Source of the DNA: Macrostomum lignano
Taxonomy: Eukaryota
Direction of reading: 5' to 3'
Assembly (NCBI GenBank): GCA_002269645.1
Contig: NIVC01001402.1
Span: 62,001 to 126,000, forward strand
Length of the DNA stretch: 64,000 nucleotides
Part shown: piece after piece, positions 1-64,000 of the stretch
Numbering within the stretch: position 1 is the stretch's first letter
How the letters are laid out: the number at the start of each line of letters is the position of its first letter
Translations under genes and position numbers: made by a program
The notes under the pieces: model-generated
What the model was told of the DNA's origin: nothing
The model's database searches: none
What the model saw: the letters and a program-made list of their open reading frames with translations, nothing else

Positions 1-45
1 GGGGTGGGGAGGGTGGATAGTGGGGTGGGCAGGGGGATAGTGGGG

Positions 46-1978
<1,933 letters not shown>

Positions 1979-4799
1979 AGTTTATTTGACTTAAAGTTTA
2001 ATGTATAATGTATATGGTAAAACTAGATACGTAAAAGTAGGATAAAACAAAGCAAAACAAACAGTTAAAAAGATGTTTTAATCTTAAGTTGAAAAAAACC
2101 GCTAAAACAATTCTGACCATATATAGTGGCTGTTTTTGTGTTGCTAAAATACTTTTGTAGTATTTAAAGTAGTATTTTATTTTCAAATGCAAGTAAAAGT
2201 AAAAATCACAAAAGAATTTGTTTTAGTTTTTGAATATAAAGTGTATAATGCAAAGTTTGATGTCAGTTACAAACGATATTTTTTGTGTTTTTTTTACGTA
2301 CGGTCTATGAATTCGCGTCTTTTAACTAGAGTCTAGCGATAAAGTTAGTTATTCGCTATAAACACTAAAATGCAGAAATGCTGACCAATAGAATTCCTTA
2401 ATATCTTTATACATCTTTCATATTTTGTCTTTATGTAATTAAAATAAGCATATTTTACTTTAAACCCGCAACTGTTCTATTGAGCACAAATTTGTTTCTT
2501 GTTTGATCGCTTGTGTTATAATGGTGCAATCGCTTTTTTAAGTTTTCGCCAAATTGCGAAAAGTTTATTGGTCGGTTAACAGTTATTAGAAGATTGTAAT
2601 GTGAACTGGAAATATCTCTTCTATAAGCAAATATTCTACCAATTATCTACCAATATTCAACCAATAATAAACAAATTTAGTCATTGTTCAAAACATCGAT
2701 TACACTTACATTTTAAGCTTAGTCATAGTCATAAGCCTATGCTTGGGCAGTATAAGAGTTATAACGAATTCGATATTGCACGTCTGTCCACTAAGTCTAA
2801 ATAATGATAAAAATTAGCTTGTGCCTTAGCTTAGTTTAGCTCGTGAATATCTTTATAATTAGGCCTAATTCCCTGTGTAATTTTGTACACGATTATTGTT
2901 ATCTTTGAGGAGGCCTCTTTTGTATTTATTATTATTTTTTGCCTCTGTATAGGCCCCCCTAGCAGTATAGAGGATTAGGCGCCTATTTCATTTGTCTTTT
3001 TCTTTTAAGCCAATCCCAAATTTAGAAAAAACAGCTAGTCTTATGCCCTACATGAATTCATTTGATACAGTCAAGTTTAGGAAATATTGTGTATATATGC
3101 CATATGATATAGGCCCCTATTATTAGTTAAGCAATAAGACCCCTTATTTTTCTATTTATTTTTAAAAATAACTATGATAGATTGATAGGATGCCATGGAG
3201 AGACGGGCTTTGCTTTGCCTTATTAAATCCCATTATTAAGCTACCAAAGTTGTAATAAGGCTCTCTGTCCTGTCCTAAGAAATTTTATAAATGCTACCAT
3301 TAAGCCAATAATATCTTATCTAGGATTATCTTCTAATTGCAATGTAATATATTGATACTTTTAATATTATATCTAGCATACACATGCAACCCCTTGATTT
3401 ACATTGGCTATGCAACTTATTTTTTGACCAAAAATGTGACTTAACTATAAAAAACCCTAGTTATAGCTATAGTCTAATTACATTTGACCCCAAATATATC
3501 ATTTTAAAGGCAAAAAATGATATTCTCATTTGTTTTTTTTTGAAAAACCAATCATACTTTGCATTAATCTCTACATATAAAAATCAAAACTTTGTCTGTG
3601 TGTGTGTGTGTGTGTGTACAATTTTGATCGCTATGGACTCCCAAACTGCTCAACCAAATGACACCAAACTTTACACCCACCCTAAACTTACTACGAAGAA
3701 TGTCTTTGGCTACCTTTTAATTTCCTAGAGTTAAGTTCCTACCTAAAAGTATAAAAAACTGCTCAAAATGTGTGATTTTTTCACTTAATCCTCCATAGTG
3801 CCACTCTACTTCTACCGATTCTGTTCAAATTTGACAGTTGACACAGATAATCTTTAACTATTTTGGCACAACCCCACAATCATGTAAAATTTTGAGTCTC
3901 AAAGTTAATCCTAAGCGGTGCTGTGCACTTTTAAAGTTAGGCTGTTTTTTTCAGCATAGCACCCACCCCAACCTCCGCCTGCCTACCTCTCTTTCCGGAT
4001 CTGGGCCTGGATGTGTAAAAGGGTTTCAAAATTGACTAACTTTCAGCTGCCATAAGTTTGCTCCACGTATAGTGATTGACTTCAAACTTGACACAATTCT
4101 TCATTGACTCACTCTCTGTCTAAATATAAAGTTTCAACTCTGTAACTCAACCGAAAAAGAAACTGTAAGCATATGAAGTTTGTCTGCTTTTTCTGTTGGT
4201 TGTGCCACTCACTCACTCATTCCCCCAGAGCCAGACGAAGGGTCAGGCAATAGGACTGAATGTACATAGCAAATGTACAGTGTTTTGGAATAACTTTATT
4301 TATAGCCTTCTCTGCACCCCAAGAGTGGAGAGGCTACGTTTAGCCATGACAATTTAGTGAGAAATTCTAACCACTGCCCTCTGTATTGGCAAACTCTGCA
4401 GCAGTTTAACAGTGGATGGCAATTGGCAAATCGAGGGAATCCACTATCCAGCATGGTTTGTAAAAGTGAAAGATTTATGAAAAGGTGATGCGATGCAATG
4501 CAATACAACCCTACTAAATTAGGCATACCATGGAAATTTTAGGTTTCTTGTAAAGGTACTGTGTAAATTTTAAATGGCCTCCTAAGAAATGCATATTTCC
4601 TTGGTTGTTAGACTGATGCAGACTGCAGTGGAGCTGAAGATACACAAATTCCTTTCAGGGCTGCAAATTGGCAAGAAAGATGACATGATCAAAGCATGAG
4701 AACAACCATGAGAGTACTACGTCCCACAAACTGGCTTTCCAAGCAGGGATGGGTAGACTTTCACTTTAAAGGCCAGATAAAGAATCCAGCTCATAGCTG

Positions 4800-5408
4800 A
4801 GGAGCAGATTAAAGTGAAAGAAGAAGGAATAGACAATTCAAAGAGAGGAGAGGCGACAAAGGGGATAAAAGAAAAGTTAAAAGATAATAGAAGAGATGAG
4901 GGGGTGAGGACAATGAGAGAGAGGGGGAGAAGATGGGAGAGAGGAAAAGCGAGAGGAGAGAGTAGAGATAAGAGAGCAGAGAGCTGCAGATGAGAGGAGA
5001 GAGGAGACAGCAGAGAGGAGAGCAGAGAGGAAACAGGTGAAAGAAGAGATGAGAGAGTAAAGAGAAGAGAAAAGAGATAAAGATACATCTCTACATCTCT
5101 AAGGTTCTAGAGATGAGAGAGGTGGAAGGAGAGATAAGAGATAACAGAGAGAGGAGAGTGGAGTGAGAGAAGAGAGGGAGACAGAGTATAGAAAAGGGAA
5201 GAGAAAAAAAGAAAGGAGAAAGGAAAGTGAGGAGTCAAAAGAGGGGAAAGAAAAGAGTACAGAGGAGAGAGGTAAGAGAACATATAAGACAGAGATGCCA
5301 GATTAAAGAGGGGGGTAAGAGAGCAGAGACTCAGAGCAGAGAGAGCAGAGAGAACAGATAAAAGATGGGAGAGTAGAAAGAACAGAGGAGAGGTTACAGA
5401 GACGAGAG

Positions 5409-5475
<67 letters not shown>

Positions 5476-6060
5476 GAGCAGAGAGAAATAAGAAGAGATA
5501 AGAGATAAAAGATAAAAGAAGAGAAAGGAATGATGAGAGAGCAAAGACGAGAGAGAAAAGAGGTGAAGGAAGAGATGAGAGAAGAGGGGAGAGATGAGAG
5601 AGTAAAGGAGAGAGGAAAGGGGGAGAGAGGAGAAAGGAGAAGAGAGAGAAAATGAAAAAGTAGAGAGGAGAAAGGAGAGGAGAGAGAAACAAAGAGACAA
5701 GAGATGAGATAAGAGAGATGAAAGAGAAGAGAGATGAGGGAAGATACGAGAGAAGAGGGGAGAGATGAGAGAGTAGAGGAGAGAGTTAAGAGAAGAAAGA
5801 AAAGAATAGAAAGGAGAAGGAAGATAAGAGAGAAAAGGGGGTAAGAAGAGAAAAGAGAGGGGTAGAGAGGAGAGAGGAGAGGAGAGAGAAAAGAAGAGAC
5901 AAGAGATGAGATAAGAGAGATGAAAGAGAAGAGAGATGAGGGAAGATACAAGAGAAGAGGGGAGAGAGGAGAGAGGAGAGAGAGACAAGGGACAAGAGAG
6001 ATGAGAGGAAACAAAGAGACGATAGAAATTTTAAAGGATCCAAGGGACGTAGGGAGAGTC
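4800..6060. repeat. Purine-rich GA low-complexity tract with a pure (GA)n core (~5416-5472) and internal duplications
   Basis: Almost only A/G on the + strand; the block gagacaagagatgagataagagagatgaaagagaag recurs near 5693 and 5896. It produces the spurious S/L/F/P-rich ORFs. Confidence 0.95.
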
Positions 6061-6989
6061 AGGGAGAGACCAGAGTTTAGCAATATATGTTTTAGAGTCA
6101 GACAGACATTGCCTGACATTCTGCGCAGTACCCCAGCAAACAATGTCTCAAACCCTAATTTTACACAAATGTGCTCCATTTTATGTCTACCTCTATCCTA
6201 CTAACTATTAACAAGTTTTTGTTTGTGTATGGCCTTAGATTTCAGAATACATGCAAAAGTAGTTCCGGGTATTAGAATTCCCTAGGTTCAAAAGCGCGGG
6301 TTTCAACAGCTTGTTATAGTATAAATACTATAAACTAATAAAAAATACTAAGCTATAAACATATAATCATATCTAAACTCTATCTATTGGCTTTTGTTAG
6401 TTTAAACTCATTATAAAAAATATAGGGACAAATATTGAATAGTCCCTAATAATATAGGATAACTATTTATAAGGTAATTATTCCAATTGCTATATAAATA
6501 ACAGTAGCAATATTTGTATAGTATTGTGCAAATATTATAAATAACAATTGCCTCTTATTAAAGCTAAATGCCTTGGTCACCAATTAATAGGGGCATTCCT
6601 TTAGTTTACAATCAACTTTTATCTTGCTAGTATCAATTTATAATCACCTATATTTTGCTTATGGCAATGCAATAATGCTAGGTTTAAAACTAATAAAACA
6701 AAAAAACACAAAATTTAAAGTGTAATTTGTTGGATGATGCTTATATATTAGCTTTGGTATATAATCATTTGAATGTGTAACAAATGATTGTGATTTTGAA
6801 CCAAAGCTGGGTTAAAATTAATATTGTACATAATGCATATGCACTTATAATAAAGGTAATATTGCCAGCTTTGGTTTGCAATCATTTCAGCAAAGTGCAT
6901 ATATGGAAATGATTATAAACCAAAGGTGAGAGGGGGATTTTGATGCCCTTGATCTAGAATAAGTCAGCAATTTTCTGCATATGACTATT

Positions 6990-7480
6990 TGTTATATTTG
7001 ACACACTTTCCTACAGCTAGCTTTGGTTCACAATCATTTTAATGGGAAATATACATTTAGGTAATTGTAAATGGAAGGTGATATATAAGCTATTAGCTCA
7101 GACTTGCTACTTGACACATGGGACTATTTGACACCCTTTCTTATAGCCAGCTCTGGTTCATGATCATTTTAATAGAAAATGTACATTTGGATGATTATAA
7201 ACCAAATGTGATATACAAGCTACTAGCTCAAACTTGCTACTTGATATGTGGGACTATTTGACACCCTTTTTATAGCTAGCTTTGGTTCACAATCATTTTA
7301 ATAAGAAATGTACATTTGGATGATTATAAACCAAATGTGATATATAAGCTACTAGCTCAAACTTGGTACTTGACATGTGGGACTATTTGACACCCTTTTT
7401 ATAGCTAGCTTTGGTTTACAATCATTTTAATAGGAAATGTACATTTGGATGATTATAAACTGAAGGTGGTATATAAGCTA
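6990..7480. repeat. Tandem repeat, ~130-bp unit, ~4 diverged copies
   Basis: ggactatttgacaccc at ~7121, 7251 and 7380. Confidence 0.85.
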
Positions 7481-7879
7481 TAACAATCTTACCATCCTTT
7501 GAAATAAACAGAATTAGTTTGCCAACTTTTTTATTTATTTAAAACCATTGTTGGTTTTTACGTCTTATAATTATTTTAAGTGGTGATCCTCATTGTTTGA
7601 GGTGATCATAAACAAAAGGAAGGCTAGTTAATATTACATTTGTATTATTTAGGGTAGGCATTTTTACAACTTACCCTTGGTCCATTATAATTTGCAGTTG
7701 TGCTAGCAGTTGTGCATGTATAATATTTAGTATATTATGTATAGTTTATAGTGTATTATATTGGCCTAAGTTGTTTTAATATTATGGCACTATACCATAC
7801 TTACATATATGCGCAACCTCTGAAATATGCTGGCTGTGCAACTTAGTTTTGACCAAAAATTCAACTTTACTTAGTTTGC

Positions 7880-8010
7880 TCCTTTTGCAACTTACCTGAT
7901 CCTTTTTGTGACTTAGTTGCTCTTGTTGCAACTTACCTGATCCTTTTTGCAACTTAGTTGCTCTTGTTGCAACTTACCTGATCCTTTTTGCAACTTAGTT
8001 TGCTTCTTTT
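7880..8010. repeat. 41-bp tandem repeat, ~3 copies
   Basis: cttacctgatcctttttg at 7891, 7932 and 7973. Confidence 0.85.
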
Positions 8011-9214
8011 GCAACTTGTTTTTCTTTTGCTTCACCATTTTTACTTCCCTGAACTGTCTTTTCTTTTTCTCTTTCCTCTTGCCTTTCTTTCTTGGTTCTT
8101 GTGTTTTTCTGTTTTTGGTCGACTCAATTTTGCGACTTACCCCTGGTCTACCACGATTTACGGTGGCGGGATTGGCCAGGTCGGCCAGCAGTTGCGCATG
8201 TATGCTATACTTATCTTATTTCATATATATTCTCCAATTTAATTTTCATTTAATTTGCTCATATCAATGGTTTCTTTCACAGTATAGGTGTTAATAGGAT
8301 CAAAGAGTCACAGATACTCTGGTAAATATTCTGCAGTAAAGTGAGTTTTAGATTTTAAAAATATAAGCTTTGACACTATAGCAATTTCTAAATGAATCTT
8401 CTATGTTCAACAAAGCTTCTTTTATGTGCATATGACACTTCTTTTATATTTGACATGATACTTTAACATTTTTACATGGTGCTTCTTTTATGTCTACATG
8501 ATGCTTTTTTGGTATATCATAATGCTTCTTTTAAAGTTTTCTTGACATTAAAAAGCTTTAATAAAAACTCTGTATTTTGAAAATTCAAACCCAGGTTACT
8601 GAATTAGCAGTTCAGTCTATCAAATCCTTATTAAATCTTTATCTTTATCAGTTCGTTTGTCAAAAAATGGTGCAGTTTTTAAGTTGGCAATAAACTATCA
8701 GTTGTTATAGATAGATTTTCTGTTTGATCTTAAGCTAAGTAATATGCTAGTTGCAAATTTAGGCAAAAATGTAAATAGGCATTGAAATAATCTTTTATAC
8801 ACCCTTGTAAAGCTTTCCTTTGAGCTGCCTATTAGCACTATGTATGCACTTTGTAGTAGTACAAATGTATTCTTTTAGTTCTTTCAGCTTCTTTTTTGGC
8901 TTTTGCCATGTAAGGGAGGGCTAATAGATGCCATTTTGTACCATGGCTCTAAGGTGGAACTTACCATGGTAAGGACAAACTGGTGGCTTAGAAATATATT
9001 TCTCTAATTCATTTATTCTTGCAATTAGATAAGCACTATATTATGCTGTCAACTGTTTAGCCTATTAGCTTATAATAGAGGTCAGAAGACAATATCATAT
9101 TTTCAAGATTTTCAAGACTCAAGATCTATACTTTTGAAATAATCAAGATTTGATCAAGATATGAAATTGTGATATCATTTGACCAAATGCACTTACAGCC
9201 ACGAGCCAGCCATC

Positions 9215-12200
9215 ATGGACTACAGCGGAGCTGACAGCAGTTTTACTGCCGATATGGCAGAGGGCGGCGCCTCAGCCACCATCAACATGGAGAAGCTGCA
9301 CCGTATCCAGGCCACCATCCCTGTGCAGGATCCCAATGCGCCACTGGGATCCAATAAAAATCCTATTAGAATCATTCAGCAGGGCAATCGATTTATTACT
9401 ACGCAGAACCTGAGCGAGGAGCAGCTTAGCCAGATCACCCAGGTGAGAAATATTGGCCTGTTCACCTGTCTGTCTATAAACATGATGATGTACCATGTGG
9501 TGCTCATGGCATCCTAAGTACAATTATTAAGTAGGTGAAAGTGAGCCCAGGACCTGCCTGTAATGCCAACTGCCAAGCAATCGAGGGAAATGGAATGTGC
9601 AGTGCCTACTTGTTCGCTTCAACACTACTGTAGCCCGTAGTTGGTTATTTAAGTATGACGCGCTTTTCCTTACATACAATGGCAATTGTTAACCTTACAG
9701 GTGAAGATACTTTAATGTTTAAAGCAGGGATCGGCAGACTCCGGTCCGCTCAGGGTATGTGTCTCTTCTTAGCTCTCTCTTTCTCCTCTTCCGTCCTCTC
9801 CACTCAAATCTCTATCCCTCTCCCCTCTCCTCTCCTCCCCTTCTATTTTCTCGCCTTTCCACTTTCATCTGGCCGGCAGCCATGAGCTGAATTCTGTATC
9901 TGTACTAGGGGTAAAAAAATTTGCCGACCCCTGCTTTAAAGCAATAAGACACTTGCTCTGGACTGGGAGCCAGGTTCCAGGTAGTGAGTGGCTTTCTTAG
10001 AATCTGCGAATGAAGTTACCGAGATAGGCAGACACTTTATGGTCTGGCGTGATTCCTTGACTGCGATCCCCAAGCTTATCTATAATATTTTGATGTGAGC
10101 TGTTTTTGCGCCCGTCGCAGGTGCTGCACAACCAGTCCATCATGAGCGAGGTGCAAAAGCCGTCGGGCACCCCCGCCGCTTCCGCCGGCCGCGCCGGCCT
10201 CAGCCCGAACTCGAAGTCGCTGCTCCGCGACCTGGACAACACCGGCGCCAGCCCGGCTGGCGTGAAGCGGCGCCGCGGCAAGCGCCTGCCGGAGGAGGAG
10301 GACCCGGACTTTGATCCCATCGCCGAGGAGGAGGGCCGCAAGCCGGGCCGCTACCTGTACCCTGACGACTCCATCATCTTCCAGTGCGACCGCTGCGACC
10401 TGCAGTTCATGTCGCGCCAGGCGCTGCTCAAACACGTGCAGCTGCGCCACGAGCAGCGCGACGCCCGGCGAACCCAGTACGTGCCGGTGCGAAAGCGCAG
10501 CGCATTGAAATCGGCGGTGAAGACCAGCACGGATGAGGAGCTGGTGGACATCTGCCTGCCCCGACTGGCTAAGCTGGCTAATCCGTTCGACTTCCTTCTT
10601 GTGAAGTCGGAGCGCGGCGACCCGCCGCTGCCCAATTTGGCCATGCTGGTTGACGACCTGGTGAGTCTTGCGTATTTTGGAGCGAATTTCACAAGGTTGT
10701 CAGCGGCGACATCCTCGGCATTCAAGACGGTCTTGTCGAGCTTCTTGGCATTGGGCCGTTTTCTAAGATTATTAGGAAACTTAGTATTGTAAATGCAAAT
10801 CCAATTAGTATTGTGAAAATTGTCAGAATTCACAGAAGGCGCAAGGCGCATGCAGTGAAATTCTTGTCTGTGGCCTGTGGCTCGCTCAAAGCCTTCATCT
10901 TGCTTCTCGCTGCCAACCCTAACTGAGCTGCTCTCTCCGCTATTCTCAGGTGAATCTGGTCGACATCAGCCGGAAATTCCTCAAGGAGCACCTGGTGCGA
11001 ATTCCGGCTGGCGAGCCGCGCCCACTCGGCTCAGTGTGCATCGACAGTCAGGCCAAGGCCGACATCCTTGGCGTGGAGGCAGGCAGCTACACCGTGCGGC
11101 CCACCTTCAACGAGGGCTACCTGCCTCCCAGGCACCGCGCCTCACTGCAGTCCCGCCGCGGCCCGGGCGCCGCCGCTGCCGCCGTGTCGCAGGCGCAGCA
11201 GGACTTGGCTGGCGGCCAGGCCAGCCGCTTCGCCACTCTGCAGCCGCACCCGGTTGAACCTGACGTTGTCACTAGCGTCGGCGGCTCCGGTGTGCAGACG
11301 GACACCAGCGCCGGCAGTTTCAGCATGAAGATCGGCCCGAAGTCCACCCAGATCCGCCAGCAGTCGCAGAGGCAGCCGGCCATCACCGACAAGGACATCG
11401 CTGTTGAGCGATACTATCAGGTGAGCCGCTGGCTGTACTAATTGAGCTGAGATCAGTTGACCATCGTGGATCCAGAGCTCTTAGATTTGAAATGCCTGAA
11501 AAATGAAGATTTGTGATCTGTGAACTGTGCACTGGGAGAAGAGATAAGAAGGACATGCAGGCACTTGCTATAGGATAGGATGGGGCGCACAGACACTGGA
11601 GTTTAGATGGTGTGCACAGGCATTATTACTAATACTCGTATAAGTAAGCGGCATATAGACTGTGAAGTTCGTTGAGATTAGAGGGACATGAAAAGATACT
11701 CGTAGCCTGTGCGGATGAGGACATCCATTGCACGGCCCTGCCATTGTGAGCGAATCATTGAATATCTTCAATGAATGCCGCAAGTGCTCAAGCATCTCTG
11801 TTGATCGCCGCCCACAGGTGCTGGACGAGAACGGCCAGCCGTCAGACTTCGTGATCGAGGTGGCCACCGGACAGTTCTTCAACCGCATCACTGGCGAGCA
11901 GATCGCCGTGATGCAGGAGTCGGCAGACTTGGCTGAGCAGCCCGCTGGCGCCGTCACCCTGGCCGCCACCTCGTCTGCAGGTGCCGTGACGGTCACTGGA
12001 GTTTCTGGTGCCTCGCCTTCGAAAGCTTCGGCCGGCGAGGGTTCCGCCGCCACCGCAGCTGAGGAAGTTTCGTCGGATGTTGCTGCTGCAGCGAAGCCAG
12101 GCGCCGGAGCCGCGGAGGATGCCGCCGACAAGAATGGTGCGGTGGACGGAGCTTCGGAGGCCAAGGCGGCAGTTGGCGGCGGCGACAATGCTCAGGCCGC

Positions 12201-12492
12201 CGCTTCCGGTGCCAATGCCGAGCAGCCGACTGAAGGTGAGGCTGCGGCGGCGGCCCCGGAGGCAGCAGTGGACGGGCAGCATGCGGCGGTGGCGTCCGCG
12301 GTGGCTGCCGACACGGGCGAAGCCGTGCAGATCGACCTGAGCGCCATGTTCCCCGGGGTGACCCTGCAGGATCTGGATGACACCGTGCTGCTCATCACCA
12401 AGCCTGACGGCTCCACTCTGCAGGTTGAGCACGGAGGCCAGGGCATCACGCTAGAGTTTCTGCAGGAGCTGCTCAACACCCAGTTCGACTGA
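9215..12492 (+). CDS. C2H2 zinc-finger protein, ~637 aa; exons 9215-9442, 10121-10660, 10950-11420, 11818-12492
   Basis: Four GC-rich exons joined in phase 0 by CAG|GTGAG...CAG introns; one C2H2 motif FQCDRCDLQFMSRQALLKHVQLRH, a basic KRRRGKR patch and an acidic/Ala-rich C-terminus. Confidence 0.82.
9725..9933. mobile_element. hAT (Charlie-like) MITE in intron 1 of the zinc-finger gene
   Basis: TIRs CAGGGATCGGCA / TGCCGACCCCTG; 8-bp flanks GTTTAAAG and CTTTAAAG (7/8 identical TSD); 209 bp, non-coding. Confidence 0.8.
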
Positions 12493-13274
12493 GTTCTCCC
12501 CTGTCCTTGACTCAGTCAAATCACCTGCAACTGTTGCTTGATTATCTCGTGTGCGCTGAACTTCGCATCCCGGATGCGTTCGCAGTTCCAACTGGCACTC
12601 CATTTGTCTGTGTAATTCACTTGGCATTTTGCTCATCCAGCGAACCTGTGCGCTCTGTTTCTAGGGTCTCCCCGTACTCGCGGCTTCTGCAACCAGTTGG
12701 AAATTTATCAGGTATTCGATTGGTTCGTGTAAGTTGATTTGTACATAAGCGCGAGTGTGAACTTTAATTAAAGAGCGGTTATTTATTGCGTCATCTTTTT
12801 CTCCATTTCCTGCTTACTCTTGCTAGAGGCCGGAGCCTTTGTCCGCACCTGTCTGGCTAAATATTTCTGCTCTTTGTCATTTACGGTTTTTAGTCTCCAT
12901 CCTGGCCTGTCGCTGCTAAGTAGGACACCATGTACTTACATTCATATGCAATACTACTGTATAATGTTACTAATTTCTGTAATCCCTAGCGAAACTCATA
13001 TTGTATGCGTGCCCTGCTCTATGATATATTCGAATGCATAAGTAAACTAATGCAAGGCCTGCAAGTACGTTTCTGTTGGTTTTATCCCTATATACTGTTT
13101 CATTTTGTAGACATAAATGCCTATGTAATAGTGTTTATAAATACATTAGCTTTTCAAGTTAATCTATTATGTATGTACAGAATTGACTGCTATTGCTTCT
13201 ATTAAATCTGCTGCCGAAATTGGTCGTCATTGCCGCTGTTTCACGAGATGTTCAGTTGCTTAGACTATATTGTA

Positions 13275-13930
13275 TACCCACATCCTGTTCCCTGTATCCT
13301 TAGCAACCCCACATAATGTTCCCTGTGCCCTTAGCAACCCCACATAATGTTCCCTGTGCCCTTAGCAACCCCACATAATGTTCCCTGTGCCCTTAGCAAC
13401 CCCACATAATGTTCCCTGTGCCCTTAGCAACCCCACATAATGTTCCCTGTGCCCTTAGCAACCCCACATAATGTTCCCTGTGCCCTTAGCAACCCCACAT
13501 AATGTTCCCTGTGCCCTTAGCAACCCCACATAATGTTCCCTGTGCCCTTAGCAACCCCACCTCCTGTTCCCTGTCTCTTTAGCAACCCCACATCCTGTTC
13601 CCTGTGTTCTTAGCAACCCCACATCATGTTCCCTGTGCCCTTAGCAACCCCACATCCTGTTCCCTGTGTTCTTAGCAACCCCACATCATGTTCCCTGTGC
13701 CCTTAGCAACCCCACATCCTGTTCCCTGTGTTCTTAGCAACCCCACATCATGTTCCCTCTGCCCTTAGCAACCCCACATAATGTTCCCTGTGCCCTTAGC
13801 AACCCCACATCCTGTTCCCTGTGTCCTTAGCAACCTTGCATCCTGTTCTCTGTGTCCTTAGTAACCCCAAATCATGTTCCTTGTGTCCTTAGCAACCTCA
13901 CATCCTGTTGAACTTAGCAACTCCTAATGA
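13275..13930. repeat. 31-bp minisatellite (cttagcaaccccacataatgttccctgtgcc)n
   Basis: tagcaacccc at 13301, 13332 and onward; about 20 copies, degenerating at the 3' end. Confidence 0.95.
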
Positions 13931-14122
13931 ACTTAGCAACGCACCCCTATTAGACTGTTTCCAGTAATCCTAGCAGCAACACATCCTCTTTCCAGTGCCT
14001 TAGCAACGGCACACTTTGTCCCAAGTGTCATTAGAGCAACTGATCCCGCAGCGCATATTAACTTGCCGCACCCACCCGATGCTCTCGACTCCCTACTGAA
14101 GCAGCCCCAGTCCAGCCCAGCC

Positions 14123-14656
14123 ATGCTAAACGCGGCCGCAGATTTCCTGGCCGCCTACGGCTGGCCTCTCCTCATCGGAGTCTGCGCTGCCGCTTTCATC
14201 TACTCGCGCTACGTTCGGCCCGCGGCAGCCGCTGCCGCCCAGCGCGCCCGCGCCGCCGCCGCCAAGCGGTCGGACTCGGCGGCTGACAGCGAGGAGTTCG
14301 CAGCCAGACAGGCCCGCGTTGCCGAGGCCCGCGAGAGACAGCTCCGCCAGCTGCAGCTGGATGCAGAGCAGCGGGCGGCCAAGCAGGTGGAGGCCACCGC
14401 TGCCAACAGCGCCTCAGCCTCTGCCGGCTACGTGCCTGGCCAGCCCGGCCGCAATCGCCGCTCGCTGCTGAAGTACACTGGCGACGAGACCGACGCCGTC
14501 TCCGCCGCTCAGCAGCGGCGCAATGCCTCTAAAGGCGGCAGCGGCGGCGGCAAGCGACGCCTTCGCGATGAGTACAACCCGCTGGTCGGCGACTCGGGAG
14601 CGGCGGCCCGCTACCGCCCGCCGCCCTGCACCAGTGCGGGTGGCGGATGAGGCTAA
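14123..14656 (+). CDS. SELENOS: Selenoprotein S (SelS/VIMP); in-frame UGA at 14648-14650 inferred to be selenocysteine, true stop TAA at 14654-14656
   Basis: FLAAYGWPLL TM segment, a coiled-coil, then KRRLRDEYNPLVGDSGAAARYRP...GGG-TGA-GGC-TAA, parallel to human SELENOS (LLATYGW ... LRGGGYNPLSGEGG ... GGUG*). A SECIS-like element lies ~450 nt downstream. An upstream exon or start codon is not excluded. Confidence 0.9.
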
Positions 14657-15082
14657 CTGCGCCTCCCAGCTGGGAATGGCCGCCCCTTGCTCGCCAGAGG
14701 CTTTGAAAGGGGTGGCATTCCGCTGCAGGCCGGGCCCGGACCGAATGCCGGGTTACGGCCTCGTCAGTTGGCTGGCGCGGTTAAATGGAGTTTTTGAACT
14801 TGTATGTCCCAATTAGTGCGTAACTGAACTCTGGTACAATACAGCCTTAGCAGTGAGGACTGCCGAGTGGGGGATCAATGCTAGCGTTAAACGCGAAATA
14901 TTTCAAAGAATTCGATTCAGACTCGAGTGGCAGACAAGCGGTTGGTTGAGTTGGAAAGTTTTAGGGGAGTTTTGACACTACCTCAGCACTTATGAGTTGA
15001 TTTGCCCCCTTGGCATATACTACTGCTAGGGCAATCTAAAGTACAGCCCCTATGATACCGTTGTCTTCCCCCCATCGCGGAC

Positions 15083-15190
15083 CCGGGCCGGTGGCCAGAA
15101 TGAAGCGGCCCGGCGCAAAGCCGCCCAGTTGGAAGCCCGGGCCTCGCTGATCGATGCTCGCCCAGTGAGCTGACGGCCATCGGGCCAGGG
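15083..15190 (+). promoter_or_regulatory. SECIS element in the SelS 3' UTR
   Basis: ATGAA (15100-15104) and TGAT (15148-15151) form the tandem G.A core; helix GCGGCCCGG / CCGGGC(CT)CGC; apical AAA at 15117-15119, 13 nt after ATGA; lower stem ccggtggcc / ggccatcgg. Confidence 0.82.
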
Positions 15191-15632
15191 TCTGCGCTTT
15201 CTCTGTTCCAAATGCTTTTTGTTCTGTGATGCTTTCTCTGCCTGATGTGCGGCTGTATTTGGACAGGTGTTTGAGCCATTTTTTAGTCTTTGATTTTTTA
15301 TCTGTCTCCAGGATTTCATTGCACTGGTTCTGTGTTTTTTAATCATTTTATTTCGGTTTCAGTGACGCTTCTATCAGATGCTATTCAGCGACTGTGCCGC
15401 AGCAGCTCTCACTGCCCATTGAGGGCTGAGCTGCTCGCACAGAGTATGCATTGCCAAGCATGTTTGCATTGCTATTATACACATGCCTTGCTTTGCCTTC
15501 AACTCTGTTAATATGTGCTTTTTCGACTTGCTTTTTATTTGATATCGAATTCACTGATAGCCTAGGCTTTTTACCTTATAAATAACAAGCAGGCTCCAGA
15601 CTCCAGTATAGCATCATCAACTCACACCAGCT

Positions 15633-15719
15633 ATGATGAGCTCATACATCGGCGTCGGGCGGAATGACTCAATCTGGCTTGTAAAACAGCCGGGCCCTGA
15701 TATTGCCAGTCGATTCTGA
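15633..15719 (+). ncRNA. Box C/D snoRNA, copy 1
   Basis: Box C ATGATGA (15633), D'-like ATGA, C'-like TGATAT, box D CTGA (15716-15719); terminal stem cacacc/ggtgtg. Confidence 0.8.
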
Positions 15720-15848
15720 GCGGGTGTGATTTTTTAGATGATTAAACCTGACGGTAATGGGAAGGTTAGACAGGTTCTAAGTTCAGACTCTTGTGTTCCT
15801 CTACTGCTTAGGTCTGTGAGATATTTGAATTCCTGCATCGCACCAGCC

Positions 15849-15936
15849 GTGATGAGCTCCTATATCGGCGTCGGGCGGAATGACTCAATCTGGCTTGTAA
15901 AACAGCCGGGCCCTGATATTGCCAGTCGATTCTGAG
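15849..15936 (+). ncRNA. Box C/D snoRNA, copy 2
   Basis: GTGATGA...ATCGGCGTCGGGCGGAATGA...CTGATATTGCCAGTCGATTCTGA; near-identical to copy 1. Confidence 0.8.
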
Positions 15937-16070
15937 CGGGTGTGATTTTAAAGATAATTAAGCCTGGCGGTAGTAGTCAGGTCAAACAGGTTCTCTAAGT
16001 TCAGACTCTTGTGTTTCCTCTGCTGCGTAGGTCTGCGAGTTAATGTTTGAATTCCTGCATCGCACCAGCC

Positions 16071-16151
16071 GTGATGAGCTCCCATATCGGCGTCGGGCGG
16101 AATGAAGCTAGCAGCTTCAAAAGTTGCTCTGATATTGCCAGTCGATTCTGA
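16071..16151 (+). ncRNA. Box C/D snoRNA, copy 3
   Basis: Same boxes and guide segments; different central loop. Confidence 0.8.
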
Positions 16152-16225
16152 GCCTGTGCGAATTATTCACTACAAGTAGTATAAGCCGCTTTTTTGTAAA
16201 TATATGCATAGTCACTCAAGCTCAA

Positions 16226-16301
16226 ATGATGAGGCAAATATCGGCGTCGGGCGGAATGAATCCAGCTTCAATGCTGACCTGATATTGCCAGTCGATTCTG
16301 A
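16226..16301 (+). ncRNA. Box C/D snoRNA, copy 4
   Basis: ATGATGA...same two invariant segments...CTGA; divergent loop and flanks. Confidence 0.8.
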
Positions 16302-16406
16302 TGCGCTTTTGTTGATAGGGATCAATTCCTGATTGATTATTCATGTTCACTTGTTCAATCTCAGTAAGTCTCCCCTCCCCCAAATTCTGTTACAGCCAGC
16401 CGCTTG

Positions 16407-16883
16407 ATGAAGCTTGAGTTGTGCAGCTTCTCCGGATTCAAGGTGTACCCCGGCCGCGGCCGCTGGCTGATCCGCACCGACGGCAAGACCTTCCACTTCC
16501 TAAATTCGAAGTGCGAGCGCTCCCACTTCCAGAAGAAAAATCCACGCGAGGTCAGCTGGACTGTGCTGTACCGGCGCAAGCACAAGAAGGGCCAGGTGGA
16601 AGAGGCCGCGAAGAAGAAGTCGCGCAAGTCGCACAAGGCCATCCGGGCGGTGGCCGGCCTGTCCATGGCCGACCTCATGGCCAAGCGCAACCAGAAGCCG
16701 GAGTTCCGCAAGGCCCAGCGAGAGCAGGCGGTCCGCAACGCCAAGGAGAAGGCCAAGGCCAAGGAGGCCGAGAAGAAGGCGCAGAAGCAAGCAGAGGCCA
16801 AGCAGTCCCGCCCCGCCGGCCAGAAGCAGAAGGCGGCCAAGGTCATGAAGCCCACCGCGCCACGGGTTGGCGGCAAGCGCTAA
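16407..16883 (+). CDS. RPL24: 60S ribosomal protein L24 (eL24), intronless CDS
   Basis: [19 protein letters not shown]...[14 protein letters not shown]...[18 protein letters not shown]...PRVGGKR; AG acceptor (ttacag) 11 nt before the ATG. Confidence 0.97.
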
Positions 16884-17809
16884 TTGAGACTCAATTATCC
16901 AGTCCGAGTTCCCCTTCGCCATTTGTTTCCCCACCACTCCAGTAGCCATTGTTGACGCGTTGCTTTTGCCTAATGTGATCTGGTAATATGAGGAGATTGT
17001 GAGAAAAAGAAATAATTAACCACTGGAACTAAAATTGCTTGCTGCCGTTTGCTTTCAACAGTTTTTGTTTTTTTGTTTTTCTCGGCTGAAGAATTAATTA
17101 CACCTTACTTCGCTACGCTAAAGAGCTTACGCTAAAGAGATTTAGCGGACGATCTGTTTTCTAAAAAAAAGAGAGCAAAAAGTGATCCTTCATTTTTGGC
17201 TGCTGTGTGACGAGTACTACTGGGGAAGTGTTGTTCGAAGGCTTATACGCTTTTACGTTTGCAAAAATTCACATTCTCGAGGTCAGGTAAATCTATGGTA
17301 CGAGGTACTAGCAATCATCACCACCCGTTGGGGAGCCAACAAACAATGGAATAATTTTTTTCATGAACTACATGAGGTTTCTGACCTCAGACTTGTTGGC
17401 ATCTCAGCCATTCTGAATCCCGCAAGTCTTGATATCTCAGCAATGATTGAACATACTTAATAGTAGAATTATAGCAATCTACAGCACATATAATAAACCC
17501 GGCACCGGCATTCTGAAGATCTAGTGTAAATTTACATGCGCTCATTGTGCACAATTACTAAATAGTGAGGTAAACCAAATTTGCGACTGTTGCTTGTAAA
17601 TGCACACTTCTTTCAAAACTTATCAGAAAAGATCCGCATAGAAAATCGTCCCGATAAGGAAAACTTTTACTAGGCCCTATCTTGTAGAAGCTTGGATGAC
17701 AATTGATCGATGTCGCGCAATTGGAAACAGTTGGTTCCTTCATAATCATTCGTTTGGAGTATACTCTATTGAAAGCTGTTGTCAGTTTGCGTTGATGGGT
17801 GTTACACAG

Positions 17810-20263
17810 CACCCGACGACAACCGGCTAGCCGGGCCAAAAGCTTACAAAATCATCGGGCTAACCGGCAGGAAAGCGCGCTTTCGAGCTCTCGCTTCTCC
17901 CGGCTAGACGGGCCCAAAGCGCGCTCCCATACAATCAAATGGGAGTGTATCAATTGAAAGCTTTTAACGGGTGTTTAATAACAATTTGCAGTATAAAAAT
18001 CGACGTTTGTTAATATTAATTCGCTTGCATGTAATTTGAAAACAAAATTTACAGGAATGAGCTAGGGTTCCTGTGTTCAACGTTCAACAAAAGCTTTTAA
18101 GGCATATTTGTTGTGCTACTGTGCATTGCTGTGCTGGCCTATGCACTAGACTAAACAAGTGAAGGCTTCGTGTACAAGATAAATGAAAGGAGCTTTTCTG
18201 AAATTTCTTGTGCATTATTATGTTATTGCTTAAGTAATTTTGTTCTATAGTTTAAGCTTGTCACGTGTTAGTTAATTAATAATACAGGCATTTGAAATAT
18301 AAATGTAGGTCTAATATTTTGAGAAGTAACTTATAAGCTGCTTTTATTCAATTATAAAAAGGCTTCAATTCAATTAAATTCTATTTATTTAGCTATAGCC
18401 CTATGTATGTAGGAAAGCCTATTGAGCACTAAGCCTGGGCCTAGCTTATTGACTGACTTGGTCTTAATGAATAGATTTAGCTAACTTACTAGATAAGAGC
18501 CTTAAAATTTTTGTTTTTTCTATCTATCTACTTTATGTATACCAATAGGCCTAGACTAAATAGCAAACTATAAAACTAAGCCTACAATATTTTATATCAA
18601 ATACCTGATGTTTGACTTATTTTCCTTTCCTTAGTTCCCCTCTCCCCTAACCTTGGATTTCCTCCTTCTAACCCTGGCTTCCCTTCCTTGACCTTGGCTT
18701 CCCTCCCCCTGACCCTGGCTTCTCTCCTTACTGACCCTGGTTTCTCTCCTCCCCTGACCTTGGCTTCTCTCCTCCCCTGACCTTGGCTTCCTTCCCCTAA
18801 CCCTGGCTTCTCTCCCCTTGACCCTGGCTTCTCTCCACTTGGCCCTGGCTTCTGTCCCCCTGACCCTGGCTTCCCTTCCCTGATCCTGGCTTCTCTCATC
18901 CCCTGACCCTGGCTTCTCTCCTCCCGTGACCCTGGCTTCTCTCCTTCCGTGACCCTGGCTTTTCTGTGCCTGGCCCTGGCTTCTCTCTCCCTGACCCTGG
19001 CTTCCCTCTCTTGACCCTAGTTTCTCTCCCCCTGACCCTTGCTTCTCTCCGCCTGGCCTGGCTTTTCTCCTTACTGCTGACCCCTGGCTTCTCTCTCCCT
19101 GACCCTGGCTTCCCTCCCCTGACCCTCGCTTCCCTGCCCTGACCCTGGCTTCCCTCCCCTGATCCTGGCTTCTCTCCCGCTGGCCTTGGCTTCCCTCCCT
19201 TGACCTTGGCTTCTCTCCCCAGACCCTCGCTTCCTTCCCCTGACCCTGGCTTCCCTCCACCTGGCCCTGGCTTCTCTCCCCCTGACCCTGGCTTCCCTCC
19301 CTTGACTCTAGCTTTTCTCCCCCTGACCCTGGCTTCTCTCCGCCTGGCCTTGGCTTCCCTCCCTTGACCCTGGCTTCACTCCCCTGACCCTGGCTTCTCT
19401 CCGCCTGGCCTGGCTTTTCTCCTTACTGACCCCTAGCTTCTCTCTCCCTGACCCTGGCTTCCCTCCCCTGACCCTGTCTTCTCTCCTCCCCTGACCCTGG
19501 CTTCTCTCTTTACTGACCCTGGCTTCCCTCTCTTGACCCTAGCTTCTCCCCCCCTGACCCTGGCTTCCCTCCACCTGGCCTGGCTTCTCTCCTTACTGAT
19601 CCCTGGCTTCTCTCTCCCTGACCCTGGCTTCCCTCCCCTTACCCTGGCTTCTCTCCTTACTGACCCCTGGCTTCTCTCTCCCTAACCCTGACTTCCCTCC
19701 CCTGACCCTGGCTTCTCTCCCCTGACCCTGGCTTCTCTCCTCCCCTGGCCCTGGCTTCTCTCCCCTGACCCTGGCTTCCCTCCCCTGACCCTGGCTTCTC
19801 TCCTCCCCTGACTCTGGCTTCCCTCCCCTGACCCTGGCTTCCCTCCCTCTTGACCCCTGGATTCCCTCCCTCCTGACCCCTGTTTCCTTCCCTCTTGACC
19901 CATGGCTCCCTCTCTTGTTCGCCCATGGCCCTCCTTCTCCCATGGCTCGCTCCCTTCTTTTTTAAACATCTCTCCTGACCCCTCTTGACCCGTAACTTCT
20001 GCCCTGCTCTGCCCTCTTGCTCTGACGTCTGCTGTCTGCTCTACCTTGCTCCTTTGCCCCCTGCTTTTCTGTCCTCTGGTTTTCTGCCCCCTGCTCTGCC
20101 CCCGCTGCTTTGCTCCCTGCTGTCTGCTCTACCCTGCTTCTCCGCCCTCTGCTAAAGTAGTCTCGTATTAGTACCAAGCAGCACAGCTTATTGAAAGCAC
20201 ATTCTTCCTTCAGAAAAAGCTACCGGTGAAGCCCAGCTGCTGTCCCATTGGCACCTTTGCTTT
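17810..20263 (+). repeat. Left TIR arm, with internal (ctgaccctggcttc...) sub-repeat array at ~18650-19900
   Basis: Reverse complement of 27150-29821; identical 100-aa spurious ORFs at 18597-18899(-) and 28732-29034(+). Confidence 0.92.
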
Positions 20264-22258
20264 TGCCTCTGGTGCGATTGGCCTAGCAACAAACAAGCAG
20301 CTGTTCACCCACAAAAGCTATCCAAGCGCGAGCTTTCTACTATGTGTGCACACTGAGCTGAAATTAGTTTGTACGTACCGCCACTATGAGTTCTGATACG
20401 CTGACATCTGGTGCAACCGTTACGGCCGGGTCTGCCGCTGGTTCCGCTTAAGCAGCCGCCTCAAACATCGCTGCTGCAGCCGAAACTGAAGCTGGCTCCG
20501 CCAAAGCTATTTTTTAATTCGACAATTCTTTTAACATTTAGATCACCGAATTCTGTTAATACATGTTCAGATCTTGTAAAGCTCAACAAAAGCACCCATT
20601 TGTCATCGCCCTTTTCCAATATTGCTACTCGCATTACTCCCTGTGCAATGGGAGCCACACTCAATGTTTTTGGTGTCGTGTTTTTAGGTTGTTTATGGGT
20701 GGATTTTCTATTTGTAAAAGCATTTTTCGAGTCAATGCAGTTTGTAACATCGGAGTATCATATATTTTTGCTGTGATTTCTGGGAGACATTTTTTCGAGA
20801 CGATACTGCTCTGTGACAGGGTGGTGTTCAACGTGTGCCATTTTAATTCAATCCTTGATCACAAAGCTCGGAGCAAGTGCCCCTAGACTTCAGTGTCAGG
20901 CTTTCAGTTTAAGCAAATAATCCAAAATAATTTCGGCTGTACCATTGTGGACCAACAATGACCAACCCCTTATACTGTCAAAATCCTGTTGTTTTTACAG
21001 GTTCTTATATTTCTACTAGGAACTGACAGGTGTCTTTTGTTGTTACCGCCAGTTATTTTTTTAAACATTACTGCTCTTCATGAAGATGCGTGCAAAAAAT
21101 ACAGATATAAACTTTCATGTTACATACAGTTATGACCAGGAGCTTTCCGATTTTAGTTGGTCATATAATTTTGTCGAAAACTTGGTTTTGTGTTTCTGGA
21201 GTATTTCTTAAATAGCATGCGCTCCGCAAAATTTTGTTGATTTAGCTTTACACTCCAGAAGTAAAATTTTCTCAGTGAACTCACATTTTATTTCGCTCTT
21301 AGTGGTGCAGCTTAAGCATGTTTCGAATGCTCCCAGCAAGCTGCCGAGAGTTCCTGCACTGGCAAGAAAGGACGCTGCCTGTTAATGGTGTCTTAGTAAA
21401 AGTGCTCAAGAGAGAAATCTTCATGCGATTCTGATGAGCGCTCACCCTGGTGGGCCATGGGTATTCCGGCTATAGTGGTTGCATGGAGCAAACCTGAGGC
21501 AGGGGTCTAGCAAGGAAGACTCACTTATTGTGTATTAAAAATTTACGCATATTCATACATGTAGGGTCGAATTGGGCTTCAGCAACGCAGGGGAAGCGGC
21601 AAAATAAGGGCGGGGGCTCGCAGCAGTCTACTGATTCAGTCGGACTGCTAGTCTGGGGAGCTGTCAAAACAGCCGATGCGCGGTGCACCACTGCACCAGC
21701 TGCCGATGCTGCTTCAGTCGCCTACCAACCTGTTCGCGCTGCCAGGAGCGAACTACAAATTAAGTTTTTCCGCTCGATCCAAGTCATGTGACGAAACCCA
21801 GGGGCTGCCTGAGAATATCTGTGTAAACCTCTGGGCTCTAGCGCTGAAAATTACCAGCCGCCATGCATGCCTCACATGGACTTCTCCACCTCTGGATGCT
21901 GTTTTGTAGCTGACGTTGCGGTCAAGTTTCAATTATCTCGACAGCGCGGGCCCGGGTTGTTTGTTTGCCGAAGGGCGTGGCCGCCTCTGCAGTCACTTGT
22001 GTAGGAGTACACCCGAAAAACTCGACACTACTAGAAATGGCACGTACATTTACATGTAACACTCTAATGGACTCTATTCGAGGAGGCATACAAGGGACGG
22101 TTTACTTGTAATCAGTGCTGGAAATGAGGAATTTAAAGACTTTTGCATAAGGGGGATCTTTAGTTGGTGGGCGACTCTATAGGAAATGAAGCTGGGGTTC
22201 CCGGCGGGGACCGCGGTGGTTCGGTCTCGCGGGAAAACAAACAATAATTAAAACAAAT

Positions 22259-22560
22259 TTGTATCACCGCGCCGGCCTGGTGCGTCCAAGCGACCTGTTG
22301 CGCCGTCGGCGACTCCAGCTGGCAGGCCACATCATCCGCGCCGAGTCGTACTGGCCAAAGCCGGTGCAGGAGGTGCTGCTGCTGACGCTGCAGGCACCGG
22401 CCCTACCGGCGGGGACAGGCGCGCACTCGGCGTTTCGACTCGACTAGCTGCCTGCTGGCTGATGCTGGCGCCCCGGAGCCGGCGGCGTGGCGTTCATTCG
22501 CAACCTGGCCTTGAGGCGCGCCGTGTGACGCTGACTGCGTATTCTGTTGTTGTTGTTCTG
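22259..22560 (+). mobile_element. 3' fragment of a non-LTR retrotransposon (RTE-like C-terminus) with a (TTG)n tail
   Basis: YHRAGLVRPSDLLRRRRLQLAGHIIRAE...; closely similar to the reverse complement of 44720-44960; ends ctgttgttgttgtt. Confidence 0.75.
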
Positions 22561-23834
22561 GTACGTGGCGCGGCTATGCCTTTTGGCGTGTACCTATAAA
22601 AAACCCGGATCAGCCGCTAGTTTTGTTCAGGGGAGCTTGACCACTAATCAAGCATACACTATCAACAGCCGAGAGTGTTCAACTAAATTACAGCAGGATG
22701 CATACTATAGAGAGCGAGTTCTAGGGAGTCTTCACTGGAATCAGTGTGTAATCGCAATTGTACTTCTTCGTACGTACGTATGGTCAAGTCACTTGGCTAT
22801 TATTCTGTTACATGTAATTTCTAGCTCATGTAACTGTATAAATGATGCATGGGATGTACGTATATGATACATGTGTAGATCACAGTTTGTGTGTTCCACA
22901 AGTCATAAATAATGTTACCAATATGGCATGATAAACATGGCCATGTACATGTATGCGCCTTATTGTAGGTAGAAACTGTGTTCAGGTATATTCTATTGTA
23001 TGTCAATACATTTTGCACTTACATGTATAGTCGTAGAGTTCACGTCCTGGAAAGCAATTACTCGTAGCACATGTGCATGAAGCTGTGATTCTTATTTTAA
23101 AGAAGATTCTTAACCAAATTTCTAAACAGTCCAGAGGTGCACGCACTAAATTCAGGGAACGGCAGGAGTCGCATGCGGACGTCCGTTCTGTCTTCCGTGT
23201 ACTTCTACATGTACGTATATAAGAAATTCCATTGAAGCCATTCAGAATCGCTTCCGTACTTTATTGGTGCTCTCCCAAGTGCTAATGACACCTCCTCGCT
23301 ACGCCCCAACATTGGCACCTACACAGAACACACTAACACCTAACCTCATCTTTTAATGAGTTGCATAGCGCTATGCGTGATGAAGTACTGTACGAGTAAC
23401 GCAAGTTACTATCGATAATAATCTCAAAATTCTATCCCTTTTGTAACAGCCCGAAATAGATGAACTCGATCCAATATATCGACGAGCTACAGTGTATAGT
23501 GCATGTGTATCGATTTATACCACTTTCTAGAATGTATCCTATTGTACACCACACCACTCAGCACCCAACACACCACCTTACTCAATGCAGGTACATTATA
23601 TCGCAGAAGTCACATAAGCGCTGGAAGAAATATTTATTAAATTGTTAGAAATCGACAGTAACTCGTACATGTACAAGGGTACATACGTAATTGTATGTGG
23701 CGCTTTCATCAATAAGGCTTTTTAGCATGTCTTAGTTTTTTAAACAAACGAACTAAAACAAGTTTATTAGAGCATACTTAAGGTCTTAAAAATAGCGTCA
23801 CACAGCTATATTCCCCTAGTACAGGAAGTTCCCA

Positions 23835-24300
23835 AAGCACTTCTCTGGCTAGAGTTGGCGCTAGAGGAACTCGCTAAGATGGGATTCAAAAATGGTCACT
23901 AGCGCCATGCTGGCTGCAAAACTTCGCCTTCACGAGTGCCCAGGTGCCTTCGATGTTGTTTGTGGGCACAGTTGGATCGTTCGGATCAACGAAATGCAGA
24001 CGGTGATTGAAAAACACCTGGGGAAGCGCACTATATACCTGCCAGCCGTCAGTTAAAATGCGTGTCCCAGGCAACACACTGCTGAATAATCTGACTCAGC
24101 AGACCGGTTGGGTACTTGTACCATCATGCATTTGCGTGTACCTTGCTCGACCATCCCAAGCACCCAGTGGCCCTCGCGGTAAGCTCCCTGGTGGTATTTG
24201 CGATGAAAAAAATGGACTCATCCACTTCAACTTCTCTTCCTTTTATTGGCTTTTTTATTATTGCAAGCAAAAAAGAACAATTATTTCTCAGTTTTCGTAC
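23835..24300 (-). pseudogene. Decayed Merlin (IS1595/ISXO2-like DDE) transposase
   Basis: Across frameshifts: VEVDES..RKYHQG..GHWVLGMVE..LPGTRILTDGWQVY..NHRLHFVDPND..TNNIEGTW..EFL*R, the ISXO2/Merlin motif order. Confidence 0.8.
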
Positions 24301-24614
24301 AACATATCCTTTATTTTTTTCTCGCTTATCGCACATTCCATTGTCAGCTGCTAGTATTTTCTCTGTCGTTTGTCAAAAAATGGCACAATTCAGGTACACT
24401 AAATGGCACACTATAATAAAAAACGAGAAAAGAACACGGACAATTCGATTTAACAATTCCACAAGACTTAGCAACAGCCGCAAAAACCAACGTACCACGA
24501 CGTGAACACCTACAAGTCAACTTATGATTTTTTGACCAAAATATAAAATATGCAGAAGGTACAAGTGGTCAGTTCAGCCACACTGTTAGAGCGCGACGAC
24601 AGTACTTTGGTCAA

Positions 24615-26715
24615 ACCTCTCAGCTCTCAACTTCCGCCACCTTCCCGCTCTCAGCTCCTGCCACCTTCCCGCTCTCAGCTCCCGCCACCTTCCCGCTCTC
24701 AGCTCCCGCCACCTTCCTGCTCTCAGCTCCCGCCACCTTCCCGCTCTCAGCTCCCACCACCTTCCCGCTCTCAGCTCATGCCACCTTCCCGCTCTCAGCT
24801 CCCGCCACCTTCCCGCTCTCAGCTCCCGCAACCTTCCCGCTCTCAGCTCCCGCCACCTTCCCGCTCTCAGCTCCCACCACCTTCCCGCTCTCAGCTCCCA
24901 CCACCTTCCCGCTCTCAGCTCATGCCACCTTCCCGCTCTCAGCTCCCGCCACCTTCCCGCTCTCAGCTCCCACCACCTTCCCGCTCTCAGCTCCCGCCAC
25001 CTTCCCGCTCTCAACTCCCGCCACCTTCCCGCTCTCAGCTCCCACCACCTTCCCGCTCTCAGCTCCCGCCACCTTCCCGCTCTCAGCTCATGCCACCTTC
25101 CCGCTCTCAGCTCTCGCCACCTTCCCGCTCTCAGCTCATGCCACCTTCCCGCTCTCAGCTCTCGCCACCTTCCCGCTCTCAGCTCCCGCCACCTTCCTGC
25201 TCTCAGCTCCCACCACCTTCCCGCTCTCAGCTCCCGCCACCTTCCCGCTCTCAGCTCATGCCACCTTCCTGCTCTCAGCTCCCGCCACCTTCCCGCTCTC
25301 AGCTCCCGCCACCTTCCCGCTCTCAGCTCCCGCCACCTTCCCGCTCTCAGCTCCCGCCACCTTCCCGCTCTCAGCTCCCGCCACCTTCCCGCTCTCAGCT
25401 CCCGCCACCTTCCTGCTCTCAGCTCCCGCCACCTTCCTGCTCTCAGCTCCCGCCACCTTCCCGCTCTCAGCTCCCGCCACCTTCCCGCTCTCAGCTCCCA
25501 CCACCTTCCCGCTCTCAGCTCATGCCACCTTCCCGCTCTCAGCTCCCGCCACCTTCCCGCTCTCAGCTCCCACCACCTTCCCGCTCTCAGCTCCCACCAC
25601 CTTCCCGCTCTCAGCTCCCGCCACCTTCCCGCTCTCAGCTCATGCCACCTTCCTGCTCTCAGCTCCCGCCACCTTCCCGCTCTCAGCTCCCGCCACCTTC
25701 CCGCTCTCAGCTCATGCCACCTTCCCGCTCTCAGCTCCCGCCACCTTCCCGCTCTCAGCTCCCACCACCTTCCCGCTCTCAGCTCCCGCCACCTTCCCGC
25801 TCTCAACTCCCGCCACCTTCCCGCTCTCAGCTCCCACCACCTTCCCGCTCTCAGCTCCCGCCACCTTCCCGCTCTCAGCTCATGCCACCTTCCCGCTCTC
25901 AGCTCTCGCCACCTTCCCGCTCTCAGCTCCCACCACCTTCCCGCTCTCAGCTCATGCCACCTTCCCGCTCTCAGCTCTCGCCACCTTCCCGCTCTCAGCT
26001 CCCGCCACCTTCCTGCTCTCAGCTCCCACCACCTTCCCGCTCTCAGCTCCCGCCACCTTCCCGCTCTCAGCTCATGCCACCTTCCTGCTCTCAGCTCCCG
26101 CCACCTTCCCGCTCTCAGCTCCCGCCACCTTCCCGCTCTCAGCTCCCGCCACCTTCCCGCTCTCAGCTCCCGCCACCTTCCCGCTCTCAGCTCCCGCCAC
26201 CTTCCTGCTCTCAGCTCCCGCCACCTTCCTGCTCTCAGCTCCCGCCACCTTCCCGCTCTCAGCTCCCGCCACCTTCCCGCTCTCAGCTCCCGCCACCTTC
26301 CCGCTCTCAGCTCCCACCACCTTCCCGCTCTCAGCTCATGCCACCTTCCCGCTCTCAGCTCCCGCCACCTTCCCGCTCTCAGCTCCCGCCACCTTCCCGC
26401 TCTCAGCTCCCACCACCTTCCCGCTCTCAGCTCATGCCACCTTCCCGCTCTCAGCTCTCGCCACCTTCCCGCTCTCAGCTCCCGCCACCTTCCTGCTCTC
26501 AGCTCCCACCACCTTCCCGCTCTCAGCTCCCGCCACCTTCCCGCTCTCAGCTCCCGCCACCTTCCCGCTCTCAGCTCCCGCCACCTTCCCGCTCTCAGCT
26601 CCCGCCACCTTCCCGCTCTCAGCTCCCACCACCTTCCCGCTCTCAGCTCCCGCCACCTTCCCGCTCTCAGCTCCCGCCACCTTCCCGCTCTCAGCTCCCG
26701 CCACCTTCCCGCTCT
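24615..26715. repeat. 24-bp minisatellite (ccaccttcccgctctcagctcccg)n, ~87 copies
   Basis: Direct inspection; a stop-free unit divisible by 3 explains the 728/736-aa ORFs. Confidence 0.97.
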
Positions 26716-27149
26716 CCTCGCCTCTGCCAAAATTAGATATGGCTTGTCAATGCATGGCTTTTGTGTTATGGCTATTGGTGATTTGTGAAACCTCACTAAC
26801 GGTGATCGGAAGTACTAATGCATGTATATGTGCATGCATAGAGTACATGAGAAAGAAACTAACAAGTTATGGATAAAAGTAGAGCAAGGGTAAAAGGTAC
26901 AGATAAACAAAGTTAAAAAATTGACTGTAAATAAAGCTAACATGAACTGTCAATGATACGAATTTCCATTTGCTGACAGCTCAAGACAAAATGCTTTCAA
27001 CGACCGTTCCATTCTGAGCTAACTTTGATACGATCACCGCATTGCTGAAGGTTATGGTACGCTTTGCACCGACTGTAGCGTTCGAGGCGGCTGTTCGAGC
27101 AGAACCAGCGGCAGTCCCGGCCGCAGCAGCGTTGTTCGAGACGGTGACC

Positions 27150-29821
27150 AAAGCAAAGGTGCCAATGGTACAGCAGCTGGGCTTCAACGGTAGCTTTTTC
27201 ATAAGGAAGAATGTGCTTTCAATAAGCTGTGCTGCTTGGTACTAATACGAGACTACTTTAGCAGAGGGCGGAGAAGCAGGGTAGAGCAGATAGCAGAGGG
27301 CAGAGCAGGAAGCAAAGCCGTGCGGACAGAGCAGAGGGCAGAAAACCAGGAGGCAGACCAGGGGGGGAAGAGCAAGGAGGCAGAGCCACTGGTCAGGAGT
27401 GAGGGAAGCCATGGGTCAGTAGAGAAAGCCATTGGTCAGGAGAGAGGGAAACAAGGGTCAGGAGTGAGGGAATCCAGGGTTCAGGAGAGAGGGAGCCATG
27501 GGACAGGAGGGAGGGAAGCCACGAGTCAGAAGGGAGGGAATCTACAGGTCAGGAGGGAGGGAAACTGTGGGTCAGGAGGGAGGGAAGCCAGGGGTCAGGA
27601 GGGAGGGAAGCCAGGGTCATGGGGAAGAGAAGCGAGGGTCAAGGGGAGAGAAGCCAGGGTCAGGGGGAGAGAAGCTAGGGTCAGGGGGAGAGAAGCCAGG
27701 GTCAAGGGAGGGAAGCCAGGGTCAGGGGAAGGAAGCCAGGGTCAGGGGAAGAGAAGCCAGGGTCAAGGGAGGGAAGCCAGGGTCAGGGGAGGGAAGCCAG
27801 GGTCGGGAAAAGAAGCCAGGGTCAGGGGAAGGAAGCCAGGGTCAGAGCAGGGAAGCCAGGGTCAGGGGGAGAGAAGCCAGGGGTCAGTAAGGAGAAAAGC
27901 CAGGCCAGGCAGAGAGAAGCCAGGGTCAGGGGAGAGAAGCCAGGGCCAAGTGGAGAGAAGCCAGGGTCAAGGGAGGGAAGCCAGGGTCAGGGGGAGAGGA
28001 GCTAGGGTCAAGGGAGGGAAGCCAGGGTCAGAGGAGGGAAGCCAGGGTCAGGGGAGGGAAGCCAGGGTCAGTGGAGGAGAGAAGCCAGGGTCAGAGGAGG
28101 GAAGCCAGGGTCAGGGAAGAGAAGCCAGGGGTCAGTAAGGAGAAAAGCCAGGCGAGGCAGAAAGAAGCCAGGGTCAGGGGAGGAGAGAAGCCAGGGTCAA
28201 GGGAGGGAAGCCAGGATCAGGGAAGGGAAGCCAGGTTCAGGGGGACAGAAGCCAGGGCCAAGTGGAGAGAAGCCAGGGTCGGGGAGAGAAGCCAGGGTCA
28301 GGGGGAGAGAAGCCAGGGGTCAGTAAGGAGAAAAGCCAGGCCAGGCAGAGAGAAGCCAGGGTCAGGGGGAGAAGCCAGGGCCAAGTGGAGAGAAGCCAGG
28401 GTCAGGGGAGGAGAGAAGCCAGGGTCAAGGGAGGGAAGTCAAGGTCAGGGGGAGAGAAGCCAGGGTCAGGGGAGGGAAGCCAAGGTCAGGGAGAGAGAAG
28501 CCAGGGGTCAGTAAGGAGAGAAGCCAGGGTCAGGGGAGGAGAGAAGCCAGGGTCAGGGGAGGAGAGAAGCCAGGGTCAAGGGAGGAAAGCCAAGGTCAGG
28601 GGGAGAGAAACCAGGGTCAGGGAAGGGAAGCCAGGGTCAGGGAGAGAGAAGCCAGGGCCAGGCACAGAAAAGCCAGGGTCACGGAAGGAGAGAAGCCAGG
28701 GTCACGGGAGGAGAGAAGCCAGGGTCAGGGGATGAGAGAAGCCAGGATCAGGGAAGGGAAGCCAGGGTCAGGGGGACAGAAGCCAGGGCCAAGTGGAGAG
28801 AAGCCAGGGTCAAGGGGAGAGAAGCCAGGGTTAGGGGAAGGAAGCCAAGGTCAGGGGAGGAGAGAAGCCAAGGTCAGGGGAGGAGAGAAACCAGGGTCAG
28901 TAAGGAGAGAAGCCAGGGTCAGGGGGAGGGAAGCCAAGGTCAAGGAAGGGAAGCCAGGGTTAGAAGGAGGAAATCCAAGGTTAGGGGAGAGGGGAACTAA
29001 GGAAAGGAAAATAAGTCAAACATCAGGTATTTGATATAAAATATTGTAGGCTTAGTTTTATAGTTTGCTATTTAGTCTAGGCCTATTGGTATACATAAAG
29101 TAGATAGATAGAAAAAACAAAAATTTTAAGGCTCTTATCTAGTAAGTTAGCTAAATCTATTCATTAAGACCAAGTCAGTCAATAAGCTAGGCCCAGGCTT
29201 AGTGCTCAATAGGCTTTCCTACATACATAGGGCTATAGCTAAATAAATAGAATTTAATTGAATTGAAGCCTTTTTATAATTGAATAAAAGCAGCTTATAA
29301 GTTACTTCTCAAAATATTAGACCTACATTTATATTTCAAATGCCTGTATTATTAATTAACTAACACGTGACAAGCTTAAACTATAGAACAAAATTACTTA
29401 AGCAATAACATAATAATGCACAAGAAATTTCAGAAAAGCTCCTTTCATTTATCTTGTACACGAAGCCTTCACTTGTTTAGTCTAGTGCATAGGCCAGCAC
29501 AGCAATGCACAGTAGCACAACAAATATGCCTTAAAAGCTTTTGTTGAACGTTGAACACAGGAACCCTAGCTCATTCCTGTAAATTTTGTTTTCAAATTAC
29601 ATGCAAGCGAATTAATATTAACAAACGTCGATTTTTATACTGCAAATTGTTATTAAACACCCGTTAAAAGCTTTCAATTGATACACTCCCATTTGATTGT
29701 ATGGGAGCGCGCTTTGGGCCCGTCTAGCCGGGAGAAGCGAGAGCTCGAAAGCGCGCTTTCCTGCCGGTTAGCCCGATGATTTTGTAAGCTTTTGGCCCGG
29801 CTAGCCGGTTGTCGTCGGGTG
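27150..29821 (-). repeat. Right TIR arm, with (gaagccagggtcagggg...) sub-repeat array at ~27540-28960
   Basis: Reverse complement of 17810-20263, with a different sub-repeat copy number. Confidence 0.92.
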
Positions 29822-30392
29822 TACACAGGTACTTAGCAAAAAGAGAGAAATGAAATAGTACAGGGACCATGTACTGTAGTACAGCCTGATGTGCGAGACA
29901 ATGATTAAGCAGCAAAAATAAAAAGTAAAACAATTGAACCAAAATTTTCTCCACCAATATAGAACTCTAAAACGATCTGATAAAAAATCAGGATACATGC
30001 TTAGAACCAGGTAAACAAAAATTCTAGGCCTACGTGAAAATTAGATTACTATTTTGGCGTCATTAGACCATTTAACTCGACAACGTCGCGCATTATCTGG
30101 GCCGTCACAGCACCGACCCGATAAATAGAAAGTAGCAATTGTATCTCTATTTTAGGTAATACTAGCATTCCCTAGCAATGTTACAAAGCTTTAACTAAGA
30201 CAGGAAATTTTTGGATTGTCGAAAACCTCAATCGATTGATTTTTGATCACTAAGTTCGATACTAATTCATTTTTTATTTGGTCATACACTGTACTGTACA
30301 CCATTGTGAATACAGGCTGTAGTCAGCTTAATTTTGCTCAATAAGCAGGGTTCATCGTTAAAGTTTTATTAATAAGAAGAAGTTATTTCAAC

Positions 30393-33300
30393 ATGGACAC
30401 AAAAAGGAGACTAACATATTTAATGATTGCACTTTACTTTTTCCTTTCTGGAGTGGAATATGGTATGTACAAGTACTATGGGCTATCCTAAAAATTACTT
30501 TAAAAAAACTAAAAATTTTAAAACTAAAATTCAGGGCTGATGTCCTCATTATCCTACTTAATGCATTTTTTGTTTACTGTTAGGTATTTACATGTTTTTT
30601 TAGATTACAAACACTGTTTATACACTATGATTGGCTATTGTTTAGAAAATTAAACATAGGCCTAATCATTAATTTGTACTATTAAATTAATTAGGCCTAC
30701 TTATATTAAAATTATATAAGCCTTAATATAGTTAAACCAAATATTAAACAATATGTTATTTAGCAATCAAAATATTTTGTAAGTATTTTTACAACCTTTC
30801 ACTTTGCTTTGTTTACTATACTCCATAGCATTGCCTTAGTGTAGTCTTAGAGAATACCTTGATATAGATATACCAATGCCATTTGACTGATTTAAATTAG
30901 CTAGGGGCCACAGGCATAGGCCAACATTGATTTTATTTGCAACTTTTATATTAATTTTGAAATCAAGAATCCAAGATGCCATTTGGTTAACATGCAGGAT
31001 TAGGAAAATTCCACTATATTCAAAATAGGATATGGGTGTATTATTTTTTTATTTCAAACAATAAGGCCTATGGTATAGCCAATGAGGCTATAGTTTTTAT
31101 AGGAAGAGAAGTAATATATTATTGTAAAATGCTTGGTTTTACTTGTAATATCAAATTTTATATTTTTATAGTGCATTTTACACAAAATATTTCTTAAGCC
31201 AAAAGCCACTAGTGATAACCTCGTAAAAAAATTGTCTGAATTATTAAAAAAAGCTCCACCATTTTTGAAATGCACTAAATCTAATACAAGTAACTAGTTT
31301 AGTCTGAACTATATGCATCAGAAAAAAAAATCTAAATAAAATTACTTGGAATATCTACTCTACCCAACTAGTAGTGCATAGGCCTACATTGTGCTTTGCA
31401 TTGGCCAAGAATTCCAAGCACAATGTAGGCCTATGCACTACATCGCATCGCACTCTCCTTGTCTTGTGTACATTCCACATAATTTCTTACACATTACACT
31501 CGCTTTAACCCTCGTGCACAGCCGTGATCCTGCCCACCATGTGGCTGTACATCCACGAGAACTTTGGAGCCACCTCTGCGTTCTTGGGCCTCATGCTGTC
31601 AGCCTTCAGCATCTCCGACCTTTTCTGCTCGCCAATCTATGGCAGGTGAGACTGGGTTGCTGTCTCGAGGTAGCGGTGAATGTAGAGGTCCTCTGGTGCA
31701 ATGCACACAGAACAGACAGCGACTACCTCAAAATTGAGCAGACAGTAGGCACTGAACAGCGGTTTACTGGATGAGTAGACAGTGGTTTACTGGATGAGTA
31801 GACAGTGGTTTACTGGATGAGTAGACAGTGGTTTACTGGATGAGTAGACAGCGGTTTACTGGATGAGTAGACAGGGGTTTACTGGATGAGTAGACAGGGG
31901 TTTACTGGATGAGTAGACAGGGGTTTACTGGATGAGTAGACAGGGGTTTACTGGATGAGTAGACAGCGGTTTACTGGATGAGTAGACAGCGGTTCACTGG
32001 ATGAGTAGACAGGGGTTTACTGGATGAGTAGACAGTGGTTTACTGGATGAGTAGACAGCGGTTTACTGGATGAGTAGACAGCGGTTTAATGGATGAGTAG
32101 ACAGCGGTTTACTGGATGAGTAGACAGCGGTTTACTGGATGAGTAGACAGCGGTTTACCGGATGAGTAGACAGCGGTTTATTGGATGAGTAGACAGCGCT
32201 TTACTGGATGAGTAGACAGTGGTTTACTTGAAGAGTAGACAACAGTTTACTGAGGAATAGACAGCGGTTTACTAAAGTAGACAGCGGTTCCCTGAAGGAG
32301 TAGACAGCGGTTTACTTGAAGAGTAGACAACAGTTTAGTTTACTGAGGAGTAGACAGCGGTTTACTAAAGTAGACAGCGGTTCCCTGAAGGAGTAGACAG
32401 CGGTTTACTTGAAGAGTAGACAACAGTTTACTGAGGAGTAGACAGCGGTTTACTAAAGTAGACAGCGGTTCCCTGAAGGAGTAGACAGCGGTTTACTTGA
32501 AGAGTAGACAACAGTTTACTGAGGAGTAGACAGCGGTTTACTAAACCTGTGCTAAGACATTTGTTTGCAAATGTCGCTTGGTTTTCCGCAGAATATCTGA
32601 CAAGTACAGGTGCACCAAATACCTGGTGATCTTCTCCAACCTGTGGGAGATCGGCGGCAACATCATGTACTTTATGGGCATCTCGCTGCCCTTCCTGCTG
32701 TGCAGCCGCTTTGTGACTGGTGCGTTCGCTGTGGACAGCTTTGCTTTGATGGTGGCAGAATAGTGTGATTGATGGCTTAGACAGTGTGATTGATGGCTTC
32801 AACAGTTTGATTGATGGCTTAGACAGTGTGATTGATGGCTTAGACAGTTTGATTGATGGCTTCGACAGTGTGATTGATGGCTTAATCCCAGACAGCTTGA
32901 TCCTATACAGTTTGATCCCAGACAGCTTGATCCCAGACAGCTTGATCCCTGACAGCTTACAGTTAGATTTTACCAAAACAGACAGCTCAGGTGGTTTTTC
33001 GCCCCTATCTCAAATCCCACCCCACCGCAGGCGTCGGTGCCGGGGCTGGCGCGGCCATCGTGTCGGACATCGCCCGCGCCACAAACGTCAGGGAGCGGAC
33101 AGGGGTGATCGCGATTCTAATGGCGTGCCGGCAAGTCGGCCTGGTCATTGGTGAGGCTGGGCAAGTCGATTTTTTGTTAATCCTGATTAACCCGAAATCC
33201 CGGCTGCGACCCCCGCAGGCCCCGGCTGCAACCTGTTCCTCCGCCTGGTGAACACCAGCATCGGGCCCTACCCACTCACTGCCTACTCGGTGCCGGGCCT

Positions 33301-36300
33301 CTTCATGGCCAGCCTGTGGCTGCTGCACACCCTGCTCAGCCTCTGCCTGTACACCGACTTCCACCGGATGGCGCCGCCCGATGACGGCGATGGTGACGAC
33401 GAGCGGCGGCGACTTGTGGCTGACGGCGACGGGGTTGGCTATGAGGCTGTGGCTGCGGCGGCGCCCGAGCCAGAGCCGCCCGCGCTGGTCACCGACCGGC
33501 GCTACTATGTTAATGGTGGGTGACTGTTGCAGCTTATATCAGGCCATAGACGTGCAGCTGTTATCAGGCCATAGACGTGCAGCTTATATCAGGCCCTAGA
33601 CGTGCAGCTTATATCAGGCCCTAGACAGCTTATATCAGGCCCTAGACGTGCAGATTATATCAGGCCCTAGACGTGCAGCAGCTTATATCAGGCCATAGAC
33701 AGCTTATATCAGGCCATAGACATGCAGCTTATATCAGGCCATAGACAGCTTATATCAGGCCATAGACAGCTTATATCAGGCCATAGACAGCTTATATCAG
33801 GCCATAGACAGCTTATATCAGGCCATAGACGTACAGCTTATATCAGGCCATAGACAGCTTTTATCAGGTCATAGACGTACAGCTTATATCAGGCGATAGA
33901 CAGCTTATATCAGGCCATAGACGTGCAGCTTATATCAGGCCATAGACGTACAGCTTATATCAGGCCATAGACAGCTTTTATCAGGTCATAGACGTACAGC
34001 TTATATCAGGCCATAGACAGCTTATATGAGGCCATAGACGTGCAGCTTATATCAGGCCATAGACAGCTTATATCAGGCCATAGACGTGCAGCTTATATCA
34101 GGCCATAGACGTACAGCTTATATCAGGCCATAGACAGCTTATATCAGGCCATAGACGTGCAGCTTATATCAGGCCATAGACGTGCAGCTTATATCAGGCC
34201 ATAGACGTGCAGCTTATATCAGGCCATAGACGTGCAGCTTATATCAGGCCATAGACGTGCAGCTTATATCAGGCCATAGACAGCTTATATCAGGCCATAG
34301 ACGTACAGCTTATATCAGGCCATAGACGTACAGCTTATATCAGGCCATAGACAGCTTATATCAGGCCATAGACGTACAGCTTATATCAGGCCATAGACAG
34401 CTTATATCAGGCCATAGACGTACAGCTTATATCAGGCCATAGACAGCTTATATCAGGCCATAGACAGCTTATATCAGGTCATAGACATGCAGCTTATATC
34501 AGGCCATAGGCAGCTTATATCAGGCCATAGACGTGCAGCTTATATCAGGCCATAGACAGCTTATATCAGACCATAGATATGCAGCTTATATCAAGCGATA
34601 AACATGCAGCTTATATCAAGCGATAAACATGCAGCTTATATCAAGCGATAGACATGCAGCTTATATCAGGCCATAGACAGCACACATCAGCACATCGGAC
34701 GATAGACAGCAGCAGACAAGAAGAATCTAACTTAAAAGCACTAACGTTTAAAAGCAAATTGTGTTCCCCTTTTGCAGAGTACCTTCGTCACGAGTTGGTT
34801 GCCATCTTGGCCACTATCTTTGCCACCTTCTTCAACCAGACTGCTCTTGAGGTAAGTCCAGTTGTGTGCTGTGTTAAATGAAGTTTCTCATATCTGATAG
34901 TCAGATCTCTGCGCCCCGTAGGCCATGCTGACACCCCTGACCAAGGACTACCTGGGCTGGGGAGAATTGGGCAACAGCCTGCTGTACCTCGGCGCCGGCG
35001 TGGAAGTCATCCTAGTCTTCATGGTGGTCCGCTGCGCCAGCAGCCGCTTCTACGACAGCAGCCTGATCCTGCTAGGCTCGGCGGTGTCCGCTGCCGCCAT
35101 CGCCGGCATGCTGGTCTACTTCCCGCTGGCAGTGCCGGGTTTGTATTGTTTTCCATGATTATATTTTTCATGTTGCATCTTTTTCTTCTACTTATAGTAG
35201 AAATGCAAACATTTTGTCTTTATCTATGTAAATTGCATTCAAATTGCACTGTAAATACTGGGTGTGAGTCAGCCATATTCAGTTTCTTGCCAAAATATTA
35301 AGTCAAGGACAGCTACGAGCTAATTACCGCTAAGTCACCACCTGAATATTTGCTTTTATTTATTACCGTTCCAGGCAACGAGCTCAACCTGCCTATGCTA
35401 ATTGGCAGCGTCTTCTTGGACGTGATTGCTTTGCCCTTCCTTGTCACCTGCTCCGTGTCGCTTTATTCGAAAATCACCTCACCAGCAACTCAGGGTAATT
35501 TGCCTGCAGGCAGTCAAAATAATCATGGCCTCTAAGTCTTGAACCAACTCATGCATTTCAGGCTTCTCGCAGGGCCTCCGGCGCTCTGTTATCGGACTGT
35601 CCACCATCATGGGACCTCTGTGGGCCGGGTCCATGCTGACCAGACTGAGCATCATGCTGGCCGTGCTGCTGTCCCTCATTCTGCTCATGATGGTGAGTGC
35701 CTGAGCTGCTGTCCCTCATTCTTCTCATGATGGTGAGTGTCTCAGCTGCTGTCCCTCATTCTGCTCATGATGGTGAGTGCCTGAGCTGCTGTCCCTCATT
35801 CTGCTCATGATGGTGAGTGTCTCAGCTGCTGTCCCTCATTCTGCTCATGATGGTGAGTGCCTGAGCTGCTGCTGTCCCTCATTCTGCTCATGATGATGAG
35901 TGCCTGAGCTGCTGTCCCTCATTCTGCTCATGATGGTGAGTGCCAGAGCTGCTGTCCCTCATTCTGCTCATGATGGTGAGTGTCAGAGCTGCTGTCCCTC
36001 ATTCTGCTCATGATGGTGAGTGCCTGAGCTGCTGCTGTCCCTCATTCTGCTCATGATGGTGAGTGCCTGAGCTGCTGCTGTCCCTCATTCTGCTCATGAT
36101 GGTGAATGCCTGAGCTGCTGCTGTCCCTCATTCTGCTCATGATGGCGAGTGCCTGAGCTGCTGTCCCTCATTCTGCTCATGATGGTGAGTGCCAGAGCTG
36201 CTGTCCCTCATTCTGCTCATGATGGTGAGTGCCAGAGCTGCTGTCCCTCATTCTGCTCATGATGGCGAGTGCCTGAGCTGCTGTCCCTCATTCTGCTCAT

Positions 36301-36841
36301 GATGGTGAGTGCCTGAGCTGCTGCTGTCCCTCATTCTGCTCATGATGGTGAGTGTCTCAGCTGCTGTCCCTCATTCTGCTCATGATGGTGAGTGCCAGAG
36401 CTGCTGTCCCTCATTCTGCTCATGATGGCGAGTGCCTGAGCTGCTGCTGTCCCTCATTCTGCTCATGATGGTGAGTGCCAGAGCTGCTGTCCCTCATTCT
36501 GCTCATGATGGCGAGTGCCTGAGCTGCTGTCCCTCATTCTGCTCATGATGGTGAGTGCCTGAGCTGCTGTCCCTCATTCTGCTCATGATGGTGAGTGCCA
36601 GAGCTGCTGTCCCTCATTCTGCTCATGATGGTGAGTGCCTGAGCTGCTGCTGTCCCTCATTCTGCTCATGATGGTGAGTGCCTGAGCTGCTCATGGAACT
36701 CACGCCATCTGCCACCCGCAGGCCCTGTTCTGTTTGTCGATGCCCAGGCTGAGATGCTACGAGAAAGCGGCAGACTCGGAGAGGCGGCTGAGCAAAACTG
36801 ATGAGGCAGCGGAGTCTGGGCCAGAAACGGTTAATGCATAG
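30393..36841 (+). CDS. MFS transporter, MFSD8/CLN7-like, ~466 aa; exons 30393-30462, 31522-31645, 32592-32719, 33031-33150, 33219-33515, 34778-34851, 34922-35138, 35375-35494, 35562-35692, 36722-36841
   Basis: Ten GT-AG exons join in frame into a multi-TM protein with an MFS motif-A-like PIYGRISDKYRC, VILPTMWLYI and SKITSPATQGFSQG segments; the subfamily is assigned from recall. Confidence 0.85.
31371..31441. repeat. Perfect 26-bp inverted repeat with a 19-nt loop, in MFS intron 1
   Basis: GTAGTGCATAGGCCTACATTGTGCTT ... AAGCACAATGTAGGCCTATGCACTAC. Confidence 0.9.
31757..32545. repeat. 23-bp minisatellite (gagtagacagcggtttactggat)n in MFS intron 2
   Basis: Period 23 (31773, 31796...); variant units in the 3' half. 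Confidence 0.95.
32765..32960. repeat. 21-bp and 15-bp minisatellites in MFS intron 3
   Basis: tgattgatggcttagacagtg and ttgatcccagacagc units. Confidence 0.85.
33525..34680. repeat. 21/25-bp minisatellite (cagcttatatcaggccataga[cgtg])n in MFS intron 5
   Basis: Direct inspection; begins ~10 nt after the donor at 33516. Confidence 0.95.
35666..36690 (+). repeat. 40/43-bp array made of the exon-9 3' end plus the 5' splice site, ~25 copies
   Basis: Unit gctgtccctcattctgctcatgATG|GTGAGTgcctgagct; the first copy is the real exon/intron junction at 35692/35693. Confidence 0.93.
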
Positions 36842-37641
36842 CGGGATTTCGCACAAGGATTTAACGATCAGACACGAGTTTTGCAATCGAACTCTGATTG
36901 TCAGACAGTCCACAGATCACAGAGCTGCATTTCACATTAGCACTCAGCCAGTCACCATGCAGTGCTTGCAGCGCTCCCAGTTCTTGATTTTGAATTAGAA
37001 ATATTTTTGATTTTTTTATTTTCGATAAGCCTAACATTTATATTTCTATTTTTCTATTGATAAATGAATAAACAAGCTTGAAAAAGCCTCGATTTACTGT
37101 TGAATAGCGTTAAATTATATTTTAATAATTATTAAAGCAGAAATCGAACAGATTAGACCTTTAATTTATGATACAAAAGGTAAATAGCGAGCGAACTGGG
37201 GATCTCAGACTCTCGAGCTTAAAACTAAATAAAAGCTGTACACACAAATTACCCCTAAAACTTGCCATCACCCAGGGAAATAACCGGCACAAAAATTCCA
37301 AAGCTTTGATTGAGTAAAATGGGCTTAGTAGCCAGCTAAACTACGTTTAACACAGAGAAAAGTCTAATTTTTCAATCCAAGAACAGTAAAAGGTGCTTTT
37401 TTACAGGTAACTGTCTAGTTAATTAAATGGAGACCAACAAGCTATGCAAGGAATTAGCAGGGTCGGCTCGCGGTCGGCACAGATGCGCCTCTGTCTGTAT
37501 AAATCGGTAAATCGATGAGAAAAATTTAGTGGAAACTGTAAATAGGGAGATGCGGTAAAAATCAATTAACAGCGAGTTCGCTTGGGTGAATTTATAAATC
37601 CCGAGCTCCAAGTCAACTCGAAGGACATCGCAGCAGCTCAA

Positions 37642-40679
<3,038 letters not shown>

Positions 40680-43404
40680 TTAATTTATACTAATAACATT
40701 TATGAATCAGCTGACTTTTTGTTAGTTAAAACAAAAAATCGTCTTGTATTCAGTCTAAATGTAAAGTTTTGCTTATCCCATTTATAAGTAAAAAATATAA
40801 GTTGTTTTCCTTTAGGGCTAAAAATCTAAAGTAAAATATTTGTGATTAGTTCCACGATGATTTGGTGCCAGTCAGTTATGTGTGACGGGGTTGACTTAGT
40901 CGTGAAATGTCATTTTTTACTCTCAGTATAACTTCTGTGTATATATAAGGTAAGGCTTCTCTTTGTATAACTTCTGTGTACAATCTTGCATCGGCTTTTA
41001 TATATCGGCAAAGTGATATATAGATGTCTAAGAAATCGATAATTTTGCCTAGCGCCCATATCGTAACTTCAGCCAATCATAATTCGCTGTACCATCTATT
41101 GTTTTGATCTAATATTAAAAACTCGTTTTTTTCGTCGCTACTCAAAAATAATAAAACTTGGCCAACTCAGCAAGCTAAATATCGCTTCATGGACTAACTT
41201 GCATATTCTGTTCTTTTCGGTCTTGTTGATCTGCCAAGGACTGCTACTACGCTTTGCTAAATTAATTCGTCACATATGTTAGCATATTGAATAATATTTT
41301 CTATTTTAGGAGAAATCTTGACTCCAGTCCTTAGCTCGTGAGCTCGTGAGCCCTAAGGATTCAAGCAAAGTACATGTACCTTGGAGCTGGCACTGTAATG
41401 AGCAGGACATTACCAACAGGAGCAGGACATTTTAATAGCTGTACAGGTACAAATCATTTACGAACTGATAACAAGACCAGCGAGCCACTCATTTTGGTAA
41501 AAATTTATATTTTAGTACAGAATACGCATTAAGAATGAGGTCACAACCGTGCATGATCCCGAACTGACAGAGCGCCTCAGAGACTGCGCTTCTGGGCGGC
41601 AGCGTCCATGAGCTGACAGCCGAGGATTGCTGTACGGTAGCAATCAGCAACATGTAATGCAGCTAGCTACCTTCAGCCTTAGCTACTTCACACTTGAATA
41701 GAAGTTAAATCATCAGACAAACGTGCGCTGTGCAATGACTTAGATATATATTGTTTCGCCCTAATTGAGGCTCATCAGAGCTGCAACCGCCAATTCAAGA
41801 AGCCATGGCCATATGTTTTTTTAACCTTATTATTTAATCGAGGTACTAGAGTATCAAAGTACATGTATTGGTTTTTTGGTAGTGATGTAACAGCGGTTTC
41901 GGCCATCACTCGATCGCGTTTTCAATGTTAAGAGTTACCCAAAGTACGCGCAAAATTTAGCCCCATAACTCTCGGATCCAAACCCCCCTTCCCCACTGCA
42001 ATGACTCATCACGATGACCCACCTTTTATACGACTCCTTTAACGTCCACGACAACCTTCCTTCTATATATTGTTTCAAATTATTCCAAATCAATGGACAT
42101 CCGTTTTTTATCTCTATCTTCGTATTCCCATTTTGTCATGTGACTTGTTGCACAATCCTTCCGGCCACCCACCCTATTATGCAAGCCAATCACAACGCAG
42201 CGAGGAAGGTGTCATCACTTATACAAGTAGCAACATCGAAAAGTCACCTTCACAGAAGATTCCATCTGTGGTCGCCACTTTTGAGAGTGCAGGTGAAGTT
42301 TCTCAATCTTTGTGAGTGACGCAACTCAGCGACGCCACGCGGCAGACTTCTTGAGTTGAGGAATAAAGTGGGGGAGCGGTGTGCGAGGGTTGGATGGATT
42401 AAAGCTACTCCAATCAGTTTTCTTGTATCTTTTATTTCAGAATAGTCCAAGAAAAATTGCTCACTGGCACATAGAGTGGCGACTTTTCAATGTTGCTGAG
42501 TATAGTTGCTCGGCGACGCCGGTCAAAGCTGCATTGTTCACGTATCAGTATCACGCGCGTGATACCCGATGCTCACTCGATTTAAGCAAGCCTTTTTGTC
42601 TTTTTCCTTAACAACCATGGGTTCGTGCTGGACGTACCTCCCGGCCAGAGCCTCAACCGACCTCTTTCCCTTAGGAACCGATTGACGATTTAGGAACCTT
42701 CATCATTTTGTCCTACTTAAAGATAGATCACCGCAATCTCCCCAAGTGAACTTATGACTCTCCTCTCACATTGCTGATTGAAAGCAAATCCCAGCCCAAA
42801 TTCCCATCAGTGAAACTCCCCAAATCAACTTCGAAGGGGCAACGTCATTCGACACTTTTTGGAGACAGCCTTGACCGTCCGGATCGCCGCCAGCAGCCAG
42901 TGACTCGCCTGGCCAGCCGCGTTTAAGCTATGCGTTTGCTCTCGTGTTTCTGCAGGTTATTTACTTGAAATTCAGCTCATTTCCTGATCGAGCATTTTCA
43001 TTAATTTGCATGTATTTATTCAGTAAAGCTCATTTGCTCATCCGAAACCAGTTTTTTTTTAACTCAACTTTAAGTTAGCTTAATCTAATCGAAGCATGAA
43101 TCCTTTTGACCATTTTTAGTTTGTATCTATTTTGAGTTATGAGTTTGAGTTATGCTCTGCTGCTGAGGGTTCGAAAATGCAATAACCAATGCGTTTTTAT
43201 TACGTAGTATAGTAGTAGAATTACGTAGTATTATATAGAGGTCCTTGGCCCGGCCATGGCTACGAGTAGACTAGGAGCTGCGCTCCTAAACCATGCCCAT
43301 AAGCAGCCTGGCAGTCCCGTTTAATTAGCAGGAGTCCCCCGGGTGCACTTTTGTGCAGGTGACTGGTGGCGCCACTCCCGGCTTTTACACCATAAGCTAT
43401 GCAT

Positions 43405-44148
43405 GATCAGCTGAGGTGAATGGTCCTAGGGAGCGGGGCCTGGCTGCAATATCAGCTGAGGTGAATGGTCCTAGGGAGCGGGGCCTGGCTGCAATATCAG
43501 CTGAGGTGAATGGTCCTAGGGAGCGGGGCCTGGCTGCAATATCAGCTGAGGTGAATGGTCCTAGGGAGCGGGGCCTGGCTGCAATATCAGCTGAGGTGAA
43601 TGGTCCTAGGGAGCGGGGCCTGGCTGCAATATCAGCTGAGGTGAATGGTCCTAGGGAGCGGGGCCTGGCTGCAATATCAGCTGAGGTGAATGGTCCTAGG
43701 GAGCGGGGCCTGGCTGCAATATCAGCTGAGGTGAATGGTCCTAGGGAGCGGGGCCTGGCTGCAATATCAGCTGAGGTGAATGGTCCTAGGGAGCGGGGCC
43801 TGGCTGCAATATCAGCTGAGGTGAATGGTCCTAGGGAGCGGGGCCTGGCTGCAATATCAGCTGAGGTGAATGGTCCTAGGGAGCGGGGCCTGGCTGCAAT
43901 ATCAGCTGAGGTGAATGGTCCTAGGGAGCGGGGCCTGGCTGCAATATCAGCTGAGGTGAATGGTCCTAGGGAGCGGGGCCTGGCTGCAATATCAGCTGAG
44001 GTGAATGGTCCTAGGGAGCGGGGCCTGGCTGCAATATCAGCTGAGGTGAATGGTCCTAGGGAGCGGGGCCTGGCTGCAATATCAGCTGAGGTGAATGGTC
44101 CTCGGGAGCGGGGCCTGGCTGCAATATCAGCTGAGGTGAATGGTCCTA
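43405..44148. repeat. 45-bp minisatellite, ~16.5 nearly identical copies
   Basis: cagctgaggtgaatggtcctagggagcggggcctggctgcaatat; only one variant noticed (near 44103). Confidence 0.97.
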
Positions 44149-44719
44149 TAGAGAGCGGACCGTACAATTTTGACGCCCGGGTTACAGCAGTGCGTGCCCA
44201 GTCAAACTGAGTGAGTGTTACAACTTAATGGAGAGTTTACAGCTGAAAGTCGATCAAATGGCAGCAGATTTGACTGGCGCATTGCAAGGTCTTTCCAGAA
44301 CATGCAGAACAAATGTTTTAAAGTGCAGGTTAATTTGGGCCAGCAGACTTTCCGTTATTCAACACTGACACAGAAAACTATAACCACAGTTAAATTATGC
44401 AGCAAATACAACGGATATTAAGCTAATTTAAGCAAAAATCGAGAACACCTGGATGTCAGGTACAGGAAAAAGTAGCGCTCTTTATGAGTTTACAGCAGGC
44501 CCAGTCTCGCGACCTCGATCTCAGCCAAGCCAATACGAGCGTACGAGTATAGTCGCTCGTAACTCTTAACTCACGCAACTCGCTTCAGTATTCGTAAGAC
44601 TGCTTATGAGGAGAAACTCAATGAGTAGTTGCGGCGTACCTAACTTAATTATACACAAGTACGCGATTGAACGTTAAGCGTGAGAGAACGTCACAGAGCG
44701 CGTTTCAGGGCCTGGGCGT

Positions 44720-45640
44720 GAACTTAGGCCGCACCACCGGCAGTCTCCGGTGCGCCGCATCAGCCAGCAGGCAGTCGACGAAACGCCGCGTGCGCACCTG
44801 TCCCCGCCGGTAGGGTGCCTGCAGCGTCAGCAGCAGCACCTCCTGCATCGGTTGCGGGTAGTAGGACTCGGGCTCGGGTGATGTGGCCTGCCAGCTGGAG
44901 TCGCCGACAGCGCGACAGTTTGCTGGGACGGGACAGGCCGGTGCGGCGATAGAGTGCCGCATTGGTGACTCGCTCGTAGCCGATCTTGAAGGCGGCGCGC
45001 CGCATTGACCTGCTGTTCGAGCGAATCCGTCAGCGTCCAGATCTTGGCGTTATATAACAGGACGGTCTCGATCACCGCTTGGAACAACGCCGCCCTCTGG
45101 CGGTCAGGCAAAGCCTCGGACTGCAGGACTGCCCTCACGGAACGGAAGGCAGCCCAGGCAAGTCCACGGCGATGTCGCAGATCCTCACGATCGAGTCAAA
45201 AGCCTCTCTGAAGTCAATAAAGAGAGCAGTCAGGCTCGACTGTCGGGTCCGCGCTTCCTGGATGATTCGGCGAAGCCAGGATCTGCGCCACTGTGCCGTG
45301 ATGGGGTCGGAAACTGTTCTGCTCTGGCCACAAATACCGAAACTCTCCTCTGCCGGCAATTTCGTCCCCGGCGACAGCCTCAGATCGTTTGGCAGCGGGG
45401 GCGGCGGCGCGTTGACGATGGTGGCGAAGAAATCGCGCAGCTCATTTCTGCGCTCATCCGGAGTATCACCAGGTTGAGCGGGATGCACTGCTTCCGCCCC
45501 GTCCGAGCGTTGATGGCGGACCAGGCCACGCTCTCTTTGGCGTCGGGTCCAGCGTCCGTGACGGCCTTGATGGCGTCGTCAACAGCGGCCTGTTGCCGCT
45601 GCAGGTAGACAGCCGCCAGAGCCTCCTCCGCCTCGCGAGT
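44720..45640 (-). mobile_element. Internally deleted non-LTR retrotransposon (RTE-like) ORF2 remnant
   Basis: RT motif ALFIDFREAFDSI, then C-terminal ALFQAVIETVLLYNAKIWTLT...RRLQLAGHI with frameshifts; same family as 22259-22560. Confidence 0.8.
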
Positions 45641-46564
45641 TGGCCACCTGCTCGGACGGAAGCGCTACTCTGCTTGCAAGCGCGACAAGGGAGAGGGTGG
45701 GCAAAGGATGGCAGAACTGGCCCCTGTGGCAAAAGATGTGCCCAAGTCTCGAGCTGTTCACTCCAAAGTTTATTTCCTTCTTTCATTTCATTTTTATATT
45801 CAATTTCACAAAAAACGCGCTGAAAATGCATTTAATTTGCATGATTTTGGGCTCCAATGCAGTTTTGCAGCAATTTAGCAAACTTTAATTGAGTGCTAAC
45901 TTTAATTACGAGCGTACTATATCGCTGAGTACGAATAATTTAAGCTCAGTGACAGTGATGATCGTGGTCGGTGAAAACTAAAAAATTCTCTAAAGAATTT
46001 TAATAAATGAAAGTCCCAGCTTCCCAAATTATTCATTCCTCCTGCTACCGGGGGGGGGATCCTTCATTCAGGGCGAATGCAGGAAAAAGCTCGCTCGCCA
46101 ACTGATCTGAAAGGAAACAGGAGGTCAGGTAGTCGCTCGTCTTCACTCTATCACTCTCTCCCCCAGCCTCTCTCGGTGTTCCAAAACCCCCACTTGCTCT
46201 GCTTCTCTTATAGGCCCCACCGTGAAGCTTGGCTTTGCTTTTTGCAAGGCTGCCTACCGATGATTTACGCGCAACCTAACTCTGACCGGCGAAACATTGG
46301 CTGCGCTGCAGAGCTCAAAGCATGCCTGCATCTGTGCAGTTTTGCATTTACAGATATAAAATTACATGCATAAATTATAATCTGCTCTATAATTTTAATG
46401 TTGATTTTCGCCTTCCTATTTATCTTACTTGCCAAGCGAGCAACTTTACCTGAATAATCTGCTCTATACAGCTCTACGAATCAGAGGCAACTCTGAATTA
46501 CAGTTGTGTGCTGGGACCACAAATTGGAACCAAGAGCAGAAAAGTCTACAAAAAGGCCCAAGCC

Positions 46565-47677
46565 ATGAGAACCAAGAAGCATTTGATACTGCTAGCTGGC
46601 GCACTAGCCGCACTCGTCACACTGGCGTATCTCACTCAGCGCAAGAGCGGGGCCGCCTTAGAGACGCAGCTGCCAACGCTGAGCGATGTGGAGATGATAA
46701 AAAACTGCCCAGCCTACAACGAGCTCAGCAATGTTGACTTCATGAACCCCAGCCTGCAGCAGCGGCTGTGTCAAGGAACGCCAGCCTACCGGACTGTGAG
46801 CGGCAAGTTTCCGCTGTGCGAGCTGAGCAGGAGCCTGCCGCAGCAGATGTACAACATCGTCAGACAGGGTGCCCCAGTGGCCAATGTGACCCGAGCCATG
46901 GGCGGCCCTTTAATGCCGCTGTTCACTTTCGGCGTGGAGGACTATATTTCGGCGGAGATGCTGAAGAAGCACGACTGGGAAACTGCTTCCATTCGGACCA
47001 TGCTCAACCTGTTGAAGAAGTTTTCGACAGACTCGGTGACGTTCCTCGACGTCGGCAGCAACGTCGGCATCTATAGCCTGCAGGCCAGAGAGCTCGGATA
47101 TCCTGTGGTGGCCATCGATGCGAACATTCGCGCGTTGGTCAGGCTGCAGATGTCAGCGAAGCGGCTGAACTTGCTTGACGACAAGCTGAAGCTCTTCTGG
47201 GGCTTCATCAGCGACAACGTGGTGCTCAAGCGGATCAGCTACAATGCCGACGACTTTGGCTGCCACGCCGGAAGCGGCTCTGTCGGGTCGACTGACTGGA
47301 TGCGGCAGGTCACCAACCTCATCGAGGACACGATTCCCGTGATGACTGTCAGAGCGGACGAGCTCAGAGCGCACATCGGCACCAAGAATGTGGTCATCAA
47401 GATGGACATCGAGTCCGGTGAGCACCTGTTCATGCGGACAGGCCAGAAGCTATTCAGCGAGCTCAACATCATGGCGCTACAGATGGAGTTCTGGAGGAAG
47501 CTGGGCCACCGACCGCAGGTGTCTAAATATTACAAATTCGTGACGCACTTTATGACCTCAAGAAACTTCTCGCTGCTGTCCATGGCCACCTTTAAAGTGC
47601 AGAATATCGCTACGTTTGGTGAATGGGACGGTCTCTGGGTTAGAAATGATTTTTTGTCACGCGTTAAGAAAGCTTAA
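46565..47677 (+). CDS. FkbM-family SAM-dependent methyltransferase with an N-terminal signal-anchor (type II membrane), 370 aa, intronless CDS
   Basis: MRTKKHLILLAGALAALVTLAYL anchor; motif I VTFLDVGSNVGIYSL, VVAIDAN, and VIKMDIESGE (the KiDvEG motif typical of FkbM). Confidence 0.85.
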   Translation: MRTKKHLILLAGALAALVTLAYLTQRKSGAALETQLPTLSDVEMIKNCPAYNELSNVDFMNPSLQQRLCQGTPAYRTVSGKFPLCELSRSLPQQMYNIVRQGAPVANVTRAMGGPLMPLFTFGVEDYISAEMLKKHDWETASIRTMLNLLKKFSTDSVTFLDVGSNVGIYSLQARELGYPVVAIDANIRALVRLQMSAKRLNLLDDKLKLFWGFISDNVVLKRISYNADDFGCHAGSGSVGSTDWMRQVTNLIEDTIPVMTVRADELRAHIGTKNVVIKMDIESGEHLFMRTGQKLFSELNIMALQMEFWRKLGHRPQVSKYYKFVTHFMTSRNFSLLSMATFKVQNIATFGEWDGLWVRNDFLSRVKKA

Positions 47678-48595
47678 TAAGCTGTGAATTGAGATTTTAA
47701 ATGCATCATTTGATTAATAAAGACATTTTATGGCGTTACCCAGAGACGGACTTTCAAACGTGAAGTTGGTGGCACGATGCAGTTTACAAATTTCAGTGAC
47801 GATTCTCTCCCGGCCTTACCACCAGTACTTGCATGCGGGTGTGCTCAAAGTTGCGAGTTCTTTTTCCATTTTGCTGGTGTCTGCGCTCGCTTTACTGTTT
47901 GGCTTTGCTTAAATTGTTACCTGTGCTTAATCCAGCTTTCTATCAACGCTTGATCTAATTTTCCGCCCGTGCCTTATCAAGTTCACAGCGTTTCTATGTG
48001 CAACGCGGTTCGAACCAGTTGCGCAAATTACTGCGTCTGCTTGCAAGGCGAATATTTACACTGGAACTCTGTGCGCATCGCACTCATACTCAGCCTCTCC
48101 CCCATGCAGCCCCACCCTCCTGTTGGTTATTAAATACATGTATAAGAAGAGATCTATGGACTGCGGCAATGTTTGTCATTAGACATGGTGCCGTTTCCAA
48201 ACTCATCTTTGTTTGCTCTAGACTTTCTAAAAATGCCTTGTTCCAGTTTTATTTACACTGCACACATAATAAGAAAATTGATGTCGAAATTATGAAAGCA
48301 CTTTTAGAGACTGTAGAAGTGGTACGAGCCAGTGTTTTTTTTTACTTTTGTTTGGTACCCGAATTGGGGTATCAAGCCTCTGAGTAGTACCCCATTTTGG
48401 AGGAGTACCCCCAAAATATAGAATTATTGTAAAATCGTGATTCTGGCCTTAAAATTAGTCAAAATTAGCCAGTTTCAAACTTCGAGTAAGTCAGATCGCG
48501 CTGCAGTATCGCGTTGACATGGGCCCTGTGGCTGTGGGCCGTGGCTGTGGGCACACTCCGAGGACTGAGAGTTGAGCTTAAGCCTGAATTCCAAC

Positions 48596-48808
48596 CAGGG
48601 ACTACTCAAACACCGTGACGGGAAACTAGGAATTTTTTACGAGGCTGCATGGTATTTCGATCAGCAGCAGTAGAAAATAACCCCGAGACAAGAAAGTAAA
48701 CACAGCATCACTCTATGAAGATAAGCCAGCCATGCAGCCTCGTCAACTGCTAAAAGGCCAGCCTCGTAAAAAATTCCTAGTTTCAAGTCGGTGTTTGAGT
48801 AGTGCCTG
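48596..48808. mobile_element. MITE with ~50-bp imperfect TIRs
   Basis: CAGGGACTACTCAAACACCG..GAAACTAGGAATTTTTTACGAGGCTG / CAGCCTCGTAAAAAATTCCTAGTTTC..CGGTGTTTGAGTAGTGCCTG; TSD not cleanly resolved. Confidence 0.7.
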
Positions 48809-50317
48809 CATGATTCCGACCACAGCACTGCTATTGGTACGCTAATAAAATTTTTAATGTTTATCTAATATTGTGCTTTTTTATTATATAGCTGTGATGT
48901 GTACGTACAGGGGAGCTATATCGATGAAATGTGAAGTGAAACTCCAGTTCAGATCGAGCGAGTCCTATATTGATATTTTTAAGTACATAGCCTAATGAAT
49001 TTTGAAGTTTATAGCGAACTTAAAGACATTAAAACAACGTTTAAACTTAGCATACGACTTTTAGATAATGTAAGTAGACCACAGCAGTCTATAATATTTT
49101 TTTTGTATTAAATTGTTGGCATGCTTAAAATAAGGATGCACTCATTTGTCGATAGTAGGCTTGATGCGAAGCACTTGACATAAAAATATTTAACCAATAT
49201 ATTTAAAGCTTACCAATCGATTCAATTTTTAAACCTTGCATAACTGAAGGCTAATTGAAACTAAAGGCAATATACATACACCAGTGACTGAAGACGAACT
49301 TTATTGTTTAAAAAATTGCTCTTCCTCCAATTTTGTTTTCAAATTAATTCCTGGTAGAGGTATTATTCTGGATCTCTAGCTAAAATCTGTTTTTCATTGT
49401 GTGCACCTTAATAAACTCAAATAAATAATAGTCATTTAGCTGCTACTAATGTGATAATCGAGAACAATATTACTTAAACAAAGTTCAAAATGATTATACT
49501 GATCAATATGATCAATGATCAATATGATTATTTTGCTGACATATATCTCAATGCTTGTATATATTTTTTATTTAGTATTTCTTCATTTGACAATAATTGT
49601 CTTATCTTAGGCTTATTGTCTATTTTCATGTATTTTTTCTTTTCTTTATAGCCATACAATAACTGAGCAAAATTAATAAATAGGGAGCAGTATTTTTATA
49701 TTAAATTCTTCTTTAGCTTATTGTTTCCTTTTATCACAATTATCCTTTTATCCATTTATTACAAATGATTTTATTCAATTAATGTAAAGTTCAGACTGCA
49801 ATTAAATAAGCTATAAACACAGCTGATTTAAAAATCAACAAAAAATATGCTTCATAACTTTCTCTGTTTTGCTTCTGAAAGTAGTTATTTTTTGTTTTAA
49901 ACTTAAGTGCTTGAATTTCTTAAACATTTTTCTAACAAAACAAAAACAAACAATACTAAACTATAACGATGCTTATAAAGCACTATAATTTTTAATACCT
50001 TCTTTTCAGCATTAAATGAGAGGCTCTAACTTTGAACCTCTTTGTTTATATCATTTTTGGTTAGTCTAAAGTCTTATTTAACTGAATCAAATGAATTAAG
50101 TTTTTTTATTTTCAACATTAATTTTTTGTTAATTTGTGCATCTGATGCATATTTACACCAAATTTGATAGCGCCCTGAACTTTACATCCAGTCTCATTGT
50201 CTAATAAAAATGGTGCTCAATTTTATATTTTATTAAGATGGTCAACATGTCCTGGAAATTCAAGTCATAAAATTTTGAGACAAGTGAAAGTTTAATTGCA
50301 TTTTCCACTGCATCCGC

Positions 50318-53300
50318 ATGGAAGTTGACGAGCACACAATTGACAACCTGCTGAAAAAGCTGCAGATGACGGCAGCCGAGAGCAAAAAGATTCTCGGCGA
50401 ACTTAGCGATATCGGCAGCGTCAGCGGTTGCCATGACAATGGCAGCAACAGCGGCCTCCAGTCACCGCGCGGCTCAGTGAGCAGCCTGACAAGCAGCAGT
50501 CGCTGCCAGCGAACTCCCCGGGAGGTGCTCGTGGCTCGAATCCGCGACCTGGAGGGCAGCGTGCGCAGCGTGCGGGAGCAGCTGCTGGCCGTGCAGGCGG
50601 AGCGGGAGCGGACGCTGCGAGCGCAGAGCGAAATCACCGGCAAGCTGGGCCAGGCCAAGCGGCTGTTTCAGGTCAGCAAGTGTAGTTCGTTCTCTTTCAG
50701 ACTGACTGAATCGCCAAATTAGGTCAGCAAGTGCAGTTCGCTCTCTTTCAGACTGGCTGAATCGCCAAATTAGGTCAGCAAGTGCAGTTCGCTCTCTTTC
50801 AGACTGACTGAATCGCCAAATTAGGCCTTCAAATGTTTTGCTCGAGGCTGTGCAGTTGATGAAGTTGCGATATCACATGAAAAATGGAGAATTTTTCTTC
50901 AAACTTTACCAACATTTTGACGCACAGAAACTTTTTGCCTTCGCTTGCTGGCTGTTCAGAGTTTGCAAATTTCACAACCGCTCGCTCGCCCACCCCCAGG
51001 CCGAGTACGCCACCTGGGAGAAGCAGCTTCAGGCCGCTGCTCAGGAGCGGGACGCGGCCAAGTCGGAGGCCGAGCAGCTCCGCTTGAAAGTCGAGGAGCT
51101 GCTGGCCAGCGAGGAGGCGCTCAAGCAGCGCGAGGTGAGCGCGGATTCAGTTGGTGGGTTGGTGGCGGAGTCCAGCACCAGAAATTGACGATTCTCTCCC
51201 CCCCCCCGAACTTCAGTCCGAGCTGGCGATCCGTGCGGACTCGCAGGAGGCCTCGCTGGAGCGATTCCGGCGCAGTTGCGAGGAGCTTCGCGCGGCAGCC
51301 AAGCGGGAGGTGGAGCTGCGCCGCGCCCTGGAGGAATCCGCCAGGGCCGTCAGGGAGCGGGTCGAGGCCGCCGAGGCTGCAGCCAATCAGGAGGCGGAGC
51401 AGGTGAGCGAGGCCTGATTGATAACTGTGGCCTGGATAGAACCTGATTGATACTTGGGACCTGAATGGATCCTGATTGATACCTGTGAACTGAATGGATC
51501 CTGATTGATACCTGTGACCTGAATGGATCCTGATTGATACCTGTGACCTGAATGGATCCTGATTGATACCTGTGACCTGAATGGATCCTGATTGAAACCT
51601 GTGACCTGAATGGAACCTGATTGATACCTGTGACCTGAATGGAACCTGATTGATACCTGTGACCTGAATGGATCCTGATTGAAACCTGTGACCTGAATGG
51701 AACCTGATTGATACCTGTGACCTGAATGGAACCTGATTGATACCTGGGACCTGAATGGAACCTGATTGATACCTGGGACCTGAATGGATCCTGATTGAAA
51801 CCTGTGACCTGAATGGAACCTGATTGATACCTGTGACCTGAATGGAACCTGATTGATACCTGGGACCTGAATGGATCCTGATTGATACCTGTGACCTGAA
51901 TGGAACCTGATTGATACCTGTGACCTGAATGGATCCTGATTGATACCTGGGACCTGAATGGATCCTGATTGAAACCTGTGACCTGAATGGAACCTGATTG
52001 ATACCTGTGACCTGAATGGAACCTGATTGATACCTGTGACCTGAATGGATCCTGATTGAAACCTGTGACCTGAATGGAACCTGATTGATACCTGTGACCT
52101 GAATGGAACCTGATTGATACCTGGGACCTGAATGGATCCTGATTGATACCTGTGACCTGAATGGAACCTGATTGATACCTGGGACCTGGATGGAACCTGA
52201 TTGATACCTGGGGCCTGGATGGAACCTGGAACCCGGTTGGAAACTGGAACCCGGGAACCTGAAACATATTAGTTCCAACCTGGAACCTGGTGCACCTTCC
52301 CACTCGAATCCTCAACTGCCGCCGTCAATAAATCAATCAGCGAGCGCAGGCCAGCGCAGAAGCGGAGCGGAGCCGCGCCGAGGTGTCCCGCCTGGAGAAC
52401 CGCCAGGCAGCGCTGGAGGCCGAGCGGCAGCGGCTGCAGTCAGCGGCCGCCTCCTCAGCAGCCGACTGGGAGGCGGAGCGGCGCCGTCTGACCGAGGAGG
52501 CGGCGCAGGCCCGCGAGGCCAAGGAGGCGGCGGAGCGCTCGGCTGCGGAGGCGGAAGCGACGCGACGCTCGACGGAGGCGCGGCTGCAGCGGGCGGTCGC
52601 GGAGGCGGCGGAGGAGGCGGCCGGCCTGCAGGCCGAGGTTCGAGCTCTGCGCGAAGGCCACGAGCGGGACGGGCGGCTGATCGAGCTGCGCGAGGCGCTG
52701 AGGCGGCAGGAGCGGCTGGCCGACCAGCTGGAGGCGCAGCTGGATGAAACCAGGTCAGAGGCTGGAGCGGCGGAGAGGCGCCTGGCGGAGACGGCTGCAC
52801 AATTGGAGGCGGAGAGCGAGCGGGCGAGAGGCCTGGAGAGAAGCGCCCAGCAGCTGCAGGCGGACAAGCGGGGGCTGCAGGTGACCGGTTTGAAGCACTT
52901 TCTGGTAGTCGGGAAAGCAGGTGAAATGCCGCTGGTGAAGGTGGTGGGCAGCATTGCTGAGCAATGTAGCTGGGAACCCATACTAACCCTACTGCCGAGC
53001 TGAGTCTTCAGGGTGTTCCAATTTTTGCGGGTTAGCGGAGTTGCTCAACGCGTCTATATATGGGCTCGATTTTTGAAAACCGTGGCACTGACCGGCAAAC
53101 CCACATCCGCAGGACCGGGTGTCCTCGGCCCTGGGCGACATGACCTCGGAACGGGACCGCCTGGACTCGGCCGTGGGCCGCCTGCAGACCCGCCTGGCCG
53201 AGGCGGAGGCCGCCCGCGACCAGCTGGAGGCGGAAAACGCCGGCCTCCTCGAGCGCCTGCGGGCCTGCGGAGGCGACGCTGGCGGAGGTGGCGGAATCGG

Positions 53301-56300
53301 CGGCTCGGACGTCGAGGGCAAGCTCCGCGAGCTCACGGAGGGCCGACAGCGGCTGGCCTTCGAGCGGGGCCGCCTGCAGACGCAGGTGGAGCAGCTCCAG
53401 GAGCGGCTGGATCGGGCCGGCAACGCGGAGGCTGCGGCCGCCTCTCTGCGGGTGCAGCTTGCGTCTGCGGAGGCGCAAGCGCGCGAGGCGGGTGAGGCCG
53501 GTGCCCGGCTGAGGGCGGAGGTGGCCGACCTACGGGGTCAGGTGAGGTCACACGAATCTGTCTGCAGTTGACTCAGAAGAGAATTTTGCTTCAAGTTTAA
53601 CGCCTACTTGCCCGCCAATCTGTCCATCTCAGGTGCGGCAGCTGCGCGACTCCGAGGGTCGTCAGCGCAACCTGCTGGATGACGCCGGCGCTGGGCGCGA
53701 GGAGGCCGTCACGGAAGCGGCGCGGCTGCTGGCGCACTGCGCAGCCGTGGAGGAGCGGGAAAGGCGCCGCGTCACGGCGGCTGAGACGCTGGTCGCTGAG
53801 GCGAGGGAAGCTGCAAGGCGGGCTCAGGAACAGGTGAGGTTGAGGAAAGCTGGGGATGCAGGAGCAGGTGAGGATGAAAGATGCTGAGATGTTGAAACAC
53901 GAGAACGAGGAAGAGTAACAGAGATATTACTTTAATCCTAAGCCACTCAATCCGCGGTGCCGCAGGCGGCCGGTGCCCTATCGCAGGTGTCGGCCCTGGA
54001 GGCTCAGCTGGAGGCGGTGCAGGCGGACCTCGGGCGCCGGGAGACGGAACTTGCCGACCTACAGCGCTCAGAAGCCGGGCTGCGGGCTCGCACCACGGAA
54101 CTTCAGGCCGACCTTGAGCGGCTGGCGGCGCGCGGCTCGACGGAGGAGCGGCGCTCGGAGGAGGCCGCAGAGCTGCGGCGGCAGCTGCAGGAGCTGCGAG
54201 CCGAGCGGGCGCGGGCGGCGGCGGCAGCCGAGGCGGCTGCAGCGGAGAACGCCAGACTGCGGCAGGCACTGCGGTCGATGCGCTCCACGGTGGAGGCCGA
54301 GAAGTCGGCGGCCGAGCGGGCGGCGGAGGCGAAGCTGCAGGAGCAGCGGCTGCACGAGCGGGCGGAGCAGGTGTGTCGATGTTGATTTAATTTTCAGATA
54401 GCTGCCAAGCACTTATCCCTGCATACTGCCATGGTTGCCATGACTTTCTCTGGCATCTCTTCAGTTCATCTGCTCTCGTCTCTCATCTGTGACTTTTTCT
54501 TTTTCTCTCTCTGTCCAGTCCTGTCTGGCCTTCTTACTGAGCTTATCTCCCTCCCTCTCGCTGCCTTCTGATTGGCTCTTCAATCTCCCTCCCTCTCGCT
54601 GCCTTCTGATTGGCTCTTCAATCTCCCTCCCTCTCGCTGCCTTCTGATTGGCTCTTCAATCTCCCTCCCTCTCGCTGCCTTCTGATTGGCTCTTCAATCT
54701 CCCTCCCTCTCGCTGCCTTCTGATTGGCTCTTCAATCTCCCTCCCTCTCGCTGCCTTCTGATTGGCTCTTCAATCTCCCTCCCTCTCGCTGCCTTCTGAT
54801 TGGCTCTTCAATCTCCCTCCCTCTCGCTGCCTTCTGATTGGCTCTTCAATCTCCCTCCCTCTCGCTGCCTTCTGATTGGCTCTTCAATCTCCCTCCCTCT
54901 CGCTGCCTTCTGATTGGCTCTTCAATCTCCCTCCCTCTCGCTGCCTTCTGATTGGCTCTTCAATCTCCCTCCCTCTCGCTGCCTTCTGATTGGCTCTTCA
55001 ATCTCCCTCCCTCTCGCTGCCTTCTGATTGGCTCTTCAATCTCCCTCCCTCTCGCTGCCTTCTGATTGGCTCTTCAATCTCCCTCCCTCTCGCTGCCTTC
55101 TGATTGGCTCTTCAATCTCCCTCCCTCTCGCTACCTTCTGATTGGCTCTTCAATCTCCCTCCCTCTCGCTGCTTTCTGATTGGCTCTTCAATCTTCCTCC
55201 CTCTCGCTGCCTTCTGATTGGCTCTTCAATCTCAGCCGCACACTCCACCCCCTTGAAAATCAACTAATTTGACCGTCAACTGTCCACTGCAGTCACTCAG
55301 CTTGCCTGTTTTATAAATATAAAGCGATGAATCTTTCACAAAAGGAACTTACAGATGTTTTCCACTGTACGCTTGAACTTTAAGTAGATACGATAACTGA
55401 GAAGGTCACGATTCAGAGATCAAATGGCATTATTTTTATGAGGCACCCGTTGCTCAGCAAGCCTCGAACCCATGCCTCACCAGGCCGGTGAGGAGCGCGC
55501 GGCGGAGCTGCGGCAGCAGGTGGAGCGCCAGCGCGGGCTGCGCAAGCGGGCGGAGGCGCGCGCGGCTGAGGCGGAGGCCCGGGCGGCCGCGGCCACCGGC
55601 GGCTGCGAAGCCGAGCGGCGGGCGCGGGCGCTGGCCGAGGCGGAGCTGCAGGCGGCCCGCGAGCGGCTGGCGGACGCGGAACGGCAGCGGCGGCAGCAGG
55701 CTGAGCAGCTGGCCGACTTGATGAAGCGTGAGCGCTCGGCTGAGGCCGAGAGGCTGCAGCGGCTGAGAGCGGAAAGTGCGGCTGCCACCTCCGCAGACCT
55801 GGATGAGACCGGGATTGACGGGGTGAGACTGGGCGTCGGTTGGGGTGAGACTAAGCGGTCAGGGTGAGACTGGGCAGTCAGGGGTGAGACTGGGCAGTCA
55901 GGGTGAGACTGGGCAGTCAGGGTTGAGACTGGGCAGTCAGGGTGAGACTGAGCGTCGTTCGGAGGTTAGACTAAGCGGTCAGGTGAGACTGGGCAGTCAG
56001 GGTGGGACCGGGCAGTCAGGGAGAGACTTAGCGGTCAGCTCCACCGACTCTGCCTTGCCGAACTTCCAGCATGGCAGCTCAGGCCTCCTGGACTACATCG
56101 CCACTCACGATCGGCAGCTGCGGGCCCAGCAGCAGCAGCTTCATCAACCTCCTGATCGACAGACACCCGCTGAGTCGGCATTTCAGGCTGAGCAGGACTT
56201 CAACCGCTACCTGGAGGACCAGCTGAAGGCTTTGAAGGTAAAAAATTACACTCTGTGTAAATTCACAGGCCACAGCTGATTCAAACTAAACAAACCTCTT

Positions 56301-56902
56301 CACCTGAGCCTCCCTCACCTGAGCCTCCCTCACCTGAGCCTCCCTCACCTGAGCCTCCCTCACCTGAGCCTCCCTCACTTGAGCCTCCCTCACTTGAGCC
56401 TCCCTCACTTGAGCCTCCCTCACTTGAGCCTCCCTCACTTGAGCCTCCCTCACCTGAGCCTCCCTCACCTGAGCCTCCCTCACTTGAGCCTCCCTCACCT
56501 GAGCCTCCCTCACCTGAGCCTCCCTCACCTGAGCCTCCCTCACCTGAGCCTCCCTCACTTGAGCCTCCCTCACTTGAGCCTCCCTCACCTGAGCCTCCCT
56601 CACCTGAGCCTCCCTCACCTGAGCCCAGACAGCCAGGAGAATTCGCTGAATATGAAATCAGCCCCCACATGGGCATTGAATGTGATTCATACATTTGAGA
56701 GCTAAGAGTTCGTTCAGAGAGCAACGTGTACTTCAGCATTGTTAATGTACTTTATTTCGATGTCAACACTTTATTTTGATGCCTCTCTCTCCTGAACCTC
56801 CAGCGGGGCAGTCTGGCCAGCCTGCAGCGGCACAGCGAGGACCTGCGCCTGGAGAGCCTGCGGCATCCGCCACCGCCCGCCTCTCCCGCTGCCGCAGTCT
56901 GA
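50318..56902 (+). CDS. Long coiled-coil protein, ~944 aa; exons 50318-50671, 51000-51134, 51217-51402, 52341-52880, 53113-53541, 53633-53833, 53987-54370, 55484-55822, 56070-56237, 56804-56902
   Basis: E/A/R/L/Q-rich heptads across ten GC-rich exons, all joined in phase 0 by GT-AG introns. A centrosomal/ciliary-type scaffold is a guess. Confidence 0.8.
50668..50825 (+). repeat. 51-bp unit x3 beginning at the splice donor of coiled-coil exon 1
   Basis: AG|GTCAGCAAG at 50671, 50722 and 50773; each unit also contains tctctttcag. Confidence 0.9.
51414..52230. repeat. 29-bp minisatellite (cctgattgatacctgtgacctgaatggat)n in coiled-coil intron 3
   Basis: Direct inspection; starts ~11 nt after the donor. 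Confidence 0.95.
54547..55232. repeat. 38-bp minisatellite, ~18 copies, in coiled-coil intron 7
   Basis: ctccctccctctcgctgccttctgattggctcttcaat at 54547, 54585 and onward. Confidence 0.96.
55820..56030 (+). repeat. ~20-bp repeat containing the exon-8 donor GGG|GTGAGA
   Basis: gggtgagactgggcagtca repeated about 8 times, with variants. Confidence 0.85.
56302..56625. repeat. 15-bp minisatellite (cacctgagcctccct)n in coiled-coil intron 9
   Basis: Direct inspection. Confidence 0.96.
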
Positions 56903-57111
56903 GACTCGCTGGCAAAGCTCGTCTGCTGGCTTGGCGCTTCGGTGAACCCGCCTGACTGGCGGCTGATGACGGCTGGTCTCCGTCTGAGTGCGCGAGTGAA
57001 TCACAGACCAAGTGAATCCATCAGCTCTTCTCATTGCTACTGCCCATAGTTACATGTTTTTTGGTCTGATGTTTTGTTGCCTTGGTCTCAGCTGGCAACT
57101 CACAGCCGAGA

Positions 57112-57420
57112 GTGTCAGTATGGGTGTCAGTGTGGCCAATATGGATGTCAGTGTGGCCAATATGGGTGTCAGTGTGGCCAATATGGGTATCAGTGTGGCC
57201 AATATGGGTGTCAGTGTGGCCAATATGGATGTCAGTGTGGCCAATATGGATGTCAGTGTGGCCAATATGGATGTCAGTGTGGCCAATATGGATGTCAGTG
57301 TGGCCAATATGGATGTCAGTGTGGCCAATATGGGTATCAGTGTGGCCAATATGGGTGTCAGTATGGCCAATATGGGTGTCAGTGTGGCCAATATGAGTGT
57401 CAGTGTGGCCAATATCAGTG
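57112..57420. repeat. 21-bp minisatellite (gtcagtgtggccaatatggRt)n
   Basis: Direct inspection. Confidence 0.95.
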
Positions 57421-57957
57421 TTGTTTAGCACTGTACCTGACTCAGCTTCCTGAAGCCAGCGCGTGCATTTATGCGGTTTAGAATTTGTAGTTTTCTTCGG
57501 TAGGATTAGTACATGTACGCCCGTAGCTTGGATGTTTTTAAACAAAAGCAAATGTAAACATTCTGTCACGGTGTGGTAGCCCTCGCACACAGCACAAATG
57601 CTTAGCTTGCATGTAGCCATCATTTGCCGTGCTCCTTTGTTATCGTTTTGTATTTTTGTATAATTGGCCTATTTACCTCAAAATATATTTGGCTAGGTGT
57701 TATCAATTAATTGACAGCTTTCAGTGACAATTCCTGTAGTAGCGTGTGTGAGCATGTCAGTACCATTCCAAAATAAAAGTGGCTCTAAAGAAATTTGCCA
57801 CACTTGTAAGCGTGCCTTGATCTAACAGAACGGAGACTAAATGTTTTGAGCATTCTTCATTGTCTTTCTACTCAGCATCTGGCCTAGCAAATATGGCAGG
57901 CAAACTTAGTTTTCTGGGTATCAGCTCAGCGGTAACGCGGGGCAAGTGTGCACAGAA

Positions 57958-60900
57958 TGAGCAGGCCAGCATGAGCAGGCCAGCATGAGCAGGCCAGCAT
58001 AATCAGGCCAGCATGAGCAGGCCAGCATGAGCAGGCCAGCATGAGAAGGCCAGCATGAGCAGGCCAGTATGAGCAGACCAGCATAATCAGGCCAGCATGA
58101 GCAGGCCAGCATGAGAAGGCCAGCATAATCAGGCCAGCATGAGCAGACCAGCATAATCAGGCCAGCATGAGCAGGCCAGCATGAGAAGGCCAGCATGAGC
58201 AGGCCAGCATGAGCATGCTCAGCATGAGCATGAGCATGAGAAGGCCAGTATGAGCAGGCCAGCATAATCAGGCCAGCATACATGTAGTCAGGCCAGCATA
58301 ATCAGGCCAGCATAATCAGGCCAGCATGAGCAGGCCAGCATAATCAGGCCAGCATGAGCAGGCCAGCATGAGAAGGCCAGTATGAGCAGGCCAGCATAAT
58401 CAGGCCAGCATACATGTAGTCAGGCCAGCATAATCAGGCCAGCATGAGCAGGCCAGCATGAAAAGGCCAGCATGAGCAGGCCAGCATAATCAGGCCAGCA
58501 TGAGCAGGCCAGCATAATCAGGCCAGCATGAGCAGGCCAGCATAATCAGGCCAGCATATAATCAGGCCAGATGAGCAGGTCAGTATGAGCAGGCCAGCAT
58601 AATCAGGCCAGCATGAGCAGGCCAGCATGAGAAGGCCAGTATGAGCAGGCCAGCATAATCAGGCCAGCATACATGTAGTCAGGCCAGCATAATCAGGCCA
58701 GCATGAGCAGGCCAGCATGAAAAGGCCAGCATGAGCAGGCCAGCATAATCAGGCCAGCATGAGCAGGCCAGCATAATCAGGCCAGCATGAGCAGGCCAGC
58801 ATAATCAGGCCAGCATATAATCAGGCCAGATGAGCAGGTCAGTATGAGCAGGCCAGCATAATCAGGCCAGCATGAGCAGGCCAGCATGAGAAGGCCAGTA
58901 TGAGCAGGCCAGCATAATCAGGCCAGCATACATGTAGTCAGGCCAGCATAATCAGGCCAGCATGAGCAGGCCAGCATGAGCAGGCCAGCATGAGCAGGCC
59001 AGCATGAGCAGGCCAGCATGAAAAGGCCAGCATGAGCAGGCCAGCATAATCAGGCCAGCATGAGCAGGCCAGCATAATCAGGCCAGCATGAGCAGGCCAG
59101 CATGAGCAGGCCAGCATGAGCAGGCCAGCATGAAAAGGCCAGCATGAGCAGGCCAGCATAATCAGGCTAGCATGAGCAGGCCAGCATAATCAGGCTAGCA
59201 TGAGCAGGCCAGCATAATCAGGCCAGCATGAGCAGGCCAGCATAATCAGGCCAGCAAATAATCAGGCCAGATGAGCAGGTCAGTATGAGCAGGCCAGCAT
59301 AATCAGGCCAGCATGAGCAGGCCAGCATGAGAAGGCCAGTATGAGCAGGCCAGCATAATCAGGCCAGCATACATGTAGTCAGGCCAGCATAATCAGGCCA
59401 GCATGAGCAGGCCAGCATGAGCAGGCCAGCATGAGCAGGCCAGCATGAGCAGGCCAGCATGAAAAGGCCAGCATGAGCAGGCCAGCATAATCAGGCTAGC
59501 ATGAGCAGGCCAGCATAATCAGGCCAGCATGAGCAGGCCAGCATGAGCAGCCCGTTGGAAAAGTTATGCACCTGCAGAGGCATAAAAGGTGAACGAGGTG
59601 CACAAAAGAGGCACTTTGGTGGCCTATTTCGTGTGTGTTTTGGAAATGCACCTGAGTGCACCTTTTATGCCTAAATGTCACCAATATTTTTGAAAAGAGG
59701 CATGAAAGGTGTAAAATCGGTGAAGTGGTCAGGCAGTAGGTGAATTCTCAATTTTGATTGGTTGCGGTGGTAGGGGCAGTAAAGGTGTATAAGGGGCACT
59801 GGAGGTGCGCAAAAGGTGAAGAGGAGGCACATCAGATGCACGGGAGGTGCTGAAGGGGCACAGAAAGCGCATGAAAGGTGAATTAGAGATGCATAAGGTG
59901 TACATGTGCGTAAATATGTATATAGGTGCATTTCCAAAACACGCTCGAAATGTACTCCTAAAGTGCCTCTTCTGTGCACCTCGCTCACCTTCATGCCAAT
60001 GCACGAATTAACGCATTAATAAATCGTAACAAAAAATAAACTGAGAATGAGAAGCTTTATTTACACCTATACTAATCGCTGCTATCCCCTTCCTGATCCT
60101 GACAAACCACCAAACTAAACATTTCCTACACTGATAAGTTTTAATGACTTTCAATTACTCAGAAAAAGTTCCAAAAAGTGATTAAAAGGCTTGCATTAGT
60201 GAGGAAAAGTTTCCAATAGTGAGAAAAAATAGCAAAGAACTTCGCCAGTTGAAACTTTAACGCCCCTTGCATTGCCTCTACGCCTAAAGTGCCCACTGTG
60301 CACCTTTTATTCACCTTTCGTGCCTCCAGTGCACACAATACACCTTTTCTGCACCTCTACCGCAGCGCACCTTTTATTCACCTTTCACTCCACCAATGCC
60401 CCCAATTCCTACTTTGTTCACCTTTTGTGCCTCAACGTACACTGTGCACCTTTTATGCACCCAACTCCCCTATGACACCTGTGCCCCTACCGCCTATTTT
60501 GTGCCTTAAATTCACCTTCCGCCCCTGCAGAGGCACTCAGGTGAACAAAAGGTGCACAAGTGGCACAAAATAGGCACAAGAGAGGCGAAAGTGAGGCAGA
60601 AGGGCAAAACTCTTCACCTTTCATGCCTACTTTAAAAACTCAAAATCCAACGGGCAGGCCAGCATGAGCATGCTCAGCATGAGCATGAGCATGAGAAGGC
60701 CAGTATGAGCAGGCCAGCATAATCAGGCCAGCATAATCAGGCCAGCATACATGTAGTCAGGCCAGCATAATCAGGCCAGCATGAGCAGACCAGCATGAGC
60801 AGGCCGGCATAATCAGGCCAGCATAATCAGGCCAGCATAATCAGGCCAGCATAATCAGGCTAGCATAATCAGGCCAGCATACATGTAGTCAGGCCAGCAT

Positions 60901-61045
60901 AATCAGGCCAGCATGAGCAGACCAGCATGAGCAGGCCGGCATAATCAGGCCAGCATAATCAGGCCAGCATAATCAGGCCAGATGAGCAGGTCAGTATGAG
61001 CAGGCCAGCATAATCAGGCCAGCATGAGCAGGCCAGCATGAGCAG
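57958..61045. repeat. 14-bp minisatellite (aggccagcatgagc / aggccagcataatc)n, split by an insertion at 59551-60654
   Basis: The array resumes in register after the insertion; higher-order blocks are marked by atacatgtagtc. Confidence 0.95.
59551..60654. mobile_element. 1.1-kb non-autonomous DNA transposon, CACTA/CMC-like
   Basis: TIR CCCGTTGGA / TCCAACGGG, 3-bp TSD CAG within the satellite unit, many subterminal AAAGGTG/CACCTTT and GAGGCAC motifs; the superfamily is inferred. Confidence 0.75.
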
Positions 61046-61536
61046 CTAGGCTACTGCGGAGCTCTAATCCATCTTTGTCCCTGATGTCACACTGTGCCTG
61101 CGTTCTACAGACGCGAGTAAGGTACACTAACGCTTGTAAATGGAATTCGCGTAGGGTCAAAATTAAATTTTCATTATTCTATATACGTGGTATCGTAGAT
61201 ACATGGTGGCAGTGCATTCGTATATTTCAATTTCTTTATGGCTAAAGTCAGATACGACTTGACGCAGCTACAGAAAAGAATTTAGAAAGTTTAGAAACCC
61301 TTGCTGGTATGCCAATCCAGACAGAAACACGAGTGGCAGCACTTTGTACTCGGGAGGCTTTATCGTGATACGTATGTACATGTACCAAGGTTGCTACTTA
61401 CGCAGCAGAAATACTAATAGAAATACAGAGGAACTGAGTTAAACCGCTACTCCAAATAAGTACATATTAGCTAAAAATGTTTTTCTGAGCCTAATCGAAC
61501 GGTGACACGCACTCGCGCAGGGCTCGTCTCACCAGA

Positions 61537-62030
61537 CTAGGGCGTCACATCGACCAACTGGGACAGGGAGACAGCGGTTATGGTGACGTCCTCGCTTCTG
61601 GCTCCGCTGCTCAGTCCGTCAGTGTAAAACAGAGCCAATAAGTCAATCGTGGTGTTGCAGCCGGCCCAGATCCACCTGCTTGCCGGCTTCGGGCTGGCGG
61701 CACTTACGGGCTGGCGCCATCCTCCAAGGTAGAATCCTCTCGATCCGTACTTGGCGAACAGGCGGCCTCTCCTGGAGCAGCTGCAGTCCCTCACCGACTT
61801 GCTGCACTTGTCGAACACGAACAGCTGGCACGGACCTCGGCTAGGGTGAAGGCCTGGTGATCGCTGCTGCAAAGGGCCGACTTCAAGAAAGTGAGAACAA
61901 ATTGACTGCTGATGCAGAGGCGGCCGCTCACACCGTCGTATCTATTGAATGAGACGGTCTCCAGTGACGGCTGAGCCAACTTCAGTAGATGTACAACTGC
62001 TGCAGGTACAGAGAATGTACAGTACGTCTT
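61537..62030 (-). other. Possible frameshifted or spliced Cys-rich secreted-type gene (PAN/apple- or C-type-lectin-like)
   Basis: Two offset GC-rich frames: ...SLETVSFNRYDGVSGRLC...KSALC and CQLFVFDKCSKSVRDCSC...FYLGGW...RWIW...*. Confidence 0.3.
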
Positions 62031-62792
62031 CAGCTTTGAGTTTCAAACTGAAAAAAAGGAAGTAGAAAATCGCAGGTGGAACAAAAAATGCATGGCCTGC
62101 GTGTATTATGCAGGGAGTGCATGGGCGCATGGGAAGCAGCACCATTCGAATATAATTGGCTCGTATCAGCTTGTCTGCAGGAACTTGCAGCTGCACCGAA
62201 TCCAACCTGTCGCAACGCATTTTCAATCGAGGAATCAAATCCCTTTAGGTACAGCCAAAAAAGCATTGAGAATTCCTTATTTCCTGTTTAGCATAGAAAT
62301 TGTGAGAACTGCATGCGTGGCAAAATCCAACATTGAATTCGATGAATTTTGCCAACGCCCAGCTCCACGGCAGGATTCCACTGTAAATCATGAGGCCAGT
62401 GCCCACAAAGAAGGGCAGGAGGTCTTAACCAGCAGGCAGCTGCTCAATTCAAAAAGTCTTTCCCGCGACCAATTCTTATAAAAAATTGATGCTTAAAAAG
62501 ACTGCGTGACTTGGTGCGGTCTGCATTGCAGATGCGGCAGTTTTGTAAGAATCGCACAGAGGGACGCAACTGCGTTCCAATGCGGGACCCTCCCAACACT
62601 TACAGTATATATGAGACCGAGCTGGTTGGAATCTTGGCCTAACCTGTCTCGACTCTGCCCTGAGAGAGAATGGTAAGTTTTTGGGTCACTTTGCCATGGC
62701 CGAATTTTCACTCTGTCTCGGGCCAGTCTACCCAGGTTCGAGTCCGTGAAACCAATTTCGGGTTGTCAGTCGGAACGCCGACGGTCATTTAA

Positions 62793-64000
<1,208 letters not shown>

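What the first reader, a model, noticed from the sequence alone, without database searches (positions are those of the whole stretch)
14123..15190. Hidden selenoprotein: SelS with a UGA-encoded Sec and a bona fide SECIS
The ORF track stops at TGA 14648, but the sequence is GGG-TGA-GGC-TAA, the exact ...GGUG* terminus of SELENOS. A SECIS with an AUGAA/UGAU core, a GC-rich helix II and an apical AAA lies ~450 nt downstream. Automated annotation would truncate the catalytic residue. The human CxxxxxxxxxxxxxU partner Cys is replaced by a Cys only 7 residues before the Sec (CTSAGGGU), implying a different redox-loop geometry (inference). Selenoproteomes vary among flatworms, so an intact SelS/SECIS is informative.
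Basis: partly seen in the sequence, partly recalled or inferred. Interest (0 to 1): 0.75.

Follow-up and report, generated by a model that had tools for sequence, protein, structure and literature searches.

The report
Flatworm selenoprotein S gene, mis-annotated
This is an ordinary but intact selenoprotein S gene of the flatworm Macrostomum lignano whose selenocysteine codon (TGA) the public annotation reads as a stop, so the finding is correct but is a new member of a well-known family.

Summary
An intronless ORF (ATG 14123) runs to GGT-GGC-GGA-TGA(14648)-GGC-TAA(14654). It passes the Pfam Selenoprotein_S threshold (49.7 bits, cut-off 29.8) right to the last profile position. Seven independent SelS mRNAs or genes (shrew, tick, five invertebrate transcripts) end in the same GGN-TGA-GGN-TAR arrangement.

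A SECIS-shaped element lies 450 nt downstream. It has AUGAA at 15100, 12 helix II pairs, an apical AAA at 15117, a 3-bp ministem and UGAU at 15148. It is the only hit of a consensus SECIS scan in all 128 kb of both strands. Only 2 of 1000 dinucleotide shuffles of the 3'UTR gave a hit.

Rfam SECIS_1 does not score it, but it also misses the shrew SelS SECIS, so that negative says little.

The window is M. lignano GCA_002269645.1 contig NIVC01001402.1.

The Cys at -7 (C169/U176) is real. However, the Cys position varies widely across SelS (-14, -7, -5, or none), so it is not special.

Two things are new here. A very stable 125-nt fold starts right after the stop codon (z = -5). A colinear second copy in the same assembly carries a nonsense codon.

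Verdict: a new member of a known kind, of low to moderate interest.

The parts
14123..14656 (+). Full SelS coding sequence: 175 codons, Sec codon, Gly codon, TAA. It gives a 177-aa protein ending ...PPPCTSAGGG-U-G.
   Evidence: The public gene model covers 14111-14650 only.
14144..14203 (+). Hydrophobic membrane segment FLAAYGWPLLIGVCAAAFIY (residues 8-27). It contains the family-invariant Trp14.
   Evidence: Alignment A1: W14 invariant, G13 nearly invariant.
14306..14338 (+). Stretch resembling the p97/VCP-interacting motif: R62-QARVA-E68-A69-RE-R72 (RX5[E]AX2R).
   Evidence: R70 and R72 are invariant in A1. The motif consensus is from my own knowledge of human SELENOS. The first Ala of the AA pair is Glu here, and Leu in some other invertebrates.
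14573..14620 (+). Conserved C-terminal motif YNPLVG...RYRP (residues 151-166).
   Evidence: N152, P153, L154, G156, R165 and P166 are invariant in A1.
14627..14629 (+). Cys169 codon (TGC), 7 residues before Sec. It is a candidate resolving Cys.
   Evidence: The same spacing occurs in P0006. The position varies in the family.
14648..14650 (+). In-frame TGA read as selenocysteine 176. It is followed by GGC (Gly177) and TAA.
14657..14781 (+). Very stable structured domain starting at the first nucleotide of the 3'UTR: an outer 7-bp clamp enclosing two long hairpins. It is a candidate UGA-proximal recoding enhancer, like SL1 of human SelS.
   Evidence: MFE -77.7 kcal/mol, z = -4.97, 0 of 300 shuffles as stable. 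Also. The function is inferred.
15082..15190 (+). Whole SECIS region including the long-range helix I (15082-15096 with 15175-15190) and a small hairpin (about 15156-15170) just 3' of the core.
15100..15151 (+). SECIS core to core. AUGA 15100-15103. Helix II 15104-15116 with 15135-15148 (12 pairs, a 1-nt and a 2-nt bulge). Unpaired AAA 15117-15119. Ministem 15121-15123 with 15130-15132 (type 2 form). UGAU 15148-15151.
   Evidence: Recovered core to core, ranked second in the window, by a covariance model built only from other SelS SECIS elements.

Best explanation
The locus is the intact selenoprotein S (SELENOS/VIMP) gene of Macrostomum lignano.

The mRNA encodes a 177-residue tail-disordered ER-membrane protein. 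Its penultimate residue is selenocysteine, encoded by UGA 14648-14650. A type-2 SECIS in the 3'UTR (core 15100-15151) would recruit SBP2, eEFSec and Sec-tRNA, so that the ribosome inserts Sec, adds one Gly and stops at UAA 14654.

If recoding fails, a 175-aa product ending in -GGG is released. In mammals such a product is removed by Gly-end C-degron ligases.

By homology the protein should recruit p97/VCP through its R-x5-xA-x2-R helix, and use the C-terminal Sec, possibly with Cys169, as a reductase centre.

Shown here: family membership, the conserved UGA-Gly-stop ending, the SECIS fold and its statistical rarity, and truncation in the public annotation.

Inferred: actual Sec insertion, the extent of the 3'UTR, the Cys169-Sec176 bond, and any enhancer role for the 14657-14781 fold.
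For: Family:
- Pfam Selenoprotein_S scores 49.7 bits (cut-off 29.8) over profile positions 29-192 of 192.
- The exhaustive HMMER search gives 12 SelS homologues. Most end ...GG(G) at the residue aligned to query position 175.
- Sources name several of them selenoprotein S.

Sec codon:
- DNA of seven orthologues (L002, L004, L007, L009, L010, L011 Ixodes, L012 shrew) reads GGN TGA GGN TAA/TAG, the same as the window.

SECIS:
- It is the sole strict hit in 128 kb, and 2 of 1000 shuffles give a hit.
- The SECIS-constrained fold is isoenergetic with the MFE.
- The core matches the published UGAN/KGAW consensus, and 450 nt exceeds the 51-111 nt minimum UGA-SECIS distance (PMC3753652).
- A covariance model built only from six other SelS SECIS elements recovers exactly 15100-15151 as the second-best hit in the window.
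- No AATAAA or ATTAAA lies between the stop and the SECIS.

Comparison with the second copy:
- The window copy keeps the ancestral states (open frame, Gly after Sec, paired helix II). The colinear second copy L001 has a nonsense codon, Gly to Ser after Sec, and a C.A mismatch in helix II.

Literature:
- SelS is a selenoprotein in the free-living flatworm Schmidtea and is lost in parasitic flatworms (PMC3828610).
Against: - Rfam SECIS_1 gives no hit at E<=10, even on 116 nt. The same model also misses the shrew, L007 and L010 SelS SECIS elements and scores L002 at only 18.5 bits against a cut-off of 35.
- My own covariance model gives only 12.3 bits, E = 2.3 for the whole window.
- Overall folding energy of 15060-15190 is not unusual for its composition (z = -0.54).
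- Helix II has a 2-nt bulge near the core. Helix I is either long-range with an inserted hairpin, or short.
- No transcript, ribosome-profiling or protein evidence was available, so the 3'UTR end is not mapped.
- The scanner criteria were written after the candidate had been seen.
Confidence: 0.88

Rival explanations
1. The TGA is a plain stop. M. lignano would then make a Sec-less 175-aa SelS, and the downstream SECIS-like hairpin would be a coincidence of GC-rich sequence.
For: The public annotation ends the gene there. Rfam SECIS_1 is silent. The region's folding energy is not exceptional. Human SelS also has a SECIS-less transcript that yields the truncated protein (PMC3628699).
Against: The TGA-GGN-stop arrangement matches seven orthologues exactly. 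The SECIS pattern is unique in 128 kb and occurs in 0.2% of shuffles. Known Sec-less SelS forms, such as those of psyllids, replace Sec with Cys rather than stopping.
Confidence: 0.05
2. The window copy is a silent or decaying duplicate like its partner copy. It is intact by sequence but no longer expressed as a selenoprotein.
For: The colinear copy L001 (93-95% identical over 10 kb) has CAG to TAG at the position equivalent to 14510, 8 nonsynonymous against 5 synonymous differences, and a broken helix II pair. This shows that one copy can be lost.
Against: The window copy has no defect. At each position I could polarise against outgroups (Gly after Sec, the open frame), the window copy keeps the conserved state, and it also keeps the helix II base pair that L001 breaks. 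A public gene model exists for it, which I believe, from my own knowledge, to be transcript-derived.
Confidence: 0.06

Closest known systems
Human and other vertebrate SELENOS (VIMP); shrew orthologue P0009 / L012
   Same: Pfam family. YGW membrane segment. AR.R helix. YNPL.G...RP motif. Gly-rich tail ending GG-U-G-stop. Type-2 SECIS with AUGA / AAA / GA. A stable stem-loop at the very start of the 3'UTR.
   Different: Only about 27% identity. It lacks the 30-45 N-terminal residues before the membrane segment. The central K/E-rich coiled coil with the W..H..G.GY motif is replaced by an Ala/Ser-rich stretch. The Cys is at -7 instead of -14. The gene is intronless, whereas the shrew gene spans 4.2 kb.
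Schmidtea mediterranea SelS (PMC3828610)
   Same: A free-living flatworm with a Sec-containing SelS. This fits the pattern that free-living flatworms keep SelS while parasitic ones lost it.
   Different: M. lignano belongs to a different, early-branching flatworm order (my own knowledge).
SL1 of the human SelS 3'UTR (Bubenik et al. 2013, PMC3628699)
   Same: The structure begins within 1-3 nt of the stop codon and is far more stable than shuffled sequence. It is also seen in shrew L012 and in transcript L010.
   Different: Here it is a 125-nt two-hairpin domain rather than a single hairpin of about 40 nt. Four other invertebrate SelS mRNAs lack any such structure. The function is untested.
Psyllid Cys-form SelS (P0010, P0028, P0031-P0034)
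   Same: Same family and same C-terminal motif, with a nearby partner Cys (C-SRGG-C).
   Different: Those have Cys in place of Sec and run on past it. The window has TGA.

Membership tests
Selenoprotein S (SELENOS, Pfam PF06936) | Sequence match to the family profile above the curated threshold | tested here: met
   49.7 bits against a cut-off of 29.8, E = 5.4e-13, profile positions 29-192 of 192.
Selenoprotein S (SELENOS, Pfam PF06936) | N-terminal hydrophobic membrane segment with the YGW motif | tested here: met
   W14 invariant and G13 nearly invariant in A1. The segment is FLAAYGWPLLIGVCAAAFIY.
Selenoprotein S (SELENOS, Pfam PF06936) | p97/VCP-interacting motif RX5AAX2R (consensus from my own knowledge) | tested here: inconclusive
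   R62-x5-E68-A69-x2-R72. R70 and R72 are invariant columns. The first Ala is Glu. Binding was not tested.
Selenoprotein S (SELENOS, Pfam PF06936) | Gly-rich C-terminus with penultimate Sec: GG-UGA-Gly-stop | tested here: met
   GGT GGC GGA TGA GGC TAA. The layout is identical in 7 orthologues.
Selenoprotein S (SELENOS, Pfam PF06936) | Partner Cys 14 residues before Sec (human Cys174/Sec188) | tested here: not met
   The Cys is at -7 (C169). This feature is not conserved in the family, so it does not define membership.
Selenoprotein S (SELENOS, Pfam PF06936) | Selenocysteine actually inserted | not testable with these tools
   Needs 75Se labelling, mass spectrometry or ribosome profiling.
Eukaryotic SECIS element (type 2) | Kink-turn quartet: 5' AUGA(N) and 3' (K)GA(W) placed so that the G.A/A.G pairs are tandem | tested here: met
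   AUGAA 15100-15104 and UGAU 15148-15151. The consensus is from PMC3753652.
Eukaryotic SECIS element (type 2) | Helix II of about 9-14 bp above the quartet, followed by unpaired AA(R) | tested here: met
   12 pairs counting A15104-U15148, with bulges of 1 and 2 nt. AAA 15117-15119 comes 13 nt after the quartet.
Eukaryotic SECIS element (type 2) | Additional ministem beyond the AAR bulge | tested here: met
   CCG 15121-15123 pairs with UGG 15130-15132. L001 changes U15130 to C, turning a G-U pair into G-C.
Eukaryotic SECIS element (type 2) | Helix I below the internal loop | tested here: met
   A 14-pair long-range helix (15082-15096 with 15175-15190) appears in the MFE. A shorter alternative appears in the 81-nt fold. 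The geometry is atypical because a hairpin is inserted on the 3' side.
Eukaryotic SECIS element (type 2) | Match to a curated covariance model | tested here: inconclusive
   Rfam SECIS_1 gives no hit. The controls show that the model also misses the shrew, L007 and L010 SelS SECIS elements. My own model R1 gives 12.3 bits, rank 2 of 128 kb, E = 2.3. SECISearch3 was not available.
Eukaryotic SECIS element (type 2) | Lies in the 3'UTR of the same mRNA, at least about 51-111 nt from the UGA | tested here: inconclusive
   It lies 450 nt downstream on the same strand, with no canonical poly(A) signal in between. The 3' end of the transcript is not mapped.

The most novel reading that the evidence does not exclude
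M. lignano SelS could be a stripped-down variant in three respects. It has no N-terminal segment. It may have a compact Cys169-x6-Sec176 selenylsulfide loop in place of the 13-residue vertebrate loop. Its Sec insertion may be boosted by an unusually large (125-nt) UGA-adjacent RNA domain, which would mean the SL1-type recoding enhancer of SelS predates the split of flatworms and vertebrates. The nonsense-bearing second copy would then show a selenoprotein gene being lost after the recent genome duplication of this species.
Probability: 0.25. Interest if true: 0.4.

Novelty: new member of a known kind. Interest (0 to 1): 0.3.

Why it matters
The main value is a correction to annotation. The public M. 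lignano gene model (window 14111-14650) lacks the catalytic selenocysteine and carries no family assignment on record. M. lignano is a regeneration and stem-cell model, so a correct selenoproteome matters for redox and ER-stress work in it. The result also adds an early-branching free-living flatworm to the pattern that free-living flatworms keep SelS while parasites lose it (PMC3828610). The structured domain right after the UGA offers a cheap cross-phylum test of whether SelS-type proximal stem-loops are ancient recoding enhancers. None of this changes what is known about how selenoproteins work.

Tried and rejected
- Rfam release 15 on 13900-15800 and on 15070-15185 gave no SECIS family hit. 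Controls on real SelS mRNAs showed the model is insensitive to SelS SECIS elements, so I did not count this against the element.
- MAFFT alignment of six SelS SECIS elements with flanks (A2) put the 3' cores out of register and was discarded.
- The core-to-core alignment A3 gave a weak 7-pair model R1. It finds the element, but not significantly.
- The PDB sequence search gave no meaningful hit.
- Exact look-up of the 175-aa product and of Styela P0002 found nothing. The 179-aa form starting at 14111 was found.
- The profile search A1 was capped at 8000 candidates. It returned mostly crustacean and psyllid SelS and no further flatworms, so I could not test whether the -7 Cys is typical of flatworms.
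- The supplements of PMC3753652 and PMC3828610 are not held. I therefore had neither the exact SECISearch patterns nor the Schmidtea SelS sequence.
- ARAGORN found no tRNA in the 83-nt insertion of L001.
- Comparing conservation of the SECIS with the rest of the UTR between the two copies is uninformative, because everything is about 97% identical.
- I considered an upstream coding exon and judged it unlikely. Both gene models (window 14111, L001 5001) start immediately after an AG, 12 nt before the ATG, which fits a trans-splice acceptor. This is inference.

Full report
**What is in the sequence.**
On the + strand an ORF starts at ATG 14123 and runs without interruption to GGT GGC GGA (14639-14647). 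Then come TGA 14648-14650, GGC 14651-14653 and TAA 14654-14656. The peptide ending ...CTSAGGG-[TGA]-G-stop is as described. The region is GC-rich (about 70%) within a window of mixed composition.

**Which organism and record.**
The closest database protein is a 133-aa 'hypothetical protein BOX15_Mlig002776g1, partial' of Macrostomum lignano, 97% identical. A look-up of the 179-aa translation starting at 14111 found an identical public gene on GCA_002269645.1 contig NIVC01001402.1. The 4540 bases fetched are identical to window 12111-16650. The window is therefore M. lignano. Its public gene model spans 14111-14650, is 5'-partial, has no Pfam hit on record, and ends at the TGA.

**Is it selenoprotein S?**
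- Pfam Selenoprotein_S (PF06936) matches at 49.7 bits (curated cut-off 29.8), covering protein residues 5-175 and profile positions 29-192 of 192, that is, to the end of the family model.
- An exhaustive HMMER scan of 1.84 billion representatives returned 12 distant homologues at 21-34% identity.
- Sources name several of them selenoprotein S (Styela clava, Suncus etruscus, a psyllid). A profile search added shrimp, crayfish and psyllid SelS.
- In the alignment the window protein has every invariant column: W14 in the YGW membrane segment, R70 and R72 in the AR.R helix, N152-P153-L154-G156 and R165-P166 in the YNPL.G...YRP motif.
- It differs in three ways. The 30-45 residues that other SelS carry before the membrane segment are absent. 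The central region is Ala/Ser-rich instead of the K/E-rich coiled coil. The stretch resembling the VCP-binding motif reads R62-x5-E-A-x2-R72.
- Both M. lignano gene models begin immediately after an AG, 12 nt upstream of the ATG. This fits a trans-splice acceptor and ATG 14123 as the true start. That is inference.

**Is the TGA a Sec codon?**
Most homologous database proteins stop at ...GG(G), exactly at the column aligned to the window's residue 175. I fetched DNA for seven of them: five RNA-seq contigs, the Ixodes hexagonus gene and the shrew gene. All read GGN TGA GGN TAA/TAG, meaning a TGA, one Gly codon, then a second in-frame stop. The window has the same arrangement. Cys-form relatives (psyllids) have ...GGCG.. 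at this place. This conservation of a 'stop' plus one codon plus another stop across phyla is the signature of the SelS Sec codon.

**The SECIS.**
- The core runs from 15100 to 15151: AUGA-A, a 12-pair helix II (A15104-U15148, then 15105-15116 with 15135-15147, with a 1-nt and a 2-nt bulge), unpaired AAA 15117-15119, a 3-bp ministem (15121-15123 with 15130-15132), and UGAU 15148-15151.
- This matches the published core consensus UGAN/KGAW with apical adenines. At 450 nt from the UGA it is well above the 51-111 nt functional minimum (PMC3753652).
- The 81-nt stretch 15085-15165 folds into the SECIS shape without constraints. In the 131-nt context the SECIS-constrained fold is within 0.2 kcal/mol of the MFE.
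- Overall stability is not unusual for such GC-rich sequence (z = -0.54), so the argument rests on motif geometry.
- A scanner implementing the consensus found this site as the only hit in both strands of the whole window. It remained the only + strand hit, and the best by bp and energy, under relaxed rules. It hit in 2 of 1000 dinucleotide shuffles of the 3'UTR and 0 of 1000 shuffles of the local GC-rich block. The scanner was written after the candidate had been seen.
- Rfam SECIS_1 does not report the element at E<=10. As controls I ran Rfam on real SelS mRNAs. It scored L002 at 18.5 bits (cut-off 35) and missed L007, L010 and the shrew gene entirely. Recognisable SECIS elements are present in those sequences, so the Rfam negative is uninformative.
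- A small covariance model built only from six other SelS SECIS elements (A3, R1) recovered 15100-15151 core to core as the second-best hit in 128 kb. The score was only 12.3 bits (E = 2.3), so this is weak support.
- No AATAAA or ATTAAA occurs between the stop and the SECIS. The nearest signals are TATAAA at 15577 and ATTAAA at 15741.

**The second copy.**
Contig NIVC01000868.1 (L001) is colinear with the window over about 10 kb at 93-95% identity and carries a second SelS copy. Relative to the window it has:
- CAG to TAG at the position equivalent to 14510;
- 8 nonsynonymous against 5 synonymous differences, including Asp to Asn just before the YNPL motif and Gly to Ser after the Sec codon;
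- an 83-nt insertion in the 3'UTR;
- in the SECIS, one change that strengthens the ministem (G-U to G-C) and one that breaks a helix II pair (C-G to C.A).

Where I could polarise the difference against the orthologues (the open frame, Gly after Sec), the window copy keeps the conserved state. The window copy therefore looks functional, and L001 looks like a decaying duplicate or null allele.

**The Cys.**
Across SelS the nearest Cys sits at:
- -14 in the shrew and decapod crustaceans, and about -13 in one further transcript (P0030);
- -7 in the window and in one unidentified transcript (P0006, ...CGPSGGG-U);
- -5 in psyllid Cys-forms;
- nowhere in Styela, Ixodes and several other invertebrates.

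A short-loop selenylsulfide is possible, but the position is evolutionarily labile. It is weak ground for a claim of special geometry.

**An additional feature.**
The first 125 nt of the 3'UTR (14657-14781) fold into a clamp enclosing two long hairpins, at -77.7 kcal/mol. Shuffles average -58.1 +/- 3.9, giving z = -4.97, and 0 of 300 shuffles are as stable.
- The L001 copy keeps the fold (z = -4.06). Of six substitutions, three fall in unpaired positions and one converts G-U to G-C. This is suggestive only.
- The shrew gene shows the known SL1 hairpin (z = -3.3 in the first 50 nt), and transcript L010 has a comparable domain (z = -4.9).
- L002, L007, L009 and Ixodes have none, and L004 shows only a weak signal over its first 50-80 nt that is gone at 125 nt.
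- In human SelS a stem-loop starting 3 nt into the 3'UTR promotes Sec insertion (PMC3628699). A similar role here is a reasonable hypothesis but is untested.

**How it most likely works.**
The SECIS recruits the Sec-insertion machinery, UGA 14648 is decoded as Sec, and Gly177 and UAA follow. Failure gives a -GGG-ended 175-aa product. In mammals truncated SELENOS is cleared by Gly-end degron ligases (PMC7090344). Whether this applies in flatworms is unknown. By homology the protein is an ER-membrane adaptor for p97/VCP with a C-terminal Sec redox centre (PMC3628699 abstract, and my own knowledge).

**Novelty and verdict.**
SelS is a long-known selenoprotein and has been reported as a selenoprotein in the free-living flatworm Schmidtea mediterranea, with loss in parasitic flatworms (PMC3828610). 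No paper in the held library describes the M. lignano selenoproteome. This is a correct and well-supported call of a mis-annotated member of a known family. It comes with two modest extras: the UGA-proximal structured domain and the decaying duplicate. Confidence that this is a Sec-encoding SelS gene with a functional SECIS is about 0.88. Interest is about 0.3.

Noticed in passing
L001:5001-6130 (GCA_002269645.1 NIVC01000868.1), equivalent to window 14111-15160: A second, colinear SelS copy in the same assembly. It has a premature TAG (window-equivalent 14510), Gly to Ser after the Sec codon, a broken helix II pair in its SECIS, and 8 nonsynonymous against 5 synonymous differences. It is probably a decaying duplicate or null allele.
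   Followed up: partly
L001:5883-5965, inserted at window-equivalent 14992: An 83-nt insertion in the 3'UTR of the second copy that is absent from the window. ARAGORN finds no tRNA in it, and its origin was not identified.
   Followed up: partly
window 13277-13909: A 31-bp tandem repeat array (20.4 copies, 91% matches, unit CCCACATCATGTTCCCTGTGCCCTTAGCAAC) about 200 bp upstream of the SelS start. It is also present in the L001 copy.
   Followed up: no
window 15625-16153: A 216-bp tandem repeat (2.4 copies, 87% matches) just beyond the SelS 3'UTR. The ATTAAA at 15741 lies within it.
   Followed up: no
window 17803-29827: About 12 kb present in the window but absent between the matching flanks of L001 (L001 9530 to 9535). 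It is a large insertion/deletion difference between the two colinear regions.
   Followed up: no
window 4001-6000, 18001-20000, 24001-26000: 2-kb blocks with extreme strand skews (GC skew +0.52, -0.42 and -0.55, with AT skews of +0.46, -0.41 and -0.18), suggesting low-complexity or satellite sequence.
   Followed up: no
window 12111-12492 and about 16400-16870: Neighbouring genes. The 3' end of a DUF4764-like gene lies upstream. By colinearity with L001 7362-7823, a ribosomal protein L24e gene lies downstream on the same strand. This leaves about 1.7 kb for the SelS 3'UTR.
   Followed up: partly
L002:1069-1113: The SelS transcript L002 has a SECIS-like element that Rfam SECIS_1 scores at 18.5 bits. 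Its 3' core reads UAAU instead of UGAU in this RNA-seq contig. This could be a non-canonical core, a polymorphism or an assembly error.
   Followed up: no
window 56110-56144 (- strand): The top hit of my weak SECIS covariance model (12.8 bits, E = 1.7): AUGAA...CGAU around a short hairpin. It is not picked up by the consensus scanner and is probably chance.
   Followed up: no

What the first reader, a model, noticed from the sequence alone, without database searches (positions are those of the whole stretch)
17803..29828. 12-kb foldback element: 2.5-kb TIRs with internal tandem repeats and a 7-bp TSD
Kilobase TIRs, internal sub-repeat arrays, CAC termini and a 7-bp TSD recall Drosophila Galileo (P superfamily foldback), a known generator of inversions. 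No THAP/P transposase is visible inside. The interior instead holds cargo: a Merlin pseudogene, a LINE tail, a 2-kb minisatellite and unexplained sequence. It may be an undescribed non-autonomous giant element able to form a multi-kb cruciform, sitting between RPL24 and the MFS gene.
Basis: partly seen in the sequence, partly recalled or inferred. Interest (0 to 1): 0.75.

Follow-up and report, generated by a model that had tools for sequence, protein, structure and literature searches.

The report
Foldback-type transposon insertion, non-autonomous
This is a real 12-kb mobile DNA element of the well-known "foldback" type, with two long inverted arms full of short tandem repeats, no working gene of its own and a 7-bp target duplication; it is a new example of a known kind rather than a new kind of element.

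Summary
A 12,012-bp element (17810-29821) has inverted arms of about 2.66 kb and 2.74 kb. Its ends read 5'-CAC...GTG-3', and a perfect 7-bp direct repeat, TACACAG, abuts each end. Each arm has the modular layout described for foldback (FB-like) transposons: an AT-rich unique outer domain, a 20/41-bp tandem array and an inner unique domain. Between the arms is a non-coding middle domain. It holds a frameshifted Merlin (IS1595-type) transposase remnant, a 5'-truncated LINE tail and a 2.1-kb minisatellite with a 24-bp unit. No THAP/P, MULE or hAT transposase is present, so the element is non-autonomous.

One new detail: the outermost 1,198 bp of the two arms are 100% identical. Identity then falls abruptly to about 88-90% with many indels, which suggests recent arm-to-arm conversion.

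The superfamily is unresolved. A 7-bp duplication together with long inverted ends fits the P superfamily (Galileo, 1360). It argues against Mutator/FB (8-10 bp), Merlin (8-9 bp, GG ends) and Dada (no inverted ends, inserts in small-RNA genes). This rests on one copy, because no other copy could be retrieved from any collection available here.

Verdict: a real, ordinary-to-moderately interesting new member of a known kind.

The parts
17803..17809 (.). Left target-site duplication TACACAG
   Evidence: Read directly; identical to 29822-29828.
17810..18641 (+). Left arm, outer unique domain (832 bp, 36% GC), starting CACCCGACGACAACCGG
   Evidence: 100% identical to the reverse complement of 28992-29821; composition; no long ORFs.
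17823..17843 (+). Subterminal 21-bp motif, copy 1 (CCGGCTAGCCGGGCCAAAAGC). Copy 2 is at 17900-17920. Mirror copies lie at 29788-29808 and 29711-29731. Candidate transposase-binding sites (inferred).
   Evidence: 4 matches in the window against 0.02 expected. The palindromic cores pair in a DNA fold of the terminal 151 nt, z = -2.6.
18642..19912 (+). Left arm tandem array, 20/21-bp unit with a 41-bp higher-order period, about 57-61 units, 62% GC, C/T-rich on the + strand
   Evidence: TRF. The first 366 bp are identical to the right arm; identity breaks at 19008.
19913..20466 (+). Left arm inner domain, including a 159-bp left-only insert at 20264-20422
   Evidence: BLAST of the inner ends; 20105-20263 vs 27150-27308 is 95% identical.
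20467..27079 (.). Middle domain (6.6 kb), no intact coding capacity
   Evidence: ORF list; six-frame Pfam scans; no nested element with inverted ends and a duplication of 7 bp or more.
22262..22560 (+). 5'-truncated LINE 3' end (ORF2 C-terminal motif ...RRRRLQLAGHI...), followed by a (TTG)n run
   Evidence: 80% identity to 44689-44951 (-), downstream of the RT motif ALFIDFREAFDSI at 45189-45227.
23889..24231 (-). Merlin / IS1595-type DDE transposase pseudogene (at least 2 frameshifts, plus stops)
   Evidence: PF12762 E=0.0019 on the raw frame; E=3e-8, 34.2 bits, with the frameshifts bridged.
24623..26716 (+). 24-bp minisatellite, 87 copies, 94% unit identity, 68% GC
   Evidence: TRF; composition.
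27080..27390 (-). Right arm inner domain
27391..28991 (-). Right arm tandem array (about 76 units), 330 bp longer than the left array
   Evidence: TRF; indel pattern in the arm alignment.
28992..29821 (-). Right arm outer unique domain, ending ...CGTCGGGTG
29822..29828 (.). Right target-site duplication TACACAG

Best explanation
This is a single insertion of a non-autonomous class II transposon with terminal inverted repeats and foldback (FB-like) architecture.

Shown:
- Two long inverted arms end precisely at 5'-CAC...GTG-3' and are bracketed by a 7-bp target-site duplication.
- Each arm has an outer unique domain, a tandem array and an inner domain.
- The 6.6-kb middle domain has no working gene. 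It holds only a decayed Merlin transposase, a LINE tail and a minisatellite.

Inferred:
- The element was cut out and pasted in by a DDE-type transposase encoded elsewhere in the genome. That enzyme makes 7-bp staggered cuts in the target.
- The enzyme recognises the outermost ~130 bp, where a 21-bp motif with a palindromic core occurs twice per end.
- The tandem arrays grow and shrink by slippage or unequal exchange, so the arms differ by 330 bp.
- The arms exchange sequence by intramolecular gene conversion or by template switching during gap repair. This would explain why the outer 1,198 bp are identical while the rest is 3-12% diverged.
- The Merlin and LINE pieces are old passengers or nested insertions, not the element's own machinery.
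- Among described superfamilies, the length of the target duplication points to P (Galileo/1360-like). The superfamily remains undetermined.
For: - Arms and their extent.
- Termini and duplication. The terminus is unique to the two ends in the window.
- The subterminal motif occurs 4 times against 0.02 expected.
- Arrays.
- No transposase other than the Merlin remnant.
- The identity step falls at 19008/28623: 0 mismatches in 1,198 bp, then 12-23 mismatches plus indels per 200 bp.
- Published FB-like layout, with lack of ORFs: Tetris, PMC4079207.
- Tandem repeats in the arms, unequal arm lengths and arm exchange in Galileo: PMC3573991.
- 7-bp duplications in Galileo: PMC4168063.
Against: - Only one copy is available, so mobility is inferred from structure alone.
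- No autonomous partner was seen.
- No empty site was observed.
- The perfect identity of the outer 1.2 kb could partly come from consensus polishing of a long repeat rather than from biology.
Confidence: 0.85

Rival explanations
1. It is specifically a P-superfamily, Galileo-like foldback element, mobilised by a THAP-domain P-type transposase.
For: A 7-bp duplication is the Galileo norm (PMC4168063). Long inverted arms with internal tandem repeats and unequal arm lengths match Galileo (PMC3573991). The other superfamily with 6-7-bp duplications, Dada, lacks inverted ends and targets small-RNA genes (PMC3706591). Neither property fits here.
Against: No THAP or P transposase domain is in the element. 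The duplication TACACAG does not match GTANTAC (PMC4168063). Similarity of the end sequences to Galileo, 1360 or P could not be tested. The host's RPL24 is closest to flatworm and mollusc proteins at only 62-64% identity, so it is probably not a fly. The foldback shape has arisen independently in several superfamilies (PMC4079207).
Confidence: 0.25
2. It is a Mutator/Foldback-type element (like FB, Tm1, Tetris or Phantom), mobilised by a MULE transposase.
For: Most described foldback elements are assigned to Mutator (PMC4079207, PMC3169594). Arms built of short tandem units, as in Tm1 (PMC3169594), resemble the 20-bp arrays here.
Against: Duplications in these families are 8-10 bp, mostly 9 (PMC3169594, PMC4079207). 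Here it is exactly 7 and cannot be extended to 8. No MULE domain was found.
Confidence: 0.12
3. The Merlin remnant is the element's own decayed transposase, making this a Merlin element with hugely extended inverted ends.
For: It is the only transposase-like sequence between the arms.
Against: Merlin elements have inverted ends of 24-462 bp with conserved 5'-GG termini and 8-9-bp duplications (PMC8101967). Here the ends are 5'-CA, the arms are about 2.7 kb and the duplication is 7 bp. The remnant is far more decayed than the arms.
Confidence: 0.03
4. It is not a transposon. It is an inverted segmental duplication (a palindrome made by replication template switching) or an assembly artefact.
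For: The outer 1.2 kb of the arms is perfectly identical, as young palindromes or collapsed or polished repeats would be. The genome is very rich in tandem repeats, which are hard to assemble.
Against: The 7-bp direct repeat abuts both arm ends exactly (chance about 6e-5). The arms differ in array length by 330 bp, and by 3-12% in their inner parts. A 6.6-kb non-palindromic spacer separates them. Foldback read artefacts give spacer-less perfect palindromes.
Confidence: 0.05

Closest known systems
Foldback-like elements as a structural class (Drosophila FB; Tetris of D. virilis)
   Same: Long inverted arms, each with an outer unique domain, internal tandem repeats and an inner domain. A middle domain of variable composition without ORFs. 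Flanking target duplications. Unequal arm lengths caused by array size (PMC4079207).
   Different: Tetris has 8-10-bp duplications and 220-bp repeat units. Here the duplication is 7 bp and the units are 20/41 bp. This copy is larger (12 kb). The host is apparently not an insect.
Galileo (P superfamily, Drosophila)
   Same: 7-bp duplication, arms of a kilobase or more with internal tandem repeats, many non-autonomous copies, exchange between arms (PMC4168063, PMC3573991).
   Different: No THAP/P transposase is seen here. The duplication sequence does not fit GTANTAC. The arms are about twice as long as the longest reported Galileo arms (about 1.26 kb in PMC3573991). Relatedness of the end sequences was not tested.
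Tm1 (Mutator/Foldback, root-knot nematodes)
   Same: Composite inverted arms built mainly of short (13-15 bp) tandem units, with specific end motifs; many non-coding members (PMC3169594).
   Different: Tm1 has a 9-bp duplication, a Phantom-type MULE transposase and elements of only 1-2.6 kb.

Membership tests
Foldback-like elements (structural class) | Long terminal inverted repeats with a modular layout: outer domain, internal tandem repeats, inner domain | tested here: met
   definition from PMC4079207.
Foldback-like elements (structural class) | Middle domain of variable composition with no conserved ORF | tested here: met
   only a Merlin pseudogene and a LINE tail.
Foldback-like elements (structural class) | Flanking target-site duplication | tested here: met
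   TACACAG on both sides.
Foldback-like elements (structural class) | Repeated in the genome at different loci | not testable with these tools
   No second copy in the window. Hits in the public collections were chance matches. The host genome is not in the collections.
P superfamily (P, 1360, Galileo) | Transposase with an N-terminal THAP domain and a P-type DDE/D(2)H catalytic domain | tested here: not met
   Absent from the element in six-frame Pfam scans. A partner elsewhere in the genome cannot be tested.
P superfamily (P, 1360, Galileo) | 7- or 8-bp target-site duplication | tested here: met
   7 bp; Galileo 7 bp and P 8 bp per PMC4168063.
P superfamily (P, 1360, Galileo) | Target preference GTANTAC within a palindromic motif (Galileo) | tested here: inconclusive
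   TACACAG with non-palindromic flanks, but a single site cannot test a preference.
P superfamily (P, 1360, Galileo) | Terminal ~40 bp similar to Galileo/1360/P ends | not tested
   No reference end sequences were available in the tools.
Mutator/Foldback (FB, Tm1, Tetris, Phantom) | 8-10-bp (mostly 9-bp) target-site duplication | tested here: not met
   Exactly 7 bp; the 8th bases differ; PMC3169594, PMC4079207.
Mutator/Foldback (FB, Tm1, Tetris, Phantom) | MULE-type transposase in autonomous members | tested here: not met
   No MULE or Transposase_mut hit in the element.
Merlin | DDE_Tnp_IS1595 transposase | tested here: met
   Pseudogene at 23889-24231 (-), PF12762 E=3e-8.
Merlin | 8- or 9-bp duplication, inverted ends of 24-462 bp with 5'-GG termini (PMC8101967) | tested here: not met
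   7-bp duplication, 5'-CA termini, arms of about 2.7 kb.
Dada | 6-7-bp duplication, no terminal inverted repeats, insertion inside tRNA or snRNA genes (PMC3706591) | tested here: not met
   The duplication length fits, but long inverted arms are present and no tRNA or Rfam RNA gene lies at the site.

The most novel reading that the evidence does not exclude
The element represents an undescribed family of giant non-autonomous foldback transposons in a non-insect animal. It would be mobilised either by a Galileo-like P-type transposase, which would extend P-superfamily foldback elements outside Drosophila, or by a so far undescribed transposase that makes 7-bp duplications. Its arms would be actively kept identical at the tips by arm-to-arm copying.
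Probability: 0.2. Interest if true: 0.5.

Novelty: new member of a known kind. Interest (0 to 1): 0.3.

Why it matters
Long inverted repeats of this size are recombination and replication hazards. Galileo copies have generated natural chromosomal inversions (PMC2775673), and foldback arrays have seeded satellite DNA (PMC4079207). A 12-kb element with 2.7-kb arms about 0.9 kb downstream of a ribosomal protein gene could be a local hotspot for rearrangement. If more copies and an autonomous partner were found, the family would help to show whether foldback architecture with 7-bp duplications is a P-superfamily trait beyond flies. As a single copy it is mainly an annotation result.

Tried and rejected
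- **Terminal 28-mer and 20-mer searches.** Nothing was found in metagenome contigs or viral contigs. The single hit in prokaryote genome contigs was a chance 20-mer in a Kofleriaceae MAG with no further similarity.
- **21-bp subterminal motif in metagenomes.** The 4 hits are one GC-rich bacterial locus from one soil study, with no other similarity to the element. Rejected as chance.
- **Orthologous or empty site via neighbouring proteins.** Exact look-ups of RPL24 and of a 370-aa ORF found nothing on record. RPL24 homologues reach only 62-64% identity. The host genome is therefore not in the protein or contig collections, and I ran no further search on it.
- **Six-frame Pfam scans of the interior**. 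Only the Merlin remnant was found.
- **Nested elements in the middle domain.** A scan for elements with their own inverted ends and a duplication of 7 bp or more found none. The Merlin and LINE pieces therefore have no recognisable borders.
- **Each arm as a separate insertion.** Rejected, because the terminus and the duplication heptamer are absent from the inner arm ends.
- **RNA genes.** Rfam and tRNA scans found nothing.
- **MFS neighbour.** Pfam on guessed exons gave no hit.
- **Superfamily tables of duplication lengths.** Three look-ups by id and one text search failed, and a second text search returned only a Galileo paper already listed. Lengths not covered by the cited papers rest on my own knowledge.
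Full report

Yes. The repeat finder reports inverted arms at 17810-19071 and 28560-29821, 1262 nt at 99%. A gapped BLAST extends the match to 17810-19907 vs 29821-27652, at 90% over 2.19 kb. A focused comparison of the inner ends shows 20151-20263 vs 27262-27150 at about 97%. After a 159-bp insert present only in the left arm (20264-20422), there is a further inverted match at 20423-20466 vs 27123-27080, at 86%.

The element starts CACCCGACGACAACCGGCTAGCC and ends with the exact reverse complement. Immediately outside both ends lies TACACAG, at 17803-17809 and 29822-29828. The next bases outward differ, so the duplication is exactly 7 bp. The bases just outside the arms are not complementary, so the inverted repeat stops exactly at the duplication.

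The chance of a 7/7 match at fixed boundaries is about 6e-5. The heptamer is not found near the inner arm ends. The 28-nt terminus occurs only at the two outer ends of the element.

**2. Anatomy**

Each arm has three domains.
- An AT-rich unique outer domain of 832 bp, 36% GC.
- A tandem array with a 20/21-bp unit and a 41-bp higher-order period, 62% GC. The left array is 1271 bp and the right is 1601 bp.
- An inner unique domain.

The first 130 bp of each end carry two copies of a 21-bp motif, CCGGCTAG[C/A]CGGGCC[A/C]AAAGC, spaced 77 bp apart. That gives four copies in the window against 0.02 expected. Their palindromic cores can pair when the strand is folded (z = -2.6). I take them as candidate transposase-binding sites; this is an inference.

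The middle domain (20467-27079) has no long non-repetitive ORF. Six-frame Pfam scans of 20200-24650 gave only a weak DDE_Tnp_IS1595 hit. Bridging two frameshifts raises this hit to E=3e-8, 34.2 bits, above the gathering threshold. PF12762 is the Merlin marker domain (PMC5751038). So a decayed Merlin transposase lies at 23889-24231 on the minus strand.

At 22262-22530 (+) the sequence encodes a LINE ORF2 C-terminal motif. It is 80% identical to 44689-44951 (-), which lies downstream of a reverse-transcriptase motif at 45189-45227. A (TTG)n run follows it. This is a 5'-truncated LINE tail.

The 24-bp minisatellite at 24623-26716 has 87 copies. I found no nested element with its own inverted ends and duplication. 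I also found no tRNA or Rfam RNA gene.

**3.

The arm alignment shows zero differences over the outermost 1,198 bp (17810-19007 vs 29821-28624). This stretch includes the first 366 bp of the arrays. From 19008 onward there are 12-23 mismatches plus 20-80 gap positions per 200 bp. The inner unique sequence is 3-14% diverged.

The step lies inside the tandem array. The simplest biological reading is a recent arm-to-arm conversion, or a template switch during gap repair, with its end-point in the array. Concerted evolution, unequal arrays and chimeric arms are documented for Galileo (PMC3573991). A polishing artefact confined to the outer part cannot be excluded without reads.

**4. What it is and how it most likely works**

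The structure matches the published definition of foldback-like transposons: outer domain, internal tandem repeats, inner domain, and a variable non-coding middle domain, flanked by target duplications (Tetris, PMC4079207; Galileo, PMC3573991 and PMC4168063; Tm1, PMC3169594).

I conclude, with confidence of about 0.85, that this is one insertion of a non-autonomous cut-and-paste element. A DDE transposase encoded elsewhere would have moved it, making 7-bp staggered target cuts and binding the subterminal motifs. The arrays change by slippage and the arms homogenise by conversion. The Merlin and LINE pieces are old passengers.

The structure and the duplication are shown. Mobilisation in trans, the binding sites and the conversion are inferred.

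**5. Which superfamily?**

- **Merlin is excluded as the element's own family.** Merlin elements have inverted ends of 24-462 bp with 5'-GG termini and 8-9-bp duplications (PMC8101967).
- **Dada is excluded.** It makes 6-7-bp duplications but has no terminal inverted repeats and sits inside small-RNA genes (PMC3706591).
- **Mutator-type foldback elements do not fit well.** They make 8-10-bp duplications, mostly 9 bp (PMC3169594, PMC4079207).
- **The P superfamily (Galileo 7 bp, P 8 bp; PMC4168063) is the best fit among described families.** However, its defining THAP/P transposase is absent here. The duplication does not fit Galileo's GTANTAC. Foldback shape has evolved more than once (PMC4079207). 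I give the P assignment about 0.25.

**6. Other copies and the host**

No other copy could be obtained. Metagenome, viral and prokaryote-genome scans gave nothing or chance hits.

The host is an animal. The window holds a selenoprotein S gene and forkhead-like exons that I read by eye. Its RPL24 is only 62-64% identical to any protein in the collection, and the top hits are flatworms and molluscs. Exact look-ups failed. The genome is therefore not in the available collections.

The window carries at least 17 separate minisatellite arrays. Tandem arrays are thus a general habit of this genome, not special to this element. What is special is their mirror-image placement in the two arms.

**7. 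Is it an artefact or a non-transposon palindrome?**

This is unlikely (about 0.05). The precise duplication, the 6.6-kb asymmetric spacer, the unequal arrays and the diverged inner arms all argue against a foldback-read artefact or a simple inverted duplication.

**8. Verdict**

Novelty: a new member of a known kind. Interest: about 0.3. The most novel reading still open is a P-like or undescribed foldback family with 7-bp duplications in a non-insect animal, with active homogenisation of the arm tips (probability about 0.2, interest about 0.5 if true).

Noticed in passing
window 17810-19007 vs 29821-28624; break at 19008/28623: The two arms are 100% identical for the outermost 1,198 bp. Identity then drops abruptly to about 88-90% with many indels, and the break lies inside the tandem array. 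This suggests a recent conversion tract, or possibly a polishing effect.
   Followed up: partly
window 17794-17809 and 29813-29828: The direct repeat at the junctions is longer than 7 bp if one gap is allowed. The left flank reads GGGTGTTACACAG. The right arm end plus duplication reads GGGTG-TACACAG. So the target already carried a copy of the element's last 5 bases just before the duplication. This may be chance or a hint of target preference.
   Followed up: no
window 14063-14656 (+): A selenoprotein S gene (PF06936, E=5e-13). Its ORF ends ...GGT GGC GGA TGA GGC TAA. This is the family's typical C-terminal Gly-Gly-Sec-Gly, with the TGA probably read as selenocysteine. Rfam found no SECIS element at gathering score.
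   Followed up: partly
window 16407-16883 (+): RPL24 is encoded in one uninterrupted ORF with no introns. It is only 62-64% identical to any protein in a 5.8-billion-protein collection, and the best hits are trematodes and molluscs. It is either a retrocopy or comes from a fast-evolving, unsampled animal lineage.
   Followed up: partly
whole window, e.g. 13277-13909, 31756-32542, 33528-34681, 35665-36691, 37791-38669, 43406-44148, 51413-52228, 54545-55233, 57953-59550: Minisatellites are unusually dense: at least 17 arrays with 14-45-bp units, each 0.3-2 kb long, roughly one every 3-4 kb. Many lie in or next to coding-looking sequence.
   Followed up: no
window 44689-45488 (-): A LINE fragment with a reverse-transcriptase motif (ALFIDFREAFDSI at 45189-45227). 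Its tail is 80% identical to the piece inside the foldback element.
   Followed up: partly
window 20264-20422: A 159-bp stretch is present only in the left arm's inner domain. The right arm has 26 unrelated bases at that point. It is a small insertion or deletion that arose after the arms were formed.
   Followed up: no
window 709-1978 (-): Two exons encode a forkhead domain ([10 protein letters not shown]... / [13 protein letters not shown]...). By eye they resemble FoxJ2/3, split by an intron.
   Followed up: no
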